Source: Solobacterium sp. (GTDB taxonomy: Bacteria; Bacillota_I; Bacilli_A; Erysipelotrichales; Erysipelotrichaceae). Taken from it: a DNA stretch of 64,000 nt. The notes below the pieces were generated by a model. It was not told the DNA's origin. It saw only the letters and a list, made by a program, of their open reading frames with translations, and made no database searches. The stretch is from assembly GCA_017536885.1 (NCBI GenBank), contig JAFWCM010000224.1, forward strand, positions 42,013 through 106,012, given 5' to 3'. Below are positions 1 through 64,000 of this stretch, piece after piece. The first letter of the stretch is position 1. Each line of letters opens with the position of its first letter. The translations under genes and the position numbers were made by a program.

Positions 1-1341
1 AAAGCAAAGGATGTTCCCCCTGTTGCGATACGCTTCCGCAAGGCCCATCGAAGTCGCCCAGTACCCCATGCCGGAAAGACCTCCGGAGATAAATACCCGC
101 TGATCTTCTTTGACATTCCAGACCTGGGCCACCACCGAACAGGAGCTGCCGGTATCGGCGATTGCGATATCGCCCGGCTTTGCGTGTTTTGTGACGGTAT
201 CGACGAGCAGATAGGAGTTGATCACATCCTTTGTATAATACTTTTCCTGCATGATCGGCCACTGTTCTTTCCATGCTTCACAGGTCTTCACCCAGCCGCC
301 GTGATCCGCCCGGATGCCTTCTTCTTCGATCAGCGCATCTGCCTGACTCAGGAAGTCATGAAGTTCGCCATGGATCGTTTCATCGATTGCAACGCCCCAC
401 TGCACCAGTTCGGTGGGATCGATTTCGATCAGAATCTTGCGCGACTGCTTCGAGAAGTCCTTCACGTTGTATCCGGTGGTATTCGGGGCCAGCCGGCTGC
501 CGAGGACGAGAAGCACATCGCAGGTCTGCAGGGCAAAGTGGCTGGCACGGCTGCCGTGGTTGCCGCAGCGGCCGACAAAGTACTTACTGCCGGTTTCGAT
601 CGTATCGATGCCCATCCGGGAATTGACGACCGGCACATCGAGCGCTTCAATGAAGCGACGGAACAGCTCCGTGCTTTCGGAAAGGCGGACGCCCTGCCCC
701 GCCAGGACTAACGGCCGCTTTGCCTCTTTGAGTTTTGAAATGACACTCTGAATCGTCGCAGAAGAAAGTTCGGGATAGACCGGGGTCTTTTTCACCGGCG
801 GAAAATCACATTCACATCTGGCCGACTGGATGCTTACCGGCACTTCGATGCATACCGGTCCCGGCCGCCCTTCGGAGGCGGTATAAAAGGCGTCGGCGAG
901 AATCTCCGCGGTCTTTGCGGGATCATCGATCAGGTAGTATTTCTTGGTCACCGGCTTCATCAGAAGGTCGGTGCGGACATCCTGGGTGCCGTACTGGCGC
1001 ATGTTGTGCTCGCGCTCAAACTGAACATGGGGAAGGCCGCTGTTGCCGGTGAACAGCACGACCGGCGAGCTGTCCGCATAAGCCTGGGCCATACCGGTTA
1101 CGGCATTGCATAAGGCCGGCCCGTTGGTCACAAAGGCAACCCCGGGCTTTCCGGAGATCCGGGCATAGCCGTCGGCCCCCATCACCGCCGCCTGCTCATG
1201 GTTGGTAAAGGTGAATTTCAGCTGCTTCGCCTGCGAAAGAGCCTTGCAGATCCAAAGCGCCGCTCCGCCGACGATCACATAGGCGTGGTTAATACCCGCC
1301 TCTTCTTCAAGATACTTCACAATATATTCCGATACGTTCAT
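1..1341 (-). CDS. Thiamine-diphosphate-dependent enzyme, acetolactate-synthase-like (partial; C-terminus runs off the window start)
   Basis: Absent from the ORF track because its stop lies outside the window. Manual reverse translation from the ATG at 1341 gives MNVSEYIVKYLEEEAGINHAYVIVGGAALWICKALSQAKQLKFTFTNHEQAAVMGADGYARISGKPG. Near the window edge it reads KPGDIAIADTGSSCSVVAQVWNVKEDQRVFISGGLSGMGY, a ThDP-binding-type region. An AGGAGAAG RBS lies upstream. Confidence 0.7.
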   Translation of the reverse strand, partial: MNVSEYIVKYLEEEAGINHAYVIVGGAALWICKALSQAKQLKFTFTNHEQAAVMGADGYARISGKPGVAFVTNGPALCNAVTGMAQAYADSSPVVLFTGNSGLPHVQFEREHNMRQYGTQDVRTDLLMKPVTKKYYLIDDPAKTAEILADAFYTASEGRPGPVCIEVPVSIQSARCECDFPPVKKTPVYPELSSATIQSVISKLKEAKRPLVLAGQGVRLSESTELFRRFIEALDVPVVNSRMGIDTIETGSKYFVGRCGNHGSRASHFALQTCDVLLVLGSRLAPNTTGYNVKDFSKQSRKILIEIDPTELVQWGVAIDETIHGELHDFLSQADALIEEEGIRADHGGWVKTCEAWKEQWPIMQEKYYTKDVINSYLLVDTVTKHAKPGDIAIADTGSSCSVVAQVWNVKEDQRVFISGGLSGMGYWATSMGLAEAYRNRGNILCF

Positions 1342-1353
1342 AGTCTTCTCCTA

Positions 1354-2064
1354 TCATTTCAGCCAGGAAGGCGACTGTTCCGAAAGCAGCGCCTTGAACA
1401 GCAGCAGGTCTTCCTTTGAAGTAATTTTGAAGTTCAGGTCACTGCCGCGGTTGAACCAGACCTGAAAGCCGCACTCGATCAGCAGGGTGCAGGTTGCGAC
1501 CGAGGCGACGATTCCCTTCTCTTTCGCAAGATCATGAAGCTCGCACATTTCCTTCAACGGCATCGCATGCGGTGTCTGGGTGCGGTAGAGAATTTCGCGG
1601 TCAATGCTTTCGACACTCTGGATCTTGTCCGGTGTCACCAGCATCGCCTCCTTGCAGTCGATCGCGGTAATCGCATTGCCATGTTTGCGGCAGGTTTCGA
1701 TGTTGGAGGTGATCACCTCTTCGGGAAGATACGGCCTTGCGCCGTCGTGCACCAGAACAAGATCGGTGTCCGCATGGGTTTTTCTCACTTCATACAGGAC
1801 GTTCTCTATCGACTCCTGACCGGTCTTACCGCCTTTGATAATCCCCTTGAGCTTGGTGATGCCGAACTGCTGGGCATAGAGATCCATGAATCCCTCCCAG
1901 CCTTCGAGGATCGCAACATAGATCTCATCGATCATCGGGTGGTTCTGAAAGCACTCCAGGGTATAGATAATAATCGGTTTGTCATATACATGAAGAAACT
2001 GCTTCGGTACAAGCTGATGTGTCCGGGTACCGGTGCCGGCAGCGGTGATAATTGCTATATTCAT
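1354..2064 (-). CDS. IspD/TarI-family cytidylyltransferase (CDP-alcohol forming)
   Basis: MNIAIITAAGTGTRT...VLVHDGARPY...RTQTPHAM are typical IspD/TarI motifs. The internal ATG at 2064 is preceded by a GGGAG RBS. The gene lies 12 nt upstream of the ThDP enzyme gene. Confidence 0.75.
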   Translation of the reverse strand: MNIAIITAAGTGTRTHQLVPKQFLHVYDKPIIIYTLECFQNHPMIDEIYVAILEGWEGFMDLYAQQFGITKLKGIIKGGKTGQESIENVLYEVRKTHADTDLVLVHDGARPYLPEEVITSNIETCRKHGNAITAIDCKEAMLVTPDKIQSVESIDREILYRTQTPHAMPLKEMCELHDLAKEKGIVASVATCTLLIECGFQVWFNRGSDLNFKITSKEDLLLFKALLSEQSPSWLK

Positions 2065-2183
2065 AAGGTCACTCCCTGTATTATTATACACATAAGAAGT
2101 TTTCCTTTGAGGAAGCTCGGGGAGAATGCATTCTGCCTCTTCGGTCCCGAAAGGGAAACCACGGAAACTGCGGGAGATTTTTT

Positions 2184-2741
2184 ATGGATAAAACGCTTTT
2201 GAGGACCCTGTACTGGGATATGAAAGTACGGGACGGATGTCAGGATGATATTGATTCCCTCTCCGAGGCAGAGAAGGAAGCCTATATCAGAAAAGAACTG
2301 CGGAAAATGCTTCACAACAAGGAAGAACGGCTTTTCCGGCTGACGTACTGGATGCGGATGCGGCAGTTCTATCCCCGCAGCAGCCCCAAATGGCTTGCGG
2401 CAACGGCGATGTACAAAAGGGAACTGCAGAAATACCCGATCCGCATCGACTGCAATCCCGGCGAAGGATTTCACATCGTTCATCCCAGCTTCATGTATCT
2501 CAATGCGGAGAAAATCGGTTCGTTTTTCACCGTATATCAGGGGGTCACCCTCGGGGTGGATAAAACCGGCGGAAAGCCCGTGATCGGTGATCATGTAACG
2601 GTGTATACCAACGCCGTGATCAGCGGTCCGGTCAAGATCGGAGACGGCTGCGTCATCGGTGCCAATGCCTTTGTCAACCGGGATCTCCCCCCCAACACCA
2701 TCGCGATTGCGGGAGACACCATCTTCAAAACCAGAAAATAG
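2184..2741 (+). CDS. Hexapeptide-repeat O-acetyltransferase, serine-acetyltransferase (CysE/EpsC)-like
   Basis: The C-terminal left-handed beta-helix repeats read VYQGVTLGVDKTGGKPVIGDHVTVYTNAVISGPVKIGDGCVIGANAFVNRDLP. Confidence 0.7.
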   Translation: MDKTLLRTLYWDMKVRDGCQDDIDSLSEAEKEAYIRKELRKMLHNKEERLFRLTYWMRMRQFYPRSSPKWLAATAMYKRELQKYPIRIDCNPGEGFHIVHPSFMYLNAEKIGSFFTVYQGVTLGVDKTGGKPVIGDHVTVYTNAVISGPVKIGDGCVIGANAFVNRDLPPNTIAIAGDTIFKTRK

Positions 2742-2797
2742 AAAAAACGCATCGGAATTTCCGGTGCGTTTGTTTGTTCAAAGATCAATGCCCGGGA
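2741..2797. repeat. Direct repeat copy 1 (~57 nt), similar to the groEL 3' end plus terminator
   Basis: Hand alignment to 4118-4175: 30/31 identical over the hairpin core, then about 19/26 with one gap. Confidence 0.6.
2742..2778. terminator. Bidirectional intrinsic terminator hairpin (copy 1 of a duplicated module)
   Basis: AAAAAA-ACGCATCGG-aattt-CCGGTGCGT-TTTGTTTGTT: a 9-bp stem (one G-U pair) flanked by an A-run and a T-run. It sits between the convergent acetyltransferase and the DUF3089 pseudogene. Confidence 0.6.
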
Positions 2798-3833
2798 TGA
2801 CAGGACCTCTCATTGAAATCCGCTGGCATCCGTTTTCTCCCGGGGATGATCCCTTGTCCTGCGGAGAGAACACGTAATTTTTGAACCAGGTTTCGGCTCT
2901 CAGAAGTGCATTTTCGCGGATGTTCAGATGAAAGAAGGAATAATCACATCCGTGATAGCTTGCCGGGCCGAACACTTTTTCGAGATTCTGCATGCCGGTC
3001 AGAGCCGTGATGGTATATTTCTCAAATGCAGGGTTCATGACCATTACGGTTCCTCTTTCCCGGTCGATTACGGCATCCGCTTTGATCGGCAATTCGTCCA
3101 TCCCCGGGGTGAGAAGGTGAGGCACAAAGGAACCGAGATTCTGCTGTGCATCTGCGGGAGTTTCATCAACACACCAGTTAAGAGGTTTGATGGATATCGC
3201 TCCGGGAGAAACCACCAGCGAATCCCTTCCCTTATTCGCAGGTCCTTCCGTGTTCCAGGAAACAACGACACCCAGATCGTCTGCCCTTTAACCTGCTTTT
3301 ACATGCGGGTTGTTTTTCAGATACGTAACGGTCAGAGAATCCCCGATGCAGTAAGCGGCGATCATTCTCGAATAGTACTCCGGGTGTTCTTTCATATATT
3401 CCGAAAACACCATGAAGCTTAACCGCGATCCCTGCGAATGACCGGCAAGGAAATACGGACGTCCCTGATTCAGATTCTCAAAATAGTAATCCATTGCCGC
3501 GTAAACATCCGTTCTCGGCTCTGCCCATTCAGCCTCATCGATCTCTTCGAAGCTCATTCCGGAAAGCTTCGCACCATTCACCTGCCGCCAGTACGGAGCG
3601 AACAGATTGGCGACCGGTTCAAATGCACTGGCCTGCTGGGCGAAATTGCGTTTTGCCGTAATCCGCATAATGACGTTGTCAACGGAACAGATGATATCCG
3701 CCAGAGGAACCTCTCAGCTGGACGGATAAAGATAAACCAGGTCCGCTGCTTTGTCTATGGTTTCCGGCAGAGAAAGCCAGTTTCGTTTCTGTGAATAATC
3801 TGATGGTGTTCCGGCAAATGGTTTCTGAACCAT
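2778..3833 (-). pseudogene. DUF3089-type alpha/beta hydrolase (lipase-like) interrupted by two in-frame stop codons
   Basis: A single 352-codon frame runs from the ATG at 3833 to the stop at 2778. It contains an in-frame TGA at 3714-3716 (..LVYLYPSS*EVPLADII..) and an in-frame TAA at 3288-3290 (..NNPHVKAG*RADDLGVVVSWNTEG..). The nucleophile elbow FLAGHSQGS is present. Frame continuity was checked arithmetically from the coordinates. Confidence 0.7.
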
Positions 3834-4117
3834 ATTCTTCATCCTTCCCTTCTGCATAAATTATCCGGCTGTCTCAGAGGTTCAGCCGGTCCCTCATCCC
3901 AATCGGCAGAGCCATGCATTAATTTTCATACTCTGATTCTGCCATTCAGATTCCTCCGCAGTCCGGATTGCAGAGGGCTGCCTTCAGGTTCATCAGCCTC
4001 AGAATGAGCGGTATTCCATGCAGAAAGATCATTCCGGACATTGCCATGACTGCATGGATCCGCTTCTTCCCGGCGGAACCCATGAAGAGGTTTTTGCGCA
4101 TTCCTCAAAGTACCGAA

Positions 4118-5785
<1,668 letters not shown>

Positions 5786-5801
5786 CTATCCTTCTTTCTG
5801 A

Positions 5802-6086
5802 TTACTCTACCGTTGCCAGAATATCTTCTTCGCTGATGAGCAGATAATCCTTCTTATCCACGGTAACTTCTGTTCCGGAATACTTCTTGTAAATCACTCT
5901 CTGACCCTTCTTGAGATCGATCGCGACCAGCTTGCCGTCAATGTAACTGCCGGGACCGACCGCAATGACTTCACCCATGCTGGGGGCATCCTTCGCTTCT
6001 CCCGTTGTCAGGAGAATACCGGACTTTGTCTTGACTTCTTCTTTGACCTTTTCAAGGACAACATAATTGTGCAATGGCTTTAACAT
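5802..6086 (-). CDS. groS: Co-chaperonin GroES (Cpn10)
   Basis: MLKPLHNYVVLEKVKEEVKTKSGILLTTGEAKD...GEVIAVGPG. The ATG at 6086 is preceded by GGAGG with an 8-nt spacer. The track start at 6101 overlaps the RBS. Confidence 0.95.
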   Translation of the reverse strand: MLKPLHNYVVLEKVKEEVKTKSGILLTTGEAKDAPSMGEVIAVGPGSYIDGKLVAIDLKKGQRVIYKKYSGTEVTVDKKDYLLISEEDILATVE

Positions 6087-6105
6087 GTATTTAACCTCCA
6101 TCTGT

Positions 6106-6132
6106 TTAGCACTCGGACGTCTTTTGTGCTAA
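6106..6132. promoter_or_regulatory. CIRCE (HrcA operator) element, promoter-proximal
   Basis: TTAGCACTC-N9-TTGTGCTAA versus the consensus TTAGCACTC-N9-GAGTGCTAA. It lies between the -10 box and the groES RBS. Confidence 0.8.
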
Positions 6133-6144
6133 CATCCACTAGTC

Positions 6145-6172
6145 ATTATATTTGTTTACGATTTAAAGTCAA
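6145..6172 (-). promoter_or_regulatory. SigA-type promoter of groES-groEL
   Basis: The minus strand reads TTGACT-16 nt-TATAAT (-35 at 6167-6172, -10 at 6145-6150). Confidence 0.7.
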
Positions 6173-6179
6173 CAGGCTT

Positions 6180-6206
6180 TTAGCACTCTTTTGTTTTAAG
6201 TGCTAA
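6180..6206. promoter_or_regulatory. Second CIRCE element, upstream of the -35 box
   Basis: TTAGCACTC-N9-AAGTGCTAA. Confidence 0.75.
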
Positions 6207-6360
6207 TCCCGGCGTCTTCCCTCTTCCATCCCCGGGCATGCGGGAATCAGTCTCTTCCTCTTTGCCGGCCGGTCACCGCTTCTTCGCCTTTTTTCTTCTT
6301 TTCGTTTTTCTGTGTAGGAAATCATGGACCTTCCCATGCTTTGTACTATACTTGTGTGGT

Positions 6361-8313
6361 ATGAAAAAACGACTTTCTCCCGCAAAAGGGTTCGCATTCC
6401 TCTATTTTTCCGCAGCTTTCTTTTTTCTTTTTATGACCGATGTCAACGCCTATATCGATCCGTCGGTCATGACCTATGCGATTCAGGCGATCGCCGGCAT
6501 TGCGATTGCCCTCGGTACGGTATTCGGCATTTACTGGCGGAAGATCCGATCGGTGCTGTTTCATGACAGTTTTGATCAGAAGATCCGTGAATCGGACAAT
6601 CTGGAGTTCCGCGATCCCGCCTCTTCGGAAATACGTGCCCTGCACTTCAGTGAACAGACAGCGCAGAAGGAAGAGAAAAAACCATTCCGGGAATTCCCTG
6701 CGGCGGTGATGCTTTCCGTCGCGATGGGATTCATGCTTTGTTTCTATACGCCGCTGGAAATCTATTTCACGAACATCTTCGAGTTTGAATATGACGTCTA
6801 TGCGATCTTCCGGTATATCCTTCTGCTGTTTCTGATCGTCACCTCCGTATTGATCTCCGGGTTCTTCCTGGTCCGGCTGATTTCGAAGAAGCTGTTCTTC
6901 GGATGCGTGGTTCTGGGGCTGATCGCATTTCTCGCCTTTTACATTCAGGGCAATTTCCTGATCGGGGATCTGCCGCCTTCCGACGGCACCGAGGTCGACT
7001 GGTCGATGTTCCGTGCCCAGGAGATGCAGTCGCTGATTCTCTGGATTGCAGTGACAGCTGCCGTGATCCTGTTTGCGGTGGTATTGAAGCGGAAGAAGTT
7101 TCTGAATTTCACGAAGTTCATCACCTCCGCAATCACCGCCGTGCTGGCCGTCACCCTGGTCATCGTCTGCGTAAGAAACAACGGCCTGCAGCGCAAGACC
7201 CAGTTATGCATCAGCCATGAAGGCCTTGCGGAAATGTCCTCCGACAAAAACTTCGTGATCTTTGTCGTGGATGCGGTCGACTCGAAGACCTTCGCAGATC
7301 TCATGAACAGTGAAGACCCTTATTTCGCCGATGTGTTCGAGGACTTCACCTACTATCCCGATACATTGGCCGTCTATCCTTTTACGGTGCTTGCGGTGCC
7401 CCACATCCTTACCGGCGAGCGGTATCTCTGCCAGGATGAATTCCGCTCCTACTATACCGGGGCGATGAAGCAGTCGCCGATTCTCAGACGGCTGAAAAAC
7501 GAGAACTATGTAAGAGCGATCTACGATGTACAGGATGTCGTATTCGAGGATCCCGAATTCTTCGAATACGAAAACATCTTTGAGCGGCCCTATGGCCTTG
7601 GCAGCGCGAAGACCTTCATGCTGGATGAGCTGCGGATGGCGTTCTTCCTCTATATGCCCTATCAGCTCAAGCGCTATGAGCCCTACGCATTGTTCAACCT
7701 GCAGAATGAAAAAGCGGCCGAGTATTATTACCAGTGGTATGATCCCTGGTTCTACGATTATTTCGATGACCATAAGGTCGAGGTAAAACCGGAAAAGCGG
7801 TTCCGCTACATTCACATTGAAGGCGCTCATCCTCCCTATCGCTACAACCGGGATCTTGAGGATGTCGAAGACACCGATGAAGCTTCCTATGAAGCCAATG
7901 TCGAGGCATGCGTCACGGTGCTGGAAAAATACCTGCAGTCTCTGAAGGATTCCGGCACCTATGACAACAGCGCCGTGATCATCCTCGCGGATCACGGATA
8001 TGCGGACAAGGTCCACAGCAGCGGAAGACAGAATCCTCTGCTTCTGATCAAAGGATTCAATGAAAAGCATGCGATGCTTACTTCCGATGCGGCGATCGGC
8101 TACGATGATCTGCAGGAGATCTATCAGAATCTGCTCGACGGAAAAAGCGGCGAAGCAGTCCTTCCGGAAAATACCGGGCCGGAGCGCTCCCGCAGCTACA
8201 TCCAGTTTGAATATGATGATCTGAATCATCTTACCGAACTTGAGCTCACCGGGGCCAAGGCGGATGACTTCGAAGCACTGAAGCCCACCGGAAAAACATA
8301 TTCCAGAGAATGA
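6361..8313 (+). CDS. LtaS/EptA-like sulfatase-fold membrane phosphotransferase, paralog 1
   Basis: N-terminus: MKKRLSPAKGFAFLYFSAAFFFLFMTDVNA-YIDPSVMTYAIQAIAGIAIALGT, followed by multiple TM segments. Extracytoplasmic domain motifs: NFVIFVVDAVDS, YPFTVLAVPHILTGE and IILADHGY, NPLLLIKGF. The start was chosen by alignment to the three paralogs. Confidence 0.8.
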   Translation: MKKRLSPAKGFAFLYFSAAFFFLFMTDVNAYIDPSVMTYAIQAIAGIAIALGTVFGIYWRKIRSVLFHDSFDQKIRESDNLEFRDPASSEIRALHFSEQTAQKEEKKPFREFPAAVMLSVAMGFMLCFYTPLEIYFTNIFEFEYDVYAIFRYILLLFLIVTSVLISGFFLVRLISKKLFFGCVVLGLIAFLAFYIQGNFLIGDLPPSDGTEVDWSMFRAQEMQSLILWIAVTAAVILFAVVLKRKKFLNFTKFITSAITAVLAVTLVIVCVRNNGLQRKTQLCISHEGLAEMSSDKNFVIFVVDAVDSKTFADLMNSEDPYFADVFEDFTYYPDTLAVYPFTVLAVPHILTGERYLCQDEFRSYYTGAMKQSPILRRLKNENYVRAIYDVQDVVFEDPEFFEYENIFERPYGLGSAKTFMLDELRMAFFLYMPYQLKRYEPYALFNLQNEKAAEYYYQWYDPWFYDYFDDHKVEVKPEKRFRYIHIEGAHPPYRYNRDLEDVEDTDEASYEANVEACVTVLEKYLQSLKDSGTYDNSAVIILADHGYADKVHSSGRQNPLLLIKGFNEKHAMLTSDAAIGYDDLQEIYQNLLDGKSGEAVLPENTGPERSRSYIQFEYDDLNHLTELELTGAKADDFEALKPTGKTYSRE

Positions 8314-8322
8314 TCCATGCAC

Positions 8323-8350
8323 AGGGGCTGTGATCCGCAGCCCCTTTTAT
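8323..8350 (+). terminator. Intrinsic terminator after LtaS-like paralog 1
   Basis: AGGGGCTG-tgatccg-CAGCCCCT followed by TTTT. Confidence 0.5.
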
Positions 8351-8480
8351 GATGTTGTCTTCTGAACGCTTTGACGGGGCAAAGCATACCGGAGTTTTCC
8401 CGCGGAAAGCGGATGCCGGGAGTTCAGCGTTTCTGCAATCCTTCGGACAATGCCGGAAAGAAGAGAGATTTTCACGGACG

Positions 8481-8524
8481 AAAAAAGGGCTGCAGCGTAT
8501 GGATTTCCTTCGGGAAACCAGCCC
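8481..8524 (-). terminator. Candidate intrinsic terminator after the PEP mutase 1 operon
   Basis: The minus strand reads GGGCTGGTTTCCCGAAGGAAATCCATACGCTGCAGCCC followed by TTTTTT (nested stems). Confidence 0.45.
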
Positions 8525-8554
8525 GGCCGCTGCGGCTCTTCTTTATTTGCGGAA

Positions 8555-9850
8555 TTACAGCTCGTCGATCAGGGTGATGATCTCTTTGATCGGAAGAAGA
8601 CGGTCATCCACTTCCTTGGCACGATGGTATTTCAGGATATCGCGGGCGGTTTCCTGCATCGCCGGGAAGGCGCTTCTCGTCAGCTGATTTGCGTAGATGA
8701 CAATGTTCACCCCGTGCTCTGAAAGCTCTTCTTCGGTAATCGTATTGAAGCTGCTCGGAACCACGACGATCGGGGTTTTCTGATCCGTTCTGCGGAACTC
8801 ATCACAGAACGCGAGGATTTCCGCCGGATCTTTCTTCCGGGAATGAATCATGATGCCGTCGGCACCCGCTTCCACATAGGCGCGGCATCTCTTCAGTGCG
8901 TCTTCCATCCCCTGCTCGAGGATCAGGGATTCACATCTGGCGATGATCATGAAATCATCCGTCAGCTGCGCCTCCTTGCCGGCTTTGATCTTGGCGGAGA
9001 ACTCTTCGATATCCGCCTGCGTCTGTTCCACCTCGGTGCCGAACAGGCTGTTTTTCTTAAGCCCCTTCTTGTCTTCGATGATGACGGCGGAGACTCCCAT
9101 TCTTTCGAGAGTTCTGACGTTGTATACGAAATGTTCCGCAAGACCTCCGGTATCGCCGTCGAGGATGATCGGCTTGGTGGTCACTTCCATGATGTCATCG
9201 ATCGTACGCAGCCGCGAGCTCATGTCCACCAGCTCGATATCCGGCTTGCCCTTGGCGGTGGAATCGCAGAGTGAGCTCACCCACATCGCATCAAACTGAT
9301 CCAGACGGCCGTCATGTTCGACAATCGTCTTCTCGACGATCAGACCGGTGAGGCCGCTGTGGGCCTCCATGACCTTGACGATCGGCGTCATTTCAATCAG
9401 CTGTCTCAGCCGCTTTCTGCGGTATTCGGGCATCGAAAGCTTTTCGATCAGCTGCCGGTCGATTTTCTTCACGGCCGGATTATAGGTATATCCCACTTCA
9501 ATCAGCTCGCCGCCGTACGTTTTCAGAAGGTTCAGCACATTCTCGCGGATCGCGGATTCGGGCCCTTCTCTCCAGTTGTCGCCATGGATGACATAGTCGG
9601 GCTTCAGCTGTTCGATCACATGGTCATACATGATGTCATCCTGTACGATGACCTCATCCACACCCTCGAGATTCTCATACATCCGGACTCTTTCCTCCAG
9701 CGGCACCGTCGGAAAGCGGTTGAACCGGATCGCCGCCTTGTCGCTTAAGGCGCCGACTACGACGCGGCCGTATTTCTCTGCCTCTTTGATGATGTTCTTA
9801 TGTCCCTCATGGATTACGTCCGTACAGAACACGGTATACACTGTCTTCAT
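8555..9850 (-). CDS. aepX: Cytidylyltransferase (HxGH type)-phosphoenolpyruvate mutase fusion, copy 1
   Basis: N-terminal domain: MKTVYTVFCTDVIHEGHKNII...HGDNWREG. Mutase domain: AMWVSSLCDS, ILDGDTGG, VIIEDKKGLKKNSLFG, IIARCES. The ATG at 9850 is preceded by a GAGGGGGA RBS. Confidence 0.9.
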   Translation of the reverse strand: MKTVYTVFCTDVIHEGHKNIIKEAEKYGRVVVGALSDKAAIRFNRFPTVPLEERVRMYENLEGVDEVIVQDDIMYDHVIEQLKPDYVIHGDNWREGPESAIRENVLNLLKTYGGELIEVGYTYNPAVKKIDRQLIEKLSMPEYRRKRLRQLIEMTPIVKVMEAHSGLTGLIVEKTIVEHDGRLDQFDAMWVSSLCDSTAKGKPDIELVDMSSRLRTIDDIMEVTTKPIILDGDTGGLAEHFVYNVRTLERMGVSAVIIEDKKGLKKNSLFGTEVEQTQADIEEFSAKIKAGKEAQLTDDFMIIARCESLILEQGMEDALKRCRAYVEAGADGIMIHSRKKDPAEILAFCDEFRRTDQKTPIVVVPSSFNTITEEELSEHGVNIVIYANQLTRSAFPAMQETARDILKYHRAKEVDDRLLPIKEIITLIDEL

Positions 9851-9864
9851 ATTCTCAGTCCCCC

Positions 9865-11001
9865 TCAGTTTTCTGCGTAGTATACAGGCACGGCGATATT
9901 GCATGCCTTCAGTGCGTCTTTGAATACCTCAAAGAACGCTTCGATATCCGCTTCGTCAATCGCTCCCAGCGAACAGAGACGGAAGGTGTTGGCGGAGCTC
10001 ACAAACCCGGGATAAATCGTATATCCGCGCTCATAACAATAGTCGTGAAGCCGGTCGAAATTCCAGTTGGGATCATCGGGATAAACCGCCGATGAGACCA
10101 GTCCCGCCCGGATTTCGGCGGGAAGCAGCTGGCGGAAGCCGAGCTCTTCAAGGCCTTTGTTTATGGCGTTATAGACCCTTGTATGCCTTGCCCATTTGCC
10201 TTCTTCCCCTTCCTGCCAGTATTCCTTGATCGCCTGAACCAGGGCATAGATCGTCTGGACCGGCGGGGTGAAATGCATTTCTCCGGTTCTCTCGAAGAAT
10301 TCATACTGCAGGTAGAGATTGCAGTAATAGGAGCGTTTGGGATAATCCCTGCTCGCCTCGATGATCGACCGTCTTCCGATGATGAAGGAGATGCCGGTAA
10401 ATGCCATCAGGCCCTTCTGGGCACTGGCCATCAGGAAGTCGATGTTTTCTTCTTCGATATGAATCGGCCGCATCGCATAGACGCTTGTGGTGTCGCAGAC
10501 AAAGACCGCACCGTATTGATGCGCCAGGGCGCCGAGCTCCTTTGCCGGATTCAGAAGGCCGGTGACGGTTTCCTGGTAGGTCGTGTAGACCATGGCGATA
10601 TCCGGATTGTTCTTCAGGGTTTCTTCGACTTTGGCAAGGTCGGGCTGTTCGGTGATCGGGAATTTGAGATCAATGCACGGCAAGCCGTAATACATCGCGA
10701 TTTCCGCGGCTCTTGCGGAATAGTTGCCGTTGTCTACGACCAGAATCTTCTTCCCTTCCGGAAGAAGAGAGCTGATGCATACGTCGATATTGATCGTTCC
10801 GCTTCCGCAGAACAGCACGCTGGTATAGGTGTCGGGATCGCCGTGGACGATCTTTACGAGATCTTCCCGCAGACCTTTGAACAGCGAGGAGAATTCCTTT
10901 TCCCGGGGACAGATGTCGGGAACCACCTGCGCATATTTGACGGTATCCGTCGTGGTGGAAGGTCCCGGGTTCAGCAGTATTTTTCGTTCGATCTTTTTCA
11001 T
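9865..11001 (-). CDS. aepZ: 2-aminoethylphosphonate:pyruvate aminotransferase (class V, PhnW/AepZ-like)
   Basis: MKKIERKILLNPGPSTTTDTV...; a PLP-lysine-type region MASAQKGLMAFTGISF; adjacent to the PEP mutase gene. Confidence 0.85.
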   Translation of the reverse strand: MKKIERKILLNPGPSTTTDTVKYAQVVPDICPREKEFSSLFKGLREDLVKIVHGDPDTYTSVLFCGSGTINIDVCISSLLPEGKKILVVDNGNYSARAAEIAMYYGLPCIDLKFPITEQPDLAKVEETLKNNPDIAMVYTTYQETVTGLLNPAKELGALAHQYGAVFVCDTTSVYAMRPIHIEEENIDFLMASAQKGLMAFTGISFIIGRRSIIEASRDYPKRSYYCNLYLQYEFFERTGEMHFTPPVQTIYALVQAIKEYWQEGEEGKWARHTRVYNAINKGLEELGFRQLLPAEIRAGLVSSAVYPDDPNWNFDRLHDYCYERGYTIYPGFVSSANTFRLCSLGAIDEADIEAFFEVFKDALKACNIAVPVYYAEN

Positions 11002-11026
11002 GTTCTTTTCCTCATTCAGATATCGT

Positions 11027-11965
11027 TCATCCGTAGATGCCGGGGTTGTAGGACTGATCAAAGGCGCACAGTTCCCGGAAGGTATCAATTTCGGTGATAT
11101 CCTCCTGGCGGCATTCCTGTATTTTCACATGGTAGTCGTTTCGGAAGACGACCAGCGGCACCTGTTCCCAGTAGAGCTCTTTTCCGCCGGGCATCCGATA
11201 TGCCTCTTCGATATGATCGGCCAGCTTTCTGCCGTCCTCTTCATTCCAGAAGGATATGCCGACCATCTGGTAATTCTCCTCGCCCTGCCCGCCGACTTTC
11301 TCCTCGGTGATCGTTCCGTCTTTTACGGTAAAGCACCAGTCATCCGACCATGCCTTTCGGATCGCCAGAAAGTCGGAGGTATAGTGGTACCTGCGAAGAA
11401 TCTTCGGATTGGAGATCAGCAGATCGCTTTCCAGCACATAGGCGTTGGAGATCAATGTCCTGACACACAGCATTGAATAGATATTGTTGGTTTCGTTGTA
11501 TCTCTGATTCTCGATGAACCGGATCATCGGATATTTATACCGAAGCAGATCAAACTGCTCGGCAAGATATCCCCGGATGATATAGATCTCCTCAATCCCG
11601 ATCGCAAGGCAGGCATCGATCAGCCGGTCGATGATCCGCTCCCCGTTCACCCGGACCAGAGGCTTGGGGGTATTCAGCGTCACCGGCACCAGCCGCGATC
11701 CGAATCCCGCCGCAAGAAAGATGGCCCGCTTCACGCGGTAGGGTTCCAGCGCCGCAAGCCCCGAGGAAGTGATTCTTCCCTCCTGTACAAACCCCTTTGA
11801 AACCAGGGTTTTCAGTACGCGGTTGACGGTCGCCAGGGAATAGACGGTGCCTTCCTGAATCCGCCTCTGACTCATCGGCTCACTGCAGTCCGCAAGCAGC
11901 GCCAGAATTCCGAACTCTTTTTCGGAAAGCATCTCTTTCCGGTTTTCTTCGTTTCGTTCTGCCAT
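11027..11965 (-). CDS. Winged-helix (MarR-like) domain fused to a LicC/PntC-type nucleotidyltransferase
   Basis: The N-terminal ~75 aa read EFGILALLADCSEPMSQRRIQEGTVYSLATVNRVLKTLVSKGFV (wHTH-like). They are followed by AIFLAAGFGSRLVPVTLNTPKPLVRVNGERIIDRLI...NETNNIYS (LicC-family NTP-transferase). Confidence 0.8.
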   Translation of the reverse strand: MAERNEENRKEMLSEKEFGILALLADCSEPMSQRRIQEGTVYSLATVNRVLKTLVSKGFVQEGRITSSGLAALEPYRVKRAIFLAAGFGSRLVPVTLNTPKPLVRVNGERIIDRLIDACLAIGIEEIYIIRGYLAEQFDLLRYKYPMIRFIENQRYNETNNIYSMLCVRTLISNAYVLESDLLISNPKILRRYHYTSDFLAIRKAWSDDWCFTVKDGTITEEKVGGQGEENYQMVGISFWNEEDGRKLADHIEEAYRMPGGKELYWEQVPLVVFRNDYHVKIQECRQEDITEIDTFRELCAFDQSYNPGIYG

Positions 11966-12007
11966 AGTTTTCCGATCTTTTGAAACAGGAATGTGCAGTC
12001 TGTTTCT

Positions 12008-12065
12008 ATAAATAAAAAACAGAATGTTTCACAATTCCGGTCTTATATGACCCGTGAAACATTCT
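12008..12065 (-). terminator. Intrinsic terminator or attenuator between LtaS-like paralog 2 and the LicC-like gene
   Basis: A perfect 12-bp inverted repeat AGAATGTTTCAC-N21-GTGAAACATTCT (12021-12032 / 12054-12065). On the minus strand it is followed by GTTTTTTATTTAT. Confidence 0.5.
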
Positions 12066-12090
12066 ATTCGTTTCTGAACCTGCCTGTCAA
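12061..12090 (-). promoter_or_regulatory. Candidate SigA promoter overlapping the terminator stem
   Basis: The minus strand reads TTGACA (12085-12090)-18 nt-TAGAAT (12061-12066). The -10 box lies in the upstream arm of the inverted repeat. Confidence 0.3.
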
Positions 12091-12091
12091 C

Positions 12092-14065
12092 TCAGTCGGG
12101 TACGAATTCATTCCCCGTCTCGTGCATGGCATCGAAGTCGCCGGCATAGCCTTCTGTTTCAAATTCCCAAATCAGCTCCGGGGTATTGAAGTTGAAGGCG
12201 AGAAAGCGCCTCTTGCGCGCCTGTCCCTCGGTAAGATCAAAGAGCTGATCGGAACTGTTACCGGCGAGCAGTTTCTGATACATCTCCTGGAAATCGATCT
12301 GGGAGATCGGAATCTCCGATGTTTCCATCGCGTGCTTTTCGCCGAAGCCCTTGATCAGAAGCAGCGGGTTGGAACGGCCTGTCAGGGCGTTGATCTCATC
12401 CTCGTCCCGGTATCCGTGATCGGCGAGGACGATGATTGCGGAATTGTCAAAGATGCCGGCTTCCTTCAGTTTGGAAAGATAATTGTGCACGATCGTGATG
12501 CTTGCCTGCACATTCTGGGAATAGGAGCCGTCCTGTGTGGAAATCTCGTTGACATCCTTGTCAAAGTGGAACGGCACATGTGCCCCTTCGAGATGGATGA
12601 ACCGGAAACACGGCTGATCCACAAAGGAGAACTCCGTCTGTTTCTGGGTGTTGTTGAACCAGATGTTCTTTCCGATAAACGGTTCCTGCTGGCCGATCGC
12701 GCGGTGCTGGATGTTTTCAAACATATCCTCATGGGAGAACAGCGGCTTGAGCGGATACGGCATGTACTGGAACCAGGTCATGTAAAAACTCTGCCGGGCG
12801 TATTCGCCGATCGAATCGAGAACATAGTGGTCATCCATGACATTGTCGAAGCGGTAGATGCCCCTGTCCGCATAGGTCAGCTGGTCCTCATACATGCCGA
12901 GCAGATACCCCTCTTCCTCCAGGGATGCCAGCAGTTTCGAGCGGTTCATCGCCCGGGTTTCAAAGACTTCGAAGTCCTCCTGGTTTTCAAACCATTCGCC
13001 AGTCAGGATAAAGGGAACTGCGTGGCTGGTGTAGGTGTAGGAACCGACGGTATTGGGAAAGTAGGTGAAATCCTCGAAATACTCCCTGTATTCGGGATCC
13101 TCGCTTTCCATAAGATCGCGGAAGATGCCCGAATCCGTCGCATCGATCATGAAGAAGATCACGTTTTTGTTTTCCGACATCACAAAGAGATTCTTCGTGG
13201 TGACGGAAGCGGAGGCCCTGGGAGTGAAGCCGTTTTTCTGATAGGCGACATTGAACAGGGTTGCGGCCATGATCAGCGTCAGAAAGACGGCGATATTATT
13301 GGCGGCCAGAAAAAAGACTCGCCGCTTCATCCGGACCGCCATCAGGACCACCAGCACTCCGACGACAAGAATCAGAACATAGGACTGCAGTTTCTGAACA
13401 CCGTACTTCGACCAGTCAAAACTGGTGCCGTCCATCGGCGGAAGTCCTCCGGCCATGAAATTGCCGTGAATGAAGCTGATGATGAGAAACGCCAGCCCGA
13501 GCGCCGTGAAGAAGGTGTAGACCGCCGGCCCAGCCTTATGCGCGATGAAATACACCAGGCTTCCGACCGCCATGCCGAAGGCAAACATGATGCCCACCGC
13601 CGGCAGGATCGAATAGATATCGTACAGAAACTCCCGCATATTGCCGAGATACAGCATCAGCGGTGAATACAGCATCCACAGAAAGCTGACCGCCAGCGTA
13701 ATCAGTATTCCGCTGCGCAGGCTGAAGGTCTTTTTCTTTTTTTCCTGACTTTTCCGGATGGAAGAAATCTCCTCGCCGGAAAGAAAGGACAGGGCACGCA
13801 GGGTGTCTCCGCTTTCGGGATCGTGAAAGACGAGATCATCGCCCGCAATATCGCGGTTTGCCTCTTCCTCTTTTCCCAGAATCACCTTCCGGATGCGGCG
13901 GCCGTAGATTCCGACTGCCGTTCCCAGCGCAATGGCGATGCCGGCGATTGCCTGGATCGCATAGGTGAGAACCGAAGGATCCACATAGGCCCGCACATCG
14001 GTCATGAACAGAAAGAAACAGCAGACGGTGAAGTACAGATAACGGAACAGCTTATCCGGCTTCAC
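12092..14065 (-). CDS. LtaS/EptA-like sulfatase-fold membrane phosphotransferase, paralog 2
   Basis: (V)KPDKLFRYLYFTVCCFFLFMTDVRA-YVDPSVLTYAIQAIAGIAIALGT; NVIFFMIDATDS; YTYTSHAVPFILTGE; IVLADHGY. The GTG start at 14065 has a GGGAGAG RBS and matches the paralog N-termini. It overlaps the upstream stop by 14 nt. Confidence 0.8.
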   Translation of the reverse strand: MKPDKLFRYLYFTVCCFFLFMTDVRAYVDPSVLTYAIQAIAGIAIALGTAVGIYGRRIRKVILGKEEEANRDIAGDDLVFHDPESGDTLRALSFLSGEEISSIRKSQEKKKKTFSLRSGILITLAVSFLWMLYSPLMLYLGNMREFLYDIYSILPAVGIMFAFGMAVGSLVYFIAHKAGPAVYTFFTALGLAFLIISFIHGNFMAGGLPPMDGTSFDWSKYGVQKLQSYVLILVVGVLVVLMAVRMKRRVFFLAANNIAVFLTLIMAATLFNVAYQKNGFTPRASASVTTKNLFVMSENKNVIFFMIDATDSGIFRDLMESEDPEYREYFEDFTYFPNTVGSYTYTSHAVPFILTGEWFENQEDFEVFETRAMNRSKLLASLEEEGYLLGMYEDQLTYADRGIYRFDNVMDDHYVLDSIGEYARQSFYMTWFQYMPYPLKPLFSHEDMFENIQHRAIGQQEPFIGKNIWFNNTQKQTEFSFVDQPCFRFIHLEGAHVPFHFDKDVNEISTQDGSYSQNVQASITIVHNYLSKLKEAGIFDNSAIIVLADHGYRDEDEINALTGRSNPLLLIKGFGEKHAMETSEIPISQIDFQEMYQKLLAGNSSDQLFDLTEGQARKRRFLAFNFNTPELIWEFETEGYAGDFDAMHETGNEFVPD

Positions 14066-16130
14066 TGTGACTCTCCCATCTCTTTTCCACCTGCGAGAAT
14101 ACCTGATCGATGATATAGCGTGCCCCCACTTCACCGCTGCTTCCGAGGTTGTACACATACTCATGCACAAATTCGTCGATCTTCGCACGGTATTCTTCCG
14201 AATGATCCAGGAGATACTGCACCTGCCCCGGCACTTCTTCCATATGATCGGGCCTGACGACGGCGCCGATCACCTCCCGCATCCAGATATTGATGGGTAC
14301 GGTGTCAATCTTCTGATATTCGGGGTTCATGACCTTCATCGGCGTGTCGATGAAGAGAACCGGTTTGCATGTCGTATATGCATACTCATAGGCGATGCCC
14401 GACCAGTCGGTGATCATGAGGTCGGCTTCAAACACCGTGGAATTGCTGGAGAAGTCGGTCTGAATCTCAATATTGGAATCGTCTTTGAACCGCTCCTTAA
14501 GCTGGTTCATCCGCTCCGGCATATGGCGCACATGCTGGGGGTGAGGACGCACGACAACCTTGTAGGAATGGCCTTTGAGCTGGTCGAGCAGTTCATCGAG
14601 GCAGGAGTCGACGATGTTGTCTTTCTGCCAGGACGGGGCGATCAGAATCGTCGTCTGATGGTCTTTCGGAAGCGTCATCCCGGCATAATCCGCACGCATG
14701 TCATCGAGCAGCGGATAACCGGTGTCGATGATTTCCTTTCGCGGCAGGTCATAGGCGATTTCCACTTTCTCCACCTCTTCCCGGTGATGCTTGCCGGTGA
14801 CGAGGACCGCATCGAAATGATCCATGGAGCCCTTGCGCATCGTCATGTTCAGCGAGTCCATGCAGTGAGGAATATAGATGTATTTAATGTCCTTGCGGAC
14901 ATAGCTGCGCTTGATCTGATAGTTTTCAAGATCCGGCATCGTCATGACCACGACATCCGCGTCCATCTTCATCATCAGAGTGATGAGGCTAGTCATATCG
15001 ATGTAGTACGGTTTGATCTGATCATTTTCCTTTGCCATCTCAAAAATCTGATCGTTCGGATCACTGGTGATATAGTGCAGCGGAATATTCGTGTACTTCA
15101 GAATAAAGTCGATCGTTCCGCGGTAATACTTGAAGAAGCCGTTGGATTCGGAGTAGAAGACAAGATGCTTGTTTCCGATCGAGAAAAAGCGTTTGTAGTC
15201 GGCTCTCGCCCGTTTGACGAGCGGGTCATTCCACTTTCTCTTCTCCTTTCCCTTCTCGAGTTCCGCAAGCTCTTTCCGGGATGCCTCGAGATCTTCGTGA
15301 TCGACATATTTCCTGGGATCGATCGCCATGTTCAGAAGCACCTGCTGGACGATCGCAAGCAGATTTGACGCAATCCAGTACAGCACAACTCCGGCTGCGA
15401 CAAAAATGCCGAGATAGACGGAAATGCCTACGGAGAATGCCATCATTCCGTATTTGTTCCAGTTGGACTGCTCGGACTGAAGGACATTGATCCGGTTCTG
15501 CGCCCAGGCCAGCAGCCAGGATGAAAGTCCGGCAAGAAGCGGAACAATCCAGGCGATGCCTCCGGTCACGGATGCGATCCAACCGAGGTTCATGCCGAGG
15601 AACGTCATGCCGAGGCTGTTTACGGCCCGGACGGATTCTTCGGAAGCTGCGGCGATATAGGCATCGGTATGTTCATTGCTCTGAATATCCTGAATCACCG
15701 CCAGTTCCAGCGAACCCGATTCGGGGTCCAGTCCGTCGACATAGTCAAGAGAGGCCGACTTCAGGGCGGCAATATCGTCTTTGGGAAGCTTCAGAATATA
15801 TTCCATGGGGTGATAGATCACTTCCACCACACCCATCAGAAGAACGATCTGGATGATCAGCGGGACAATCGAAGCCAGAGGATTGTATTTTTCCCGTTTG
15901 AAAAGCTTCTGCTGTTCTTCGGCAATCGCATCGTTGTCTCCGTAATGACGAACCTTGATCCGGTTGATCTCCGGCTGAATCCGCACCATTTTGATGGAAT
16001 TCTTCTGGACCCACACGGATACCGGAAGAAGGACAATCTTGCTGAAAACGGTAAAAAGGATGATTGCCAGTCCATAGTTTTTTGTAATGTCATAGCACCA
16101 TTTCATCACGGTGCCGAATATCTGTCCCAT
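14052..16130 (-). CDS. YidC/Oxa1-family insertase domain fused to a TagF/TagB-type (CDP-glycerol glycerophosphotransferase-like) domain
   Basis: The N-terminal ~285 aa read KNYGLAIILFTVFSKIVLLPVSVWVQKNSIKMVRIQPEINRIK..EEQQKLFKREKYNPLASIVPLIIQIVLL...VVLYWIASNLLAIVQQVLLN. The C-terminal ~360 aa carry ILIAPSWQKDN, VVRPHPQH and LMITDWSGIAYEYAYTTCKPVLFIDTP. Confidence 0.8.
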   Translation of the reverse strand: MGQIFGTVMKWCYDITKNYGLAIILFTVFSKIVLLPVSVWVQKNSIKMVRIQPEINRIKVRHYGDNDAIAEEQQKLFKREKYNPLASIVPLIIQIVLLMGVVEVIYHPMEYILKLPKDDIAALKSASLDYVDGLDPESGSLELAVIQDIQSNEHTDAYIAAASEESVRAVNSLGMTFLGMNLGWIASVTGGIAWIVPLLAGLSSWLLAWAQNRINVLQSEQSNWNKYGMMAFSVGISVYLGIFVAAGVVLYWIASNLLAIVQQVLLNMAIDPRKYVDHEDLEASRKELAELEKGKEKRKWNDPLVKRARADYKRFFSIGNKHLVFYSESNGFFKYYRGTIDFILKYTNIPLHYITSDPNDQIFEMAKENDQIKPYYIDMTSLITLMMKMDADVVVMTMPDLENYQIKRSYVRKDIKYIYIPHCMDSLNMTMRKGSMDHFDAVLVTGKHHREEVEKVEIAYDLPRKEIIDTGYPLLDDMRADYAGMTLPKDHQTTILIAPSWQKDNIVDSCLDELLDQLKGHSYKVVVRPHPQHVRHMPERMNQLKERFKDDSNIEIQTDFSSNSTVFEADLMITDWSGIAYEYAYTTCKPVLFIDTPMKVMNPEYQKIDTVPINIWMREVIGAVVRPDHMEEVPGQVQYLLDHSEEYRAKIDEFVHEYVYNLGSSGEVGARYIIDQVFSQVEKRWESHSEAG

Positions 16131-16225
16131 ACAGTTCCCCTTTGAAAATCCCTGTCATTATACTAAAGTGACGGACGCAATTCCACTGAGCTCCTTTCGC
16201 GGAAGAGAAAACAGTTCCTCTTAAT

Positions 16226-17485
16226 CTATCGTTCCGAAAGCGTGCTGATCCTCTCTTTCAGCTCTCTGACCGCTTCTTCGTTGGTGAAGGAATAATCGAT
16301 GCGTGAGGTTTTTCCGTGCAGCACAATGTCCTCAAGTCCTCTCAGAATGTCATGCCTGTCATAGCGGCAGACCACCGAATCCGTCTTTTTCATCAGCCGG
16401 TAAGCGGGGCTTCTCGAAGTGGTGACGGCAAGCACATTCTTTTTGAGCAGCGAATACTCCAGAACCTTGCTCGGAAGATAGGGCTGAATTTCATCCTCCG
16501 GCATAATCGTATCGAACAGAAGCACCGCATCCGCCTCGGACATGCGCTGATACCCTTCCTCGTAGGAGAACTTGTCATGAATCACGAAATAGTCCGTAAG
16601 TCCGAGTTTGCGGATCAGCTTCAGATCGGAGCGCCGGAATTCCCCGTACTGCTCGATCCGCAGTTTCCGATTGGGATACATCTTGACAAACAGGAACAGG
16701 GCATAGATAAACTCCTCGATGATGCGGAGCCCGTAGATGCGCCCGAAGTGCGCCAGGGTAAAGACTTCCCCATGTCCCGCATTGTCCTTTTCCGCCGGGC
16801 TGTTCCACTCGGGGATATAGGAAAGCGGCACGATCACGCATTTGTCACGGATCGTTTTCTCATCAACGGCATGAAAGTATTTCATGTACTGCTCAATCAT
16901 GAAATCCCGCTGTTCTTCGCAGATAAACAGCAGAAGATCGGCGTTTTCAAAGGCATCCGCCTCATCTCTGTCGCGAACGTAAAAATGGCAGTAAAGGTAG
17001 AAACACTCCCGTTCGACCGGATAGTACGAGCGGATCGTTTTCGTATCGTATTTGTAGGGGCTGTGATTGATCGGATCGGAAAAGCTCGCAATCCAGATCA
17101 GCTCCGGATGCCGTTTCTTCAGCTCCATGCCCGCACGGATCGATGCGGTGGGAAACGTCGAGGTATAGAGAAACTGCTGATCCGAATACATGTTCACCGC
17201 CGCCTGCGCATATTGTTTTGTGACGGAAAGCGACTTTAAGAGATTCACATTGCGGATCGAAAAGGTCGCATCCCTGTGGGTGCACACCGTTTCGACATGA
17301 AATTTCCGGTACTCGGGGTCGAGGTTCAGCTTTTCCACAAGCCCGGGGTCATCTTTCTCCCCGTCCATGGCGCATACATCATACCTCATCGGCAACAGCC
17401 GCAGCTGCTTGTACACCAGCTGGGTCGTCACATCATTATAGGGAAGAAACGTGCCCGGTACCGCCAGACAGGTATTTTTTCTCAT
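16226..17485 (-). CDS. GT-B fold glycosyltransferase (GT4-like)
   Basis: 419 aa. The C-terminal region FDTIMPEDEIQPYLPSKVLEYSLLKKNVLAV resembles the GT4 EX7E region. The N-terminal half is divergent. Confidence 0.55.
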   Translation of the reverse strand: MRKNTCLAVPGTFLPYNDVTTQLVYKQLRLLPMRYDVCAMDGEKDDPGLVEKLNLDPEYRKFHVETVCTHRDATFSIRNVNLLKSLSVTKQYAQAAVNMYSDQQFLYTSTFPTASIRAGMELKKRHPELIWIASFSDPINHSPYKYDTKTIRSYYPVERECFYLYCHFYVRDRDEADAFENADLLLFICEEQRDFMIEQYMKYFHAVDEKTIRDKCVIVPLSYIPEWNSPAEKDNAGHGEVFTLAHFGRIYGLRIIEEFIYALFLFVKMYPNRKLRIEQYGEFRRSDLKLIRKLGLTDYFVIHDKFSYEEGYQRMSEADAVLLFDTIMPEDEIQPYLPSKVLEYSLLKKNVLAVTTSRSPAYRLMKKTDSVVCRYDRHDILRGLEDIVLHGKTSRIDYSFTNEEAVRELKERISTLSER

Positions 17486-17568
17486 AGAATCTCACTCCCT
17501 CTTCCTCGTCTTCCGACATACGATATTATATCCGCGATTGCCGCGAAAAACACTTGGGATCCTGGATG

Positions 17569-17619
17569 AAAAAGGATGCGGAGAGCACCCTGTTTCATCA
17601 TTATCTCTCGGCCCGCATC
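17569..17619 (-). terminator. Weak candidate terminator overlapping the fcl stop
   Basis: The minus strand reads GATGCGG(gcc)GAGAG-19 nt loop-CTCTCCGCATC followed by CTTTTT. The large loop and a bulge lower confidence. Confidence 0.3.
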
Positions 17620-18545
17620 GGGTTGTTCAGAAAATCCTCATAGGCAAGGCGGATTCCCTCTTCCAGTTCGGTTCTGTACGTCCAGCCAAGAGAAGCGGCC
17701 TTCGAGACATCCAGAAGCTTCCGCGGCGTGCCGTTGGGTTTGGAGGTATCCCAGCGGATCTCCCCTTCATATCCGACAATGCGGGCGACCAGATCGGTGA
17801 GATCTCTGATCGTGATCTCTTTGCCGGTGCCGGCGTTGACGGTTTCGTTTCCGCTGTAGTTGTTCATCAGGAAAACGCAGAGATTGGCAAGATCATCCAC
17901 ATACAGGAATTCCCTTAACGGGCTGCCGTCGCCCCAGCAGGTCACATAGGGAAGATGGTTTTCCTTTGCCTCATGAAACCTCCGGATCAAAGCCGGAAGA
18001 ACATGGGAATGGGTCGGATGGTAGTTGTCATTGGGCCCGTAGAGATTCGTGGGCATCACGGAGATATAATCCGTGCCGTACTGGCGGTTGAGATACTCAC
18101 AGTATTTCAGCCCCGAGATCTTCGCCAGGGCGTAGGCTTCATTGGTCTTTTCCAGCTCGGAGGTAAGCAGGCAGCTCTCCTTCATGGGCTGGGGCGCCAT
18201 GCGGGGATAGATGCAGGAGCTGCCGAGGAACTCAAGCTTCTTACAGCCGTTTTTCCAGGCGCTGTGAATCACGTTCATCTCCAGCATCATGTTTTCGTAC
18301 ATGAAGTCCGCAAGCGCTTCGCTGTTGGCGATGATTCCCCCGACCTTGGCAGCCGCAAGGAAGACATACTCCGGCTTTTCCGCTTCGAAGAATTCCTCCA
18401 CTGCCCTCTGGTCGGTAAGATCGAGTTCCTTATGAGTGCGGGTGATGATGTTCTCATAGCCCTGGCGGCGCAGTTCTCTTTCAATCGCCGAGCCGACCAT
18501 GCCGCGGTGTCCCGCAACATAGATCTTCGCGTTTTTCTCCATCAT
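17601..18545 (-). CDS. fcl: GDP-L-fucose synthase (GDP-4-keto-6-deoxymannose 3,5-epimerase/4-reductase)
   Basis: [15 protein letters not shown]...[10 protein letters not shown]...LGSSCIYP...YALAK...[11 protein letters not shown]. The start overlaps the gmd stop in a 4-nt ATGA. Confidence 0.9.
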
Positions 18546-19633
18546 TTCTTAACCCCTCTTTCCAGATACTCCTCCAGATTGAATGTCACGTGTTCGCTGG
18601 CTCTTTCCTGTGCCACCTGCCTCATATCGTGTTCCACCATGAGATGGACGAGTTCATCGAAGCTCGTCTTCTGCGGATTCCATCCCAGGATCCGCTTTGC
18701 CTTGGCGGGATCACCGAGCAGATTGACAACATCCGTCGGCCGGTAGAAATCGGGATTGACTTCGACCAGCACGCGGCCGCTTGCCTTGTCGATGCCCTTT
18801 TCATCCGCTCCCTCGCCGGTGAATTCAAGATCGATTCCCGCGTATTTAAACGCAAGCTGGGCAAACTCCCGGACGCTGTGCTGCACGCCGGTCGCGATCA
18901 CGAAATCGTCCGGCTTCTCATTCTGCAGAATCAGCCACATGCATTCCACATAGTCCTTTGCGTATCCCCAGTCCCGCAGCGACGACATATTGCCGAGGTA
19001 CAGCTTATCCTGCTTGCCCTGGGCAATGCGGCTGGCCGCAAGGGTGATCTTTCTTGTGACAAAGGTCTCGCCTCTGCGTTCGCTTTCGTGGTTGAAGAGA
19101 ATGCCGTTGCACGCAAACATCCCGTAGGCATCGCGGTATTCCTTTACAATCCAGTATCCGTACTGCTTGGCCACGGCATAGGGGCTGTAGGGATGGAACG
19201 GGGTTTCCTCATTCTGCGGCACTTCCTCGACCTTTCCGTAGAGCTCGGAGGTGCTTGCCTGATAAATGCGGCAGTTATCCTTCTGACCGGTGACCCGCAC
19301 CGCTTCCAGGATTCTCAGCACTCCCACCGCGTCGGTATCGGCGGTGTATTCCGGGCTGTCGAAACTGACCTGGACATGCGACTGAGCGGCCAGGTTGTAG
19401 ATTTCATCCGGCCGCACTTCGCCGATCACGGCAATCAGGCCGCTGGAATCGGTAAGATCTCCGTAATGAAGATGGAAGTTCGGATTCCCTTCCAGGTGCG
19501 CAATTCTCTGCCGGAAATCCACGCTGCTTCGGCGGATCAGTCCGTGAACGTCATATCCCTTTTCCAGGAGAAACTCCGATAAATAGGATCCGTCCTGGCC
19601 GGTCACACCGGTAATCAGTGCCTTTTTTTTCAT
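18542..19633 (-). CDS. gmd: GDP-mannose 4,6-dehydratase
   Basis: [37 protein letters not shown]...[13 protein letters not shown]...STSELYG...SPYAVAK. Confidence 0.95.
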
Positions 19634-19729
19634 ATGTGTAGTCCTTTCCGTTTTTTTACATCAAGAGGATATCAGAAGTCACGGGTTTGCACCATAGACA
19701 GAAATGACCTGAATTTGTATTATATTGAC

Positions 19730-20593
19730 ATGAGTGAAAATCTGTTATTTCAGGGAGAAACCGTTCATTCCCAGAGAATTTTGTATACTCCGAGTCCGTT
19801 TGCGAAAAACAATCTGTTCTACCTGCAGGAAACGGGAAGCCTGCGGGCGGCGAAAGTGCATAAAAGCGCGCGGTCGTGGCTCGACTCCTATCTCTTTCTT
19901 CTGATCACGGAAGGAAGCGGCACCGTTGTTTCGGGAAATTCCGCCTGTTCTCTGAAACAGGGAGACTGCGTGTTTCTCGACTGCCACATCCCCTATTGGC
20001 ATGAAAGCTCAGAGGATCTCTGGTCGCTGCGCTGGGTGCACTTCAGCGGCACCACGATGCCGAGCATCTACCGCAAGTTCATGGAGCGAAGCGGGTCCTG
20101 CCGGTTTTCGGCTGCGGATGTCTCCCGCTGCACGTTTCTCCTCGATACGCTGTTTGCCCTTGGAAACAGCGAAAGCTATGTCCGGGATATGGAACTGCAC
20201 GAAACGCTTTCCGGCCTTCTCACAATGATCATGAAAGACTGCTGGAGCGACACGAACAATCCCAGAAGCCATTCCCTGCACAACCTCGAAGCGGTGGTGA
20301 CCTGGCTTCATGAGCACTACACGGAGAAGATCAGCCTCGACGAGCTTTCCGAGCGCTTCTTCATCAACAAATACTATCTCACCCGCCTCTTCAAACGGCA
20401 GTACGGCATGACGATCAGCGATTTCATCCTTGAGCTCAGAATCCGCAGGTCCAAGGAACTGCTTCGGTTTTCCGGGGAATCCATGGAAGCGATCGCGGAA
20501 CAGTGCGGGTTCTATGACCTCGCCTATTTTTCCCGGAAATTCAAAAAGACGGAGGGCACTTCCCCTTCCGTCTATCGAAGACAATGGCTGTAA
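19730..20593 (+). CDS. AraC-family transcriptional regulator with an N-terminal cupin sensor domain
   Basis: C-terminal HTH x2: ISLDELSERFFINKYYLTRLFKRQYGMT...MEAIAEQCGFYDLAYFSRKFKKTEGTSPSVYR. Divergent from gmd-fcl. Confidence 0.85.
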   Translation: MSENLLFQGETVHSQRILYTPSPFAKNNLFYLQETGSLRAAKVHKSARSWLDSYLFLLITEGSGTVVSGNSACSLKQGDCVFLDCHIPYWHESSEDLWSLRWVHFSGTTMPSIYRKFMERSGSCRFSAADVSRCTFLLDTLFALGNSESYVRDMELHETLSGLLTMIMKDCWSDTNNPRSHSLHNLEAVVTWLHEHYTEKISLDELSERFFINKYYLTRLFKRQYGMTISDFILELRIRRSKELLRFSGESMEAIAEQCGFYDLAYFSRKFKKTEGTSPSVYRRQWL

Positions 20594-20594
20594 T

Positions 20595-20623
20595 CCGCTT
20601 CCCGAAGGATGCGGTCTTTTTTT
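20595..20623. terminator. Intrinsic terminator between the convergent AraC and EpsG-like genes
   Basis: CCGCTTCC-cgaa-GGATGCGG (one mismatch) followed by TCTTTTTTT. Confidence 0.6.
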
Positions 20624-20628
20624 CAGGG

Positions 20629-21819
20629 TCAACGGTTCATATCGGCTTCGGGTTCATTCTCTTCCGGAAACAGGGCGTCGATCCTCGCTTTTTCAAAAAC
20701 GGTGATATAAGGAAACTTCGCAACCGTGATATCGAGGCGTCCGTTTTCACTGACCTGCGTGCATTTGACGGAGATGTCGGTATAGAGAAGAACGGCATTG
20801 ACCGCAAATACCGCCGCTGCGGCAGCGAGTTTTTTCCGCATCCCGGGGATCTCCGAAAGAAGATTCGGAATCATGATCAACTGGATGATCTGAATGAGAT
20901 CGGAAGCTCTCGACATGATCGAGTAACCCGCAAAGAGATAATAGAGAACACAGCTGTACACAAAGGTCATGATCTCCATCCAGCGGAAACGGTCCCATCG
21001 GGATTTGTCGGCGAAATAACACATTAACATCACCCCGAGCAGAAAGACGATCTCCATGGCCGAACCGGCGTAGCTGAAACTGCGGCGGTGGAAATAAGCA
21101 AGCAGATGGGTCCAGACCGGCGCATACCCGGTCTGCTCGGTGATCATGTATTCCAGGCGGATCGCATATTTGTTGATCAGCCAGGAAAGACACCAGGCGA
21201 TGAAGGAAACGATCAGGGTGATGCGGTACGGATTTTTCGCAAAGCGGTCGGCGAACCGTTCCAAAAGCGGCACGATCAGAAGGATCAGCGCAACTTCCTG
21301 AAACGAGGCCGCAACCAGGATGAAGATGATATACCAGAGGTATTTTTTCTTCGGCAGAAACTCATAAAAGGCAAAGAGGTAGACGGCCATGGCCAGGCCC
21401 TGCTTCATTCCGCTGCCGTAATATACTTCAAGCATTCCGCTGCCCACAAACAGAAGCAGGGAAAACAGCGAATTGCGGCTGTGCTTATATACCGTATAAG
21501 AACAGAGCCCCAGTATGATCAGATTGGACAGAAGGACAAAGTACCGGAATTCGCCGAAGGTGATCTTGACCAGGTAATTCAGAAAGGTATAGCCGGGATT
21601 CCGCATCATATGCGAGGAGAGATCCCCCAGGGGACTGTCGAGAATATGAAACATCCAGGAATAGCCTTCCGTATCCTGTCCGATCGAAAACCGGATCAGA
21701 AAGAATACGGCGATGATTCCGTACAGTATCCATTCGTTTTTTTCATTTCGCTTCTCCTGGCGGAATATGATGCAGCATACAGCCGCTGTAAGCAGCGCGT
21801 AGATCAGAAGTACATACAT
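20629..21819 (-). CDS. EpsG-family polytopic membrane protein (Wzy-type polymerase candidate)
   Basis: 396 aa and about 10 hydrophobic segments. The early loop FSIGQDTEGYSWMF is typical of EpsG-like polymerases. It is the last gene of a PGT-containing operon. Confidence 0.65.
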   Translation of the reverse strand: MYVLLIYALLTAAVCCIIFRQEKRNEKNEWILYGIIAVFFLIRFSIGQDTEGYSWMFHILDSPLGDLSSHMMRNPGYTFLNYLVKITFGEFRYFVLLSNLIILGLCSYTVYKHSRNSLFSLLLFVGSGMLEVYYGSGMKQGLAMAVYLFAFYEFLPKKKYLWYIIFILVAASFQEVALILLIVPLLERFADRFAKNPYRITLIVSFIAWCLSWLINKYAIRLEYMITEQTGYAPVWTHLLAYFHRRSFSYAGSAMEIVFLLGVMLMCYFADKSRWDRFRWMEIMTFVYSCVLYYLFAGYSIMSRASDLIQIIQLIMIPNLLSEIPGMRKKLAAAAAVFAVNAVLLYTDISVKCTQVSENGRLDITVAKFPYITVFEKARIDALFPEENEPEADMNR

Positions 21820-21825
21820 CGCGTT

Positions 21826-22935
21826 TTATTTCCTGCAGGAGAGAATCACTTCCGAGATCCGGTCAACCTCCTCTTCGGTAAGATCCGCAAACATCGGAAG
21901 GGTCAGAACCTGCCGGCTGTACTCCTGGGCAACCGGGGTGTCATCGGGATCATAGCTCTTTCGGTAGGCACCGCACGCATTCACGCATGGATAGAAATAC
22001 TTTCTGGCAAAGATGCCGTGTTCCTTCAGTTCTGCCTGCACTTCATTGCGGTCACTGCCGAAGACAGCGGGATCGAAGAAGACGGGGAAATAGGCGGAGT
22101 TGGTATTCACATCCTTCTGCACGCAGTTCAGGCGCAGCCCCGTGATGCCGGAGAGATTCTTCCGATAGCGTTCGGCGGCCTTTTTCCGCTTTGCGATTTC
22201 ACCGTCGACGTGACGCAGATTGCACAGTCCCATCGCCGCGCAGAATTCATTCATCTTGGCATTGGGACCGACAAGGTCGATGGTCTCCTCATCCTGAATT
22301 CCGAAATCCTTCAGCATCCACAGGCGCTTTCCGACTTCATCGTCATGATAGACAGCCGCGCCCCCTTCAATGGTGTGGAAGACCTTGGTCGCATGGAAGG
22401 AATAACAGGAAACATCGCCGAAATTCCCGATCCCCTTTCCCTTATAGGTCACGCCGAACGCATGCGCCGCATCATAGATGACCTTCAGATTGTGTTTCTT
22501 CGCAATCGCTTCGATCTTCTCGACATCACAGACGTTGCCGTAGACATGAACCGGCATGATCGCCGAGGTCTTTTCGGTAATCAGGGATTCGATCTGATCC
22601 GCATCGATCGTGCAGGTCAGGGGATCGATATCGCAGAACACCGGCGTAAGACCGTTTCTTACGATGGCGTGCGTTGTCGAGATAAACGTAAAGGGCGTGG
22701 TGATGATCTCACCGGAAAGATTCAGCGCATCGAGAGACAGTTCCAGTGCCATGTGGCCGTTGGTGAAAAGATCCAGTTTTTCCACCCCGAGATACTGTTT
22801 CAGCTCCTCGATCAATGTCATATGTTTCTTTCCCATATTGGAAAGCCAGCGGCTTTCGAATACGGGTCTGATTTCTTCGATATACTCCTCAAACTCGGGC
22901 ATTGAGGATCTTGTCACTAATATCTGCTTTTCCAT
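21826..22935 (-). CDS. DegT/DnrJ/EryC1-family PLP-dependent sugar aminotransferase
   Basis: ITTPFTFISTTHAI...MPVHVYGN...DAAHAFG...CYSFHATKVFHTIEGGA (PLP lysine context). Confidence 0.9.
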   Translation of the reverse strand: MEKQILVTRSSMPEFEEYIEEIRPVFESRWLSNMGKKHMTLIEELKQYLGVEKLDLFTNGHMALELSLDALNLSGEIITTPFTFISTTHAIVRNGLTPVFCDIDPLTCTIDADQIESLITEKTSAIMPVHVYGNVCDVEKIEAIAKKHNLKVIYDAAHAFGVTYKGKGIGNFGDVSCYSFHATKVFHTIEGGAAVYHDDEVGKRLWMLKDFGIQDEETIDLVGPNAKMNEFCAAMGLCNLRHVDGEIAKRKKAAERYRKNLSGITGLRLNCVQKDVNTNSAYFPVFFDPAVFGSDRNEVQAELKEHGIFARKYFYPCVNACGAYRKSYDPDDTPVAQEYSRQVLTLPMFADLTEEEVDRISEVILSCRK

Positions 22936-22943
22936 ACATCTCC

Positions 22944-23984
22944 TTAATAAGCGGTGCTGATCGGGCCGCCGAAGAGATCCAGTTTTTTCAGCAGATCCTT
23001 CATTTCCTCCAGGGAAAGCCGGCGGGTGTTGTTGCTGTGATAGGATTCGGTCCGGGCGACCGCTTCATCCCCTTTTGTAAAATACTTGTCGTAGTTGAGA
23101 TCGCGGTTGTCGGCGGGAATGCGGAAGTAGTTTCCCATATCCTTCGCCTTGACCATCTCTTCGCTGGTCACCAGCACCTCATACAGCTTTTCGCCGTGCC
23201 GGATCCCGATCGTGCGGATTTCATTGTCCGCGTGTTTCAGATCCAGTACCGCTCTGGCCAGAGTGTCCAGAGAGGCGGCCGGCGCCTTCTGCACGAAGAG
23301 ATCGCCCTGAGATCCGTGCTCGAATGCATAGAGCACCAGTTCCACCGCATCTTCGAGCGTCATCATGAAGCGGGTCATGGACCCGTCGGTCACGGTGAGG
23401 GGCTTTCCGTGTTCGATCTGTTCACAGAACAGCGGAATGACCGACCCCCGGCTTCCCATCACGTTGCCGTATCTTGTCAGACACAGCACCGGACCGCTGC
23501 CGCCGATCTGCCGGGAGCGGGCGATGACGTTTTTCTCCATCAAAGCCTTGGTCATGCCCATCGCATTGACGGGATAGGCGGCCTTATCGGTGGACAGGAA
23601 GATCGCTTTCTTCACCCCGTGCATCTCACAGGCGGTGATCACGTTGTTGGAGCCGAGAACATTGGTCTTGACCGCTTCGATCGGATAGAATTCACAGCTC
23701 GGCACCTGTTTGAGGGCCGCCGCATGGAAAACGAAATCCGCTCCTTTGAACGCGCCTTCCATCGAGGCATAGTCACGGACATCCCCGATATAGTATTTCA
23801 GTTTGGAGCTCTCCTTCGGAACCCTTTCCTGATACAGATGGCGCATGTCATCCTGTTTCTTTTCGTCTCTGGAAACAATGCGGATCTCCCGGATTCCCGT
23901 CTTGAGAAACCGGCGGCAGACCGCGTTGCCGAAGGATCCGGTGCCGCCGGTGATCACCAGCACCTTTCCGTCAAAAACAGACAT
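22944..23984 (-). CDS. capE: UDP-GlcNAc 4,6-dehydratase/5-epimerase, CapE/FnlA/WbjB type
   Basis: VLVITGGTGSFGNAV..IREIRIVSRDEKKQDDMR..FHAAALKQVPSCEF..LSTDKAAYPVNAMGMTKALMEK..YFRIPADNRDLNYDKYF. Close to S. aureus CapE as I recall that sequence. Confidence 0.88.
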   Translation of the reverse strand: MSVFDGKVLVITGGTGSFGNAVCRRFLKTGIREIRIVSRDEKKQDDMRHLYQERVPKESSKLKYYIGDVRDYASMEGAFKGADFVFHAAALKQVPSCEFYPIEAVKTNVLGSNNVITACEMHGVKKAIFLSTDKAAYPVNAMGMTKALMEKNVIARSRQIGGSGPVLCLTRYGNVMGSRGSVIPLFCEQIEHGKPLTVTDGSMTRFMMTLEDAVELVLYAFEHGSQGDLFVQKAPAASLDTLARAVLDLKHADNEIRTIGIRHGEKLYEVLVTSEEMVKAKDMGNYFRIPADNRDLNYDKYFTKGDEAVARTESYHSNNTRRLSLEEMKDLLKKLDLFGGPISTAY

Positions 23985-23987
23985 AGG

Positions 23988-25319
23988 CTATTCACTTACT
24001 CCTTCCGTGCTTTCCTTCTTGAACAGGATCTTGAATGTCATGAAGATGATTCTGAGATCCATCAGTAATGAGAACTGCTCGATATAGATCAGATCAAACA
24101 GCAGCTTGTCCTTGAGCCGCGTATTGTATTTTCCGTACACCTGGGCGTAGCCGGTCAGTCCGGCTTTGACCCCGAGCCGGTAATCGAACTCCGGCACCTC
24201 TTCCTTGATCTTCTCGATCAGCTCCGGCCGCTCCGGCCGCGGGCCGACCACCGACATGTCCCCGGTCAGGATATTGATCAGCTGGGGAAGCTCATCGATC
24301 CGGCACGAGCGGATAAACCGGCCGACCTTTGTGATCCGGTCATCATGTTCTTTCGCCAGCTGTGCCTTCCCGTCTTTTTCCGCATCCACCCGCATGGAGC
24401 GGAATTTGATGATCTGAAACGGCCGGCCGTACTCGGTAAGCCGGACCTGCTTATAGAAGACGGGGCCTCTGTCCTGAAGCTTGATCGCAAGCGCCGTGAT
24501 CAGAAGAATCGGGCTCGTCAGGATCAGAAACGCCAAAGCAAAGACAATGTCAAAAAACCGTTTCACGATTTTCTCCAGCTGACTCGGTCCGAAGTTGTTC
24601 ACCTTGAATACCGGGGTATCCACGAGGTATACCTTCCGTCCGGAATTCATGATCACATCATAGATTCCCGGCACGATATACAGGCTTTTCCGCAGTTCAT
24701 AGCAGGTCTTGGCAATCCGGTTTTTCTGATCGGGATACAGGCCGACCGCCACGATGCATTCATAGTCCTTCAGCTCGCCGAAGTGCTTCATGACTTCCGC
24801 ATAGGGTTCCGTCTTCTGAATATCGTAGCTGTTGGCCTGATATTTCAGAATCCGCTCATAGATCGATTCGTCTTCCCGCTCATAGACCATGATCGTCTTC
24901 TTCGGGGGAAAGACACCGTAGTAGATTTTATTGAACAGAATGTTGAGAAGCACATCCAGGACGATATTTGCGGCGAGGTAGGAAAAAAACGGCCGGATGT
25001 CGATCGTACCCTTGGTCAGCACCCAGAAAATGAAGAAGATGACCGCATTGGAAAACACCAGCGAAAGCGACTGGGAAAAGATGAGGTCGGATGTGGTCGC
25101 AAAGCCGATATCAAAGCCGCCGAAGATCGAATTGAAGGTAATCAGGAGAATGACATACACTGCCATGTATATGACATGGCCCCAGAAGTAATAGATCACT
25201 TCCCCATAGTAGTAGTTGAAATACATGTAGATGAAGAACAGAAAAAGAACCAGGATTATAGAAAGATTAATCAGGAATCTCGCCGTGATCTCCGTTCGTT
25301 CCGTCCTTCTGATTTTCAT
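23988..25319 (-). CDS. Polyprenyl-phosphate phosphoglycosyl transferase (large WbaP/CpsE-like PGT), no. 1
   Basis: N-terminal TM helices, then KRFFDIVFALAFLILTSPILLITALAIKLQDRGPVFYKQVR..IKFRSM..DDRITKVGRFIRSCRIDELPQLINILTGDMSVVGPRPERP..KAGLTGYAQV. Confidence 0.9.
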   Translation of the reverse strand: MKIRRTERTEITARFLINLSIILVLFLFFIYMYFNYYYGEVIYYFWGHVIYMAVYVILLITFNSIFGGFDIGFATTSDLIFSQSLSLVFSNAVIFFIFWVLTKGTIDIRPFFSYLAANIVLDVLLNILFNKIYYGVFPPKKTIMVYEREDESIYERILKYQANSYDIQKTEPYAEVMKHFGELKDYECIVAVGLYPDQKNRIAKTCYELRKSLYIVPGIYDVIMNSGRKVYLVDTPVFKVNNFGPSQLEKIVKRFFDIVFALAFLILTSPILLITALAIKLQDRGPVFYKQVRLTEYGRPFQIIKFRSMRVDAEKDGKAQLAKEHDDRITKVGRFIRSCRIDELPQLINILTGDMSVVGPRPERPELIEKIKEEVPEFDYRLGVKAGLTGYAQVYGKYNTRLKDKLLFDLIYIEQFSLLMDLRIIFMTFKILFKKESTEGVSE

Positions 25320-25360
25320 ACTTCTTCAATTCTACAACAAATATCCCTGTTTTGCGGCAT

Positions 25361-26458
25361 TCACAGCTGATACAGCGCCAGAATCTGCGGCTCGATGACT
25401 TCCCGGGAATACGGTTCGATATCCTTCTTTTCCTGCGCGCTGAACGCCTCGCGAAGAGCGGCCGAGCGGCGCAGTTCGGTCAGCTTCCGCAGGAAGACGG
25501 CGGTATCGTCGACGGGATAGAGAAAGCCGTTTACGCCGTCATGAATGAGATCGCGGTTGCCGCGGATCCCGGTTGCGATGACGGGCAGGCCGGCTGCCAT
25601 CGCTTCCATGACCGCAACCGGAAGGCCTTCCTGATAGGAGGGAAAAACGAACACATCCATGCCGTACATCAGTTTTCTTGCGTCCTTCCGGAAGCCGAGA
25701 AGATGAACCTGGCCATCCAGGCCCTCACGCTTCAGCTCATCCGCCAGCGCTTCGCTGAGCTTTCCGCTGCCGGCGATCACATAATGAAGCTTCGGGTCAG
25801 AGAGGAAGCTGTTCTTCAGACTGTTGATGATGAAGCGGTGATTCTTGCGGGGAATCAGCTCGCCGATCGAATACAGCACAAAGGCATCCTCGCCGATTCC
25901 CAGTTCCTTTCGGAGCACGGAGCGCTCTTCCCGGTCGCTTTGAATCGCTCTTACATCCACGCCGACGCCGGGAATATAGACAGGTCCCCCGCCCTTTTTA
26001 TAATGAAAGGTTTTCGCGGCTTCATAGTCTTCGGGATTGATCGTCATCAGCACATCGGTCCAGTGGGCAGCCAGCCGTTCCATGTTCTTATAGGCAAGCT
26101 GATTGATCATTGGACTGCCGTTCCAGAAATGGAAGCCGTGAGCGGTGTAGATCACCTTGAGATCAAAACCGCTAGCCGCTTTTCTTCCGAAGAATCCGGC
26201 AACGGGAGAATGACAGGAGATGATGTCATACCGATTTTCCCGGAGGATTTCCTCCAGCTGCTTTTCCGCCTTGAAATTATCCGGATGGAGGGGATTCCGG
26301 TTAAAGGGCACCGTGTATTTGCGGTGAATGGAATCGATGGTGTAAGTACCGTTGGTCACTGCGTCAACCGTATGCCCCATAGCGGCAAGCGCATCGATCG
26401 TGCGCCAGTGAAATGTCTGAATCTGAAGATCCATGGTTGTACAGAACAGTATTTTCAT
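25361..26458 (-). CDS. GT4 glycosyltransferase
   Basis: FVFPSYQEGLPVAVMEAMAAGLPVIATGIRGNRDLIHDGVNGFLY (EX7E region). Confidence 0.85.
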   Translation of the reverse strand: MKILFCTTMDLQIQTFHWRTIDALAAMGHTVDAVTNGTYTIDSIHRKYTVPFNRNPLHPDNFKAEKQLEEILRENRYDIISCHSPVAGFFGRKAASGFDLKVIYTAHGFHFWNGSPMINQLAYKNMERLAAHWTDVLMTINPEDYEAAKTFHYKKGGGPVYIPGVGVDVRAIQSDREERSVLRKELGIGEDAFVLYSIGELIPRKNHRFIINSLKNSFLSDPKLHYVIAGSGKLSEALADELKREGLDGQVHLLGFRKDARKLMYGMDVFVFPSYQEGLPVAVMEAMAAGLPVIATGIRGNRDLIHDGVNGFLYPVDDTAVFLRKLTELRRSAALREAFSAQEKKDIEPYSREVIEPQILALYQL

Positions 26459-28086
26459 TTCCTTCCCTCCGTGATGAAGAGCACTCCGTTCTTCATCTCT
26501 GCAATTTTTTCCTTGCCGGCAAACCAGGGATCGCTTTCCTGCATATCATAGACCGCTGCCGTGCGGTCGAGATAAATCAGGGAAGGAAGCCGGTCGGGAT
26601 GTTCTTCCCAGTAGAGCTCCTGGGCATCTGTCATCTGTCCTTCTTCCCAGAAATACGGGTAAGTGGAAAATGACGCAATTCTCTTATTCAGGGCAAGGTA
26701 TTCCCAGCAGTTCCATGTCAGCAGCACCGCATTTTTTTCGTGTCTTCCGTTGATCGCGCGGATATCCTCCAGGGAATCATAATACTGCTGCACATTCGCG
26801 GGTGAATCCCTCAGTCCCTTGAGAGGACCTCTTGCAATCATTGTATTGTAAGTGCCCGATCCGTCATAGACATCTTCCGCCTTGCCGTAGAGCAAAAGGA
26901 TCATCAGTACCGCCCCCATCATGGTGAGATGCGGTTTTCCGCCGGTTTTCGCAAACAGCATCGTCATCGAACAGGCCAGGATCAGCGGTGCGATCCAGGT
27001 CCGCGGGCCGACGTTGCTCGAAATCAGAATCATGCAGGCATGAAAGACGGAGATGCGGAATACAACCGCGGGATAGGAACGGTCATCAAAGAGGATCAGA
27101 TATACCAATCCGCATACCGCCGCCGGCAGAAGCACCGTACCGTGGCCGCCGAGATTCTCCTGATAGGAGTTGAACAGGCCGGCATAGACCATGGGAAATA
27201 CGGACAGAATCAGAACGATGCGGAAATACCTGTACTTGAGTTCCCTGGGTTTTCCCCTCAGAAAGAAGGCAGCGATCACTTCCAGCACCAGCAGCGGAAG
27301 AAACAGATGGAAAAACCGCCAGAGCAGAGCGATGTTTCTTGCGGCCTGGCGCAGGCCGCCGCTGTGGCTCGGATCAATCAGATGACCAAGGGAGGCCAGC
27401 ACATCTTTCGGCGCCGTCATCAGGAACACATAGGCGAGAAACATTCCCATGGCACACAATACCCCAAGGGTCATATATGCCCAGCGGGTTCTTGAAAACC
27501 AGTCCGGCTTCACGATCATCACGATGGTGAGAAACACATACAGCAGAGCCAGATACGGCGTATTGATCACCGCAAACGAGGCAAACAGCCCGGTGATCAC
27601 CAGCCGCAGCTTTTCTTCCCTCTCATCGGGATAAGCGCATACCGCAAGAATCACAAACATGACCGACATCGTGTTGTAGGACAGGGCCATGATCTGAAAC
27701 GGCGTATAGAGAAGATAGATCATGGCCGCGGCAGCCGCCCGCGATTTCAGCGGTTCAAACCGCAGATACAATACATAGCCCGTAAACATCAGACAGACCG
27801 CGTAGACAAGCCGCATGAACAGCTGAATGCCCTCGGTGCCGTGGGTGATCCGCAGGTAGATGCTCACCAGCGGGTCGAGAAAAAAACTGATCATCTGGGC
27901 GATATGCCAGTCATCCGCAAACATCCGGTCATCGCCGGCAAAGCGGTATCCCAGGGTGGTATAGAAATGCTCGTCCGCACTTCCCATCCCCCGAAACGCC
28001 TTCCACACCTGCAGCACGAAAACACCCGCAAGGATTGCGTAGAAGAGAATCTTCCGTCTAGTTGTTTTTGATAAGCTTGAATCCAT
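26455..28086 (-). CDS. Polytopic membrane protein, GT-C-like (ArnT/PMT-type) or polymerase candidate
   Basis: 543 aa and more than 10 hydrophobic segments. There is an acidic motif after TM1 (GMGSADEHFY) and a C-terminal soluble domain of ~120 aa. Confidence 0.5.
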   Translation of the reverse strand: MDSSLSKTTRRKILFYAILAGVFVLQVWKAFRGMGSADEHFYTTLGYRFAGDDRMFADDWHIAQMISFFLDPLVSIYLRITHGTEGIQLFMRLVYAVCLMFTGYVLYLRFEPLKSRAAAAAMIYLLYTPFQIMALSYNTMSVMFVILAVCAYPDEREEKLRLVITGLFASFAVINTPYLALLYVFLTIVMIVKPDWFSRTRWAYMTLGVLCAMGMFLAYVFLMTAPKDVLASLGHLIDPSHSGGLRQAARNIALLWRFFHLFLPLLVLEVIAAFFLRGKPRELKYRYFRIVLILSVFPMVYAGLFNSYQENLGGHGTVLLPAAVCGLVYLILFDDRSYPAVVFRISVFHACMILISSNVGPRTWIAPLILACSMTMLFAKTGGKPHLTMMGAVLMILLLYGKAEDVYDGSGTYNTMIARGPLKGLRDSPANVQQYYDSLEDIRAINGRHEKNAVLLTWNCWEYLALNKRIASFSTYPYFWEEGQMTDAQELYWEEHPDRLPSLIYLDRTAAVYDMQESDPWFAGKEKIAEMKNGVLFITEGRK

Positions 28087-28978
28087 ACGACTTCTTTCCG
28101 ATCACACGTTCCAGAAGATAACCGATATATTTCACAAACACGGGAATGGTCACGTGATACTTTTTCATATTGGCAATCGCATCTCTCTGCATATACCTGG
28201 GGATGGAATAGCGCCACCGTTCCAGGGCGAGCGACTGATACACGGCGGTTCTCTGCTTTTTGGGCAAAGCATCGATCTCATCGCGGAATACTTCGATCCA
28301 GTACTCATCCGCTGCCTTCAGCCCTTCATAGGTCAGGGCATTCTCGCGTATTTCATAATGAATCGTAAGCAGGTCCTCATCGAGATAGGCCAGCTTATGG
28401 TGTTTCAGCAGCCTGGCCATGAACTCCATATCCTGGCGCTTGGCAAAGGTGATGTCATAGCCGCCGATCGCTCTTGCAAGATCGGTCCGGGCAAGAAGAT
28501 TCGAGCCGCTGCCGTTGTAGATCACCCGGGCGAGAGCGTAGGGATAAACCCATCCCTGAATTGTCTCGCCGCTTTCGTAAACCGACCCGTCTTTCAGGAG
28601 TTTATGATAGGCGGTATAGCAGCAGCTGTACTCCTCTCCCAGGGTTTCCAGAAGCTCTGCCTGCTTTCTCAGCTTGTCGGGGTGAATCTCATCGTCGTCA
28701 TCCAGAAAGGTGATGTATTTCCCACGGGCAATCTCCAGACCGCGGTTGCGCGACCAGGACGCCCGGCGGTTTTCCTCATTGACAAGATAAATCACGCCCC
28801 TGTTCAGATAAGGGCTCAGCGCTTCCGCGGTTTTCTTCTGTTCCTCGCTTCCCCTGCCGTTATCATCGACAACGATCACTTCGCAATCGCAGGTCTGCTT
28901 AAGAGCACTTTCGGCCGAGCGCGTAATCCGATCGCTTCTGCGATAGGTCGGAATCACTATGCTTACCAGAGGTTTCAT
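28058..28978 (-). CDS. GT2 glycosyltransferase
   Basis: MKPLVSIVIPTYRRSDRI...EVIVVDDNG...YITFLDDDDEIHP. The ATGA start overlaps the upstream stop. Confidence 0.85.
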   Translation of the reverse strand: MKPLVSIVIPTYRRSDRITRSAESALKQTCDCEVIVVDDNGRGSEEQKKTAEALSPYLNRGVIYLVNEENRRASWSRNRGLEIARGKYITFLDDDDEIHPDKLRKQAELLETLGEEYSCCYTAYHKLLKDGSVYESGETIQGWVYPYALARVIYNGSGSNLLARTDLARAIGGYDITFAKRQDMEFMARLLKHHKLAYLDEDLLTIHYEIRENALTYEGLKAADEYWIEVFRDEIDALPKKQRTAVYQSLALERWRYSIPRYMQRDAIANMKKYHVTIPVFVKYIGYLLERVIGKKSYGFKLIKNN

Positions 28979-29955
28979 CCTTTTTTCCCTTTCTTCCATA
29001 ACATTGAAATCTTCTGCTGCCCATACGCTCCGAGTATCCCTCCCAGGGTAAACACCGCAAGGTCCAGCCAGGGTTCGTTCATGAGATCCGGCCGCAGAGT
29101 GTCAAGCAGATAGAAGGCAAAGATATGCCACATGAAGATATCCATGGTATGCACGGAAAGCCAGGTGATGACCTGTCCGGGCATGCCTGCAAGTGAGACG
29201 CGGCAGAACAACAGATAAAGCGCGATACTCCAGGCAAGTCCATAGCTGACGTAATACAGCGCGGGCGGATACTTGAAGTCATAAAACACCGGAAACTTCA
29301 GGAAAACGCCGCTGATCAGAAAACTCACCGCAAAAAGGGCCGCAAGAGCTATGCGCTTCTTTTCACCGGTGCGTTCAAAGACCATGCCTTCAAAGGATAC
29401 TGTTCCGTAGGCGATGGTATAGGTAAAGAGATACTGCAGGACCTTGCCGACTCCCCCGATCAAAGCAAACACACGCAGAGAAAGCAGATCGTTGAGCAGA
29501 AGAACCGCCAGTGCCGACAGCGACAAGAGCATCGGGTCTGCCTTATCCCGGATCCGGATCAGAAACGGATTCAGAAGCGCACTGGTGAAAAAGACGCGGT
29601 ACACCCATACAAACAGTACTCCGCCGGCAAGAAGAAGATAGGACTGGAGGATTTCCCCGGGGGAAAAGGTCCTTCCGATCAGCCGGAAAAACAGAAAGAA
29701 AATGGTCAGAAATACCCATACCGGCAGGATCAGCCGCAGAAAGCGCTTCTTCACATAATCGGCATACGTCTCTGCTGTTCGGCAGGTCAGCGCAAAGGAA
29801 ATGCCGGAGACAAACATCAGAAGAATGACATCGAAATCTCTGGCATTGGTAAACCATGGAGAAAACCCGCAGTGGGCGCTGATCACAAGAAACAGTCCCA
29901 TGACGCGGAGCAGATCGATCGTACCGTTTCGTTTCCTCGCGAATGAGTCGTTCAT
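28975..29955 (-). CDS. Acyltransferase-3 family membrane O-acyltransferase
   Basis: RNGTIDLLRVMGLFLVISAHC..., about 10 TM segments, 326 aa. Confidence 0.75.
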   Translation of the reverse strand: MNDSFARKRNGTIDLLRVMGLFLVISAHCGFSPWFTNARDFDVILLMFVSGISFALTCRTAETYADYVKKRFLRLILPVWVFLTIFFLFFRLIGRTFSPGEILQSYLLLAGGVLFVWVYRVFFTSALLNPFLIRIRDKADPMLLSLSALAVLLLNDLLSLRVFALIGGVGKVLQYLFTYTIAYGTVSFEGMVFERTGEKKRIALAALFAVSFLISGVFLKFPVFYDFKYPPALYYVSYGLAWSIALYLLFCRVSLAGMPGQVITWLSVHTMDIFMWHIFAFYLLDTLRPDLMNEPWLDLAVFTLGGILGAYGQQKISMLWKKGKKG

Positions 29956-30013
29956 AACTTACCGATATTATTATACATTCCATCCGCATTTGGAAAAAAG
30001 CAAGGTTCAATGT

Positions 30014-31528
30014 ATGATGATTGTCGGTATGAATGAAGAAAGACGTCAGCTGAAATACGGTGCGATCATCTCCTATCTCGCCATATTCATCAATACGGCC
30101 ACCGCTCTGGTATATCTTCCGTGGATGGCGCGGAAGCTCGGAAAATCAGATTACGGGCTCTATACCCTGGCGTTTTCCTTTGTGAATTTCTTTCTGGTGG
30201 ATTTCGGCCTCAGTGCCGCGGTCACAAGATTTGTGGCAAAATACCGGGCCGAACATGATGAGGACAGCGCCAACCGGCTGATCGGCACGGTTACCAAAAT
30301 GTATTTTGCGATCGACGTCCTGCTTCTTTTTGTCATGATCATCGTCTATTTTCTGATCGATAAGATATACCGGGGGCTCACCCCGGCGGAGATCGCGACA
30401 TTCAAGCCGATGTTTCTGATCATGGCGGGATACAGCCTGTTTTCCCTTCCCTTTCTGTCTCTGCCGGGAATCCTGACCGCCTATGAGAAATTCATTTCGC
30501 TGAAGCTCTGCGATCTTGCCCAGAAGCTTCTGACCGTCGTTCTCATTATCCTCGCCATTCGGTCCGGCCATGGGGTGACGTGGGCTTTGGCCGCAAATGT
30601 CGTCGGCGGGCTCCTCGCCATAGCCATCAAGCTCTATCTCGTGCGGACCGAAACTCCCATCCGCATCAACTGGGAGGGACAGTCCATGGCGATTTTCCGC
30701 AGCGTGCTTGCCTTTTCGGTATGGACTACCGTGATCTCCATCGCCGAGCGGGCGATCTTCAACCTTGCCCCGACGATTCTCGGCATCACCGCCAACAGCA
30801 ATGAGATCGCTCTGTTTGCGCCGGCAAATTCCCTGGAGGGGTATTTCTACATGTTTGCGGCAGCGGTCAACGGCCTCTTTCTCGCCCGGATTTCCCGCTA
30901 TATCGCCAATGATGAGGAAGACCGCATCAGTGACCTGATGATCAAAGTCGGACGCTATCAGCTCGTTGTCATGGGACTGATCTTCATCGGCTTTCTCTGT
31001 ATCGGCGATGAATTCATGTCGTTATGGATGGGGGACGATTACCGCAGCGCCGCCTTCTGCGCGATTCTGATGTTTCTGCCGGATCTGCTGTTATTCACCC
31101 AGCAGATCGCCAATGACACCGTGATCGCGAAAAACGAAGTGAAGCACATGGCGTATTCCAATATCGGCATGGCGGTGATCTGCGTCGCCCTCTCCTTCCC
31201 CCTGAGCCGGAGATACGGCGCCCTGGGTTCGAGCATTGCGATCACGATTTCCTATTTCTTCAATTTTATCTATATGAACATCGTCTATTACCGGCGTCTC
31301 CATATCGATGTGTTCGATTTTTTCAGAAAGTGCTATCTGAGCTTCATTCTCCCCTATGCGATTACCATCATCGCCGCCAAACTGGTTCTGCCGCTGATCT
31401 CCCGCTCCGGCTGGACCGGTCTTCTTCTCAAGACGGCGGTGATCACGGTCATATACTTCATCCTGATCTGGCTGCTTGCCCTGAGTGAGGAAGAAAAAAA
31501 GATTGTCACCTCGAAGATCCTGAGATGA
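30014..31528 (+). CDS. wzx: Wzx-type flippase (MOP superfamily), no. 1
   Basis: KYGAIISYLAIFINTATALVYLPWMARKLGKSDYGLYTLAFSFVNFFLVDFGLSAAVTRFVAKY, about 12-14 TM segments. The track start at 29801 was rejected as an upstream extension. Confidence 0.8.
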   Translation: MMIVGMNEERRQLKYGAIISYLAIFINTATALVYLPWMARKLGKSDYGLYTLAFSFVNFFLVDFGLSAAVTRFVAKYRAEHDEDSANRLIGTVTKMYFAIDVLLLFVMIIVYFLIDKIYRGLTPAEIATFKPMFLIMAGYSLFSLPFLSLPGILTAYEKFISLKLCDLAQKLLTVVLIILAIRSGHGVTWALAANVVGGLLAIAIKLYLVRTETPIRINWEGQSMAIFRSVLAFSVWTTVISIAERAIFNLAPTILGITANSNEIALFAPANSLEGYFYMFAAAVNGLFLARISRYIANDEEDRISDLMIKVGRYQLVVMGLIFIGFLCIGDEFMSLWMGDDYRSAAFCAILMFLPDLLLFTQQIANDTVIAKNEVKHMAYSNIGMAVICVALSFPLSRRYGALGSSIAITISYFFNFIYMNIVYYRRLHIDVFDFFRKCYLSFILPYAITIIAAKLVLPLISRSGWTGLLLKTAVITVIYFILIWLLALSEEEKKIVTSKILR

Positions 31529-31552
31529 TCTTCCTGAATGACAATTCCCTTT

Positions 31553-31732
31553 TCAGGCTTCTTCCGAATCCGAAGAAGTCTTTTTTTCCACTTTTTCCTT
31601 TCCGGCATTGCTCAGAACCTGATCTGCCGCGGATTCCGCCTCATCCATCGCTGTCTTCAGAATCCTCGGAAGAATCACCGAACCGGCCGCCCATACCAGA
31701 AGCAGCGCCGCAATCTTCAGAATTTTTTTCAT
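31553..31732 (-). CDS. Small hypothetical membrane-anchored or secreted protein (59 aa)
   Basis: MKKILKIAALLLVWAAGSVILP..., then a charged tail. A strong AAAGGAG RBS sits 5-6 nt before the second ATG. Confidence 0.4.
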   Translation of the reverse strand: MKKILKIAALLLVWAAGSVILPRILKTAMDEAESAADQVLSNAGKEKVEKKTSSDSEEA

Positions 31733-31764
31733 CATGTCTCCTTTCGATGAATTCCTTCACACTT

Positions 31765-32334
31765 TCAATTTTGCACGATCCTCTGCGATTCCGCAAACAG
31801 ATCGCCGAACTCTCTCAGTATCCCGTTTACAACCTCTTCCGGAGCTTCGCCATTCATATCGTACAACCCTTCCGCCAGGCAAAACACCCCGTTTCCGTAA
31901 TACTCCAGATCTTCCCGGATCATTTTGAGACAGTGATCCTTATATCTGTTTTTGTATTCGTCATCGGTATACGCCGCATCGTTTTCATCGGTGAAGATCA
32001 GGCGGTCAAAGATGTGTTCCGGACTGTCCGTAAGTTCGATGCCGTGAACCCCGGCCTGAGCGAATACGGTCAGGGCATCCATCCGGTACGTGATCGGTGT
32101 GACCGCAATCACCTTGTTTCCCGCCTTGCGGAACAGGGAATCGAGAACTTCAATGCGCTTTTCATCCCGCTCTTCCAGCGTAAAACTGTCTTTGAATTCT
32201 GTCTGGCTCATCTGCACATCCTTCCGCACTTCCTCATCGAGATCGTAAAAATCGTATCCGGCCCGTTTTGCGGGCAGTTCTCCTATGGTGCTTTTTCCGA
32301 CGTTGGAAACCCCGAACAGACAGATGTTTTTCAT
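31765..32334 (-). CDS. P-loop kinase, shikimate-kinase (AroK)-like
   Basis: MKNICLFGVSNVGKSTIGELPAKRAGYDFYDLDEEV (Walker A plus a DxD-like motif), 189 aa. ATGA overlap with the upstream gene. Confidence 0.6.
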   Translation of the reverse strand: MKNICLFGVSNVGKSTIGELPAKRAGYDFYDLDEEVRKDVQMSQTEFKDSFTLEERDEKRIEVLDSLFRKAGNKVIAVTPITYRMDALTVFAQAGVHGIELTDSPEHIFDRLIFTDENDAAYTDDEYKNRYKDHCLKMIREDLEYYGNGVFCLAEGLYDMNGEAPEEVVNGILREFGDLFAESQRIVQN

Positions 32335-33611
32335 ACCGTCTTTTCTCCTTTGTTTTCTGTTTCCTCCTTCCCCGATGCCTGGCCGGCCGCATGATATGCA
32401 AGCATGCCGGCCGAAAGCCAGAAGAAGCTCGTCTCGGGGGCGGTGTGCGCCGTCCCGAGAATCGCCCGGTCGAGCATCGACTCTGCCAGCACCCCGGCAA
32501 GCAGTACGGCCTTCATCGTCCAGCCCGGCTTCTCACGGACCATCTGACGGAGAAAGAGCACCGCAAAGACCGCGATGGGAACCGTCCCGCAGAGCCCCGT
32601 CCAGAAGAGAAGGTTGAAGATGAGGTTATGGGTATCAAAGTACGTCCGGAACATGTGGGTAAAGTTCATCCATCCGTATCCGAAGATCGGACGGGCAAGG
32701 AACCCCTGCCAGGCCGAAGCCCAGTATGCGCTTCGGCCGGTGGTGAGAAACCGCAGGGTCTTCTCCGGATCCTCCCTCATCTGTTCCATCATCCCCATCA
32801 GGGCATCGTGCTTTACCGCAAAGACCAGTACCGCCCCGGCAAAGAGTCCGCCTGTGATCAGAAGACAGGCTGTCTTCGCAGAGGTTTTGCGCTTCAGAAA
32901 GCGATACAGCAGGATCAGTGCGACAACGGCGAGCTCCACCATCGAAGTTCTGACATCGAGGTAAACCACCGTGATCACGGCGATGATGATGCATACTGCC
33001 GCAAGGATCGGATTCCACTTCTTTTCTTCCAGAAGGAAGAGGCTCAATATCACGCTGAGGGCGCAGAGATTTCCGCCGTCGGCGGAATATCCGAACAGCC
33101 CGCAGAAGCGCGTCTCCTCTCCCATGTGGCCATAGGTAAAGATGCGCGATCCATCCGCAAGCCCCCCCGGCAGCGAAAGATTCATCTTATAGCATGCCAG
33201 AAGGAACAGTGATCCCGCCGCAAGAAGCACGATGAACCCGGCGCTGATCTCTGCCAGCAGGGTATAGAACTTCCGTGCACTTTCCGCGCTTTCTCTTTTC
33301 GGCAAAGAGAAGATCAGAAGAAGACTCATCACCTGCCAGAGCGAAAGCCAGGCATCGGGATTGACCTCACTGAGATTGACCAGGGTCGAAACCAGCGCTC
33401 CGGCCGCAAAGGCCAAAAGACATGCCTGCAGGTGATCCGGCCGGCGCTTTTCCTTCAGTGCTTCAGCGAAAAAAACCAGCGGCCACAGGATCGTCAGCGC
33501 CGTCAGGATCTCATTGATCCACGGAAAAAAGTGATAGATGATTCCCCGCAGAAGATACCCGATCACATAGACGAAAACATAGTTTTTCCGGTCCAGTACA
33601 AACGATTTCAT
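32331..33611 (-). CDS. O-antigen ligase/Wzy_C-family polytopic membrane protein
   Basis: 426 aa with multiple TM segments. The loop ARPIFGYGWMNFTHMFRTYFDTHNLIFNLLFWTGLCG is typical of the Wzy_C family. Confidence 0.7.
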   Translation of the reverse strand: MKSFVLDRKNYVFVYVIGYLLRGIIYHFFPWINEILTALTILWPLVFFAEALKEKRRPDHLQACLLAFAAGALVSTLVNLSEVNPDAWLSLWQVMSLLLIFSLPKRESAESARKFYTLLAEISAGFIVLLAAGSLFLLACYKMNLSLPGGLADGSRIFTYGHMGEETRFCGLFGYSADGGNLCALSVILSLFLLEEKKWNPILAAVCIIIAVITVVYLDVRTSMVELAVVALILLYRFLKRKTSAKTACLLITGGLFAGAVLVFAVKHDALMGMMEQMREDPEKTLRFLTTGRSAYWASAWQGFLARPIFGYGWMNFTHMFRTYFDTHNLIFNLLFWTGLCGTVPIAVFAVLFLRQMVREKPGWTMKAVLLAGVLAESMLDRAILGTAHTAPETSFFWLSAGMLAYHAAGQASGKEETENKGEKTV

Positions 33612-34732
33612 TTCAGATGTTTCAGATATTCCATAAAGTTCTGCTTGTTTTCCAGCGCCGTTGTCGTCGGCCGGCCAAGATCTGCCCTGGCACCGATCGA
33701 AGACATCACTTCAATCAGGGAAAGACAATGATTTTCCTTTGCCTGGCGCAGAGCTTCATCAAGCTCTTCAAAGGTTTCGGCACGCACGGCGCTTTGATAT
33801 CCGCAGGCTTTTGCGATCGCCGTAAGATCCGCAGAGCTTGCGGCCGTGGGCATTCCCCCTACCGTCTCATGCGCTTCGTTATTGATGATGATATGGATGA
33901 GGTTATCCGGGGAAACGCTGCCGATCACGGCCATAGCCCCCATATGCATGAGTGCCGCCCCATCCCCGTCGATACACCAGACGGTAGTTTCGGGTTTGTT
34001 TATGGCAGTGCCCAGGGCAATACTGGAAGCGTGGCCCATCGATCCTACCGTCAGGAAATCCCTCTCGTGGCTCTCTTTTGCCCGGGCGCGGATTTCAAAC
34101 AGTTCCCGGCTTGCCTTGCCGGTGGTGGAGATGATCGGATCACTGCCGCTGGCGGCGGTGATGTGTTCGATGATCTCTTCCCGCTTCATGGCATAGCGGT
34201 TGCGGTAGTCCACGGGTTCCGCGTAGGTCAGCGCTCCCTTGCGGATGATGAAGGCAACATCCTTTCCCTCGCCGAGAAGTGCTCTGAACTGTTCCATGAC
34301 AGTGCTCAGTTCTTCTTCGGTGGTGTCTTTTGACACGATGAAAGAGGTGACCCCCATGACATCCATCAGGCTCACGGTCACTTCCCCCTGATAGATATGC
34401 TGGGGTTCATCATGAACGCCCGGTTCCCCGCGCCAGCCGATCACAAAGATCATCGGAATCTGATAGACCTTCTCATTGAGCAGCGACGCCAGGGGATTGA
34501 TGATGTTTCCCTCGCCGCTGTTCTGCATGTATACCAGGGGCACCTTGCCGGTGGCGAGATGATATCCCGCCGCGATCGCAGTGCAGTTTCCCTCATTTGC
34601 GGCGATGATGTGATGGTTCGGGTCGATTCCGTAAGTATGCATCAGATAGTTGCACAGCGGCTTCAGCTGGGAATCGGGAACGCCGGTAAAAAACTCCGCA
34701 CCGAGAATTCGGACAAAAGACTCCGCCTTCAT
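33608..34732 (-). CDS. aepY: Phosphonopyruvate decarboxylase (ThDP-dependent)
   Basis: FFTGVPDSQLKPLCNYL...AANEGNCTAIAAGYHLATGK...VGSMGHASSIALG...CIDGDGAALMHMG...IIINNEAHETVGG, 374 aa. Confidence 0.9.
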   Translation of the reverse strand: MKAESFVRILGAEFFTGVPDSQLKPLCNYLMHTYGIDPNHHIIAANEGNCTAIAAGYHLATGKVPLVYMQNSGEGNIINPLASLLNEKVYQIPMIFVIGWRGEPGVHDEPQHIYQGEVTVSLMDVMGVTSFIVSKDTTEEELSTVMEQFRALLGEGKDVAFIIRKGALTYAEPVDYRNRYAMKREEIIEHITAASGSDPIISTTGKASRELFEIRARAKESHERDFLTVGSMGHASSIALGTAINKPETTVWCIDGDGAALMHMGAMAVIGSVSPDNLIHIIINNEAHETVGGMPTAASSADLTAIAKACGYQSAVRAETFEELDEALRQAKENHCLSLIEVMSSIGARADLGRPTTTALENKQNFMEYLKHLK

Positions 34733-35166
34733 TCTTTTTCTCCGCGCTCTTCGATCGCATGGATGATCGCGGTGGAACTGACACCCTTGGTGTACTCGGG
34801 TTCAATCACCTTGCCGCCCCACTCTGCCATGGTCGCAATCGCCTTTTCCCGGACCTTTGCCAGCGGGCCTTCTCTCCAGTCGGTTCCGTGCACCATATAA
34901 TCGGGTTTGAGTTCCCGCAGATTCGGTTCATAATCCTTGGTGATCTGCGGCACGACTTTCACGACACCCTTCATGTTTTCGATCACGATTTTTCTCTGAT
35001 CATATTTCATGTAGGGAACCCGCTTGTAGCTCGCAATCGCCTCATCGGTAAACAGACCGACAATCACGTCGCCATAGGATGCGGCGGTCTTCAGGATGTT
35101 CACGTGTCCGGGGTGAACAATGTCCGCCGCCATCGGTACATACACAGTTTTTCTTTTTTCGCTCAT
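34729..35166 (-). CDS. Stand-alone TagD/ECT-like cytidylyltransferase (HxGH type)
   Basis: VYVPMAADIVHPGHVNIL...HGTDWREG...EYTKGVSSTAII (RTxGISTT-like motif retained), 145 aa. Confidence 0.85.
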   Translation of the reverse strand: MSEKRKTVYVPMAADIVHPGHVNILKTAASYGDVIVGLFTDEAIASYKRVPYMKYDQRKIVIENMKGVVKVVPQITKDYEPNLRELKPDYMVHGTDWREGPLAKVREKAIATMAEWGGKVIEPEYTKGVSSTAIIHAIEERGEKE

Positions 35167-35172
35167 AGTCCT

Positions 35173-36474
35173 TTACTCCAGTTCATCTATCATTCGTATA
35201 ATCCTGCCGAAAGGCATCAGTTTCTCTTCCGCTTCTTCACTTCTGTGATTTCTCAGAATGCTTTCCGCCGCTTCCTGCATAGCCGGCACCGCCGCCCGCA
35301 TCAGCTGGTTGGCATAGATCACGACATTGATGCCGTGCTCCGAAAGCTGTTCCAGCCTCTCTCCGCAGAAACTTGTCGGCACCACGATGATCGGGGTGGT
35401 TTTGTCCGTTTCGCGGAAGCGGTCACAGAACTCATAGATCTCATCCGGTTCTTTCCTGCGGGAGTGAATCATGATTCCCTCGGCTCCCGCTTCAACATAG
35501 GCCCGGCACCGCTTCAGTGCGTCTTCCATCCCTTTTTCCAGAATCAGTGACTCACATCTTGCGATGATCATGAAGTCATTCGTGCGCCGGACGCTTTTCC
35601 CCGCGGATATCTTGGCACAGAACGCTTCGATCTCATCCTGGGTCTGTTCCGCCTCGGTTCCGAACAGGCTGTTTTTCTTGAGCCCCGTCTTGTCTTCGAT
35701 GATCACCGCCGATACCCCCATTCGCTCCAGGGAACGCACGAGGTATACGAAGTGTTCCTGGCGGCCGCCGGTATCCCCGTCAAAGATGATCGGCTTGGTG
35801 GTTACCTCCATCAGCTCTTCAATCGTCTGAAAGCGGCTCGTCATATCCACGAGTTCAATATCCGGCTTTCCCTTGTCAGTCGAATCGCACAGCGAGCTAA
35901 CCCACATCGCGTCAAACTGGCGGGCACCGCCCTCTTCATAGACGACGGTCTTTTCGACAATGAGTCCGGTCAGGCCGCTGTGGGCTTCCATCGCGGTGAC
36001 CACCGGCTTCATCGCAATCATCTTCTTCAGTTTGGACCGCCGCTGATCGGGAAGCGAGCTCTGATCGCGGAAATAGCTGTCCAGCTTTTTGTAGGCGGGA
36101 TTGGCGGAATAGGGAAATTCGACCAGCTCGCCGCCATAGGTCTTCAGCACTTCGATCACTTCTTCCCGTACCGGAGAGAGAACGCCTTCCTTCCAGTTGT
36201 CCCCATGAACGACATAGTCGGGCCGGTATTTCAGCAGGTTTTCCCGAAAGCTCAGCGTCTTCTGGGGGACGATGGTTTTCACTTCCTTCAGATCTTCGAA
36301 GATCTTTTTGCGCTCCTGGTAGTCAAGAAGCGGAAAGCGTTTATAGCTGGCGACGGCCTCATCCGTAAACAGACCGATCATCACATCACCAAGCCCTGCC
36401 GCGTTTCTGATGAGATTGATATGACCGCCGTGAAGGATGTCTGTGCTCACCGCGACATAAACTGTTTTTGACAT
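35173..36474 (-). CDS. aepX: Cytidylyltransferase (HxGH type)-phosphoenolpyruvate mutase fusion, copy 2
   Basis: MSKTVYVAVSTDILHGGHINLI...HGDNWKEG, then AMWVSSLCDS, IFDGDTGG, VIIEDKTGLKKNSLFG, IIARCES. By eye, long runs of the mutase domain are identical to copy 1. Confidence 0.9.
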   Translation of the reverse strand: MSKTVYVAVSTDILHGGHINLIRNAAGLGDVMIGLFTDEAVASYKRFPLLDYQERKKIFEDLKEVKTIVPQKTLSFRENLLKYRPDYVVHGDNWKEGVLSPVREEVIEVLKTYGGELVEFPYSANPAYKKLDSYFRDQSSLPDQRRSKLKKMIAMKPVVTAMEAHSGLTGLIVEKTVVYEEGGARQFDAMWVSSLCDSTDKGKPDIELVDMTSRFQTIEELMEVTTKPIIFDGDTGGRQEHFVYLVRSLERMGVSAVIIEDKTGLKKNSLFGTEAEQTQDEIEAFCAKISAGKSVRRTNDFMIIARCESLILEKGMEDALKRCRAYVEAGAEGIMIHSRRKEPDEIYEFCDRFRETDKTTPIIVVPTSFCGERLEQLSEHGINVVIYANQLMRAAVPAMQEAAESILRNHRSEEAEEKLMPFGRIIRMIDELE

Positions 36475-36509
36475 ACTGCACCTCTCAGCCGTTCAGAATC
36501 ATACTCCAT

Positions 36510-38117
36510 TCACTTGACGAGATACGATTTCATTTCCTCATAATTCCGGAAGCTGTAAACCCGGTGGTTTTCAGTCTCATAGATCAGATGATCTTCCGGA
36601 AGGAGCTGCTTGTTCTGATAATAGTGATAATCCTTTCCGGAAAATAAGGCAAATACCTTTCCTTCCGGGATATATCCGTTATGGGAGATGACCTGGCCCC
36701 AGGGTTCCACATCGGTGATCACATGTTCATTCATCTTGTTGTGTCCGAAGAACCAGATCTGCATCTCAATATCGCCGTCCGCAAGTTCGGTAAGAACATT
36801 CGCTTCCCAGAATCCGGAATACCCGTAGGTATAACCCTGCTCCTTCAGAAACGCCGCCAGAGGAGTGCGGTCCTCCGCTTCATAGTCCAGGAGGCATGCG
36901 TTTCTCTGATAACGGTATTCCAGCATGCCTGCCCCAATCATCATCAACAACAGCGGTGTCACTGCAAAGACGGTCCGGTTGGAAAACCAGTGCGCTTCAT
37001 GAATCCAGAGGGCGATCAGAAACCACACAAAGACAAGCAGAGTGAGATTGTAGCGGTCGAAATAGGACATATCCGAAAACCCGTACAGAAGCAGGAAGAG
37101 CATCAGCCCGAACAGAAAGAATACCGTCATGCTGTAATAGGTCCGGGAGACCCAGGCAGAATTCTTCAGGGCATACACAATCGCAAAGACCGCAAGCAGG
37201 AAGACGATTCCGGCGACCACATTGCTGATCAGGGATTTGGCAGTCACCTCTCCGATTCTAAAGCCGAAGGAATTCAGAAATCCGTTGATGGTTTCAATGA
37301 AGCGGTCCAGATTGAACCCGGTGAACTTGAATCCCCATCCCATAAAGGAGAAATACTTTGTCAGAACGATCTGATTGAAAAGATACCCAAGTCCCCCGGC
37401 CAGAAGATCGAGAAATGTGATCGTGCAGAGACGAAGCGCCGTCACTTTTTTGAGGGCGGGACGGCCGGTGTAAAGCAGAAGATAAAAGAACATCGCCGTA
37501 AGCGCCGCCGGCAGATACACACTGAGCATCTGCCGCAGTCCGACAGCACAGGTCAGAAATGCAATCACAAGAGACAGAATCAGATACAGTAGGTTCTTTC
37601 CCTTTCCCGAATCTGCCGTATATCCCGCCATAAACCCCAGGCCCAGAAAGGAAAGGATCACGCTGGGCGTATAATGCCCGGCCCAAAGGACAATGTAGTA
37701 ATAGTCATCGGAGATCGGCGTCAGGACCAGAAGCGCAATCAGCGGAAAGAGCTTTGAAATCCTGATTTGACGGGTCAGAAACCAGAGACTTGCCAGCAGG
37801 ATCACGTGAATGATGACTACGGAAACCAGGCGGACCATGCGCCAGTTCTGTATAAAGCGGAACACCAGGGAATAGATCAGGGTCGAATGAAGAATACGGA
37901 ACTCGGAGGAATAATACCAGTTCGTGGAATAGATTCCGTTGCCCTGGGAGAGAATCTTCCCGAGCAGAAGCTCGCTTGATTCATCCGAGCCGATCAAAAG
38001 ATTCATGTATTTGTTCAGAAACCAGAAAAAATACAGTTCCATCACAGCCAGGAGAAACAGGATCACCCAGGTCCCGTATTTTTCTCCGAATTGTCTTATC
38101 TTATCCGTCTTTCCCAT
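36510..38117 (-). CDS. GT-C-like polytopic membrane protein, paralog family member 1
   Basis: MGKTDKIRQFGEKYGTWVILFLLAVMELYFFWFLNKYMNLLIGSDESSELLLGKIL...WYYSSEFRILHSTLIY. More than 10 TM segments plus a C-terminal soluble domain (GYTYGYSGFWEANVLTELADGDIEMQIW). An AAAGGAG RBS is present. Confidence 0.55.
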   Translation of the reverse strand: MGKTDKIRQFGEKYGTWVILFLLAVMELYFFWFLNKYMNLLIGSDESSELLLGKILSQGNGIYSTNWYYSSEFRILHSTLIYSLVFRFIQNWRMVRLVSVVIIHVILLASLWFLTRQIRISKLFPLIALLVLTPISDDYYYIVLWAGHYTPSVILSFLGLGFMAGYTADSGKGKNLLYLILSLVIAFLTCAVGLRQMLSVYLPAALTAMFFYLLLYTGRPALKKVTALRLCTITFLDLLAGGLGYLFNQIVLTKYFSFMGWGFKFTGFNLDRFIETINGFLNSFGFRIGEVTAKSLISNVVAGIVFLLAVFAIVYALKNSAWVSRTYYSMTVFFLFGLMLFLLLYGFSDMSYFDRYNLTLLVFVWFLIALWIHEAHWFSNRTVFAVTPLLLMMIGAGMLEYRYQRNACLLDYEAEDRTPLAAFLKEQGYTYGYSGFWEANVLTELADGDIEMQIWFFGHNKMNEHVITDVEPWGQVISHNGYIPEGKVFALFSGKDYHYYQNKQLLPEDHLIYETENHRVYSFRNYEEMKSYLVK

Positions 38118-38139
38118 ATTCTCTCCTTTTACCTTTGGA

Positions 38140-40062
38140 TCACTCCCGGTTAAACTCCCTTCCCGTCCTGCGCATGGATTCCGTTTCCCATGCCGGGGCA
38201 TCCTTCAGCTCCGCTTCGGTGATCTCATTTTCCCGTGTATAGTACAGATATCTCCGGCTTCTTTCCCGTCCATAGGGAAACAGGGTTTCGGAAGAAGCCC
38301 CGTCCTGAAGCAAGCGGTACGCCTCCATCAGATCCCCGAACGAAACCGAGCGGCCGCTTTCCGCAAAGGGGTGATGTTCCCCGAAGCCCTTCACCAGAAG
38401 AAGCGGATTCTGCCGGCCGATGGAACGGTCATTCTCGACATAGCCGTGATCCCCCATAATGATGATCACACTGTTGTCATAGGCTCCCGTTTTCTTCAGA
38501 AGATCCAGATACTCATGAATCAGGGTGATCGTCCCCTCTACACTGCCGATATAGGTCGGGTTTTCCTCCTCCGGGATGCGGTTGAGATCCCTGTCATATT
38601 CAAAAGGCAGATGTGCCCCCTTGGCATGGATATAGACAAACCTGCTGTCTTCTGTGGTTTCCATACCGTTCTCTTTGAAATAGTCATGGATCCGGATATT
38701 GTCCCAGGAGAAAAGATCGGCCGTACTGGCCTGATCGGCCAGACGGGCGAATACATCCGGCGTGTATTTTTTCAGCTGATACGGCATGAACATGTAGAAG
38801 GACATCCGAAGCTCGTCCTCCATAAACCGGACGGGATTCTCGATTTCAAACCGGGTGTCGGTGATATTGGTGAAGCGCAGAAAACTCCGGTCTTCGCAGA
38901 TGACCTCATTTTCATAAAGACTCATGGAATAGCCCTGCTCTTCCAGCGAGGAAAAAAGCTTTGAGTTCTTCAGCGCCGCGGTGGAGAATTCCGTAAACGA
39001 CTGCCGGTTTTCAAACCACTCCCCGCTCAGGATCAGGGGAAGTGAAAACCTCGTATAGGGATATCCTGCCAGGGTATCGGGATAATAGGTAAAATCCTCG
39101 AAGTACTCCTTATATTCCGGATCATCGGTCTCCGTCATGGTTTTGAAGGTCATCGAATCCATCGCATCCATGACAAGGATGATGAAATTCCGATTCGAAG
39201 AGACAAGATTCAGATCATCCCGCGAGATCCGGGGAGAAATCACAGAACGCCGCATGCCGTCATTCCTGACGCAGGTCACGGCAAGCGTTACGGCAAGAAT
39301 CCCCGCAACAAAAAGAGAGCCATACCCGGCAAAGGCCCAGAATTTTTTCTTCAGAAGCCTCAGAAGCACAAGGCCGATCACAAAAAAGGAGCCGTACAGA
39401 AGCAGCGACTGCAGTTCCTGTTTCCCGTACTGCGACCAGTCCGGTGCCGCGCCGCTGGTCGAAGGAAGATCAGATATCAGAATAGTGCCCTGCACATACA
39501 TTGCAAAAAACAGCCATGACCCAAGAAAAAACAGGAGATAAAAGAGCTTTTTCGAAAGCTTTCCGGAAAGGAAAAACAAGAGTGCCAGCAGGGCAAAGGC
39601 AATAAAAAACAACAGCGTGATCCAGCCGATGATATTCCGGAATTCATAATCAAATTCAATCAGGTTCGTAAAGAAGATCTGAAGCGGTTCATAGAAACAG
39701 AACATGAAGCTCAGGGAAAAGGCAAGAAACAGCGCATAGACCAGATCCGGCTTCGGTTTTTCCCGGGGCAGATCTTCTGCCGGTTCCATGAAGGGTACCG
39801 CGGTTTTGCGCAATGACCCGTCACGGGGATCGTGAAACTCCAGATCATCTCGCTCATCGTTTTTTCTGCTTTCTCCCCCGCGAAACCGCTGGCGGATCCG
39901 GCCGGCATAGACCCCGAAAAAGGTGCTCAATGCGATGACGATGCCGGCGATCGCCTGGATCGCATAGGTCATCACAGAGGGATCGATATACGCCGCCTGA
40001 ACCGGGAGCGCATAAAGAAAAAACGAAGCGGTGAGGGCGGCAAGAAGAGCCAGCCGCTTCAT
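38140..40062 (-). CDS. LtaS/EptA-like sulfatase-fold membrane phosphotransferase, paralog 3
   Basis: MKRLALLAALTASFFLYALPVQA-AYIDPSVMTYAIQAIAGIVIALST; NFIILVMDAMDS; YPYTRFSLPLILSGE; IIMGDHGY; NPLLLVKGF. Confidence 0.8.
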   Translation of the reverse strand: MKRLALLAALTASFFLYALPVQAAYIDPSVMTYAIQAIAGIVIALSTFFGVYAGRIRQRFRGGESRKNDERDDLEFHDPRDGSLRKTAVPFMEPAEDLPREKPKPDLVYALFLAFSLSFMFCFYEPLQIFFTNLIEFDYEFRNIIGWITLLFFIAFALLALLFFLSGKLSKKLFYLLFFLGSWLFFAMYVQGTILISDLPSTSGAAPDWSQYGKQELQSLLLYGSFFVIGLVLLRLLKKKFWAFAGYGSLFVAGILAVTLAVTCVRNDGMRRSVISPRISRDDLNLVSSNRNFIILVMDAMDSMTFKTMTETDDPEYKEYFEDFTYYPDTLAGYPYTRFSLPLILSGEWFENRQSFTEFSTAALKNSKLFSSLEEQGYSMSLYENEVICEDRSFLRFTNITDTRFEIENPVRFMEDELRMSFYMFMPYQLKKYTPDVFARLADQASTADLFSWDNIRIHDYFKENGMETTEDSRFVYIHAKGAHLPFEYDRDLNRIPEEENPTYIGSVEGTITLIHEYLDLLKKTGAYDNSVIIIMGDHGYVENDRSIGRQNPLLLVKGFGEHHPFAESGRSVSFGDLMEAYRLLQDGASSETLFPYGRERSRRYLYYTRENEITEAELKDAPAWETESMRRTGREFNRE

Positions 40063-40207
40063 GATCCGGATTCCTTTTTCCCTGCGGGTTCTGTTCCACA
40101 TCTCTTAACGTACAACATTATATCCCAATCATTTGAAAATCCCACGCCGAGTTCTCTTTTTTGATTCGTACACTGCCTTTGGGATTCTCGCTCTCTGTAG
40201 GGGCATA

Positions 40208-40216
40208 TGGTATACT
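40208..40216 (+). promoter_or_regulatory. Extended -10 promoter element for the plus-strand GT-C/LtaS operon
   Basis: TGgTATACT, 27 nt upstream of the GTG start at 40243, which has a GGAGG RBS. There is no good -35 box. Confidence 0.35.
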
Positions 40217-40242
40217 GAGTTCTGCCAATCCGGAGGTATACT

Positions 40243-41841
40243 GTGAGTTCAAAACGGTTCAGCAGATTCAAAGAATCCAAATTAATGTCGTATTATCCCC
40301 TGCTTCTTCTGGCGGTATTTGATCTCGCTCTTTTCTGGTATCTGAACCGGAACATCGAGCGCATGATCAATTCCGATGACGCCAGCGAACTGATGCTGGG
40401 ACGATTGCTTGCACAGGAAAACAAAATCGTCACTTCCAGCTGGTATTACTCCACGGAAGTCAGCGTTCTGAATACCAATCTCATCTATTCGATCATGTTT
40501 CGTTTCATGAACAACTGGCACTGGATCCGGATGCTTTCCATCTTCCTTCTTCATCTGATTCTCTTCGCCGGCGTCTGGTATCTTTCCAGAAGAGCCGGGG
40601 TGACGAAGTATTTTCCCTTTATCGCCTTTCCGATCATGGTACCCTTCTCCAAGGCGTATTGCCATATGGTCATCCGCAGCAACTTTTATGTCCCGTATGT
40701 CGTTCTCACCCTGCTTGGGGCTGCCTTTCTCTTCGGCTATCTCAGAGAGGAGAAAAAGCGGAAATTATATCTCGTTCTCTCCTGTCTGCTTGCGTTTTTA
40801 TCATGCACCAGCGGTCCGCGCCAGGTGATCCTGCTGTATCTTCCGATGGTGATCTGCTCGGTGCTCTTCTATGTCCTCCTTCAGTTCTTTCCCAAAGACC
40901 GCGATCCCGAGCTTATGTCCCGGTTCATCCGTCTCACGGTGCCGACCTTCCTTTCTTCCTGTGCGGGGATTGTGTTCAATATCCTGGTGGTTCAGCCGCA
41001 GGTGTATTCGTTCCGCTGGGAACTGAAATACATCTCCTTCAGCCTCGGCAATCTGATGGAAGTCATCAACGGGCTTCTGATTGATTACGGCTACCGGCTG
41101 GAAGAGGTAAACATGGAATCCACCATGATGAACGGGCTTTCCCATTTTCTCTTCTTCCTTTCGATCGCCGCGGTTGCCTACGCGCTGTTCAACCGGAAAA
41201 CCGTTTCGAAGGAGTATTACCTGTTTACGGTGCTGTACCTCTGTCAGCTGTTTGGGTTTGCCCTGCTCTATTGCTTTACCTCAATGGTGCACGATGCAAG
41301 ATACAGTCTTCCCATCATCGTGTTCTCCTTCTTTGTGATCGCTCTGTTCTTCGGGGAGACGAAATGGGGCAATGCCGGAAAGGTTCCGCTTCATATGCTC
41401 TATATCCTCTCCCTTCTTGTCCAGTCGGTTCTCTCGATGGTTTACGAGCAGAGGCTGATCTATAAAAACTGGGTCTTTGATGAGCGGATGGATATTGTTG
41501 AGATGCTTGCCGATCAGGGGTATACCAAAGGCTATGCGGCCTTCTGGGAAGGAAACATCCTGACCGAGCTGTCCAATGGAGAACTTGAGATCTGGCACTG
41601 GAATGATCCGCACACACCGGATCTTTCAAGCATGAAAGATCTGCACAAATGGCTTCAGAAGTCCTCCCATCTCGAAACACCGCCGGAGGGAAAAGTGTTC
41701 CTTCTGCTTTCCGATACCCTGCTGGAACAGTTCCCATGGAAGCAGAACCTGACCGAAGATCATCTGCTTCATGCGGATGAAATCTACGTCTACGGATATG
41801 AAAGCTTCGAGGAGATGGTCCGGCTGGTCGAAAGGTCCTGA
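40243..41841 (+). CDS. GT-C-like polytopic membrane protein, paralog family member 2
   Basis: YYPLLLLAVFDLALFWYLNRNIERMINSDDASELMLGRLL...WYYSTEVSVLNTNLIY; C-terminal GYTKGYAAFWEGNILTELSNGELEIWHW. GTG start with a GGAGG RBS. Confidence 0.55.
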   Translation: MSSKRFSRFKESKLMSYYPLLLLAVFDLALFWYLNRNIERMINSDDASELMLGRLLAQENKIVTSSWYYSTEVSVLNTNLIYSIMFRFMNNWHWIRMLSIFLLHLILFAGVWYLSRRAGVTKYFPFIAFPIMVPFSKAYCHMVIRSNFYVPYVVLTLLGAAFLFGYLREEKKRKLYLVLSCLLAFLSCTSGPRQVILLYLPMVICSVLFYVLLQFFPKDRDPELMSRFIRLTVPTFLSSCAGIVFNILVVQPQVYSFRWELKYISFSLGNLMEVINGLLIDYGYRLEEVNMESTMMNGLSHFLFFLSIAAVAYALFNRKTVSKEYYLFTVLYLCQLFGFALLYCFTSMVHDARYSLPIIVFSFFVIALFFGETKWGNAGKVPLHMLYILSLLVQSVLSMVYEQRLIYKNWVFDERMDIVEMLADQGYTKGYAAFWEGNILTELSNGELEIWHWNDPHTPDLSSMKDLHKWLQKSSHLETPPEGKVFLLLSDTLLEQFPWKQNLTEDHLLHADEIYVYGYESFEEMVRLVERS

Positions 41842-41895
41842 GCCTGTTCTCTCGTAAAAGCAAACAGGCTTTCTGCCGGGTGAATGTGTATGATA

Positions 41896-43494
41896 ATGAA
41901 ACTGTCTGAAAAATTAAGCAATTCCAAAGCCGCAAAGTTTGTCCCGCTGGTTCTTCTTGCGGTCTTTGAGCTGTGGTATTTTGTGTTTCTGAATCAGAAT
42001 ATTGACAGCCTGATCAACGCCGATGATGCCTCGGAATTACTGCTGGGAAGAATCCTGGCACAGGAACATGCGATCCTTTCACAGAGCTGGTATTATTCCA
42101 CCGAAATCCGGTTTCTCAATACCAATCTCATCTACGGTCCCCTGTTTCTCTTTCTGAAGAACTGGCACACGATCCGGATCGTTTCCCTGGTGATTCTGCA
42201 TGTTCTTCTGCTTGCCTCGTTTTATTACTTCATGCAGAGAATGGGACGCAAAGATCTGTTTCCTGCCGCTGCCCTTGCGGTCATGGTTCCTTTAACAAGA
42301 ACCTATTGCTGGGTGGTTGTCAGGATTCCGTATTATGTTCCCTACCTCATCATCTCCTGCCTGACCCTGGGATTTCTCTTTGTCTATCAGAGAAGTGCGG
42401 GAAAGAAAAAGACAGCAGTTCTCATTGGTTCCGCAGTACTGGCACTGCTTGCCTGTGCCGGCGGTGCCCGCCAGGCCATCGCTCTCTATGTTCCTCTTCT
42501 GTTCACCGCTCTGTTTTTCCTGGGGCAGTCCCTGAAAGATCCGGAAGCGGATCAGCGGGAAAGAGTCAATGATCTTCTGAAGTTTGCGGGCATCCTGTTT
42601 ATCTCTGCCTGCATCGGCTTTCTGATCAATTCTGCAGTGATGTCGAGACTGTACTCCTTCCGCTCCTGGACCTTCGGGTTTACCTTCTTCAGTACCGATC
42701 GCTTCAAGGAAGTCGTGGATGGGGTTCTCTCCTCCTTCGGCTATCATGACGGTCCGGTCACAATGAAGCGGACGCTGATGAACGCTGCCGCAATGATTCT
42801 CTTTCTTTCCACCATTCTCTCCCTGTGGTATGCGCTTGGTTCAAAAAAGAAAAGTTCGGAGCAGTACCGGTTTCTCGCTGTGTTCTATGTCTCTGCCTTT
42901 GTTGTCTTTGCCCTCTTGTATTCCATGACTTCGATGTACTATCAGTACCGCTACAATATTCCGTTCTTTATCTTTTCCTTTCCTCTGATCTGTTTCTGGA
43001 TCAGTGAATCCGATTGGTTTGCGAAGGTGAGGCCGCTCTTGACGGCTGGCTTTGTGATGGTTATGTGCCTTGGCGCTGTTTTGACCTACAACGAAGAAAG
43101 AATCGCGGTAATTATGGATGACACCAACGAGCAGCTTTCTGAAATCTCTTCGAAGCTGCTCAGCGAAAACTATACCGAAGGATATTCCGTCTACTCCTAT
43201 GCGAATATTCTCACGGAGCTTTCCGACGGAGCGATTGATGTATGGTTCTGGAATGATCCGTACCTTGCGGAAACCGAACATCTCGATGAGATCTATGAAT
43301 GGCTCCAGCCCAAGCGCCATAAGACCACCCCGCCTCAGGGAAAGGTGTTCCTTCTTCTTTCCGAAGAGAATCTTGAATCCTGTCTCTGGAAGGAACAACT
43401 GAGCGATGACCGTCTGCTTATGAGAACCGATGAACTTCTCGTCTATGGATTTGGAAGTCATGAGGAAATTGTCCGGATTCTGGAAGGTCATTGA
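41896..43494 (+). CDS. GT-C-like polytopic membrane protein, paralog family member 3
   Basis: MKLSEKLSNSKAAKFVPLVLLAVFELWYFVFLNQNIDSLINADDASELLLGRIL...WYYSTEIRFLNTNLIY; C-terminal NYTEGYSVYSYANILTELSDGAIDVWFW. Confidence 0.55.
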   Translation: MKLSEKLSNSKAAKFVPLVLLAVFELWYFVFLNQNIDSLINADDASELLLGRILAQEHAILSQSWYYSTEIRFLNTNLIYGPLFLFLKNWHTIRIVSLVILHVLLLASFYYFMQRMGRKDLFPAAALAVMVPLTRTYCWVVVRIPYYVPYLIISCLTLGFLFVYQRSAGKKKTAVLIGSAVLALLACAGGARQAIALYVPLLFTALFFLGQSLKDPEADQRERVNDLLKFAGILFISACIGFLINSAVMSRLYSFRSWTFGFTFFSTDRFKEVVDGVLSSFGYHDGPVTMKRTLMNAAAMILFLSTILSLWYALGSKKKSSEQYRFLAVFYVSAFVVFALLYSMTSMYYQYRYNIPFFIFSFPLICFWISESDWFAKVRPLLTAGFVMVMCLGAVLTYNEERIAVIMDDTNEQLSEISSKLLSENYTEGYSVYSYANILTELSDGAIDVWFWNDPYLAETEHLDEIYEWLQPKRHKTTPPQGKVFLLLSEENLESCLWKEQLSDDRLLMRTDELLVYGFGSHEEIVRILEGH

Positions 43495-43557
43495 CCTGCT
43501 CAGAACACGTGAAAAATCCCAAAACAGGAAACAACTGGTGATAAAATAATAGTCGCT

Positions 43558-45516
43558 ATGAAACGGACGAAGGTTTTCTTTTTCTGCGGTTACTATATCC
43601 TCTGTTTTTTTGTTTTACAGACCGTTGATGTCAAAGCAGCCTACATTGATCCCTCGGTGATGACCTATGCGATCCAGGCACTGGCTGGCGTTGCGATCGG
43701 ACTTGGGACGTTTTTCGGTCTCTACTGGAACCGCATCCGGAAAACCGTGCTTGGACCCCTGGCGGAAGAGGAGAAGGAAAAGGAAAGCGATCTTCTCGAA
43801 TTCAGCGATCCGAAAACCGGAACAGTACGCTCCCTGCACGAGGAAAAAGCATCCCCGCAGGCGGAGAAGAAACCGGGGGATCCGCACTTTCACAACGCCA
43901 TGCTTTTATGCCTGGCTTTGAGTTTCCTGCTGTTTTTCTATACCCCTTTGAACCTGTTTTTTACCAATATCAATGAATTCCGATATGATCTCCATGCCTT
44001 CGGCGGCTGGATCGTTCTTCTGTTTCTGATCGGATTTCTTCTGACTGCCGCAGTCTTCCTTCTGTTTTATCGGCTGGGAAAAAAGCCCTTTCTCTTTCTT
44101 CTTGCCTTTGCGATGAGCGCTTTAGTCGCTTTCTATGTGCAGAACAGCTTTCTCAACGGCACCCTGCCGCCGGCTGACGGCAGTCCGGTTGACTGGAATA
44201 AATACACCCTCGAGTCCCTGCAGTCCCTGTTTCTATGGGTGTTGAGCATCTGGATCAGCTTTGGACTTCTGAGAAAAAACAGACGGTATTTTGCGATCTA
44301 TGTGAGGCTGGGGTCCGTGTTTATCCTTCTTCTGCTGGTCTGTACGCTTTCCATCTCCGCTTATTTCAGCCATGGCTTAGCACGGAAACAGACGATCTCC
44401 GTAACCAAAGACAACCTCAACATGATGTCAGAGGACAAAAACTTCATCATCCTCGTACTGGATGCGGTGGACGCTCATGCCTTCTCGAAGCAGCTGGAAA
44501 CCACCGATCCGGAATACAGAGAATACTTTGAGGATTTCACCTATTATCCCGATACCCTCTCCGCCTATCCCTATACCACCACGGCAATTCCGCAAATCAT
44601 CACGGGACAGTGGTATGAATGCCAGAAGGACTACCGGCAGTATTTTGCGGATGCGATCAAAACCTCTGAGTTTCTGAACACCCTGCGAAAGGAGAATTAT
44701 ATCGGCGGCATGTATGACAGCACCGACTTCCTCTATGATGATCCGGTGATGTATCAGTATGAGAATATCCATGAGCTCCCCTACAGCATCAACAATCCCT
44801 ATTCGTTTTTGATGGATGAGCTTTCGGTCATCTATTATCTCAACATGCCTTACCCGTTAAAGAAATACCGGGAAAACGCAGTGTATCACCTGCAGACCCG
44901 CAACGCCGGAAATCCCCGCTATTTCGAATGGTACAACGATGAGTTCTACCGGTATCTGCAGGAAACCCCCATTGCGTCAAGAAGCGAGAAAACCTTCAAG
45001 TTCATTCATCTTGAAGGGGCGCATCCCTTCTACCGTCTGGATAAGAATCTCAATGACATCCGCAAAACCGGCAATCCGGATTATTACACCTCATTGGAAG
45101 GTGCGATGACCGCCGCGGATACCTATCTGAAAAAGCTGAAGGAAGCCGGGGTATACGACAACAGTGTCATCCTGATCATGGCCGATCACGGCTTCCCCGA
45201 CGGCAATGACTGCAACGCAAGGCACAACCCACTGTTTCTGATCAAGGGCTTTGGCGAACATCATCCCTTTGCGGTTTCGGATCAGCCGATGAGCTATGCC
45301 TGGCTGCCGGAAATCTATCAGAATCTGCTCGAAGGGGCATCCGGAGGAGAAGTCCTGCAATATGATCCCGAACAGGAAAACGTGCGCAGATACCTCTGGC
45401 ATGACTACAACGACTTCAGCTATATGGAGGAATATGTTCTGAAAAACCGGACAGCCGCAGAGGAAGACGCACTGGAAAAAACAGGCGTCACCTATTCCCG
45501 CACTCCGCAGAAGTGA
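43558..45516 (+). CDS. LtaS/EptA-like sulfatase-fold membrane phosphotransferase, paralog 4
   Basis: MKRTKVFFFCGYYILCFFVLQTVDVKA-AYIDPSVMTYAIQALAGVAIGLGT; NFIILVLDAVDA; YPYTTTAIPQIITGQ; LIMADHGF; NPLFLIKGF. Confidence 0.8.
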   Translation: MKRTKVFFFCGYYILCFFVLQTVDVKAAYIDPSVMTYAIQALAGVAIGLGTFFGLYWNRIRKTVLGPLAEEEKEKESDLLEFSDPKTGTVRSLHEEKASPQAEKKPGDPHFHNAMLLCLALSFLLFFYTPLNLFFTNINEFRYDLHAFGGWIVLLFLIGFLLTAAVFLLFYRLGKKPFLFLLAFAMSALVAFYVQNSFLNGTLPPADGSPVDWNKYTLESLQSLFLWVLSIWISFGLLRKNRRYFAIYVRLGSVFILLLLVCTLSISAYFSHGLARKQTISVTKDNLNMMSEDKNFIILVLDAVDAHAFSKQLETTDPEYREYFEDFTYYPDTLSAYPYTTTAIPQIITGQWYECQKDYRQYFADAIKTSEFLNTLRKENYIGGMYDSTDFLYDDPVMYQYENIHELPYSINNPYSFLMDELSVIYYLNMPYPLKKYRENAVYHLQTRNAGNPRYFEWYNDEFYRYLQETPIASRSEKTFKFIHLEGAHPFYRLDKNLNDIRKTGNPDYYTSLEGAMTAADTYLKKLKEAGVYDNSVILIMADHGFPDGNDCNARHNPLFLIKGFGEHHPFAVSDQPMSYAWLPEIYQNLLEGASGGEVLQYDPEQENVRRYLWHDYNDFSYMEEYVLKNRTAAEEDALEKTGVTYSRTPQK

Positions 45517-45559
45517 TCCCGGGCATGGATCTTTCTCCTCTTCGGGCAGCAGAGGTATT

Positions 45560-45823
45560 ATGGAATATAGGCTCTATGAAGAAAAGACCGATAATGATAT
45601 GATTTTCATTGAACGAAATAAGGCGCTCAGCAGAGATATGACCGGGCAGAAGCCGGATGTACTCGAAACGGCTCTGGGCGCAAAGAGCAATCGTATTGTT
45701 AAGAAAGCTCTGACGGAGGTTGTTCCTGCATACCACACGCCGGAAGAGAAAAGAGCGGCGGCAGGAATGGCATCTGGCGATTATCCTGAACATAGAACAG
45801 GAAAAAACTGCAAGCAGATTTGA
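45560..45823 (+). CDS. Hypothetical ORF (87 aa), doubtful
   Basis: An open frame only. No recognisable motif and no clear RBS. It lies in an AT-richer segment. Confidence 0.15.
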   Translation: MEYRLYEEKTDNDMIFIERNKALSRDMTGQKPDVLETALGAKSNRIVKKALTEVVPAYHTPEEKRAAAGMASGDYPEHRTGKNCKQI

Positions 45824-45836
45824 GGAGGCGCAGAAC

Positions 45837-46433
45837 ATGGGGATTCGAAGAATCATAAATTTACCGGCAGAGAAGATGAATCAGATCACTAATCGATTGA
45901 TACTGAAAATGAAAGGGATTTCTGTTCCCAGGACTCTCAGGACAAATGGTCGGATTCGCTTCTATATCGGAAAAGGTGCTCAAATAAAGATTGGAGACGA
46001 AGTGGTGATTACTTCTTCCATCGATGAAAATCACGGGGGCGGAAAACACGATAAAACAATAATCTGTTTATTAGATAACACAAAATTAACGATTGGAGAC
46101 AGATCCGGAATATCGAACTCAACGATATATGTCACGGAATCAATTACGATAGGAAATGATGTTAATATTGGAGTGGACACCTGTATCTGGGACGGTGATG
46201 GGCATTCCTTAAAGTATAATGAACGTATCCAGCGACCGGAAACCGGAATGAGGTCTGCTCCGGTTGTCATTAAGGATGGAGTGTTTATTGGTGGAAATTG
46301 TATGATATTGAAAGGCGTTACGATCGGAGAACGCAGCGTTATCGCTGCTGGCTCTGTAGTGACAAAGGATGTCCCTGCGGATCAGGTGTGGGGGGGTTCA
46401 CCGGCTCGTTTCATAAAAAATTTAAACAATTAA
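45837..46433 (+). CDS. Hexapeptide-repeat acetyltransferase (WbbJ/maltose O-acetyltransferase-like)
   Basis: IGNDVNIGVDTCIWDGDGH...VVIKDGVFIGGNCMILKGVTIGERSVIAAGSVVTKDVPADQVWGGSPARFI. GAGGAGG RBS with an 8-nt spacer. Confidence 0.8.
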   Translation: MGIRRIINLPAEKMNQITNRLILKMKGISVPRTLRTNGRIRFYIGKGAQIKIGDEVVITSSIDENHGGGKHDKTIICLLDNTKLTIGDRSGISNSTIYVTESITIGNDVNIGVDTCIWDGDGHSLKYNERIQRPETGMRSAPVVIKDGVFIGGNCMILKGVTIGERSVIAAGSVVTKDVPADQVWGGSPARFIKNLNN

Positions 46434-46564
46434 GGCTCACACACATCGCGTCGAAGAGAACGATAAAAATGCACCCAACACAAGGGGGCAGATGAGAACC
46501 GTTGATTTCCTTTGTGTTTTCACTTCAGTTTATCGGACTGATACGTATCATCTCCGACAACAGA

Positions 46565-46615
46565 CAACCGGGGTTCGTGAACCATATGGATCACGAACCC
46601 CGGTTGTTTTATTTC
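46565..46615. terminator. Strong bidirectional intrinsic terminator
   Basis: A perfect 16-bp stem CAACCGGGGTTCGTGA-accatatgga-TCACGAACCCCGGTTG followed by TTTTATTT. It sits between convergent genes. Confidence 0.75.
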
Positions 46616-46648
46616 ATAGACGGCAAGCCCCGTCCATTCTGAGTACCA

Positions 46649-47467
46649 TTATTTTCCGGCAATCATTTTGATATACGGGCTCAGGGAATACACCACCGCT
46701 GTCGGCAGGGAGAAGTTGCGGTGCAGATAATAGAAATACTCCCGGAAAGGAAGGCCTTTGACGCTTTCCTTTTTCTGAAGGCGGACGGCCAGCGGCAGGG
46801 AGCTGTCAAGCCAGCTGTTCTCCTTCTTTGTCTCATCGTTGCAGATACCGGCAAACTGGCTTGGGACCATGATGTCATAGCCGGCCCGGGTGATGCCGAA
46901 GCCATACTCGTAATCCCCGAAAGAATGACGGTAGATCTTCGGGATATTCGGCACTGCCATGAAGATCTTCCAGGGGATCAGCACACAGTTGCCGTTCAGC
47001 GTTTCGCACTTTACCCCTGCCTCATCCTCTGCCAGGAGATGCGTGTATTTCGGAACAAACCGGCTCTTGCGGCTGACGCCGCTGTAGATATGGCTTCCCT
47101 TCTCATTGCGGGTCGGTCCCACCCAGACAACATCATCCCGCTTTTCGGCAAGGTATTCGATGCAGTGGGGAAAAAAGCGCACATCGTCATTGAACATCAG
47201 GCAGTAGTCATACCCCCTGTCATCCCGCTTCTTGGCTTCCTCAATGGCCCAGCGCATCCCGCCGGAATAATAGAGACTGCCGTCTCCCTCAAGCACCGTG
47301 ACGTGATCCAATTCCTTCAGCGCTTCTCTGGTGCCGTCGGTGGAGCCGTCATCGACAATCAGGAACTCAAAGGAGAGTGACGGATTGCCTTCCGTAAGGG
47401 CAGTGACCGCACTGACCGTCTTTTCCTTTCGGTTGAAACAGGCCGCAAGACCCAGTACCTTCTTCAT
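46649..47467 (-). CDS. GT2 glycosyltransferase
   Basis: FEFLIVDDGSTDGT...CLMFNDDVRFFP (DxD context), 272 aa. Confidence 0.8.
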   Translation of the reverse strand: MKKVLGLAACFNRKEKTVSAVTALTEGNPSLSFEFLIVDDGSTDGTREALKELDHVTVLEGDGSLYYSGGMRWAIEEAKKRDDRGYDYCLMFNDDVRFFPHCIEYLAEKRDDVVWVGPTRNEKGSHIYSGVSRKSRFVPKYTHLLAEDEAGVKCETLNGNCVLIPWKIFMAVPNIPKIYRHSFGDYEYGFGITRAGYDIMVPSQFAGICNDETKKENSWLDSSLPLAVRLQKKESVKGLPFREYFYYLHRNFSLPTAVVYSLSPYIKMIAGK

Positions 47468-48297
47468 TTGAGCCTCGCTTTGATGTAGTGGCTCTGCCGG
47501 ACGTTTTCCGGCGGCAGTTCCATATAGTTCTTCCCGTACCGCCGCGTGCAGAAATCATCATATGCCTCAAATACGGGGAACTCATGTCCCTCAAACGGAA
47601 GGGTGGTGTATTTTACAAAATCATCATGTTTCATGACCAGAGCTTCGGAGTTGTCATTCCATGTCGCAAGTCCGACATACTCGCTGGTGTCAAACGGATA
47701 GGAATTTGCCAGTTCGATCAGCTCATCCCGGTATTTCCGATAGCCTACGGCATGGGCAGCCGCGATCACCGGAATTCTCGCCACGGCTTTGAGCTTTCCT
47801 TCCTTGCCCCGGACGGTTCCGGGAATCGTGATGGCACGGCCGATATTGCGCCGGTATTCTCCGAGCTTTTTCAGATATTCGGCCTGTTCTTCCTTTGCCG
47901 GAAAGCCGTCGATCGGGAACACATCAATCCAGATCCCCTCTCCCTCGTGTTCATAGAGCTTCGATTCCGGAAGAATCTCGCTGTCGCGCCGGGCAACCTT
48001 GGCATAGGCAAAGGCAAAATCATCGTCGTGCTCGCCGCTGAGCAGATAAAGATTCTCACCGAGATCCGCGTGATCTTCATAATACAGCTTCAGAAGACGC
48101 TGATAATCCGGCCGCGGCATGGCGACGTCGATATCGTCATCCCAGGGAATAAATCCCTGATGCCGCACCGCGCCGAGCAGCGTTCCGTAATAGAGGACAT
48201 AGTGCAGATCATATTGCTTGCAGAAAGCATCGAACTTCAGGAGAATCTCCAGCTCCGCTTCCTGTACTTCTCTTAAGGTCAGTGGTTCTTTTTCCAT
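47464..48297 (-). CDS. licD: LicD-family phospho-head-group transferase
   Basis: LREVQEAELEILLKFDAFCKQYDLHYVLYYGTLLGAVRHQGFIPWDDDIDVAMPR...IWIDVFPIDG. Confidence 0.85.
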   Translation of the reverse strand: MEKEPLTLREVQEAELEILLKFDAFCKQYDLHYVLYYGTLLGAVRHQGFIPWDDDIDVAMPRPDYQRLLKLYYEDHADLGENLYLLSGEHDDDFAFAYAKVARRDSEILPESKLYEHEGEGIWIDVFPIDGFPAKEEQAEYLKKLGEYRRNIGRAITIPGTVRGKEGKLKAVARIPVIAAAHAVGYRKYRDELIELANSYPFDTSEYVGLATWNDNSEALVMKHDDFVKYTTLPFEGHEFPVFEAYDDFCTRRYGKNYMELPPENVRQSHYIKARLK

Positions 48298-48337
48298 GGG
48301 TTTACCTCACTTCCACGGATATCGTAAAAAAGATGTT

Positions 48338-49435
48338 TCAAAGCGTCAAGGCTCGAAACACCTCTTTGTATACCCCGCATACTTCTTCCAGGGAAAACCG
48401 GGAGAGATCCTGCGCTTTTGCGTTAGCCGCAAACTGTGAATCCTCCAGCACCTGTTTCATCGCACCGGCAAAGCGCTTTGCCTCATACGGGTCTTCGAGA
48501 AGCCCGGTGATTCCCGGCTCTACGACATCATATGCCCCGTCCGCATACTTCGAAGCGACAATCGGAATCCCTTTGACCGCCGCTTCCAGCAGGACAAGGC
48601 CAAAGCAGTCTTCTCTGGTCGGAAGCACAAACAGAGAGGCTTCCGCATATTCTCTTTCCAGCTTTTCCCCCTCCAGATACCCGGAGAATTGGATGCGGTC
48701 ATGGATGCCGCACTGGCCGGCCAGTGCCTTCAGGGCAATGAGCTCCTCTTCACTTCCGGTCCCTGCGATATGAAGAGACCAGGAAGCGGGAAGATGTCTC
48801 AGGCTGCGAATCAGAAGATCGAGGCCCTTTCGCTCTGCCATACTTCCGACATAGAGAATTCTTCCCGGAACGGGATCTTCCGGAATGTGTTTCATCTTCG
48901 AAAGATCAAAGGTCAGATAAGCAATTTTTATTTTCTCTTCGGGACACTTCCAGTACAGCAGCTTTTCCTTTGCCCTGGTTGACGCGGCAAGGCAGAAATC
49001 CGCCGAAGAGATGATGAGTTTCCGGGAAAGAAGCTGAATGGGGTTCAGGTTCCGCTCGCTGTGCAGAGTGCCTTCGGTAATATGCACATAGCGTCGGTGA
49101 TGCCTTCTGCACCAGGCAAGCGACTGCAGGGCACTGGGGTTGTATTCCTTGGCCGCAACGATCGCGGGATCAATGGCATCGAGCAGTGTTCCGATCGATC
49201 CCGGGAAATGAATATAACGCTCATCATACCTGGTTTTTAAACGCAGCACTCTCGACTTCAGCACTTCCGCATGGTTCAGCCCTTCCGTATCTGCCTTCCA
49301 GCTTCGGTTTCCTTCCCCGATGCTGGTGAAGATGAAATGAAACTCATATTCGGGAAGATTCTTCTGCAGTGCGCGGAACAGGTCCACGCAATACGGAGAA
49401 GGAATATTGTTAAGCATGACAATCCGGTTATTCAT
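48338..49435 (-). CDS. GT4 glycosyltransferase
   Basis: FVLPTREDCFGLVLLEAAVKGIPIVASKYADGAYDVVEPGITGLL. The ATG at 49435 is preceded by a GAGGAGAA RBS. Confidence 0.8.
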   Translation of the reverse strand: MNNRIVMLNNIPSPYCVDLFRALQKNLPEYEFHFIFTSIGEGNRSWKADTEGLNHAEVLKSRVLRLKTRYDERYIHFPGSIGTLLDAIDPAIVAAKEYNPSALQSLAWCRRHHRRYVHITEGTLHSERNLNPIQLLSRKLIISSADFCLAASTRAKEKLLYWKCPEEKIKIAYLTFDLSKMKHIPEDPVPGRILYVGSMAERKGLDLLIRSLRHLPASWSLHIAGTGSEEELIALKALAGQCGIHDRIQFSGYLEGEKLEREYAEASLFVLPTREDCFGLVLLEAAVKGIPIVASKYADGAYDVVEPGITGLLEDPYEAKRFAGAMKQVLEDSQFAANAKAQDLSRFSLEEVCGVYKEVFRALTL

Positions 49436-50606
49436 GAGCGTTCTCCTCAATCAGTTTCCGGTAAATCCCGAGAAGGATTTCATAGTTTTTTGCGCGTGAG
49501 TATTTCGTTTCATATTCGTGTCTTACCGCATCATTGATGTTCAGCGGTTTCTTCAGAGCATGCATGCAGGAATCAGTATCATCCGGGTCATAATGGTATC
49601 CGGACCGCCCCTCTTCGATGATATCCCCGGCATTTCCGAGCCGCGGCACAATGCACGGGGTGCCGAGCGACATCGCTTCAATCAGACTCATCGGAAACCC
49701 TTCATACCACCGGGTCGGCAGGATCAGCGCCAGGGAATGCGCCATTTCCTCCATGATTACCTCATGGTCTGCCTGTCCCATCAGCTTTACATGGACCAGA
49801 TTCTCTTCTTCGATCTTCCTTCGGCACTCCTCTTCCAGACTTCCCGTCCCATAGATCACAAACAGAAGACCGCTGTCCTTCATTCTTCGGGCGACTTCGA
49901 GCAGGAAGCGGATTCCCTTGGATTCCTCGAGCCGTCCGGCAAAGAGGATCTGCGGCTTCCGCTCTTCGTATGGAATGCATGCATGCGTTTCCTCCGTGAA
50001 GTTGGGCTTGATATCGATCTGGCGCAGGGCGATCTGTCCTTCTCTTACCAGCATCCGCCGGTTGAACTCCGTCAGAGCGATGAAATGCATCCGGCGGTAG
50101 ATATTGCGCATGCGCTGGGCGAGAAGAGAAAGCACGATCACCAGGGTCTCGGCCCGGCTGCTTCGATAGCACCGGTGCTTTACAGCACACTGCAGGCCGA
50201 GTTTCAGGCAGTCCTCACAGATCTTCCCGTCCCGGTAACAGAGGCCGTTGGGACAGACAAGACGAAAGTTGTGAATCGTCTGGACCACCGGAACATGTTC
50301 TTTCCTTGCGGCATCGCAGACCGAAGAGGAGATCAGAAGCAGCGTGTTGTGAACATGGACGATATCGATCTTTTGTTCTCTGATCAGCTTCCGCACCTCC
50401 CGTTCGGTTTTTGCGGAATAGATCGTATCGAACGGAACCCGCAGCTTCTCTGCTTTGTTCATGGAATGCAGTTCGGAATTATTTCTTTCATAGCGGAAGA
50501 CGGTATGACCGTTTTCTTCCAGAAGCCTGGCTTCGTTTTCAAACACGGTGTCTTCCCCGCCCGGAATCTGATAGCGGTTATGGACCAGCAGGATCCGATA
50601 GCTCAT
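49428..50606 (-). CDS. GT4 glycosyltransferase with a Cys-rich insert
   Basis: MSYRILLVHNRYQIPGGEDTV...HNFRLVCPNGLCYRDGKICEDC...LILPTRWYEGFPMSLIEAMSLGTPCIVPRLGN. Confidence 0.8.
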   Translation of the reverse strand: MSYRILLVHNRYQIPGGEDTVFENEARLLEENGHTVFRYERNNSELHSMNKAEKLRVPFDTIYSAKTEREVRKLIREQKIDIVHVHNTLLLISSSVCDAARKEHVPVVQTIHNFRLVCPNGLCYRDGKICEDCLKLGLQCAVKHRCYRSSRAETLVIVLSLLAQRMRNIYRRMHFIALTEFNRRMLVREGQIALRQIDIKPNFTEETHACIPYEERKPQILFAGRLEESKGIRFLLEVARRMKDSGLLFVIYGTGSLEEECRRKIEEENLVHVKLMGQADHEVIMEEMAHSLALILPTRWYEGFPMSLIEAMSLGTPCIVPRLGNAGDIIEEGRSGYHYDPDDTDSCMHALKKPLNINDAVRHEYETKYSRAKNYEILLGIYRKLIEENAHE

Positions 50607-51982
50607 TTCGCACCTCTGCTTTCGTTGACGGCCCGGATCGTCTTGAACAGAATGGTCATATCCATCCAGATCGACCAGTTCCTCACATAGTAGTCGTCAA
50701 ACCGAAGCCGCTGGGGAAACGGCGCTTCACTGCGGCCGTGCGTCTGCCACATGCCGGTGATGCCGGGCTTGCACTGAATGATCACATCGTAGTATTTTCC
50801 CATATCGGCACGTTCTCTCGGAAGATAGGGCCGCGGGCCGACGAGAGACATCTGCCCGATCAGAACATTGAGCAGCTGCGGCAGTTCATCCACGGAGGAA
50901 CGCCGCATCTTCTCCCCGATCTTCGTGACCCGGGGGTCATTTTCAAGCTTCTTGTTGGTCTCGTATTCTTCCCGGATTTCCGCGCTTTCCGCCATCATCT
51001 TTTCCAGCACGTTTTCGGCATCGGGAACCATGGAACGGAATTTATAGAGCCTGAACAGCTTCCCGTTCTTTCCGATTCTCTCCTGGGCGAAGAAGATGTT
51101 TTCCCGGTCCCCGCTGCTGAGGAAGCGCGCTTTGATATAGATGCTTAAGGGAATCAGGATCACGACACCGAGAAATCCGCAGACGATATCTGCCAGCCGC
51201 TTGATGATCATGCCGAAGACATCCTGGCTCATAAGACCGGTCGAAGAGGATATGAGAATCAGGCCGTCATAATCTTCCACAACCGACTGATGCGTCACGA
51301 TGCCGTTCACTTTTGGCATCGTCTTGATCACACTGATCCGGGAGCTCAGATACTCATACAGGATCTGGGTCTGTTCCAGCGAGGCATCCGGAATCGAAAT
51401 GACCGCTTCGTCCACGGCATGGGTGTTGAGATATTCGTCGAGATCATCATAGGGAATGATCTCCTCACAGAACGGCTCGACCGTCTGGATGATGCCGGGA
51501 AGCTTGTATGAATTATTGCAGTCAACGATGCCGATGATGCGCGAGAGGGCAAAGCGGTTGGTCTGATAGACGTATTCCAGATCATACGCCTCACTGCCGG
51601 TTCCGATGATCAGAACATTCTGCGCCAGCCATTTGCGGAACCACACCCGGTAGCTGCGGTTGACGGCAAGGGCAATAAAACTCATCAGGGCGGAAGTGAA
51701 CAGATTCCATAACATGTACTGAATCGTCCACATGCGCAGGGAGTTCATGACATTGGTGGCGAGAAAAAAGGTCACGTTGCTCAGGATGATTTTCTTTGCC
51801 TCATCAAAGATGAGGTTCGTATTGCAGGAAAATCTTCCGAAGATCGTCCCCAGCATGAAGTACATGAAGGAATAGCGGAGAAAGGAGACCGTCTCGATCA
51901 ATACCGACCAGTTGTGCAGAAGAAAAAGAAAAGCCATTTCGGTCAGGATTAACAGAATTGCCAGAACTCTTCTCTTCTTCAT
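50603..51982 (-). CDS. Polyprenyl-phosphate phosphoglycosyl transferase (large PGT), no. 2
   Basis: KRLADIVCGFLGVVILIPLSIYIKARFLSSGD..IFFAQERIGKNGKLFRLYKFRSM..DPRVTKIGEKMRRSSVDELPQLLNVLIGQMSLVGPRP..KPGITGMWQ. Confidence 0.9.
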   Translation of the reverse strand: MKKRRVLAILLILTEMAFLFLLHNWSVLIETVSFLRYSFMYFMLGTIFGRFSCNTNLIFDEAKKIILSNVTFFLATNVMNSLRMWTIQYMLWNLFTSALMSFIALAVNRSYRVWFRKWLAQNVLIIGTGSEAYDLEYVYQTNRFALSRIIGIVDCNNSYKLPGIIQTVEPFCEEIIPYDDLDEYLNTHAVDEAVISIPDASLEQTQILYEYLSSRISVIKTMPKVNGIVTHQSVVEDYDGLILISSSTGLMSQDVFGMIIKRLADIVCGFLGVVILIPLSIYIKARFLSSGDRENIFFAQERIGKNGKLFRLYKFRSMVPDAENVLEKMMAESAEIREEYETNKKLENDPRVTKIGEKMRRSSVDELPQLLNVLIGQMSLVGPRPYLPRERADMGKYYDVIIQCKPGITGMWQTHGRSEAPFPQRLRFDDYYVRNWSIWMDMTILFKTIRAVNESRGAK

Positions 51983-51985
51983 GGT

Positions 51986-52843
51986 TCAGTCTCCGAAGGA
52001 TTCATCCGTTTTCTTCAGTATCCGGAGTTCGTTGTCTCCGATCAGTGAGGCGATATAGGAGAATGTGCTTCCGTAGCTGCCCAGAATCATGCGGCATTTC
52101 GAAAGCGTGATCATCTCCGCAAAAGCATCTTCTATCCCGGAAGGATCGTCCCGGCGCAGGCTTCTGACCTGTCCGGTGATATAGTCGATCCCCGCCTGGC
52201 TCAGTTCCCTGCGCACATTGAGATCATCCGTCGCAAGATAAAATACCGTTTCCGGATCTTCTTCCTTCCTGCGTTTCATCTCATCGATAAACAGGGACAG
52301 CGGTGACTGCTGTATCGATCGCTGATTGTCCGTGCGGCGGATATGGACCCCCACGGTTTTTCGGCCGTCATGGCCGCCGAGATTTTCTTCCGCGTGTTCC
52401 AGGATCTTCGGGCTGATCTTCAGCCGGGAGGAAGCCTTTCGGATCACCTCTTCATCCGCAAAGGCGGAATAGCTCCTCAGAAACAGGCGCGGCTGTTCCA
52501 TGAGCCGCCGGATTCCTTCCATTCCCTCTGTATGATACACCTCCAGCAGAGGATCGTTATCCAGCGCGTACGCGGTGCGGTAAAGATAAAACTCGTACGC
52601 CTTCAGTTTCAGAATCGCCAGTGCTTCCGCCGGCTTTCTCAGCGTCATCTCCCGCATCCGCACGATTTCGGTATCGGCGCAGTCCAGGCTGAAAAGATCT
52701 TCCATTTCCGCATTGCATGCGGTCTCCTGTTTCCATAAGACAACCATCCTGTTACCGGATAACTCATGCCAGTAAACAGCGGAGAGAAGCGCCAGAAGAC
52801 GATTGCCGAGTCCCGCACAGGGATAGATCCAGAATTTGTTCAT
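51986..52843 (-). CDS. Distant GT11/fucosyltransferase-superfamily-like protein
   Basis: PCAGLGNRLLALLSA (compare GGLGNQMFQY) and VGVHIRRTDN (compare HIRRGDY); 285 aa. Weak similarity judged by eye. Confidence 0.4.
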   Translation of the reverse strand: MNKFWIYPCAGLGNRLLALLSAVYWHELSGNRMVVLWKQETACNAEMEDLFSLDCADTEIVRMREMTLRKPAEALAILKLKAYEFYLYRTAYALDNDPLLEVYHTEGMEGIRRLMEQPRLFLRSYSAFADEEVIRKASSRLKISPKILEHAEENLGGHDGRKTVGVHIRRTDNQRSIQQSPLSLFIDEMKRRKEEDPETVFYLATDDLNVRRELSQAGIDYITGQVRSLRRDDPSGIEDAFAEMITLSKCRMILGSYGSTFSYIASLIGDNELRILKKTDESFGD

Positions 52844-52908
52844 AACGATACCATTTTATCTCAATCCTGAGCGTTTCGTCCCAGAGGAAAGTGACTGTGA
52901 AACAACTT

Positions 52909-53754
52909 TTATCCGTTTTGATCTTCCGCTTTGATCCTTACCCAGTCCGAAGGATAAAAGGCATCGTTCCAGACGCGGTAGAGCGGACAGACGGTAATTC
53001 CCGAAAGACTGCCGAAGCCTGCCCACCAGGAATAGGAGCTGTTGGCGATGATATGGTGATCGCAGCTCTTCATCAGATAAAAATCCTCACATGACTGTTC
53101 CTCTGAAGGATTCTCGATCATCCGGAGATCTTCCCCATTTCCAAACTGTTCTTTTACATAGGAGATATCATCGGAAAACACGTAAAACACCGGGTGATCC
53201 AGCTGAGAGCAGAGATAAGACATCGCTTCCCGGTAATAGGACAGCGGCAGATCCGCCTTTCCGACATAATCCCCGCGGCGAAGATGCACGGACACGCTGT
53301 TCGCTGTGTCTTTGATCTCTTTAAGCATGTTTTCTGCATAGGAAGACATCGCAAAGGAGGGCTTAAGCATTTCTGAGAGTTCCTTCCGGCAGGATTCAAA
53401 ATAGCGGTAATTCTGCCAGTATCCGTTGAGATAGACGGAGCTTCCGTAAGCGAAGATGCTTTCGTCATAGCCATAGGGCTCTTTTTCCCGCAGTTCCCTG
53501 AGTCCGGAAAACTTCGCCTTCCGCATCCAGGCCCGCACCAGCACCTTCAGCGGTTTGGTGGGGATACCACTGACCCCCACCGCCTCGTCACAGCGAAGCT
53601 GAAAGCGGTCCAGTTCATAGCGGCGCAGCGGATTGGTATCGAGGATCGAGTGATCGAGGACCAGACTTCCCCCGTTTCTTTTGCGGACACTGAAGGCACA
53701 GGCATACTGAAACAGCTGATTGCCCAGTCCGTCACTGATTTTTACTGCTGTCAT
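52909..53754 (-). CDS. GT11 alpha-1,2-fucosyltransferase
   Basis: KISDGLGNQLFQYACAF, VSVHLRRGDYV and ANSSYSWWAGF are the three classic GT11 motifs. Confidence 0.85.
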   Translation of the reverse strand: MTAVKISDGLGNQLFQYACAFSVRKRNGGSLVLDHSILDTNPLRRYELDRFQLRCDEAVGVSGIPTKPLKVLVRAWMRKAKFSGLRELREKEPYGYDESIFAYGSSVYLNGYWQNYRYFESCRKELSEMLKPSFAMSSYAENMLKEIKDTANSVSVHLRRGDYVGKADLPLSYYREAMSYLCSQLDHPVFYVFSDDISYVKEQFGNGEDLRMIENPSEEQSCEDFYLMKSCDHHIIANSSYSWWAGFGSLSGITVCPLYRVWNDAFYPSDWVRIKAEDQNG

Positions 53755-53773
53755 CTGTTCTCCTTTCCACCCT

Positions 53774-55330
53774 TCACGAAGTTTCCTTCCGTTTTATGAA
53801 TTTTGCCGCGATGCCCTCAAGCCGGGTCCGGATCGAGAGAAACCGCGGATCATTGCGATGAATCAGATAGAGCAGAAGATTCGGCACGATCACACAGATC
53901 ACCATGCGGCATGCAAGGTTTCCGACCGGTCCGAACGAAAACCGCGTACAGAGAAACATCGTGATCAGAAAGATGAGAATTCCCTCCGCCCAGAAGAGAA
54001 GATCCTTTTTGAAGTATCCCAGAGAGGAGGTCTCAAACCCATACCGGAAGGTCACAAAGGGAAGATACCAGCGGGTGGTGAGAATCAATGAGAGAAAGGT
54101 CGCAAAGAGCACGCCGCTGACGCCCCAGATGCGTCCCAGCATCACCGAGGCAAGTACGTTGATGATTCCGGTCGCAAGTCTTACATACTTGCCATAGCGG
54201 AATAATCCCATCGTATCCTTGAAGACATCGAGCAGCCGCCCTTCTTCGGTGGTATAGAGATTCAGTCCGGTAATGACGGCGACGGAAAACGGCATCACAT
54301 ACTTTGCGCCGAAAAACAGGCTGATCGCATCCTGCACCAGCAGGATAAAACAGCAGGCGCACCAGAAATAGAACCAGAAATAGAAGAAATGGATTTCATA
54401 GAACAGCGTAAGCCGGCGCTCTTTGCTTTCCACCGCATTGACATTGCCGAGGCTCGACATGATCGCATCATCGATCTTGGACGTCAGGGAAATCAGCGTC
54501 GACAAAAGCATGCTGTAATTGGAGTTGAGACCGGTGGAGACCAGCCCCCCGAGCATCGTGATGATGATGTTGTCGGTCTGGGTGATCAGCTTGCCGGAGA
54601 TTGAAGTGATAAACAGATCCTTGGTATTCCGGAACAGCCTCTTTTTCTGCTCTGGCTGAATCGGGGCAATCTCCTTTTCAAGAAGAAACGGAAACATCTC
54701 CACGGCTTTCCGTGAGCTCAGGTAATAATACAGAAACGTGCAGAACACCTGAATCAGAAGATAGGTAACGAAGTTCTTCGTGACAAGGAGCACGATGCAC
54801 TGGGAAACATTCTGGAAAATCGTCACGGCGGTATGGCAGAGCGTCAGAACATAGTTCTGCTGGGCTGCTTCGATGATCGTGGTCCGGTAAGAGAAGAAAT
54901 AGGAGATCACGGTATTGAGAAGATACAGGGAATAGAGAAGATACACGCTCTCCTTAATACCCGAATCAAGCGTCACCAGCCGGCTGACAAACGGCATCAG
55001 AAGAAGGCCCGCCCCGGCGATGATCAGACCGATCATAACATAGGCCCGCTTGTAGAAAGCCATCAGGCTCTTCGCATTTTCTTTGTCTTCATAGGCAAGG
55101 GCATGATAGAGCTCATATTTGATCGCGGAGCTGATGCCGAGTTCCGAAAGAGAAAGGATCGAGAGGATGTTTGCGAACAGACCGTTCACGCCGAGATACG
55201 CTTCGGTCAGAACGCGCACGAAAATCATCCTGCAAATAAAACTGCTCAGGATCTGGATCATCTGTGCCGCCATTCCCACAGCGGTATTTCTCACCGTGTT
55301 TCCGGTTCTGTTTTTGAGATTGATTTCCAT
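53774..55330 (-). CDS. wzx: Wzx-type flippase (MOP superfamily), no. 2
   Basis: MEINLKNRTGNTVRNTAVGMAAQMIQILSSFICRMIFVRVLTEAYLGVNGLFANILSILSLSELGISSAI, about 12-14 TM segments. The track N-terminal extension was rejected. Confidence 0.8.
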   Translation of the reverse strand: MEINLKNRTGNTVRNTAVGMAAQMIQILSSFICRMIFVRVLTEAYLGVNGLFANILSILSLSELGISSAIKYELYHALAYEDKENAKSLMAFYKRAYVMIGLIIAGAGLLLMPFVSRLVTLDSGIKESVYLLYSLYLLNTVISYFFSYRTTIIEAAQQNYVLTLCHTAVTIFQNVSQCIVLLVTKNFVTYLLIQVFCTFLYYYLSSRKAVEMFPFLLEKEIAPIQPEQKKRLFRNTKDLFITSISGKLITQTDNIIITMLGGLVSTGLNSNYSMLLSTLISLTSKIDDAIMSSLGNVNAVESKERRLTLFYEIHFFYFWFYFWCACCFILLVQDAISLFFGAKYVMPFSVAVITGLNLYTTEEGRLLDVFKDTMGLFRYGKYVRLATGIINVLASVMLGRIWGVSGVLFATFLSLILTTRWYLPFVTFRYGFETSSLGYFKKDLLFWAEGILIFLITMFLCTRFSFGPVGNLACRMVICVIVPNLLLYLIHRNDPRFLSIRTRLEGIAAKFIKRKETS

Positions 55331-55349
55331 TTCTGCCTCAAAGTACGCT

Positions 55350-56513
55350 TCAGTGCCTTTTTCGGGAAGCCAGGATTCTGTCTTTCTGGGTGATGATTTC
55401 CGCTCTTCGGCAAAGCCCTTCTTCAAACGGGCTGGGTCTGCCTGAGGCAAGCGCTTCCGCTAACCGCAGAAACCGCCGGGCACCGACTTCTCCGTTCCAT
55501 GTCTTCTTCAGGGATGCCGCGGCAAGCTGTCCCATCTTCCGGGTCTTTTCAGGGGAGCCGGCCAGTTCTTCGATCCGCTCCCTCAGTGCCTCGGTATTCC
55601 CGTATTCATACAGCATTCCGGTGCGGAAGGGATCGATCAGCTTGTTGGATCCTACCGCCGTGCTCACCACCGGGGCCGCTTCAAAATTCATCGCAAGATT
55701 CAGGGTGTTGCCCCACCCTTCATGATAATCGCTGCTCATCACATAGATGTCCGCGTTCTTCAGGACTTCATGAAGATCTTCCCGGCATACGGGCACAGTG
55801 ATGCGGATCGGAAGATGCGATTGTTCGATATCCCTGCGGATCCCCTCCAGAAGTTCTCCATGTCCCGCCATCACAAACTCCAGGGAGTGTTTCATTGGGT
55901 CGGGAAGAGTTCTCACAAGATCAGGAAACACCTCCGGATGGGCCGAGGGAATAAAATCGTTCGCCCAGAGCACGCACGGCTTTTCATGGACCGGCTTAAA
56001 ATCAAAGGGAAGAAGTTCCGGAAACTCCCCGAATTCAAACATCCTTCCCTCATACGACCCGGTCAGTGAAAAATCCTGCGCCGTATAGGTTCCGATGCAC
56101 ATCAGATACACGGGTTTGTGTTTCAGGGCAACCGTATGTTTCAGATAATAGGATGCCTTCATCTTCAGCGGAATATGACGGAGATCACCGTTCCGGTAAA
56201 TGTGCTGGGAAAAGCGGAATACCGGTTTGCCGGATCGTACGGCAAGATCAAAATACTCCCCCGGGCAGTGCGCATAGATCAGCGCATCGCTCGTTTCGGC
56301 AAGAGAGGCGGCCGCCTTCAGCGGGCCGGCGGTTTCATACAGCCTTACAACATACGGTTCTTCATTGGTATCGGGATAGCCGAACGCAAGCAGATCCTTT
56401 GAAAACGGTTCGGTTGCGGCAAGCGTAAAATTCCCTTCCGTCTCTTGCGCAAGGGTCCGGGCAAACGGCAGGATCTGCGGATCCGCATAATTGACAAACA
56501 TCGTGATTTTCAT
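55350..56513 (-). CDS. GT-B fold glycosyltransferase (GT4-like)
   Basis: IYVMSSDYHEGWGNTLNLAMNFEAAPVVSTAVGSNKLIDPFRTGMLY. Confidence 0.6.
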   Translation of the reverse strand: MKITMFVNYADPQILPFARTLAQETEGNFTLAATEPFSKDLLAFGYPDTNEEPYVVRLYETAGPLKAAASLAETSDALIYAHCPGEYFDLAVRSGKPVFRFSQHIYRNGDLRHIPLKMKASYYLKHTVALKHKPVYLMCIGTYTAQDFSLTGSYEGRMFEFGEFPELLPFDFKPVHEKPCVLWANDFIPSAHPEVFPDLVRTLPDPMKHSLEFVMAGHGELLEGIRRDIEQSHLPIRITVPVCREDLHEVLKNADIYVMSSDYHEGWGNTLNLAMNFEAAPVVSTAVGSNKLIDPFRTGMLYEYGNTEALRERIEELAGSPEKTRKMGQLAAASLKKTWNGEVGARRFLRLAEALASGRPSPFEEGLCRRAEIITQKDRILASRKRH

Positions 56514-57436
56514 GAGGACAGATTCAGCACTTTCTTCAGTTTTCTGACACCGCGCTTATAGAGATTCGGATATTCCGCATTCAGAAAGCCGCGGTTGATG
56601 CGGGCGTTGGGCTGTAAATTGGGAACGAGCGTGTAGTCCTGTGCCTCCAGGTTTTCGAAGGTCTCGTTGCCGGTCACCACGCAATGGGTGCCGCTGCCGT
56701 CAAAGCCGATGTTGTAGACAAACGTCCGCTTCGGATAGACGGTATACCTGTCGGTTTTCGCCATGGAATACTGAAGCCGCAGATCCCAGGCGCTGCTCTT
56801 TCCGTTCATTTCATTTTCAAGCATCTTGTAGAGATCGCCGCCGCCTCTGGCAAAGCGGAGTCTTTGAAACGGATTCTTCCGGAAGGATTCATAATCCGAA
56901 ACCTGCCAGTCGATGAGGTCCCAGCGATCCTTCCACATCCCCCATCCCCAGCTGCACGCCCTCCGCGTGAGATAAAAATCAAAGGGGTAATCCGAGAGTT
57001 CGGGGAACTGCCTGGTATGTCCGGCCAGTGACCAGATCCGATTGTCTTTTTCATAGAGGTTCAGACCTTCGTTCATGTACTTCAGAAAATTCTTCCGCGT
57101 GAGAAGGTCGTCTTCGACCACGATCACCTTTCCGTACCGGTCCATCACGCTCGAAACACCGCCGATGATCGAATCACGGCAGCCGATATTGCGGTCCGCT
57201 TCCCGGATCGTCACGCTGCGGAAATTCGACCGGTCCGCAAATGCATGGATCAGTTCTCTGACCTCTTTCACGGATTCCTCTGCCTCGGGTTTTGCGGCGG
57301 CGTCCGCAAAGAGAAAGAGATCCGTAGCTTCGGCACCGATGTTGTCATTCAATGCCGAAAGCACCTGTTCCGTATGAACAGGCCGATTGTATACAAATAC
57401 TGCCAGCGGGGCATTTTCCTTCATGGCTGACTTCAC
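56510..57436 (-). CDS. GT-A fold glycosyltransferase, GNT-I (GT13)-like
   Basis: PLAVFVYNRPVHTEQVLSAL...KVIVVEDDLLTRKNFLKYM...IWSLAGHT (EDD motif context). Confidence 0.55.
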   Translation of the reverse strand: MKSAMKENAPLAVFVYNRPVHTEQVLSALNDNIGAEATDLFLFADAAAKPEAEESVKEVRELIHAFADRSNFRSVTIREADRNIGCRDSIIGGVSSVMDRYGKVIVVEDDLLTRKNFLKYMNEGLNLYEKDNRIWSLAGHTRQFPELSDYPFDFYLTRRACSWGWGMWKDRWDLIDWQVSDYESFRKNPFQRLRFARGGGDLYKMLENEMNGKSSAWDLRLQYSMAKTDRYTVYPKRTFVYNIGFDGSGTHCVVTGNETFENLEAQDYTLVPNLQPNARINRGFLNAEYPNLYKRGVRKLKKVLNLSS

Positions 57437-57451
57437 TCCGTTTCTTTTTCC

Positions 57452-58660
57452 TTAAAGCAGGCTCTCATAGACCTCTGCGTATTGTTCTCCGATCACTGAC
57501 ATGCCAAACCTTGTAAGGCAGTCCTGTGAGATTTCTTCTCTTGTATGATCGAGACTGGCCGAGCGCTCTATCCCTTCCGCAAGCGATCGGGGATCAAACG
57601 GGTCGGTAAGAAAACCGTTGAATCCCGGAATGATCATATCCTTCATCCCGCCGATCGCAAAGGCGGTCACGGGCAGTCCGCAGGCCAGGGATTCCATCAC
57701 CGTATTGGCGAGGTTTTCCTGCACCGACGGCGCCGCAAACACATCGCACGCCCCATAGATCAATGACAGATGCAGGTCATCGAAGATACTTCCGAACGTA
57801 ATCGTCTCGAGTTCTCCGGTTGAAAATCCGGCGGGATTGCCGAACCCTGCGAGCATGTATTCCCGGGGGTCGAGATGAGCTAAGGCCTGCAGTAAATACG
57901 TCCCGCCCTTGCGCTGATCATTCAGGTTGATCGAGCCTGCCAGGATCAGCTTTTTGTCTGTCTCTATTCCGAGAAGCTTCCGGCACTCCGCGCGGTTACG
58001 CACGTGGAACCATCGGCTGTCGATGGGGTTGGCAATTGCGGTGCTCGTCTTTCCGCTTTCCCGCAGGATTCTTGAGGCATTGGCTTCCGCATTGATCCAG
58101 GTACTGCATCCCACAAAGCGAAGAGGCGCATCGCGGTACTCCCGGATACGGAGTTCCTGCCCCTTTGCGGCGAGGTCATCTTCTTTCTTTGAACCAAGAC
58201 ACGGGCAGTTTCCGCATTTTCCGGTATATTTCCGGCAGGTGCCGGAATAGTGGCAGCCGCCGGTAAAGGACCACATGTCATGATTGGTCCAGACCGCCGG
58301 TTTACCGAGATCCTTCAGAAAATGATCGGAATACATGCCTTCATTGATCCAGTGCAGATGGATGAGATCCGCTTCTTTGATAAACGGATAATTCCGGTAA
58401 TTCACGGCATGGCGGTCGTAATGAAAATAGCCGGGACGGGGATAGCGCTTCATCGCGAGATCATTTTCCTTCTTGTATGCCATGCGCAGCAGCTTGTCCG
58501 TTTCGCTCAGCTGAATCGGCCGCGCCTGTTTCAAAGGACCGGGATTCAGTACATAGACTTCCGAATCATAGCCCTTTTGCCGCACTGCTTCACTGATCCT
58601 CAGGGCAGCGCGTCCGGCCCCGAGCAGATCCGAGATCACCAGGTGAACAATTCTTGTCAT
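57452..58660 (-). CDS. GT4 glycosyltransferase
   Basis: VFAAPSVQENLANTVMESLACGLPVTAFAIGGMKDMIIPGFNGFL, plus a Cys cluster CHYSGTCRKYTGKCGNCPC. Confidence 0.8.
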   Translation of the reverse strand: MTRIVHLVISDLLGAGRAALRISEAVRQKGYDSEVYVLNPGPLKQARPIQLSETDKLLRMAYKKENDLAMKRYPRPGYFHYDRHAVNYRNYPFIKEADLIHLHWINEGMYSDHFLKDLGKPAVWTNHDMWSFTGGCHYSGTCRKYTGKCGNCPCLGSKKEDDLAAKGQELRIREYRDAPLRFVGCSTWINAEANASRILRESGKTSTAIANPIDSRWFHVRNRAECRKLLGIETDKKLILAGSINLNDQRKGGTYLLQALAHLDPREYMLAGFGNPAGFSTGELETITFGSIFDDLHLSLIYGACDVFAAPSVQENLANTVMESLACGLPVTAFAIGGMKDMIIPGFNGFLTDPFDPRSLAEGIERSASLDHTREEISQDCLTRFGMSVIGEQYAEVYESLL

Positions 58661-58663
58661 ACC

Positions 58664-59866
58664 TCACCCCGCCACCGCTTCAAAATAGGTTTCCGGGTGA
58701 TCTTTGTCAAACTGTTCGTTGGCATACATCAGGGTGATCAGCTCCTCGGTATCGGAGAGGTTGATGATGTTATGCGTATAACCCGGCACCATGTATACCG
58801 CCTCCGGCTTGTTTCCCCATACCTCGAATTCGATCACTTCCTCACTGCCGATCCTGCGCTCCTGGATCAGGGCATGGCCTTTGACCACAATGAAGATCTC
58901 CCACTTGCTGTTATGCCAGTGCTGGCCTTTGATTTTTCCGGGCTTTGATACATTGATCGAAACCTGGCCGGCACTGATGGTCTTGATCGCTTCCGTAAAC
59001 GACCCCCGCTCATCCGCGCTGCTTTTAAGCTCGTATTTCATTCCCTCTTTCGGAAGATAGGAAAGATAAGTGCTGAAGAGCTTCTTGGCAAAGGAGCCCT
59101 TGGGCATGTCCGGCATGACGCCGGTCTTGGGCTGATCGTGAAAGGTCCTGAGAAGATCGGCGATCTCGCCCAGCGTTGCGCTGTGGCTCACCGGCACATA
59201 GCAGTATTTCCCCTTGGCATCGGGAGTCGGGGCAAGCCCGTTGTAATAGCAGCGGTGTTCCTTTCCTTCCAGAGCCGCAATCATCTCTTCCATCAGGTCG
59301 TCGATATAGACCAGTTCGAGCGTCGTATTGGGATCATTGACGGTGATCGGAAGATTGTTTGCGATGTTGTGGCAGAATGTCGCCACGGCGCTGTTGTAGT
59401 TCGGCCGGCACCATTTTCCGAACAGGTTCGGAAACCGGTACACGAGAACCCTGGCCGCGGTTGCCTTTTCATAATCGAAGAACAGCTCTTCTCCGGCGAG
59501 CTTGGACTTTCCGTATTCGCTGTTTTCAAACCGGCCTGCCAGGGAGGCCTGAATGGACGACGACAGCATGATCGGGCACCGGTTGTCGAGATCGAGAAGG
59601 GTTTTGAGAAGGACCGAGGAAAAGCCGCAGTTGCCTTCCATGAACTCCTCCGGATTCTTCGGGCGGTTGATGCCGGCAAGATGAAATACAAAGTCCGCCC
59701 GCCGGCAGTATTCCTTCAGCTGTTCTTCCGTATTGCCGAGATCATATTCCATGATCTCATCAATCGGAACCGTTCTCGTCCGGTCTTTTCCGTCCCGGAT
59801 ATTCTTCAGGTTTTCTACGAGGTTTCTTCCGACAAATCCCCCCGCACCGGTCACAAGTATTTTCAT
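58664..59866 (-). CDS. capF: CapF/FnlB/WbjC-type bifunctional reductase-epimerase (SDR domain plus C-terminal cupin)
   Basis: MKILVTGAGGFVGRNL..FHLAGINRP..YGKSKLAGE..YRFPNLFGKWCRPNYNSAVATFCHNIA.. and the cupin DERGSFTE..GQVSINVSKPGKIKGQHWHNSKWEIFIVVKG. Confidence 0.85.
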   Translation of the reverse strand: MKILVTGAGGFVGRNLVENLKNIRDGKDRTRTVPIDEIMEYDLGNTEEQLKEYCRRADFVFHLAGINRPKNPEEFMEGNCGFSSVLLKTLLDLDNRCPIMLSSSIQASLAGRFENSEYGKSKLAGEELFFDYEKATAARVLVYRFPNLFGKWCRPNYNSAVATFCHNIANNLPITVNDPNTTLELVYIDDLMEEMIAALEGKEHRCYYNGLAPTPDAKGKYCYVPVSHSATLGEIADLLRTFHDQPKTGVMPDMPKGSFAKKLFSTYLSYLPKEGMKYELKSSADERGSFTEAIKTISAGQVSINVSKPGKIKGQHWHNSKWEIFIVVKGHALIQERRIGSEEVIEFEVWGNKPEAVYMVPGYTHNIINLSDTEELITLMYANEQFDKDHPETYFEAVAG

Positions 59867-59923
59867 AACAATCTCCTTTCGGATCCATAGATATCCATGC
59901 ATGCAACGCATGCTTTCTCTGCA

Positions 59924-61159
59924 TCATACGCTTTCCGGGCGCTCTGAGCCAGTCTTTGCGGCAGCGATCTCTTCTTTCAGGGTGAAGAACACATTGAGTC
60001 CCCACTGCAGAAATACCGCATAGCAGATCACATGCCCGCCCAGCCAGGCAAAGACAAACGGCACGCAGAACGTCAGGCAGTACAGGGCAAAGCTTGCGGT
60101 CTCCTGAAAGCCGTGCAGTGTTTCCCCGCTGCTTAGAAACAGCAGAAACCCGGGAAGCATATATACGGAATTATACGGCCATCCCGAGGAAACATATAAT
60201 CCCATCAGTGCCCCGAGAAGCAGAATCTTCACCCAGGGCTTCTTACTGAAATACAGCGCAATCAGCGAAAGCAGAAGGAATGCCTGCTGGAGAAGATTCG
60301 AAAATACAGGCACCGGCTCGCCAGTCAGAAGAATGCCGAGATCATCGCCGATCCTGGAAACACTGTAGGAAAAGGTCTCACCGCCAAGATCCGCCGCGTT
60401 ATGCACGAATGTCATAAAGGCATCCACTCCGCCATAGAACAGAAACGGCACAAAAAAGAAAAGAATCCCGTAAATGATCAGGCGCACGCTTTCCTGATAT
60501 CGCTGTTCAAAGACATACAGCAGTCCGAATACCGCAGGATAGATTTTAAACCCCGCGCATACCGCAATTAAGATCAGCGCAATTTCCTTCTTCACCTTCG
60601 ATTCCGAATCCTTAAATGCCATGGCAATGCACAAAAGCAAAGAGATCAGAAGCACGCTGTTTCCCCGCTGCACGGAGGAAAACAGAAACGGATAGGAGAC
60701 AATCAACAGGCCGGGAAAGAGAACCTGTCCGCGGAAGCGGCCGGGCTGAAGATAGAGGCTTACGGCATACACCAGAAGAAGCGTGCAGAGCATCATCACC
60801 GTGACAAATACCGTAAGATTCTGCCCGACGGTCATATTGGCAAAGATATCCGTCGGATTCGGGGCAATAAACCCGTCGATCCGGGCAAGAAAGCCGTAAA
60901 AGAGATATGCCAGAGGCGGGAAAACAACATCTCTGGAATAGACGTAGATATTCGTTCCGATCGGCTGGCTGGCGTAGCCGAGATGGCTGAAGTAATCATT
61001 CAGCTGATATCTTGTCCCCATCATCATACTGTTGAAGAATTTGCCGGAAAACAGCGCGTTGGCCGCAAGGAAGCCGGCAAACATCACCGAGGCAAAAAGC
61101 AGATACCAGTCCAGCCGGCCAGACTTTGCAATTCTTTCCTTCAGGGAGTTTCCCTTCAT
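59924..61159 (-). CDS. Polytopic membrane protein, GT-C/DUF2029-like
   Basis: About 411 aa and more than 10 TM segments. The motif VVFPPLAYLFYGFLARI resembles GT87/DUF2029-type membrane glycosyltransferases. ATGA overlap with the upstream gene. Confidence 0.45.
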   Translation of the reverse strand: MKGNSLKERIAKSGRLDWYLLFASVMFAGFLAANALFSGKFFNSMMMGTRYQLNDYFSHLGYASQPIGTNIYVYSRDVVFPPLAYLFYGFLARIDGFIAPNPTDIFANMTVGQNLTVFVTVMMLCTLLLVYAVSLYLQPGRFRGQVLFPGLLIVSYPFLFSSVQRGNSVLLISLLLCIAMAFKDSESKVKKEIALILIAVCAGFKIYPAVFGLLYVFEQRYQESVRLIIYGILFFFVPFLFYGGVDAFMTFVHNAADLGGETFSYSVSRIGDDLGILLTGEPVPVFSNLLQQAFLLLSLIALYFSKKPWVKILLLGALMGLYVSSGWPYNSVYMLPGFLLFLSSGETLHGFQETASFALYCLTFCVPFVFAWLGGHVICYAVFLQWGLNVFFTLKEEIAAAKTGSERPESV

Positions 61160-62487
61160 GACGGTTTCCCTTCCCTTTCTCTTTTGCTGTCCTGCGTCCC
61201 CAGGGCAAACAATCCCAGGCAAAGCCAGAACAGATAGGTTTCCGGGTTGTGCATTTCCCCAAGAATCGCCTTATCGAGATTTGCCTGGATAAATACGCAG
61301 AGCAAAAGACAAAGCAGATACGGGTTTGCAGGAATCAATGATTTCTTCCCGTACGCTTCCTTCAGTGCGAAGATCAGAAACACCAGGAACAGACCAAGAC
61401 CGACAAATCCCGTCCAGGCCAGAAGATTGGCGAAGAGGTTGTGAGAATTGTCAAGATAGAGTATGCCGGCATGCCAGCCAAATCCGGTCAAAGGCTTCTC
61501 GAGTCCCATGCGTACGCATTCGGAGATGAGGGTGCCGCGGCTGCTGAGAATCTCTGCATCCGCCTGGCTGTTTCCGGCAAAGGCGGACAGCACGCCAAGC
61601 ACCGCATCGCGTTTGATCACAAGCACCGCAAGAACACAGAACACCGCCGGGATCATCATCGTCATCACCGCTTTTTTCGCTGTCATCTTCGCTTTGGTTA
61701 CAAGCAGGCGCACAAAGACGAAGACCATCGTCAGGGCAAAGAGAATCATGCCGGATCTTGCATCGGCGAGAACAATGACAACGGCGGCGATGACAAGCAT
61801 TCCTGCCGCAAAGATCACCGGAAGCTTTTTCTTCTGGACCAGGTGAAGCGAAAGCACTGCGGCAAGCATGACCCGAAAGCCGGCTACCGTCGGGTAGCCG
61901 AAAAAGCCGTAGTAGCGGTTGGTTTCCCCATGGCCGATATTGATGAGATCCATTTTCTGATAGGCTCTGCCAAACAAGGTAAAGCTGTCGCCGGCAAAGA
62001 AATACACCCCAAGGGACAGCGCGGAAAGAAGAAATACGAGCACGAGGATAAAATACCCGTTCACAGTCAGAACCGACTGAACCCGTTCTTCCTTCATCTC
62101 TTTTGCATAATGATAAAAGCACAGTGTCACAAGCATCGTCTCAAGAAGATTCATATAGATGGATTCCTCATGAAACATCGCATTGCCGTAATTCACATAG
62201 GAAGAGATCAGAACCATGAGGGTGAACAGCGTCAGAACGACGGAAGAATTCGCCGGCTTGTTCCATTGTCCTGTAAAAAGGCGGCAGATCATCTTTCCGG
62301 CCAGAAGTCCGAAGGCCAGGAAAAACGTGAAAAGCATGAAATACCGGAAGCAGCGGACATCTCTTCCGGTCGGCGTCACAAATTCCGTATAGACCGAATT
62401 CCAGAGAAAACGGGACATCAGAATCAGCGTGAAGAGCACCGCTTCCGCGGTTCCGTTTTCCAGGAGAACCTTTTTTATTTTTTCCAT
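61156..62487 (-). CDS. O-antigen ligase/Wzy_C-family polytopic membrane protein
   Basis: EKPLTGFGWHAGILYLDNSHNLFANLLAWTGFVGLGLFL with multiple TM segments. GGAGGA RBS before the ATG at 62487. Confidence 0.7.
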   Translation of the reverse strand: MEKIKKVLLENGTAEAVLFTLILMSRFLWNSVYTEFVTPTGRDVRCFRYFMLFTFFLAFGLLAGKMICRLFTGQWNKPANSSVVLTLFTLMVLISSYVNYGNAMFHEESIYMNLLETMLVTLCFYHYAKEMKEERVQSVLTVNGYFILVLVFLLSALSLGVYFFAGDSFTLFGRAYQKMDLINIGHGETNRYYGFFGYPTVAGFRVMLAAVLSLHLVQKKKLPVIFAAGMLVIAAVVIVLADARSGMILFALTMVFVFVRLLVTKAKMTAKKAVMTMMIPAVFCVLAVLVIKRDAVLGVLSAFAGNSQADAEILSSRGTLISECVRMGLEKPLTGFGWHAGILYLDNSHNLFANLLAWTGFVGLGLFLVFLIFALKEAYGKKSLIPANPYLLCLLLCVFIQANLDKAILGEMHNPETYLFWLCLGLFALGTQDSKREREGKPS

Positions 62488-62504
62488 TACGCAATCCTCC
62501 TGCC

Positions 62505-64000
62505 TCATTCCGCCCCGTCGTGACTGAGAACCCGGCCGAAGGTCCGGAACAGAATCTTCAGGTCCATCAGGATTCCCTTGTGATCCACATAATACAGTTC
62601 CATCGTGCTGCGCCTGCCGCTCTCATAGGTCGCGTTGTTTCGTTCATACGCCTGCCAATAGCCGGTGAGTCCGGGGGGAACGCTCAGAAATTTACCGATT
62701 TCATCCCCGTAATACCTGGTCTCGGATTCGACGATCGGACGCGGTCCGACCAAGGAGAGATCTCCGGCCAGGATATTGAACAGCTGCGGCAGTTCATCCA
62801 GACTCGAAACGCGCAGAAATTTTCCGATCCTGGTGATGCGCGGATCCCCTTTCAGCTTGAACTCCCGGAGATACTGTTCCTTCTGTTCCGGGGTGAAGTA
62901 CTTGTCGAGATTTCCCGCATCCGTGCGCATCGAGCGGAACTTGTAGATATAAATCCAGCGGCCCTGATAGCCAAGGCGTTTCTGGGTATAAAACGGCAGG
63001 CCGCCGTCTTCGATCGCTACGATGACCGACAGGATGATCATTAACGGCAGAAGAAGAACGATTGCGGCAAGAGAAACGATAATATCGAAAACCCGTTTGA
63101 TCAGGCGGTAGAAAAAGCCGGAGGTGTTGGGATAAGGAACCGGGATCGGATAGGGACAGAGCAGTTCGGCAAATTCCCGCATGCTTTTGGTCTCTGCCTC
63201 CTGATACCACGCCTCCTTGTTCCGGGAGGATTTTCCGATCAGAAAGAGGCCGATGGAAACAAGAATGATCCAGATGTCTTTTCCGATACTCCATCCGGCA
63301 AAGAAACTGGCGCTGCTTTCGCCGAAGAGTTCCCGGACATTCTCCATCCAGGGGCCGATGATTCCCGGCCGAAACATGAGCAGCTTCTTGTCCTGTTCGC
63401 TCATATTCACAAAATCGGTGATCTCGTGCTGGATGGGACCGACAAATCCGATTTCATCAAACAGAACATTGACAATCTGCGGCATTCCGTCGAGATGCAA
63501 AAAGCGGAGTACGGATCCCGATACGGTATAGGGGGATCTGCCTTCTTTGAGCCGTTCTTCCGCATTCCCATGGAACGTGCGGAAACGGAAGCGGTTATAC
63601 CTTCGGCCGTGTTTTCCGATGCAGGGACGGCTGATGATTGTACCCCCCGGGGATTCAATCCTCAGAAGCAGGGCATACAGGATAAACAGCAGCGCAAAGG
63701 GAACGATCAGAGCCAGGCAGATAACAACTTCAAAGAACCTCCGGAAAAGCTGGCTGCGTTTCGAGACCGGATTCATTTCAAAGCTCAGAATGGGAATCGA
63801 ACCGATCTGATCGAGCTTGAAGGCATCTTCTTCAATCCCGTGCTTGTTGATCTCCACCTGAATTTTCTTTCCCATGCTTCGGAAGCGTTTCAAAAGCGCG
63901 CCTTCTCTGTCCCGTTCCATCGTCCCGGCGGTGATCAGAATCGTGTCCGCATCATTGGGGTCAATGTCCTCTTCGAGGGTGGAAAGGTTGCCGAGCACCG
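62505..64000 (-). CDS. Tandem-domain phosphoglycosyl transferase: degenerate PGT domain plus canonical small PGT domain (N-terminus probably outside the window)
   Basis: Domain 1: RRFFEVVICLALIVPFALLFILYALLLRIESPGG..RFRFRTF..LRFLHLDGMPQIVNVLFDEIGFVGPIQ..RPGIIGPW. Domain 2: KRVFDIIVSLAAIVLLLPLMIILSVIVAIEDGGLPFYTQKR..YKFRSM..DPRITRIGKFLRVSSLDELPQLFNILAGDLSLVGPRP..PPGLTGYWQ. Confidence 0.85.
   Translation of the reverse strand, partial: VLGNLSTLEEDIDPNDADTILITAGTMERDREGALLKRFRSMGKKIQVEINKHGIEEDAFKLDQIGSIPILSFEMNPVSKRSQLFRRFFEVVICLALIVPFALLFILYALLLRIESPGGTIISRPCIGKHGRRYNRFRFRTFHGNAEERLKEGRSPYTVSGSVLRFLHLDGMPQIVNVLFDEIGFVGPIQHEITDFVNMSEQDKKLLMFRPGIIGPWMENVRELFGESSASFFAGWSIGKDIWIILVSIGLFLIGKSSRNKEAWYQEAETKSMREFAELLCPYPIPVPYPNTSGFFYRLIKRVFDIIVSLAAIVLLLPLMIILSVIVAIEDGGLPFYTQKRLGYQGRWIYIYKFRSMRTDAGNLDKYFTPEQKEQYLREFKLKGDPRITRIGKFLRVSSLDELPQLFNILAGDLSLVGPRPIVESETRYYGDEIGKFLSVPPGLTGYWQAYERNNATYESGRRSTMELYYVDHKGILMDLKILFRTFGRVLSHDGAE

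Follow-up and report, generated by a model that had tools for sequence, protein, structure and literature searches.

Polysaccharides and teichoic acids of the bacterial wall can carry zwitterionic head groups, namely phosphocholine, phosphoethanolamine and aminoethylphosphonate (AEP). Two routes to this decoration are known, which use either intracellular LicD-type enzymes or enzymes of the LtaS/EptA type that take a phospholipid head group outside the cell. Other systems, including GtrA/B/C, CsbB-GtcA-YfhO and ArnC-ArnEF-ArnT, operate by loading a carrier lipid in the cytoplasm, flipping it, and transferring from it outside. LtaS and LtaP of S. aureus and Listeria possess five N-terminal transmembrane (TM) helices followed by an extracellular domain of the alkaline-phosphatase superfamily, and PbgA/YejM, EptA and MCR-1 likewise join five TM helices to a sulfatase fold. 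By its description, the closest functional analogy to the system discussed here is GacH, the glycerol-phosphate transferase of the streptococcal rhamnose polysaccharide, which is reported to be an LtaS-family enzyme encoded within a wall-polysaccharide locus that places a phospho-head group onto an extracellular glycan (bioRxiv 10.1101/337519).

The window, a stretch of 64,000 nt from Solobacterium sp. (GCA_017536885.1, contig JAFWCM010000224.1, positions 42,013-106,012 of the forward strand), encodes four paralogs that share this architecture, and an ORF check found all four to be real at the coordinates and strands proposed in a sequence-only reading of the same DNA. Paralog 1 (6361..8313, + strand, 650 aa) consists of an N-terminal module, five TM helices and a sulfatase-fold domain, and its open frame reaches upstream to 6238. 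Paralog 2 (12092..14065, − strand, 657 aa) has a GTG start and lies directly downstream of a gene for a YidC-TagF fusion (14052..16130, − strand), overlapping the stop of the latter by 14 nt. Paralog 3 (38140..40062, − strand, 640 aa) has an alternative upstream ATG at 40101, and paralog 4 (43558..45516, + strand) is 652 aa long. Paralogs 2-4 are 39, 42 and 43% identical to paralog 1.

The sequence-only reading had placed three of these genes next to phosphonate or GT-C genes, and the phosphonate part was borne out, as paralogs 2 and 3 share operons with PepM genes. The operon of paralog 2 contains, besides YidC-TagF, an HTH-nucleotidyltransferase of the LicC/PntC-like type (11027..11965, − strand; a homolog occurs in 41 of 78 related loci), a class-V aminotransferase resembling AEP transaminase (9865..11088, − strand) and a fusion of a cytidylyltransferase-like domain with PEP mutase, PepM (8555..9904, − strand). 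Downstream of paralog 3, a second phosphonate set (33608..36474, − strand) holds a PepM fusion (35173-36474), a TagD-like cytidylyltransferase (34729-35166) and a TPP decarboxylase (33608-34732). The GT-C label is a weak lead: a 9-TM membrane protein beside paralog 3 (36510..38201, − strand) and its two 9-10-TM paralogs directly upstream of paralog 4 (40243-41841 and 41884-43494, together 40243..43494, + strand) gave no known family in a Pfam scan, and an Atlas feature match relates them to clusters in which 10-15% of members carry PMT_2.

With regard to the enzyme itself, PF00884 (gathering cut-off 25 bits) matches paralogs 1-3 at 25.2, 37.0 and 36.7 bits and paralog 4 at 24.8, just below the cut-off. 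The AF2 model of paralog 2 (pLDDT 89.4) places five TM helices at residues 117-141, 150-178, 180-203, 218-245 and 248-276, in agreement with hydropathy, followed by a domain at 285-657. All 60 homologs keep D308, T346, H491, H496, D549 and H550. In an alignment with S. aureus LtaS the His and Asp-His motifs match; the Asp and Thr are assigned by motif only. The sulfatase-fold motifs proposed earlier are present, DHG(Y/F) exactly as given, although the first residue of xDAxD may be V, I, M or L and paralog 1 has YPFT in place of Y.YT. Foldseek on the core model finds PbgA, EptA, MCR-1 and LtaP; the top full-length matches are PbgA/YejM (6xlp, E 4.8e-12), EptA (5fgn, 5.7e-9) and MCR-1 (9nww, 7.3e-9), at identities of 11-14% and TM-scores of 0.26-0.35 (0.26-0.30 for 5fgn). 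VIA-align placed many sulfatases and the periplasmic domain of YejM at Z of about 21, and it gave no ranking of LtaS, EptA and PbgA against plain sulfatases, all lying at about 20-21. The N-terminal TM domain of EptA and MCR is a separate Pfam family, and a Pfam scan listed it for none of the paralogs at E<=0.1. The best PDB sequence match is LtaS (2w5q, E 5.8e-7), in an alignment that covers only the C-terminal 100 residues of the paralogs; in the NCBIfam LtaS equivalog NF053595 (cut-off 970 bits) paralogs 2-4 score 18.4-19.9, and paralog 1 has no match at E<=0.1. From these comparisons of sequence and model, each paralog is best read as an outward-facing, LtaS-like membrane phosphotransferase of the alkaline-phosphatase superfamily, with a putative Thr nucleophile. 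Unlike LtaS and LtaP, the paralogs have an additional N-terminal module and a cytoplasmic hairpin, and they are linked to YidC-TagF and cytidylyl-activation genes rather than to the use of phosphatidylglycerol. GacH reportedly draws its glycerol phosphate from phosphatidylglycerol and acts without YidC, TagF or small-protein partners.

The N-terminal module begins in all four paralogs with a leader ending in a V-x-A site, followed by (A)YIDPSVMTYAIQAxAG, and the alignment confirmed both this shared organization and the leader endings given in the sequence-only reading (VNA/Y, VRA/Y, VQA/AY and VKA/AY). In paralog 1 the leader (30 aa, 6361..6450, + strand) ends in VNA and precedes the YIDPSVMTYAIQAIAGIAIALGTV helix (6451..6522); in paralog 2 a 26-aa leader (13988..14065, − strand) ends in VRA and precedes the YVDPSVLTYAIQAIAGIAIALGTA helix (13916..13987). 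Leader and YIDPS helix together occupy 39919..40062 (− strand) in paralog 3 (24 aa, VQA/A) and 43558..43713 (+ strand) in paralog 4 (28 aa, VKA/A). The run that is invariant in all four comprises A30, Y31, D33, P34, S35, V36, T38, Y39, A40, I41, Q42, A43, A45 and G46. A loop motif proposed further downstream, L(E/V)F.DP..G..R, held in part: L81, F83, D85, P86 and R92 are invariant, and the Gly is absent from paralog 1 (DPASSEIR). In order, the module runs from the leader through a short exposed turn, (A)YIDPS, into a single TM helix, after which come clustered basic residues and a tail that is acidic. Within the paralog 2 monomer model, confidence is lowest in this module (block pLDDT 51-81).

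Among 60 homologs, residues 26-48 form the most conserved 23-residue segment of the whole protein, with a mean majority fraction of 0.89, compared with 0.72 for the next best segment (the DHG metal site), 0.42 for the leader and 0.49 for the catalytic domain; residues 26-42 alone hold 9 of the 30 invariant columns. The suggestion that canonical LtaS and EptA proteins do not start in this way agrees with the presence, elsewhere in the genome, of two strong PF00884 ORFs without the module. Furthermore, the paralog 2 model aligns with full-length PbgA from residue 112 onward, and thus the module has no counterpart in PbgA. Translated in six frames, the window's own genome has 43,844 ORFs of 40 aa or more, and among them an HMM built from the four N-termini matched only the four paralogs (E 7e-48 to 2e-42; next best 0.4). 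The module was absent from all 399 other genomes of a phylum-wide sample (5 from the genus itself and 48 from its family), and is therefore no lineage-wide trait.

The leader has the features of a signal peptide that had been ascribed to it, namely a basic n-region, a hydrophobic h-region and small residues at −1 and −3. In a survey of 211 distinct leaders, with a median length of 28 aa, a net charge of +3 and an uncharged run of 18, the AxA-type site was kept in all 211; position −1 is Ala in 202, the −3 residue is Val 107 times and Ala 64 times (171 together), and −2 is variable. The leader thus looks like a real substrate of signal peptidase I. A gene for this peptidase above the TIGR02227 cut-off occurs in 37 of 57 related loci with the small, stand-alone form of the module described below and in 1 of 21 loci of the fused type, and the window's own genome (3.4 Mb) has a single one; in this organism, cleavage would fall to that single housekeeping enzyme, or perhaps not occur at all. 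The layout recalls M13 procoat and Pf3 coat, in which an AxA-site leader is followed by a short exposed loop of acidic character and a single anchor helix, with basic residues at the cytoplasmic end; insertion of M13 procoat is YidC-dependent. There is no sequence relation to these phage coat proteins, and the module, a cellular protein tied to glycan-modifying enzymes, is in addition linked to a YidC paralog and to signal peptidase I. It also differs from C-terminal sorting signals in its N-terminal position; a search for such signals of the sortase/exosortase type returned a single match, PVV-CTERM at 14.1 bits (cut-off 27), in one small protein.

Sequence searches show that the module is homologous to a stand-alone protein of 73-118 aa. 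Residues 1-75 of a module-bearing query match 942 proteins shorter than 357 aa, and 1392 cluster representatives match the module at E<=1e-3. Scans of the module and of five stand-alone proteins against Pfam and NCBIfam at E up to 10 produced only sub-threshold, mutually inconsistent matches, and the small-protein clusters in the Atlas are annotated solely as "hypothetical protein". Full-text literature searches did not find the peptide YIDPSVMTY, nor anything related for YidC combined with a glycerophosphotransferase, and a term search of the main text of a phosphonate paper (PMC6697681) found no sulfatase, TagF or YidC. Besides the small protein, several fusions occur: module with core, as in the four window paralogs (21 loci); core with YidC and TagF, of about 1200 aa (4 loci); YidC, TagF, module and core in 1326 aa; and YidC with core but without the module (at least 80 proteins). 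On a quick FastTree tree of 63 rows the fused or unfused state changes at least five times, two to three of these changes being forced by well-supported branches, and therefore no single fusion event can be claimed. Apparent fusions of the module to HATPase_c (P0280) and to AP_endonuc_2 (P0360) were rejected as true architectures, each having a single representative in which the small protein is complete or nearly so, readable through its acidic tail ahead of the foreign domain.

The small protein, the YidC-TagF fusion and a module-less core enzyme are shown by gene order to form a conserved set. Wherever the module stands as a small ORF of 80 aa or more (55 loci), YidC-TagF lies beside it on the same strand, at a distance of 100 nt or less in 46, and a module-less core is also present in 39. 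Of the fused-type loci, 15 of 21 have YidC-TagF within 8 kb and 6 have none within that distance; in the window, three of the four paralogs are not adjacent to it. Among 201 genomes of one family, the module occurs in 10 and full-length YidC-TagF in the same 10, with none discordant, while 6 others have TagF-only proteins and no module. One genome with module and YidC-TagF (G477) yielded no core match at E<=1e-25, and another (G576) has five module-less cores and one small module gene, so that a one-to-one covalent adaptor is not required. Cores without module or YidC-TagF are found in G478 and G564; the former had been considered a case of TagF and core without YidC, which was rejected because its locus encodes a core joined directly to a YidC domain that has diverged.

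The protein at 14052..16130 comprises a YidC-like insertase core (aa 19-267; PF02096 at 119 bits, cut-off 35) and a TagF-type phosphotransferase (aa 434-659). E. coli YidC matches it at E 2e-15, and structure 6al2 aligns with it over 270 columns at 20% identity. The groove residue K31, which aligns with R366 of E. coli YidC, is invariant in 55 of 55 YidC-TagF proteins, whereas in the YidC+core family, which lacks the module, all 67 rows aligned at this position carry N, S or T (another 15 have a gap there), a correlation of groove Lys with module Asp that compares essentially two lineages. Complex prediction of module with YidC-TagF, run on custom alignments, gave a score of 0.53 (runs 0.54, 0.53 and 0.38; best of three controls 0.00) without an interface, a range in which scores of 0.60 or less that pass the mark come from only 18 of 157 solved complexes plus both passing mismatches. 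The mark itself is passed by 116 of those 157 complexes and by 2 of 215 mismatched pairs, and runs share at least 30% of contacts at a partner pLDDT of at least 48. The prediction weakly supports the pairing.

Gene content indicates that AEP is probably the head group in this window. The idea that AEP is what these enzymes transfer is plausible here, where paralogs 2 and 3 belong to PepM operons, but it does not generalize: PepM is found in only 6-7 of 78 related loci, which rules out its linkage as a general feature. Others carry choline kinase-cytidylyltransferase with a BCCT transporter, or cytidylyltransferase-CobD-like fusions. TagF-type enzymes are known for CDP-glycerol and CDP-ribitol, and are not known to use CMP-AEP.

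The fusion of the module to four surface enzymes of this gut or rumen bacterium points to an undescribed multi-part machine that decorates surface sugars. On the basis of gene linkage and models, we think it rather probable that a procoat-like, processed helix couples each outward-facing phosphotransferase to the single YidC-TagF that loads a CMP- or CDP-activated head group. The leader would insert as a hairpin and be cut off by signal peptidase I, leaving Tyr at the outer face, and the near-invariant helix would bind the YidC-like domain, possibly through its invariant Asp meeting the invariant groove Lys K31. The cytoplasmic TagF-type domain would transfer the activated head group (here probably from CMP-AEP, in other loci from CDP-choline or a CDP-amino-alcohol) onto a membrane-bound carrier, itself conjectural; the YidC-like groove, a surface known for scrambling lipids, may then carry the loaded carrier to the outer leaflet, an equally conjectural scrambling step, and the LtaS-like domain would hand the head group to a surface glycan, the presumed acceptor. 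With one YidC-TagF and four enzymes in the genome, all four modules would have to fit the same partner, and such a shared partner could explain why the module is near-invariant whereas the catalytic domains are about 40% identical. The logic is that of three-part systems of the GtrA/B/C type, with TagF-type, YidC-like, procoat-like and LtaS-like parts and a conjectural carrier. Against this reading count the YidC+core family, which does without any module, the 6 fused-type loci with no YidC-TagF within 8 kb, and G477, where no core was matched.

The module might instead partner the LtaS-like core, lining a site for the lipid donor or carrier, with the YidC domain and signal peptidase merely inserting and maturing it. 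Its fusion to the core in 21 loci and in all four window paralogs fits this explanation, a conserved ligand could account for the invariance, and the fusion is topologically simple because the module tail and the core N-terminus are both cytoplasmic. However, the small gene almost always adjoins the end of YidC-TagF (46 of 55 within 100 nt) rather than the core, which may lie several kb off; module and YidC-TagF co-occur in 10 of 10 genomes, whereas cores occur without either; and the YidC+core fusions dispense with the module, so that we regard a core partnership as unlikely. Less likely still is that the module has no specific partner and serves only for membrane insertion and topology, as a signal peptide that can be cleaved off together with one more anchor, its conservation reflecting common ancestry. 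The leader does have the length, charge and uncharged run of any Sec/YidC signal peptide, but a generic anchor is not expected to be the most conserved segment of the protein, to exist as a free-standing gene with no enzyme attached, or to track YidC-TagF genome by genome.

Sulfatase-fold transferases that act on proteins exist (PptA and EptC). By that precedent the small protein or module could be an acceptor or shuttle of the head group, receiving it on an exposed Tyr, Ser or Thr in the way that PptA modifies pilin; in favour of this, the helix has the invariant hydroxyls Y27, S31, T34 and Y35 (paralog 2 numbering) at its outer end. It would be odd, though, for all four enzymes to be fused to their substrate, a protein shuttle would be stoichiometrically costly, and the loci are rich in genes for glycan synthesis, all of which makes this role very improbable. 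Finally, paralogs of both orientations are found within 40 kb of one another, which would suit a DNA-level cause for the shared stretch, be it gene conversion or service as a recombination site for the inverted copies. This is scarcely credible: every pair of paralogs shows synonymous differences at 7-10 of 24 codons, which speaks against recent gene conversion, and the same peptide is retained in homologs from other bacterial families at 24-53% overall identity.

Returning to the helix coupled to YidC-TagF, a further step can be proposed tentatively. The YidC-like domain, the YIDPS helix matured by signal peptidase and the LtaS-like enzyme could form one complex, in which an Oxa1-family groove plugged or gated by the helix would act as a dedicated flippase for a lipid-linked phospho-head group supplied by TagF. 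YidC is described in a recent preprint as scrambling phospholipids in vitro (bioRxiv 10.1101/2023.09.01.555937), and the loci offer a natural system for the question raised by those data, whether lipid movement can be the principal function of a YidC fold. They also supply clear pairings that can be tested, namely the small protein with the YidC domain, the Lys of the groove with the Asp of the module, and the leader with the signal peptidase encoded in the locus.

Annotation could also benefit: some 1400 cluster representatives of the small protein or module, which has no name, could gain a context, and many genes named "YidC/Oxa1 family membrane protein insertase" are fusions with surface-modifying enzymes. 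Zwitterionic head groups shape how the host, phages and antimicrobial peptides recognize gut bacteria, and the gene set suggests a further route to this decoration. If the flippase reading is true, this would be the first insertase fold recruited to export a cell-surface building block, and gut and rumen Firmicutes would have a new and widespread way of placing choline phosphate, amino-alcohol phosphates or AEP onto wall glycans.

The four LtaS/EptA-like paralogs, numbered 1-4 here, were located by an ORF check where the sequence-only reading had placed them, at 6361-8313 (+), 12092-14065 (-), 38140-40062 (-) and 43558-45516 (+), and their alignment bears out the common start described there. 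Each protein opens with a leader, 24-30 residues long, that is basic and hydrophobic and closes with V-x-A; next come (A)Y(I/V)DPSV(M/L)TYAIQA(I/L)AG, a hydrophobic stretch and then a basic cluster; leader and helix together are termed the module. Two other motifs need amendment: the loop reads L.F.DP.....R in all four, with the Gly missing from paralog 1, and the catalytic motifs are present, with V, I, M or L as the first residue of xDAxD and YPFT in paralog 1. Overall, the N-terminal likeness is confirmed, and its interpretation, in terms of several head-group transferases that could use aminoethylphosphonate (AEP), is partly supported.

The paralogs are 39-43% identical overall in the alignment of the four. 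An HMM of their N-termini matched only these proteins among the 43,844 six-frame ORFs of the genome, with E-values of 7e-48 to 2e-42 and a next best of 0.4. Across 60 homologs that share 24-53% identity with paralog 2, no other 23-residue segment of the protein is as well conserved as residues 26-48, whose mean majority fraction is 0.89 against 0.72 for the runner-up, the DHG metal site, and nine of the 30 invariant columns lie within residues 26-42. Because any two paralogs differ synonymously at 7-10 of the 24 motif codons, selection acts on the peptide and not on the DNA. At the start of paralog 1 (window 6361-6435), the gene call in the collection (P0005, 626 aa) uses the internal Met of 'MTDVNAYIDPS', 24 codons downstream of ATG 6361, and therefore lacks the leader; homologs favour ATG 6361.

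When residues 1-75 were used as query against proteins shorter than 357 aa, 942 matches were obtained, most of them complete proteins of 84-97 aa with a leader, an AYIDPSVMTYAIQAxAG helix, a KKK cluster and the tail 'GIDENKNKEVESDDI'. An exhaustive profile search returned 1392 cluster representatives at E<=1e-3, and among 136 newly listed ones 84 were of 150 aa or less and 34 of 541-760 aa. The motif pattern was matched by 114 of the 120 full-length homologs listed, the six exceptions being one YSDPS, one gene call starting inside the motif and four proteins of 551-569 aa that lack the module. Thus, sequence homology establishes that the N-terminal module of the window paralogs is a stand-alone small protein in fused form. 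Neither Pfam nor NCBIfam holds a model for it, the Atlas labels its clusters 'hypothetical protein', and the peptide appears in no paper of the searchable literature; the same libraries and literature also lack the multi-part system to which it belongs.

The enzymes themselves belong to a known superfamily, in which they are distant LtaS-like members. Their Pfam Sulfatase matches are weak (24.8-37 bits, cut-off 25), and the NCBIfam LtaS equivalog is not reached (18-20 bits, cut-off 970). The AF2 model of paralog 2 (pLDDT 89.4, pTM 0.78) consists of a leader helix (residues 3-19), a long helix (30-70), a small beta-hairpin (79-90), five TM helices (117-276) and a sulfatase-fold domain (285-657). 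The top full-length Foldseek matches of this model were PbgA/YejM, EptA, MCR-1 and LtaP, at 11-14% identity, and VIA-align scored many sulfatases, as well as the YejM periplasmic domain, at Z of about 21. Since the alignment with full-length PbgA begins only at model residue 112, the first ~110 residues are an addition to the standard '5 TM + domain' enzyme. Among solved structures, S. aureus LtaS is the best sequence match (E 5.8e-7); its LTNHYPF and GDHYG align with the family's IHxEGAHxPF and DHG motifs, and D308, T346, H491, H496, D549 and H550 are invariant in the 60 homologs. The view that canonical LtaS proteins do not start in this way holds in this genome, as its two other strong PF00884 ORFs (C244 and C139) are unmatched by the module HMM, so that LtaS homologs do not carry the module in general.

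The leader has the features of a signal peptide. In all 211 distinct leaders surveyed, from fused and small forms, a (-3,-1) site is kept, ending directly before the Tyr in 182, one residue earlier in 27 and at both places in 2; Ala occupies position -1 in 202 leaders, 107 have Val and 64 have Ala at position -3, and position -2 is free to vary. Median values are a length of 28 aa, an uncharged run of 18 and a net charge of +3. Unexpectedly, a signal peptidase I gene (87-108 bits on TIGR02227, cut-off 47) occurs in 37 of 57 loci where the module is a separate small gene, mostly right after that gene, and in one of 21 loci of the fused type; the window's genome has a single one, located elsewhere. 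This peptidase gene is short (146-199 aa in L015, L023, L026, L031 and L057) and belongs to the same operon as the small gene and its YidC-TagF neighbour. The small protein resembles in layout M13 procoat, the classic YidC client, in which a cleavable leader is followed by a short exposed turn of acidic character, a single anchor helix and a basic end; it also has a YidC paralog and a signal peptidase of its own encoded next to it.

This YidC paralog, YidC-TagF (14052-16130 (-) in the window), combines a YidC/60KD_IMP core (residues 19-267) with a TagF-type Glyphos_transf domain (434-659), and its homologs in related loci are 45-81% identical. A one-genome-per-species scan found 332 places encoding the module, from which 78 loci were fetched; those from Solobacterium, Bulleidia and other Erysipelotrichaceae mostly have the fused form, and those from Lachnospiraceae, Oscillospiraceae, Christensenellaceae, Eubacterium and unnamed Bacilli the small form. 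YidC-TagF lies on the same strand in each of the 55 loci whose small module ORF reaches 80 aa or more, with a gap of 100 nt or less in 46 and typically a 4-nt overlap; 39 of these loci also contain a module-less core, the LtaS-like enzyme part. YidC-TagF is within 8 kb in 15 of 21 fused-type loci, and in the window paralog 2 follows it directly with a 14-nt overlap. A quickly built tree unites paralogs 1, 3 and 4 in a clade and places paralog 2 with a different gene that also adjoins YidC-TagF. In 201 genomes of the family containing L038, the module occurs in 10 and full-length YidC-TagF in exactly those 10; six others have TagF-only proteins without the module, cores occur in nine of the 10 and in two further genomes, and one genome has five module-less cores with a single small gene. 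As an ordinary YidC is encoded on a different contig of the window's genome, YidC-TagF is an extra, specialised copy. Directly upstream of it, at 16226-17485 (-), an ORF of 419 aa belongs to no family and lacks TM segments; it has one weak homolog (23% identity) in related loci.

The window's assembly spans 3.4 Mb in 316 contigs, five sampled genomes of the genus measure 1.3-2.0 Mb, and the module was found in none of these five nor in 48 sampled genomes of the family. The contig does not look mis-binned, because the GroEL adjoining paralog 1 groups with those of Solobacterium sp. MAGs, and in one Solobacterium contig GroEL lies three genes away from a homolog of paralog 1.

Besides the module+core of the window, four loci encode core+YidC+TagF (~1200 aa) followed by the small gene, and a single representative (P0299, 1326 aa) joins YidC+TagF+module+core in one reading frame, with the module at residues 657-739 and its 'MKK...' leader intact; it is either a true full fusion or the product of a lost stop codon. 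At least 80 proteins of 770-1014 aa fuse YidC (PF02096) directly to the sulfatase fold without a module (e.g., L083 5414-7777 in genome G478, and P0413-P0494), and are usually annotated just as 'YidC/Oxa1 family membrane protein insertase'. In P0280 the small protein continues into a histidine-kinase ATPase domain and in P0360 into a xylose-isomerase-like TIM barrel; both are probably chimeric or stop-loss gene calls.

K31 of YidC-TagF is the same in 55 of 55 sequences and lines up with E. coli YidC R366, the groove charge to which acidic client residues are drawn. The only exposed acidic residue of the module, the Asp of YIDPS, is likewise invariant, and in 67 of 67 aligned rows of the YidC+core family, which has no module, the groove position holds N, S or T (15 more rows are gapped). 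A pairing of groove Lys and module Asp would fit these alignments, in what is essentially a comparison of two lineages. Complex prediction on author-made alignments scored 0.53 (runs 0.54, 0.53 and 0.38; best of three controls 0.00), with at least 30% of contacts shared between runs and partner pLDDT of at least 48. Of 157 solved complexes 116 reach the mark, as do 2 of 215 mismatches; at scores of 0.60 or less, only 18 of the 157 do so, together with both passing mismatches. The prediction thus gives weak support to the complex, and its output contained no interface.

Regarding the head group, the minus-strand operon containing paralog 2 comprises, in order, GDP-fucose genes, an unknown ORF, YidC-TagF, paralog 2, an HTH-nucleotidyltransferase, a class-V aminotransferase and a cytidylyltransferase-PepM fusion, and that headed by paralog 3 a 9-TM protein, another PepM fusion, a TagD-like cytidylyltransferase and a TPP decarboxylase. 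Both PEP mutase genes, 8555-9904 (-) and 35173-36474 (-), carry an N-terminal PF01467 (TagD/ECT-type) cytidylyltransferase domain. Given these phosphonate genes, the AEP proposed earlier is a reasonable guess in the window, but it does not generalize, as PepM is present in only 6-7 of 78 loci. The HTH-nucleotidyltransferase has a homolog in 41 of 78, and other loci encode cytidylyltransferase-choline kinase fusions with a BCCT transporter, or a cytidylyltransferase joined to a CobD-like decarboxylase. The latter include proteins of 600-620 aa (L015 2563-4395, L026 8440-10242, L038 8905-10767, L057 2449-4278, L031 8265-10082, L029 6123-7970), in which a LicC-type nucleotidyltransferase is joined to a CobD-like PLP enzyme, threonine-phosphate decarboxylase-like below cut-off; they suggest a CDP-amino-alcohol head group. 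The denominator common to the loci is a cytidylyl-activated small head group. Paralogs 3 and 4 are flanked by three mutual paralogs, 36510-38201 (-), 40243-41841 (+) and 41884-43494 (+), of 532-563 aa with 9-10 TM and 36-39% identity, which reach no Pfam cut-off and have no homologs in the 78 loci; the GT-C label given to them is weakly favoured by an Atlas feature search, which led to PMT_2/GT-C-like clusters (10-15% of members).

The homology of module and small protein, the synteny, co-occurrence and fusions, the signal-peptide features and the folds of both proteins are established, and a mechanism may be proposed around them. The leader would be cut off and the module helix would rest on the YidC-like domain; on the inner side of the membrane the TagF domain would put the activated head group on a hypothetical membrane carrier, which would then cross by way of the YidC groove, and the LtaS-like domain would hand the head group to a glycan outside. 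E. coli YidC is reported to scramble phospholipids in vitro (bioRxiv 10.1101/2023.09.01.555937). Against this scheme stand the weak pass of the complex prediction, the dispensability of the module in the YidC+core family and the fact that one small gene can serve several module-less cores. The window's genome encodes one YidC-TagF and four enzymes; under the proposed mechanism all four modules would have to fit this single partner, which would account for the near-invariance of the module.

What the first reader, a model, noticed from the sequence alone, without database searches (positions are those of the whole stretch)
8555..11001. Two cytidylyltransferase-PEP mutase fusion paralogs, with the AEP pathway split between sub-loci ~25 kb apart
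Copy 1 (8555-9850) is followed only by the AEP transaminase. Copy 2 (35173-36474) is followed by a stand-alone cytidylyltransferase and the only phosphonopyruvate decarboxylase (33608-34732).

Neither module is self-sufficient: module 1 lacks the decarboxylase that pulls the unfavourable mutase equilibrium, and module 2 lacks the transaminase.

The mutase domains are highly similar at protein level and, over stretches I compared by eye (for example 8858-8960 versus 35479-35580), at DNA level. The N-terminal cytidylyltransferase domains are much more diverged. This points to duplication followed by sub-functionalisation of the nucleotidyl-activating half. One possibility is different phosphonate head groups, such as AEP versus a hydroxy- or methylated derivative.

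Nucleotidyltransferase-Ppm fusions have precedent: the bifunctional Fom1 of fosfomycin biosynthesis, and reports that such fusions are common. I have not seen two copies with a split pathway inside one glycan locus described.
Basis: partly seen in the sequence, partly recalled or inferred. Interest (0 to 1): 0.65.

Follow-up and report, generated by a model that had tools for sequence, protein, structure and literature searches.

The report
Two phosphonate operons sharing one pathway
A gut bacterium's cell-surface sugar locus carries two old, separately descended copies of the enzyme that makes carbon-phosphorus bonds, and in this window the two operons each lack one downstream step that the other supplies; this is a modest variant of a known pathway, not a recent duplication.

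Summary
Two cytidylyltransferase-PEP mutase (CT-Ppm) fusion genes lie on the minus strand, at 8555-9850 and 35173-36474. The window holds exactly one AEP transaminase (9865-11001) and one phosphonopyruvate decarboxylase (33608-34732). All four pass NCBIfam equivalog cut-offs, and every mutase catalytic residue I checked is the same in both copies.

The copies are not an in-genome duplication. Copy 1 nests inside a large clade that is 80-90% identical across Bacillota and Spirochaetota. Its usual cassette is LicC/PntC-like, AEPT, CT-Ppm, Ppd. Copy 2 belongs to a separate five-member clade whose cassette is CT-Ppm, Fom1-like stand-alone CT, Ppd, with no transaminase within 10 kb. Synonymous sites between the copies are saturated.

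Operon 1 is a canonical cassette without its ppd. That ppd-less form, next to groES, is kept in relatives at 90% and 95% identity under strong purifying selection.

Most likely both mutases feed one phosphonopyruvate pool, served by the single Ppd and the single AEPT. A second ppd or AEPT elsewhere in the genome could not be checked.

Verdict: new variant of a known kind, moderate to low interest.

The parts
12061..12090 (-). Promoter-like site (TTGACA-18-TAGAAT, 11 of 12 matches) upstream of operon 1
   Evidence: This is a consensus match only, not evidence of function.
11027..11965 (-). HTH-fused LicC/PntC-like nucleotidyltransferase, first gene of operon 1
   Evidence: Pfam NTP_transferase/NTP_transf_3 plus an HTH. 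Best solved relative is S. pneumoniae LicC 1JYK at E 6e-31; Tde-PntC 6PD1 scores 8e-14. A homologue at 60-71% identity sits in the same position in most of the roughly 55 canonical cassettes; others carry a more distant NTP-transferase downstream of CT-Ppm.
9865..11001 (-). 2-aminoethylphosphonate aminotransferase (AEPT), the only one in the window
   Evidence: TIGR03301, 435 bits against cut-off 360.8. tblastn finds no other copy.
8555..9850 (-). CT-Ppm fusion copy 1 (CT domain about 9431-9850, Ppm domain about 8555-9415), canonical gut clade
   Evidence: Pfam. TIGR02320, 420 bits against 319.6. Catalytic residues conserved. dN/dS against the 95% relative is 0.027 for Ppm and 0.061 for CT.
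8481..8544 (-). Terminator-like hairpin followed by U6, directly after the copy 1 stop codon, in the position where relatives carry ppd
   Evidence: dG -25.7 kcal/mol, z -2.0. No Ppd remnant by tblastn.
35173..36474 (-). CT-Ppm fusion copy 2, lineage-specific clade
   Evidence: Pfam. TIGR02320, 402 bits. Only four clusters at 79% identity or more, then a plateau at 64-69%. In the AF2 model the CT domain superposes on Fom1 CyTase 5X3D (TM 0.94, rmsd 1.1 A, 54% identity).
34729..35166 (-). Stand-alone Fom1-like cytidylyltransferase that keeps the YTxGxSST signature
   Evidence: 5X3D at E 4.5e-50. 56% identical to the Fom1 CT domain. It is the most conserved gene of cassette 2 (86-92% in relatives).
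33608..34732 (-). Phosphonopyruvate decarboxylase (Ppd), the only one in the window; its start overlaps the CT stop by 4 nt
   Evidence: TIGR03297, 462 bits against 312.5. tblastn.
32331..33611 (-). Wzy/O-antigen-ligase-like polymerase, translationally coupled to ppd
   Evidence: Pfam Wzy_C. The same position is occupied in relatives L013-L015.
31765..32334 (-). P-loop kinase-like protein (shikimate-kinase/AAA_18 fold), last gene of operon 2
   Evidence: Pfam. Absent from the 88% relative. Role unknown.
47464..48297 (-). LicD-family phosphotransferase, the likely transferase for a CMP-phosphonate; followed by a GT2 gene at 46649-47467
   Evidence: Pfam LicD. A LicD+GT2 pair lies immediately upstream of cassette 2 in relatives L013-L019.

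Best explanation
The window is part of a roughly 60-kb cell-envelope glycan super-locus. The organism is an uncultured ruminant-gut bacterium whose closest named genomes are MAGs labelled Solobacterium sp. The locus contains two phosphonate supply operons of separate descent.

Operon 1 is HTH-LicC/PntC-like, AEPT, CT-Ppm. It is the widespread 'gut' AEP cassette minus its terminal ppd.

Operon 2 is membrane proteins, CT-Ppm, Fom1-like CT, Ppd, Wzy, kinase. It is a lineage-specific cassette that never carries a transaminase nearby.

Proposed mechanism:
1. Either mutase converts PEP to phosphonopyruvate.
2. The single Ppd of operon 2 pulls the equilibrium by making phosphonoacetaldehyde.
3. The single AEPT of operon 1 makes AEP.
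4. AEP is activated with CTP by the LicC/PntC-like enzyme, and possibly by the Fom1-like CT.
5. LicD-type or other transferases place it on surface glycans.

Shown here: gene content, family membership, intact catalytic residues, separate phylogenetic origin, a conserved ppd-less operon 1, and purifying selection.

Inferred: the metabolite flow between operons, the substrates of the four nucleotidyltransferase modules, and the acceptor glycans.
For: - Family assignments pass curated cut-offs, and mutase active-site residues are conserved in both copies.
- There is one Ppd and one AEPT in 64 kb and no remnants. No alcohol dehydrogenase or other branch-point enzyme appeared in any ORF scanned.
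- In about 50 of the roughly 55 canonical loci that reach past the mutase, from many genera, ppd lies near CT-Ppm, and in about 35 of them directly after it.
- The ppd-less form next to groES is kept in the window and in the 95% (L023) and 90% (L105) relatives.
- Between the window and the 95% relative, dS is about 0.6-0.7 and dN/dS is 0.027 for the Ppm domain. The mutase half has therefore stayed under selection without an adjacent ppd.
- Cassette 2 (CT-Ppm, CT, Ppd) is conserved in relatives at 79-88% identity.
- Operon 1 has its own promoter-like site and a terminator-like hairpin. The genes of operon 2 overlap or are 6 nt apart.
- Both operons lie on one contig in at least three assemblies.
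- Literature: LicC-type PntC enzymes prefer AEP and co-occur with ppm-fused nucleotidyltransferases and LicD (PMC6697681).
Against: - Only 64 kb (about 78 kb counting the flanking loci) of the genome was seen. A second ppd or AEPT elsewhere cannot be excluded.
- Relatives that carry cassette 2 show no AEPT within 10 kb. Cassette 2 may therefore normally make something other than AEP.
- No substrate was tested for any enzyme.
- RNA evidence is negligible: two perfect 151-nt metatranscriptome contigs in copy 2 and nothing decisive for operon 1.
- In one relative about 90% identical to copy 2, the mutase C-terminus and ppd look disrupted. Cassette 2 is therefore not indispensable in every strain.
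Confidence: 0.55

Rival explanations
1. One reading: one CT-Ppm gene duplicated inside this genome, and the N-terminal cytidylyltransferase halves then sub-functionalised for different head groups.
For: The two proteins share the same architecture and are 62% identical, and the CT halves differ more than the Ppm halves.
Against: - Copy 1 is 80-85% identical over its full length (79-90% in the Ppm domain) to proteins of other genera and phyla, but only 62% (71% in the Ppm domain) to copy 2.
- Copy 2 forms a separate clade in 50 of 50 bootstraps, and the clade joining both copies spans at least 63 of 86 taxa.
- dS is saturated and there is no convincing conversion tract.
- Each copy sits in a different conserved cassette.
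Confidence: 0.05
2. Each operon is in fact complete, because a second ppd and/or a second AEP transaminase is encoded elsewhere in the genome, outside the window. The 'split' would then be an artefact of the 64-kb view.
For: - About 18% of ppm genomes have two neighbourhoods (PMC8942020).
- Ruminococcus sp. RGIG6695 has two CT-Ppm loci, each with its own ppd (L066, L079).
- AEPT/PhnW genes also occur in catabolic loci.
Against: - Nothing of the kind lies within the 64 kb or the 1.4 kb beyond the window start.
- The ThDP enzyme at the window edge is a YerE/JanthE-like carboligase, not a Ppd.
- The ppd-less operon 1 is stable over considerable divergence. That fits reliance on a ppd that is reliably present, and one is present 23 kb away.
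Confidence: 0.2
3. Operon 2 is a self-standing module for a different, non-AEP head group. An example would be 2-hydroxyethylphosphonate, made by a housekeeping reductase, activated by the Fom1-like CT and transferred by LicD. Operon 1 merely borrows phosphonoacetaldehyde from it to make CMP-AEP. The cell would then display two phosphonates made from one aldehyde pool.
For: - Cassette 2 occurs without any AEPT within 10 kb in three distinct relatives, always near LicD+GT2.
- The stand-alone CT is 56% identical to the Fom1 CyTase domain, whose substrate is HEP (PMC6697681), and it is the best conserved gene of the cassette.
- Such 'post-Ppd other' neighbourhoods are recognised as unexplained (PMC8942020).
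Against: - No dehydrogenase of the PhpC/FomC type or other tailoring enzyme lies in the cassette or the window.
- AEPT may simply be encoded elsewhere in those relatives.
- Sequence similarity to Fom1 does not fix the substrate.
Confidence: 0.2
4. The mutase half of copy 1 is a redundant relic. The gene is kept only for its CT domain or for expression of the operon.
For: Its partner ppd is missing, and a second mutase exists in the genome.
Against: dN/dS of the Ppm domain is 0.027 at dS about 0.6 against the 95% relative, which also lacks ppd. All catalytic residues are intact.
Confidence: 0.04

Closest known systems
Phosphonyl tailoring (Pnt) clusters of Treponema denticola, Atopobium rimae and Olsenella uli (Rice et al. 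2019, PMC6697681)
   Same: Ppm fused to a nucleotidyltransferase, plus a separate LicC-type PntC, AEPT, Ppd and LicD-like transferases, in cell-surface glycan neighbourhoods. Operon 1 is this cassette.
   Different: Here ppd is missing from the cassette and is supplied by a second, phylogenetically distinct cassette about 23 kb away. The PntC-like protein carries an N-terminal HTH. No enzyme of this locus has been assayed.
Fom1 of Streptomyces wedmorensis (bifunctional CyTase-Ppm; CyTase domain PDB 5X3D)
   Same: The same two-domain order. The CT2 model superposes on 5X3D (TM 0.94, 54% identity). The stand-alone CT matches 5X3D at E 4.5e-50.
   Different: There is no fosfomycin tailoring gene (Fom3, Fom4, FomC, FomD) in the window. 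The fused CT domains lack the YTxGxSST signature that Fom1 and the stand-alone CT keep. The context is glycan assembly, not an antibiotic cluster.
Genomes with two ppm neighbourhoods, such as Burkholderia (Li and Horsman 2022, PMC8942020)
   Same: Two phylogenetically separate Ppm genes in one genome. This is reported for about 18% of ppm-containing genomes.
   Different: As described in that paper, each Burkholderia neighbourhood carries its own branch-point enzyme (AEPT in one, PhnY in the other). Here the two operons appear to share one Ppd and one AEPT, and they lie inside one glycan super-locus.
'Post-Ppd other' gene neighbourhoods (PMC8942020)
   Same: Cassette 2 on its own (Ppm plus Ppd with no known branch-point enzyme nearby) fits this unexplained class.
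   Different: The class is heterogeneous. This cassette is defined by an extra Fom1-like stand-alone CT and an adjacent LicD+GT2 pair.

Membership tests
PEP mutase (Ppm) | Score above the equivalog cut-off of TIGR02320 | tested here: met
   Copy 1 scores 420.4 bits and copy 2 scores 402.2 bits against a cut-off of 319.55.
PEP mutase (Ppm) | EDKxxxxxNS motif and the Mg/substrate residues (Mytilus D58, D85, D87, E114, K120, N122, S123, R159, H190) | tested here: met
   All are identical in both copies. G47 is S in both.
PEP mutase (Ppm) | Catalyses the interconversion of PEP and phosphonopyruvate | not testable with these tools
   Needs an enzyme assay.
Phosphonopyruvate decarboxylase (Ppd) | Score above the equivalog cut-off of TIGR03297; ThDP N and C domains without the middle domain | tested here: met
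   462.2 bits against 312.5. Pfam gives TPP_enzyme_N and TPP_enzyme_C only.
AEP aminotransferase (PhnW/AepZ) | Score above the equivalog cut-off of TIGR03301 | tested here: met
   435 bits against 360.8.
PntC (AEP-specific LicC-type cytidylyltransferase) | LicC-like nucleotidyltransferase fold, encoded next to AEP biosynthesis genes | tested here: met
   1JYK at E 6e-31. In most canonical cassettes a close homologue (60-71% identical) sits just upstream of AEPT, as it does here.
PntC (AEP-specific LicC-type cytidylyltransferase) | Prefers AEP over phosphocholine | not testable with these tools
   According to PMC6697681 the specificity is steric and cannot be read from sequence motifs.
Fom1-type CyTase domain (PF01467) | HxGH motif and the cytidylyltransferase fold | tested here: met
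   HEGH in CT1, HGGH in CT2, HPGH in the stand-alone CT. HxGH is invariant in 44 relatives. Fold match to 5X3D has TM 0.94.
Fom1-type CyTase domain (PF01467) | C-terminal (R/Y)TxGxS(S/T)T signature | tested here: not met
   The fused domains read YTYNPAVKK (copy 1) and YSANPAYKK (copy 2). The signature is absent from all 234 close relatives and from the fusions of all 104 loci. The stand-alone CT keeps YTKGVSST.
Recent in-genome paralogues | The two copies are each other's closest relatives | tested here: not met
   NJ tree with bootstraps, identity ranking and saturated dS.

The most novel reading that the evidence does not exclude
Cassette 2 (CT-Ppm, Fom1-like stand-alone CT, Ppd, with LicD+GT2) is a previously uncharacterised module that decorates glycans with a non-AEP phosphonate derived from phosphonoacetaldehyde, for example HEP. 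In this genome its decarboxylase also feeds a ppd-less AEP operon, so one aldehyde pool would be partitioned into two CMP-activated head groups. Linked to this, the fused CT domains of the whole gut clade have lost the canonical signature. They may therefore act as something other than ordinary cytidylyltransferases, which would explain why a second nucleotidyltransferase always accompanies them.
Probability: 0.18. Interest if true: 0.6.

Novelty: new variant of a known kind. Interest (0 to 1): 0.33.

Why it matters
Phosphonate decoration of cell surfaces is common in gut bacteria, but the steps after C-P bond formation are poorly understood.

This locus shows that the canonical AEP cassette can persist for a long time without its own decarboxylase when a second cassette is present. 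Annotation pipelines that score single neighbourhoods would therefore misclassify both halves: one as 'no Ppd', the other as 'post-Ppd other'.

It also points to two testable questions for phosphonate biochemists:
- What does the AEPT-less CT-Ppm, Fom1-like CT, Ppd cassette make?
- Are the very common Ppm-fused PF01467 domains, which lack the family's C-terminal signature, true cytidylyltransferases?

None of this overturns current understanding.

Tried and rejected
- **Ppd pseudogene downstream of copy 1.** tblastn at E up to 10 finds nothing in 6000-8600. The spacer instead holds a terminator-like hairpin.
- **Hidden decarboxylase at the window edge.** The partial ThDP gene (1-1341) is a 596-aa ALS-like enzyme. 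Its best solved relative is JanthE (8RPH), a YerE-like carboligase, and it is not a Ppd.
- **Gene conversion between the copies.** The best 30-codon window reaches 88% nucleotide and 77% third-position identity, at the EDK motif. That is not significant after multiple testing, and overall third-position identity is 50%.
- **RNA evidence for co-expression.** One bovine metatranscriptome gave only two perfect 151-nt contigs, both in copy 2. The remaining matches are fragments from relatives.
- **Metagenome DNA runs.** They only re-confirm that both modules co-occur at low depth.
- **Finding the organism's own genome.** It is not among the GTDB species representatives. The best hit is Solobacterium sp. 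RGIG4449, at 88% to copy 2. A whole-genome check for a second ppd or AEPT was therefore not possible.
- **Searching with AEPT to find a transaminase in cassette-2-only relatives.** This returned only canonical-clade AEPTs and the ppd-less L105.
- **Composition.** The profile shows no island signal around either module.
Full report
**What is there**

All genes of the finding lie on the minus strand.

Operon 1, in transcription order:
- an HTH-fused nucleotidyltransferase (11027-11965);
- a class-V aminotransferase (9865-11001);
- CT-Ppm copy 1 (8555-9850).

The spacers are 25 and 14 nt. A promoter-like site (TTGACA-18-TAGAAT) lies at 12090-12061. A hairpin followed by U6 comes directly after the copy 1 stop codon. 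The next gene is a convergent LtaS/sulfatase-family gene, followed by groES-groEL.

Operon 2 runs through these genes:
- a sulfatase-family gene (38140-40101);
- a polytopic protein with no family match (36510-38117);
- CT-Ppm copy 2 (35173-36474);
- a 145-aa stand-alone CT (34729-35166);
- Ppd (33608-34732);
- a Wzy-like polymerase (32331-33611);
- a P-loop kinase-like gene (31765-32334).

From copy 2 onward, neighbouring genes overlap by 4 nt or are 6 nt apart.

Pfam and NCBIfam assign these genes firmly. Both fusions pass the PEP-mutase equivalog, the aminotransferase passes the AEP aminotransferase equivalog, and the ThDP enzyme passes the Ppd equivalog.

The rest of the window is glycan assembly. 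It contains three Bac_transf initiators, several flippases and polymerases, many glycosyltransferases, GDP-fucose synthesis genes, a LicD+GT2 pair (46649-48297), four sulfatase-family membrane proteins, and a YidC-TagF fusion.

**Checking the observation**

The two fusions are 62% identical over their full length. The CT halves are 42% identical at protein level and 54% at DNA level. The Ppm halves are 71% at both levels, but their third codon positions are only 50% identical.

tblastn with Ppd and AEPT proteins from canonical cassettes finds one locus each in the 64 kb and no remnants.

A ThDP gene is cut by the window start (1-1341). In full it is a 596-aa ALS-like enzyme. It reaches no NCBIfam cut-off, and its best solved relative is JanthE, a YerE-like carboligase. 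It sits beside an IspD-like CT and a LicD, and it is not a hidden Ppd.

Both operons occur on the same contig in at least three independent assemblies of ruminant-gut metagenomes.

The catalytic residues of Mytilus PEP mutase are all conserved in both copies. The list of residues comes from my knowledge of that enzyme's literature.

**Origin of the two copies**

Copy 1 has hundreds of relatives at 80-85% identity. The named ones are MAGs labelled Solobacterium, Treponemataceae, Spirochaetaceae, Lachnospiraceae and Oscillospiraceae. Copy 2 has only four clusters at 79-88% identity, followed by a plateau at 64-69%.

I made a census of 104 loci by tblastn.
- The copy-1 type normally sits in a cassette of LicC/PntC-like, (permease), AEPT, CT-Ppm, Ppd. 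About 50 of the roughly 55 canonical loci that extend past the mutase have a ppd near it, and in about 35 it directly follows CT-Ppm.
- The copy-2 type sits in CT-Ppm, stand-alone CT, Ppd. No AEPT lies within 10 kb, and a LicD+GT2 pair lies just upstream.

In a neighbour-joining tree of 92 fusions, copy 1 is nested within the canonical clade. Its sisters are its 95% relative (L024, the same gene as L023) and then a Solobacterium sp. cassette that does have ppd. Copy 2 forms its own clade in 50 of 50 bootstraps. The smallest clade holding both copies contains at least 63 of the 86 ingroup sequences. dS between the copies is saturated.

The copies are therefore old paralogues or xenologues, not an in-genome duplication.

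**Is the split real and stable?**

Operon 1 without ppd, lying directly upstream of groES, is also found in relatives whose copy 1 is 95% (L023) and 90% (L105) identical. An 85% relative (L106) has ppd.

Between the window and the 95% relative, dS is about 0.6-0.7. dN/dS is 0.027 for the Ppm domain and 0.061 for the CT domain. Copy 2 against its 88% relative gives 0.03-0.06.

Both mutases are therefore under purifying selection, and the ppd-less state is not a fresh accident. This fits reliance on a ppd elsewhere in the genome, and one lies 23 kb away.

I could not examine the rest of the genome. It is not among the GTDB representatives; the best hit is Solobacterium sp. RGIG4449 at 88%. A second ppd or AEPT therefore remains possible.

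**The nucleotidyltransferases**

The locus has four such modules.

- **The operon 1 enzyme.** It is LicC-like (1JYK at E 6e-31; Tde-PntC at 8e-14). Rice et al. showed that LicC-type PntCs in such clusters prefer AEP (PMC6697681).
- **The stand-alone CT of operon 2.** It is 56% identical to the Fom1 CyTase domain (E 4.5e-50) and keeps the YTxGxSST signature.
- **The two fused CT domains.** They keep HxGH and the other invariant core residues. The CT2 model superposes on HEP-CMP-bound Fom1 CyTase with TM 0.94.

Both fused domains nevertheless lack the C-terminal signature, as does every fusion in the 104 loci and in 234 close proteins. The replacing segment is variable. This is a trait of the whole clade, not an inactivating change in one copy.

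It may explain why a second nucleotidyltransferase usually accompanies these fusions, whether as a separate gene or as an extra N-terminal domain. That explanation is inference.

**Most likely working**

1. Either mutase makes phosphonopyruvate.
2. The single Ppd makes phosphonoacetaldehyde.
3. The single AEPT makes AEP.
4. The LicC/PntC-like enzyme, and possibly the Fom1-like CT, makes CMP-AEP.
5. LicD-type or other transferases decorate the glycans.

Phosphonopyruvate and phosphonoacetaldehyde are free metabolites, so a 23-kb separation of the genes poses no biochemical problem.

The main alternatives are these:
- a second ppd or AEPT lies outside the window;
- cassette 2 makes its own non-AEP head group. 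This would fit its AEPT-less occurrence in relatives and the 'post-Ppd other' class of Li and Horsman (PMC8942020).

**Comparison with what is known**

- Ppm-CT fusions make up 23.6% of Ppm enzymes, and clusters with both a fused and a separate nucleotidyltransferase are described (PMC6697681).
- Two ppm neighbourhoods occur in about 18% of ppm-containing genomes (PMC8942020).
- Ruminococcus sp. RGIG6695 has two CT-Ppm loci, each with its own ppd.

What is unusual here is the complementary gene content of two cassettes of different descent inside one glycan super-locus, together with the AEPT-less cassette carrying a Fom1-like stand-alone CT. That makes it a new variant of a known kind.

**Limits**

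- RNA evidence is negligible.
- The tree is distance-based.
- No activity was measured.
- In one relative about 90% identical to copy 2, the mutase C-terminus is replaced and ppd is frameshifted. Cassette 2 can therefore decay in some strains.

Noticed in passing
window 9431-9850 and 36054-36474 (fused CT domains); loci L001-L104: Every Ppm-fused PF01467 domain in this large gut clade lacks the C-terminal (R/Y)TxGxS(S/T)T cytidylyltransferase signature. Fom1 CyTase and the stand-alone CT keep it. The replacing segment is variable, while HxGH and other core residues are invariant. In most loci such a fusion is accompanied by another nucleotidyltransferase, as a separate gene or as an extra N-terminal domain.
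   Followed up: partly
L107 687-3752 and L108 939-2165 (relatives about 90% identical to copy 2): In this strain the copy-2 orthologue ends after 408 aa. Its C-terminal part is replaced, and a separate 65%-identical fragment follows. The same allele occurs in two samples. The adjacent ppd is frameshifted near residue 136. Cassette 2 may be decaying there.
   Followed up: partly
window 1-1341 (-) and 1354-2091 (-); L001 17787-21109: An IspD-like cytidylyltransferase, a 596-aa ThDP enzyme closest to the YerE-like carboligase JanthE (PDB 8RPH), and a LicD form a trio. The same ThDP-enzyme-plus-LicD combination lies beside the canonical phosphonate cassette in L022. This may be a route to a CDP-activated branched or unusual polyol or sugar head group.
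   Followed up: partly
window 14052-16130 (-): A single 692-aa ORF fuses a YidC/Oxa1-type insertase domain (60KD_IMP) to a TagF-like CDP-glycerol glycerophosphotransferase domain. It is conserved in all assemblies of this locus.
   Followed up: no
window 6433-8313 (+), 12092-14065 (-), 38140-40101 (-), 43558-45516 (+): Four paralogous LtaS/sulfatase-family polytopic membrane proteins are spread through the locus. Two of them directly flank the phosphonate operons. They may be head-group transferases. The copy next to copy 1 is absent from the 95% and 90% relatives.
   Followed up: no
window 16226-17485 (-), 26455-28086 (-), 36510-38117 (-), 40243-41841 (+), 41884-43494 (+): Five large predicted proteins have no Pfam match. 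A 419-aa protein of the same length, also without a Pfam match, lies upstream of the PntC-like gene in the Solobacterium cassette L022; I did not compare the two sequences.
   Followed up: no
window 31765-32334 (-): A shikimate-kinase/AAA_18-like P-loop kinase is translationally coupled to the Wzy gene at the end of operon 2. It is absent from the 88% relative. A kinase has no obvious role in a phosphonate head-group pathway.
   Followed up: no
L066 and L079 (Ruminococcus sp. RGIG6695); L026-L047: Another genome has two CT-Ppm loci, each with its own ppd. A third clade of fusions carries an extra N-terminal NTP-transferase domain (about 670 aa) and a roughly 1.1-kb gene between ppm and ppd, with no AEPT within 10 kb.
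   Followed up: no

Follow-up and report, generated by a model that had tools for sequence, protein, structure and literature searches.

The YidC–TagF fusion gene

What is a membrane insertase core doing in the same polypeptide as a TagF-type phosphotransferase? This question is raised by a gene at positions 14052–16130 of the window (the whole stretch of 64,000 nucleotides that was analysed), which lies on the minus strand, a point absent from the initial annotation. Re-reading gave the same coordinates and length as that annotation: a single open reading frame with an ATG start, 692 uninterrupted codons and a TAA stop at 14054–14052, whose translation contains all the motifs quoted earlier (GLAIILFTVFSKIVLLPV, IQPEINRIK, EEQQKLFKREKYNP, VVLYWIASNLLAIVQQVLLN, ILIAPSWQKDN, VVRPHPQH and LMITDWSGIAYEYAYTTCKPVLFIDTP). 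Both Pfam domains scored above their curated cut-offs, and the AlphaFold model of the 692-aa protein had a pLDDT of 88.2, with a pTM of only 0.61–0.64 (a range that includes a triple-fusion model described below), too low to place the active site relative to the groove. The YidC–TagF fusion is not an assembly artefact, because the identical protein was found on 10 contigs (NCBI, ENA and Logan) and some 360 loci of species-representative genomes encode relatives. Both domains were kept in 118 of the 120 best clusters; the exceptions were P0032, a 502-aa fragment, and P0033, which matched PF02096 only. The database label of the protein is simply "YidC". As the initial annotation had supposed, the searchable literature yielded neither a characterised protein of this architecture nor a publication on such a system. 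The protein is real, widespread in gut Firmicutes and unstudied.

Two complete domains

The YidC/Oxa1 core occupies aa 1–270 (15321–16130, minus strand). Pfam 60KD_IMP matched aa 19–267 over the full model length (E 2.5e-34, 119 bits, cut-off 35), NCBIfam yidC_oxa1_cterm scored 115 bits against a cut-off of 84, and E. coli YidC (6AL2) was among the best PDB matches of the AlphaFold model in Foldseek, so that the earlier reading of a complete YidC core was borne out by all three approaches. The helix pattern and the predicted structure show five TM helices and the cytoplasmic C1 hairpin. The outward-facing TM2–TM3 loop carries a helical insertion of about 65 residues (aa 108–175) that is poorly conserved. 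In a profile alignment with the E. coli and B. halodurans YidC structures, groove residue K31 aligns to E. coli R366. Of 45 aligned sequences, 42 have K and 3 have R at this position, and groove positions T27, Q94, W252 and N256 are fixed. The identity of the YidC core (50–56%) matches the conservation of the enzyme domain. Glycerophospholipid scrambling has been reported for E. coli YidC in vitro and for B. subtilis MisCB in silico (PMC11047089).

A two-helix linker of about 50 aa (15174–15320, minus strand) leads to the TagF-like phosphotransferase domain, which has a GT-B fold and covers aa ~320–692 (14055–15173, minus strand), or aa ~320–660 in a narrower delimitation. Pfam Glyphos_transf matched aa 434–659 (E 1.9e-15, 57 bits, cut-off 22). 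The top PDB matches in Foldseek were TagF (3L7L, E 1e-9) and TarL (8VA1, 4e-7), with the capsule polymerase 8A0M also among the closest solved structures. The TagF-type assignment thus held by HMM, AlphaFold and Foldseek, and its placement on the cytoplasmic side was upheld. H422, APS498–500, R528-H530-P531, D575-W576-S577, K599 and R618 are invariant, and the donor-half motifs align with GVPRTD, LFAPTF, KMHP and LISDYSS of TarL.

The LtaS-like partner and a small membrane protein

Downstream of the fusion lies a gene for an LtaS-like membrane phosphotransferase of the alkaline-phosphatase superfamily (12092–14065, minus strand, 657 aa, Sulfatase Pfam match). Its start is GTG at 14065, preceded by the Shine-Dalgarno sequence GGGAGAG, and the NCBI call of 657 aa agrees. 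The reading frames do overlap, as had been noted, by 14 nt over the stop codon of the fusion and not by the 137 nt that the longest open reading frame implied; the arrangement indicates that the LtaS-like gene is translationally coupled to the fusion. Three paralogues with the same N-terminal module were found in the window: paralogue 2 at 6238–8313 (plus strand, likely true start 6361; Sulfatase Pfam, the leader-AYIDPSV-TM motif and phmmer), paralogue 3 at 38140–40101 (minus strand; Sulfatase Pfam and motif VQAAYIDPSVMTYAIQAIAGI) and paralogue 4 at 43558–45516 (plus strand; phmmer match and motif, with Sulfatase at 24.8 bits, just under the 25-bit cut-off). Across the family, D308, T346, H491, H496, D549, H550, K440, K572 and R619 are invariant, and the set of metal ligands and threonine nucleophile is kept. 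The window has one YidC–TagF gene for four LtaS-like paralogues, against one to three elsewhere, a ratio compatible with a single donor shared among transferases that each serve a different acceptor.

The module at the N-terminus of the LtaS-like protein (13871–14065, minus strand) consists of a hydrophobic leader, a cleavage-type site VRA/Y, the TM helix YVDPSVLTYAIQAIAGIAIALG and a basic tail. At other loci it is an open reading frame of its own, 80–140 aa long and directly downstream of the fusion, with the general pattern leader-AxA/YIDPSVMTYAIQ-TM, i.e., leader-AxA/YIDPSV-TM. It matched no Pfam or NCBIfam family. This small membrane protein is a fourth conserved component, previously undescribed; it was overlooked in the initial annotation, as was an S26 signal peptidase gene that is frequent nearby (31/80 fusion loci; 24/41 long loci). 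Wherever a fusion locus had enough flank, the LtaS-like gene was there (41/41 and 29/29), and the small-TM motif was seen at 40/41 of the long loci and at 29/29.

In natural three- and four-part fusions, every component is found in one polypeptide. Their order is YidC–TagF–(leader-AxA/YIDPSV-TM)–LtaS in P0121, P0139, P0159 and P0169, and LtaS–YidC–TagF in P0122, P0125, P0126 and others. Either order is compatible with a YidC whose N-terminus lies outside and C-terminus inside. One triple fusion was modelled confidently as a whole (pLDDT 91.6), and the best matches of its LtaS-like part were full-length PbgA/YejM, MCR-1 and LtaS, which are membrane lipid-handling proteins of the alkaline-phosphatase superfamily with the same fold. 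There are also direct YidC–LtaS-like fusions that lack the TagF part, and two of them have lost the basic groove residue. The proposed functional link between the fusion and the LtaS-like gene is much strengthened by the complete co-occurrence and by these single polypeptides. The four-part partnership is obligatory, and like the fusion and its conservation it was observed directly.

Donor genes in the window and across loci

A terminator-like hairpin with a T-run (12011–12065, minus strand) was read between the LtaS-like gene and the genes for 2-aminoethylphosphonate (AEP). Its 12-bp arms are AGAATGTTTCAC (12065–12054) and GTGAAACATTCT (12032–12021), and a promoter-like site at 12090–12061 (11/12 match) overlaps it. 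Beyond it, on the minus strand, are a winged-HTH and LicC-like nucleotidyltransferase without a kinase domain (11027–11965; NTP_transferase and HTH Pfam), a candidate AEP cytidylyltransferase of the PntC type; an AEP aminotransferase (9865–11088; TIGR03301 PhnW-AepZ, 435 bits, cut-off 361); and a cytidylyltransferase–PEP mutase fusion (8555–9904; CTP_transf_like and PEP_mutase, TIGR02320, 420 bits, cut-off 320). The claim that the AEP genes lie one hairpin downstream stands for the hairpin and fails for phosphonopyruvate decarboxylase, which is not adjacent. That gene (33608–34732, minus strand; TIGR03297, 462 bits, cut-off 312.5; TPP enzyme domains) completes the AEP pathway of the window, and a second cytidylyltransferase–PEP mutase fusion was found by Pfam at 35173–36474 (minus strand). 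The window also encodes, 31 kb from the fusion, a true LicD, which could use CMP-AEP by the classical cytoplasmic route. No CMP-AEP-using enzyme has been identified so far (PMC6697681).

The donor modules were seen to vary between loci. LicC–LicA, which implies CDP-choline, was the commonest (36/80 fusion loci). Homologues of the winged-HTH/LicC-like gene occurred at 37/80, mostly with an added choline-kinase domain, and a third module, a TagD-like cytidylyltransferase with a class-V aminotransferase, at 8–10/80. No nucleotidyltransferase was found within 10 kb in 12/41 long loci, which counts, as does the LicD of the window, against the mechanism proposed below. Because LicD-type motifs were present at only 5/80 fusion loci and CDP-alcohol phosphatidyltransferase motifs were detected at none, the TagF-like domain is the obvious consumer of the donor. 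The initial annotation had tied the fusion to phosphonate or head-group genes: the link to head-group activation genes holds, and the link to phosphonate belongs to the locus in the window, not to the fusion generally, as PEP mutase was rare (3/80). For the wider TagF-like clade the phosphonate link is strong. At stand-alone TagF-like loci, PEP mutase was adjacent at 11/23 and nucleotidyltransferases at 17/23. The LtaS-like partner was present at 100% of fusion loci with enough flank versus at most 6/23 stand-alone loci. A nearby YidC was found at 0/23, although the same leader-bearing small protein occurs there. Some stand-alone systems have both LtaS-like and small-TM partners without a nearby YidC, which argues that the fused YidC is not strictly required.

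Proposed mechanism and alternatives

We believe, with a probability of about 45%, that the fusion is the hub of a modular machine decorating surface glycopolymers with small phospho- or phosphono-amino-alcohol head groups. A relay of loading inside, passage through the YidC groove and LtaS-like transfer outside is the best-supported reading, still unproven. Judging from gene content, neighbouring enzymes would supply the head group in CDP- or CMP-activated form, probably as CMP-AEP in the window and CDP-choline in most relatives. The cytoplasmic TagF-like domain would load it onto the hydroxyl of a membrane-embedded carrier lipid, the simplest candidates for which are diacylglycerol and a glycolipid, and the conserved hydrophilic YidC groove may let the polar head of this lipid cross the bilayer in a scramblase-type manner. 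LtaS, GacH and EptA draw on phospholipid head groups; in the same manner, one to four outside LtaS-like enzymes, docked via the small leader-YIDPSV-TM module, could use their metal site and catalytic threonine to strip off the head group and pass it to different acceptors. For this last step we rely on homology, conserved catalytic residues and the one-to-many gene ratio. If true, this would be a new route by which phosphocholine or aminoethylphosphonate reaches the cell surface.

The small protein is laid out like M13 procoat: its leader is followed by a very short, acidic stretch that is translocated, then by a TM helix and a basic tail. It thus looks like a client of YidC and leader peptidase and, with S26 nearby, points to protein insertion over lipid passage. 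The YidC core, which retains its full canonical form with C1 hairpin and basic groove residue, would then be a dedicated insertase for this protein and/or the multi-pass LtaS-like enzyme, with the co-encoded S26 as leader peptidase and the TagF-like domain merely tethered. We consider this improbable, since the LtaS–YidC–TagF and YidC–LtaS fusions keep YidC without the small module, the former makes its supposed client before the insertase and at 1:1, an uncommon arrangement for a catalytic assembly factor, the small protein also occurs in stand-alone systems without a nearby YidC, and two YidC–LtaS fusions lack the basic groove residue. It is very unlikely that a new chain resembling teichoic acid is polymerised, or primed, by the TagF-like domain on a membrane anchor and then exported and attached en bloc by the YidC-like core together with the LtaS-like enzyme, which would make this an alternative lipoteichoic-acid-type pathway instead of a decoration with single head groups. 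The nearest solved structures (TagF, TarL and 8A0M) are polymerases, as is LtaS proper, and some loci encode the TagD-like cytidylyltransferase of the glycerol-3-phosphate type; but the commonest implied donors, CDP-choline and CMP-AEP, have no second hydroxyl and so are not polymerisable, and the YidC groove is known to pass short polar segments, not long polyanions.

The relay also has to be weighed against a LicD-like cytoplasmic route, in which the TagF-like domain modifies an undecaprenyl-linked glycan repeat or teichoic-acid precursor inside, the polymer is exported by a Wzx or ABC transporter, the YidC core is a mere scaffold that keeps the enzyme in a membrane complex with the LtaS-like protein, and the latter performs another step, such as GacH-style transfer of glycerol-phosphate from phosphatidylglycerol or polymer ligation. 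To our knowledge, all characterised TagF, TagB and TarL enzymes act on lipid-linked polymers at the cytoplasmic face, and the fold matches theirs. Many stand-alone relatives sit beside PEP mutase, the LtaS-like gene being absent nearby at 17/23 or more, and fusion loci are often in glycan clusters with Wzx/ABC-2 exporters and glycosyltransferases. We nevertheless regard this route as rather unlikely, because it leaves unexplained the fixed groove residues and the enzyme-level conservation of the YidC core, the 100% tracking of the LtaS-like partner by the YidC fusion, the repeated welding of all parts into one polypeptide, and the presence of one fusion per up to four LtaS-like paralogues.

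Sequence and Integrity of the Fusion Gene

The YidC-TagF fusion gene lies on the minus strand and runs from an ATG at 16130 to a TAA at 14054-14052, encoding 692 aa. The initial annotation had described an uninterrupted 692-codon ORF at 14052-16130 without giving its strand, and this was confirmed, with all of the peptide motifs it had listed found in the translation. The exact protein is present on 10 independent contigs under the database name "membrane protein insertase YidC [Solobacterium sp.]", and both domains, at ~700 aa, were kept in 118 of the 120 best protein clusters, at identities down to 62%; the exceptions were a 502-aa fragment (cluster representative P0032) and a protein matching PF02096 only (P0033). 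Since the exact protein occurs on 10 contigs and the two-domain form in hundreds of full-length relatives, a sequencing or assembly artefact or a frameshift can be ruled out, and the concern that two separate genes had been read as one is settled: there is no split.

Profile searches and structure prediction, both suggested at the outset, supported the two-domain reading. The 60KD_IMP and Glyphos_transf models each scored above their cut-offs, and the AlphaFold model (pLDDT 88.2, pTM 0.61), made from a family alignment of 45 members that are 36-92% identical, together with Foldseek supported a YidC core and a TagF-like fold. Both its sequence and its fold place the protein in the YidC and Glyphos_transf families. 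We classed it as a widespread architecture that has not been characterised and that is under-annotated, since the label "YidC" hides its enzyme part. Queries combining YidC with glycerophosphotransferase, TagF, LtaS or Pfam names, and queries for such phosphocholine systems, returned no description in the searchable literature, in line with the first impression that no protein of this architecture had been characterised. A possible orthologue is the 'tagF' gene of Erysipelothrix rhusiopathiae (ERH_1440), which appears, in the available part of the literature on it, only as a CDP-glycerol glycerophosphotransferase in the serovar region.

Conservation of the YidC Core

PF02096 (60KD_IMP) matched aa 19-267 at 119 bits (cut-off 35) over model positions 1-162 of 163, and the NCBIfam YidC core model TIGR03592 scored 115 bits (cut-off 84). 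In the AlphaFold model, the first 270 residues form a five-helix YidC core (helices at 19-33, 35-61 and 66-79 for the hairpin, 84-106, 191-214, 223-243, and 246-269), with the cytoplasmic hairpin between TM1 and TM2, and Foldseek matched this core to E. coli YidC (6AL2, E 1.6e-5). Compared with the YidC structures of E. coli and B. halodurans, the family profile placed K31 on the groove arginine R366; the basic residue of the hydrophilic groove is R366 in E. coli and R72 in B. halodurans. Across 45 aligned sequences, position 31 was K in 42 and R in 3, and T27, Q94, W252, and N256 were fixed. The groove is thus conserved, and the mean pairwise identity of the YidC core (50-56%) is close to that of the enzyme domain (55-57%). 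A role as a mere membrane anchor is disfavoured, because the core is conserved like the catalytic domain and its groove residues are fixed. Membrane protein insertase activity is a trait of the family.

Like YidC, Oxa1, and Alb3, the fusion has the full five-helix core, the C1 hairpin, the basic groove residue, and the W/N pair of TM5. Unlike YidC, in which the groove residue is Arg, it has Lys there, it carries a poorly conserved helical insertion of ~65 aa (aa 108-175) in the outward-facing TM2-TM3 loop, it is without a lipoprotein signal, and a catalytic domain of ~420 aa is attached to its cytoplasmic C-terminus. Its gene also differs in setting, as it is located in variable glycan loci with an LtaS-like gene adjoining.

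Catalytic Features of the TagF-like Domain

PF04464 (Glyphos_transf) matched aa 434-659 at 57 bits (cut-off 22), covering only model positions 130-350 of 367, and no match was returned when the PDB was searched with the single sequence of the TagF-like half. In the AlphaFold model, a two-lobed GT-B fold occupies residues ~320-660 after a two-helix linker. Its best Foldseek match was TagF 3L7L (E 1.1e-9, target-normalised TM-score 0.55, 440 aligned columns), followed by TarL 8VA1 (E 4e-7) and a capsule polymerase, and the TagF/TarL match was seen again with the model of a triple fusion. A LicD domain was not matched in the fusion by Pfam.

The nucleotide-binding half aligns with TarL by sequence through GYPxxD, APSW, RPHP, and TDWS, and H530 of RPHP aligns with KMHP of TarL. 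H530 is invariant in the family alignment, as are R528, D575, S577, K599, and R618. The catalytic and pyrophosphate-binding histidine pair of this enzyme type is H444 and H584 in TagF, with H300 in TarL. H422, also invariant, lies in the acceptor half about where the TagF catalytic base would be and is a candidate counterpart of H444/H300.

The domain therefore resembles TagF, TagB, and TarL in its two-lobed GT-B-like fold and in the GYP..D, APSW, RPHP, and TDWS motifs of the nucleotide-binding half, and it is predicted to face the cytoplasm and act at the membrane as they do. It differs from TagF in its fusion to a YidC core, in an identity of ~15%, and in an N-terminal (acceptor) half that is not alignable by sequence. 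Unlike the TagF/TarL polymerases, it is likely to catalyze a single transfer, and the neighboring donor genes imply CDP-choline, CMP-2-aminoethylphosphonate (CMP-AEP), or an amino-alcohol donor instead of CDP-glycerol or CDP-ribitol.

LtaS-like Partner and Natural Fusions

The adjoining gene at 12092-14065 on the minus strand encodes 657 aa in the NCBI gene call, in agreement with a GTG start at 14065 preceded by the Shine-Dalgarno sequence GGGAGAG. The overlapping reading frames noted earlier for this pair amount to 14 nt at the fusion stop, and the two genes are translationally coupled. The partner matched the Sulfatase Pfam family at 36.9 bits (cut-off 25), scored 19.7 bits against the LtaS equivalog NF053595 (cut-off 970), and reached E values of only 0.04-0.06 against LtaS structures by phmmer. 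By sequence, it is LtaS-like and not LtaS. It has an N-terminal TM bundle and an extracytoplasmic alkaline-phosphatase (AP) superfamily domain in which the metal ligands and a nucleophilic Thr are present; its ADHG lines up with GDH in the LtaS metal site. D308, T346, D549, and H550 were invariant across 92 LtaS-like sequences, and the family also keeps H491, H496, K440, K572, and R619 of an alkaline-phosphatase-type site. Catalytic residues appear intact in both enzymes, the TagF-like and the LtaS-like.

This layout of TM helices followed by an outward AP-superfamily domain, with the metal-ligand and threonine set, is shared with LtaS, GacH, EptA, MCR-1, PptA, and PbgA. In contrast to that group, the partner shows very weak sequence similarity, contains or stands beside a leader-YIDPSV-TM module, is genetically joined to YidC-TagF, and has phosphocholine or AEP as its implied head groups. 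We know of no lipid donor of phosphocholine or AEP in these bacteria.

Searching exhaustively with the TagF-like half gave 2,282 cluster representatives, and among the best of them were ~60 YidC-TagF proteins, many proteins of 1,150-1,550 aa, and stand-alone homologues of ~380 aa. One stand-alone relative (P0239, 708 aa) carries a fused formyltransferase N-terminal domain. According to Pfam, the long proteins are either YidC-TagF-Sulfatase or Sulfatase-YidC-TagF. In the former, a leader-AxA-Y(I/V)DPSV-TM module sits right where the TagF-like part gives way to the LtaS-like part; the latter type is without this module. Both orders are compatible with an N-out/C-in YidC core. A representative of the reverse order (P0126, 1,185 aa) was modeled by AlphaFold with a pLDDT of 91.6, and the best full-length fold matches of the LtaS-like part in the triple-fusion model were PbgA (6XLP/6V8Q), MCR-1 (9NWW), and LtaS (4UOR). 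In two further proteins, P0368 (900 aa) and P0369 (1013 aa), YidC is fused directly to an LtaS-like part and no TagF part is present; both have F or S in place of the basic groove residue. These suggest that the partnership of YidC with the LtaS-like enzyme exists independently of the transferase.

A Small Membrane Protein as the Fourth Component

Directly downstream of the fusion, most loci contain a small ORF of 80-140 aa, which matches only the first ~100 residues of the window's LtaS-like protein. Its consensus is a hydrophobic leader, an AxA-type site, and YIDPSVMTYAIQAIAGvvIAVGA..GIYwRKAKKK...LGIDENRNKEVESDDI. Strong conservation begins at the cleavage site and covers YIDPSVMTYAIQAIAG, the TM helix, the basic stretch, and the acidic tail LGIDENRNKEVESDDI; environmental variants read AYLDPGTGS.... 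No Pfam or NCBIfam family matched it, and it is a fourth component that forms a previously undescribed family. It occurs as a separate ORF (for example, L053:12046-12360 in the locus of a relative) or joined to LtaS-like enzymes, as in the window, where such modules form the N-terminus of the LtaS-like proteins and lie at 13871-14065, ~6361-6560, ~39900-40062, and ~43558-43760. The idea, taken from locus L082, that the small protein has no leader when YidC is absent was dropped, as most environmental stand-alone loci bear the leader.

The coat proteins M13 procoat and Pf3 coat are classic substrates of YidC and leader peptidase. The small protein shares their layout, in which the leader is followed by a very short acidic stretch that is translocated, a single TM helix, and a tail of basic residues in the cytoplasm, and an S26 peptidase gene is often beside it. 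Unlike M13 procoat, it is cellular, is often fused to an LtaS-like enzyme, and belongs to no described family.

Distribution and Donor Modules

A scan with one genome per species found relatives at 361 loci in Erysipelotrichaceae (Solobacterium), Lachnospiraceae (Lachnospira eligens, Waltera, Acetatifactor, and Roseburia), Ruminococcaceae/Oscillospiraceae, and uncultured Bacilli. Neighborhoods were counted at 80 fetched loci, with a long subset of at least 18 kb (n = 41), and recurrent neighbors were clustered and their representatives scanned against Pfam. Both halves of the fusion were in one ORF in all 80 loci, and an LtaS-like gene adjoined on the same strand in 76. In the long subset, the LtaS-like gene, the small-TM motif, an S26 signal peptidase, and at least one nucleotidyltransferase were found in 41, 40, 24, and 29 loci, respectively, and 12 had no donor-forming gene within 10 kb. 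The usual order is S26 (where present), LtaS-like (1-3 copies), YidC-TagF, small protein, and donor module. The conserved unit is a four-part partnership, single-chain versions included, and its donor modules vary.

Among the 80 loci, the recurrent neighbors were a LicC-LicA type fusion of nucleotidyltransferase and choline kinase (36), S26 peptidase (31), GT2 glycosyltransferases (24), a class-V aminotransferase (10) paired with a TagD-like cytidylyltransferase-oxidoreductase (8), and ABC-2 exporters. The LicC-LicA genes at 36/80 loci and the AEP genes of the window argue for donors other than CDP-glycerol or CDP-ribitol. A CDP-alcohol phosphatidyltransferase motif was not found in these neighborhoods. 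The upstream chemistry is like that of the Lic (LicA/LicC/LicD) and Pnt (PntC) systems, with choline kinase and LicC encoded beside the fusion, or with PEP mutase, decarboxylase, aminotransferase, and cytidylyltransferase as the alternative, Pnt-like set. Unlike Lic, most fusion loci are without LicD within 10 kb (a LicD-type motif was present in 5/80) and have the TagF-like domain and an outward enzyme instead.

The third donor module, seen in 8-10/80 loci, consists of a protein in which a TagD-like cytidylyltransferase is joined to a GFO/IDH/MocA oxidoreductase (L035:13438-14781) and an adjoining class-V aminotransferase related to AEP transaminase (for example, L061:12354-13427). It may make a CDP-amino-alcohol, perhaps an aminated glycerol derivative.

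The initial annotation had linked the fusion to both LtaS-like and phosphonate genes. The former link stood at 41/41 long loci, but PEP mutase was near only 3/80 and 0/29 fusion loci, and phosphonate linkage was rejected as the defining trait of the fusion; it holds for the wider TagF-like clade. In stand-alone TagF-like loci sampled from metagenomes (n = 23), PEP mutase directly adjoined the TagF-like gene in 11, a nucleotidyltransferase was present in 17, a leader-AY(L/I)DPG(T/S)GS-TM small protein in ~9, an LtaS-like gene in at most 6, and a YidC-like ORF in none. L082 has the order LtaS-like, small protein, TagF-like, and LicC-like. From these counts and L082, the link to CMP/CDP head groups, phosphonates included, belongs to the TagF-like clade, and the YidC fusion goes with an obligatory LtaS-like partner.

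Proposed Mechanism and Alternatives

We propose that the components form a relay. The TagF-like domain would load an activated head group onto a membrane lipid in the cytoplasm, the fused YidC groove would let the polar lipid head cross the bilayer, and LtaS-like enzymes, docked by the small module, would hand the head group to surface polymers. We consider this the most economical model and put its probability at about 0.45. It would explain why YidC tracks the LtaS-like gene and why the groove is conserved, as well as the repeated fusion of the parts and the use of one loader for several outside enzymes. Scrambling of glycerophospholipids is documented for E. coli YidC in vitro and, in simulations, for B. 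subtilis MisCB (PMC11047089). That a YidC-type groove, joined to its loading enzyme, was recruited to translocate a small molecule instead of a protein, namely a lipid-linked phosphocholine or AEP head group, which then passes via the small subunit to the LtaS-like enzymes, is a tentative proposal. LtaS, GacH, EptA/MCR-1, and PptA draw their phospho-head groups from phospholipids at the outer face of the membrane, and PbgA/YejM is a lipid-binding member of this membrane AP-superfamily group.

If the relay is right, its logic is that of GtrA/GtrB/GtrC, CsbB/GtcA/YfhO, and ArnC/ArnEF/ArnT, in which a lipid carrier is loaded in the cytoplasm and flipped by small components, and outside transferases decorate polymers; a single loader for several outside transferases is typical. 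Unlike these systems, the relay has no homologous components (the Pfam families of GtrA, GtrB, and GT-C were not found in the conserved core), it would carry a phospho- or phosphono-head group instead of a sugar, and flipping would be the task of a YidC-type groove.

A cytoplasmic reaction of the LicD kind, with YidC as a scaffold, would agree with known TagF biology but gives no reason why the groove is conserved or the coupling so strict; we consider it unlikely. The design of the small protein and the S26 genes would fit a dedicated insertase serving this procoat-like subunit with its own leader peptidase, but some fusions retain YidC and have no small module, and in stand-alone systems the small protein occurs where YidC is absent, which makes this reading improbable. 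Least credible is a polymerase pathway, which fits poorly with choline and AEP donors. Under these other readings, a dedicated insertase, a leader peptidase, and a procoat-like subunit within an envelope-decoration machine would also be new.

Phosphocholine and AEP on bacterial surfaces shape host recognition through C-reactive protein, natural antibodies, and choline-binding proteins. To our knowledge, the route by which they are attached in most gut Firmicutes is not known. No transferase using CMP-AEP has been identified so far (PMC6697681), and the TagF-like clade is a candidate for one. If the relay is true, the TagF-like domain would be the missing CMP-AEP or CDP-choline transferase of these bacteria, within a new route, common among gut bacteria, for the extracytoplasmic zwitterionic decoration of cell-wall polymers. 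It would also give insertase-mediated lipid scrambling its first physiological role and define a new flippase class. The carriers include the abundant human gut genera Lachnospira, Waltera, Roseburia, and Acetatifactor, and rumen Solobacterium.

Other Genes of the Window

A terminator-like hairpin with a T-run (12065-12021) follows the coupled pair; the terminator consensus scan did not pick up this AT-rich hairpin. The AEP genes had been placed one hairpin downstream of the pair, and the hairpin, an AEP aminotransferase (TIGR03301, 435 bits), and a cytidylyltransferase-PEP mutase fusion (8555-9904, minus strand) are indeed there, together with a LicC-like nucleotidyltransferase without a kinase domain, but the phosphonopyruvate decarboxylase (TIGR03297, 462 bits) lies at 33608-34732. 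Because the decarboxylase and the other AEP genes were all found, the AEP/CMP-AEP pathway of the window is complete. A second cytidylyltransferase-PEP mutase fusion (35173-36474, minus strand) is beside the decarboxylase, and the two paralogous fusions and the LicC-like gene give three candidate cytidylyltransferases for one phosphonate. A sigma-70-type promoter match (TTGACA-18-TAGAAT, 11/12) at 12061-12090 on the minus strand overlaps the hairpin and suggests that the AEP genes are transcribed as a unit of their own.

The window has one YidC-TagF gene and four LtaS-like paralogues, each with a small module; no S26 gene was found in it. Two Wzx/Wzy-type glycan clusters are also present. A true LicD-family transferase (47464-48297, minus strand, 157 bits) lies 31 kb from the fusion, in a cluster (46649-56513) with GT2, two GT4s, Bac_transf, GT11 of the fucosyltransferase type, and a Wzx-like flippase. 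Since this LicD is genuine, CMP-AEP could be used in the classical cytoplasmic way here too, and the enzyme may act in the cytoplasm on CMP-AEP or CDP-choline.

Four ORFs of 530-563 aa, at 26455-28086 (-), 36510-38201 (-), 40243-41841 (+), and 41884-43494 (+), are interspersed with the LtaS-like paralogues and phosphonate genes. They had no Pfam or NCBIfam match, the first two look polytopic in translation, and all may be outside-acting enzymes that modify polymers. Immediately upstream of the fusion is a 419-aa ORF (16226-17485, minus strand) without a family match, which is outside the conserved core because a homologue was found in only 1/80 related loci. An ORF at 4163-5776 (-) was read from its sequence as a GroEL-type chaperonin gene, with an IspD/TarI-like cytidylyltransferase (1354-2091, minus strand) and a hexapeptide acetyltransferase (2184-2741, plus strand) nearby at the edge of the glycan region.
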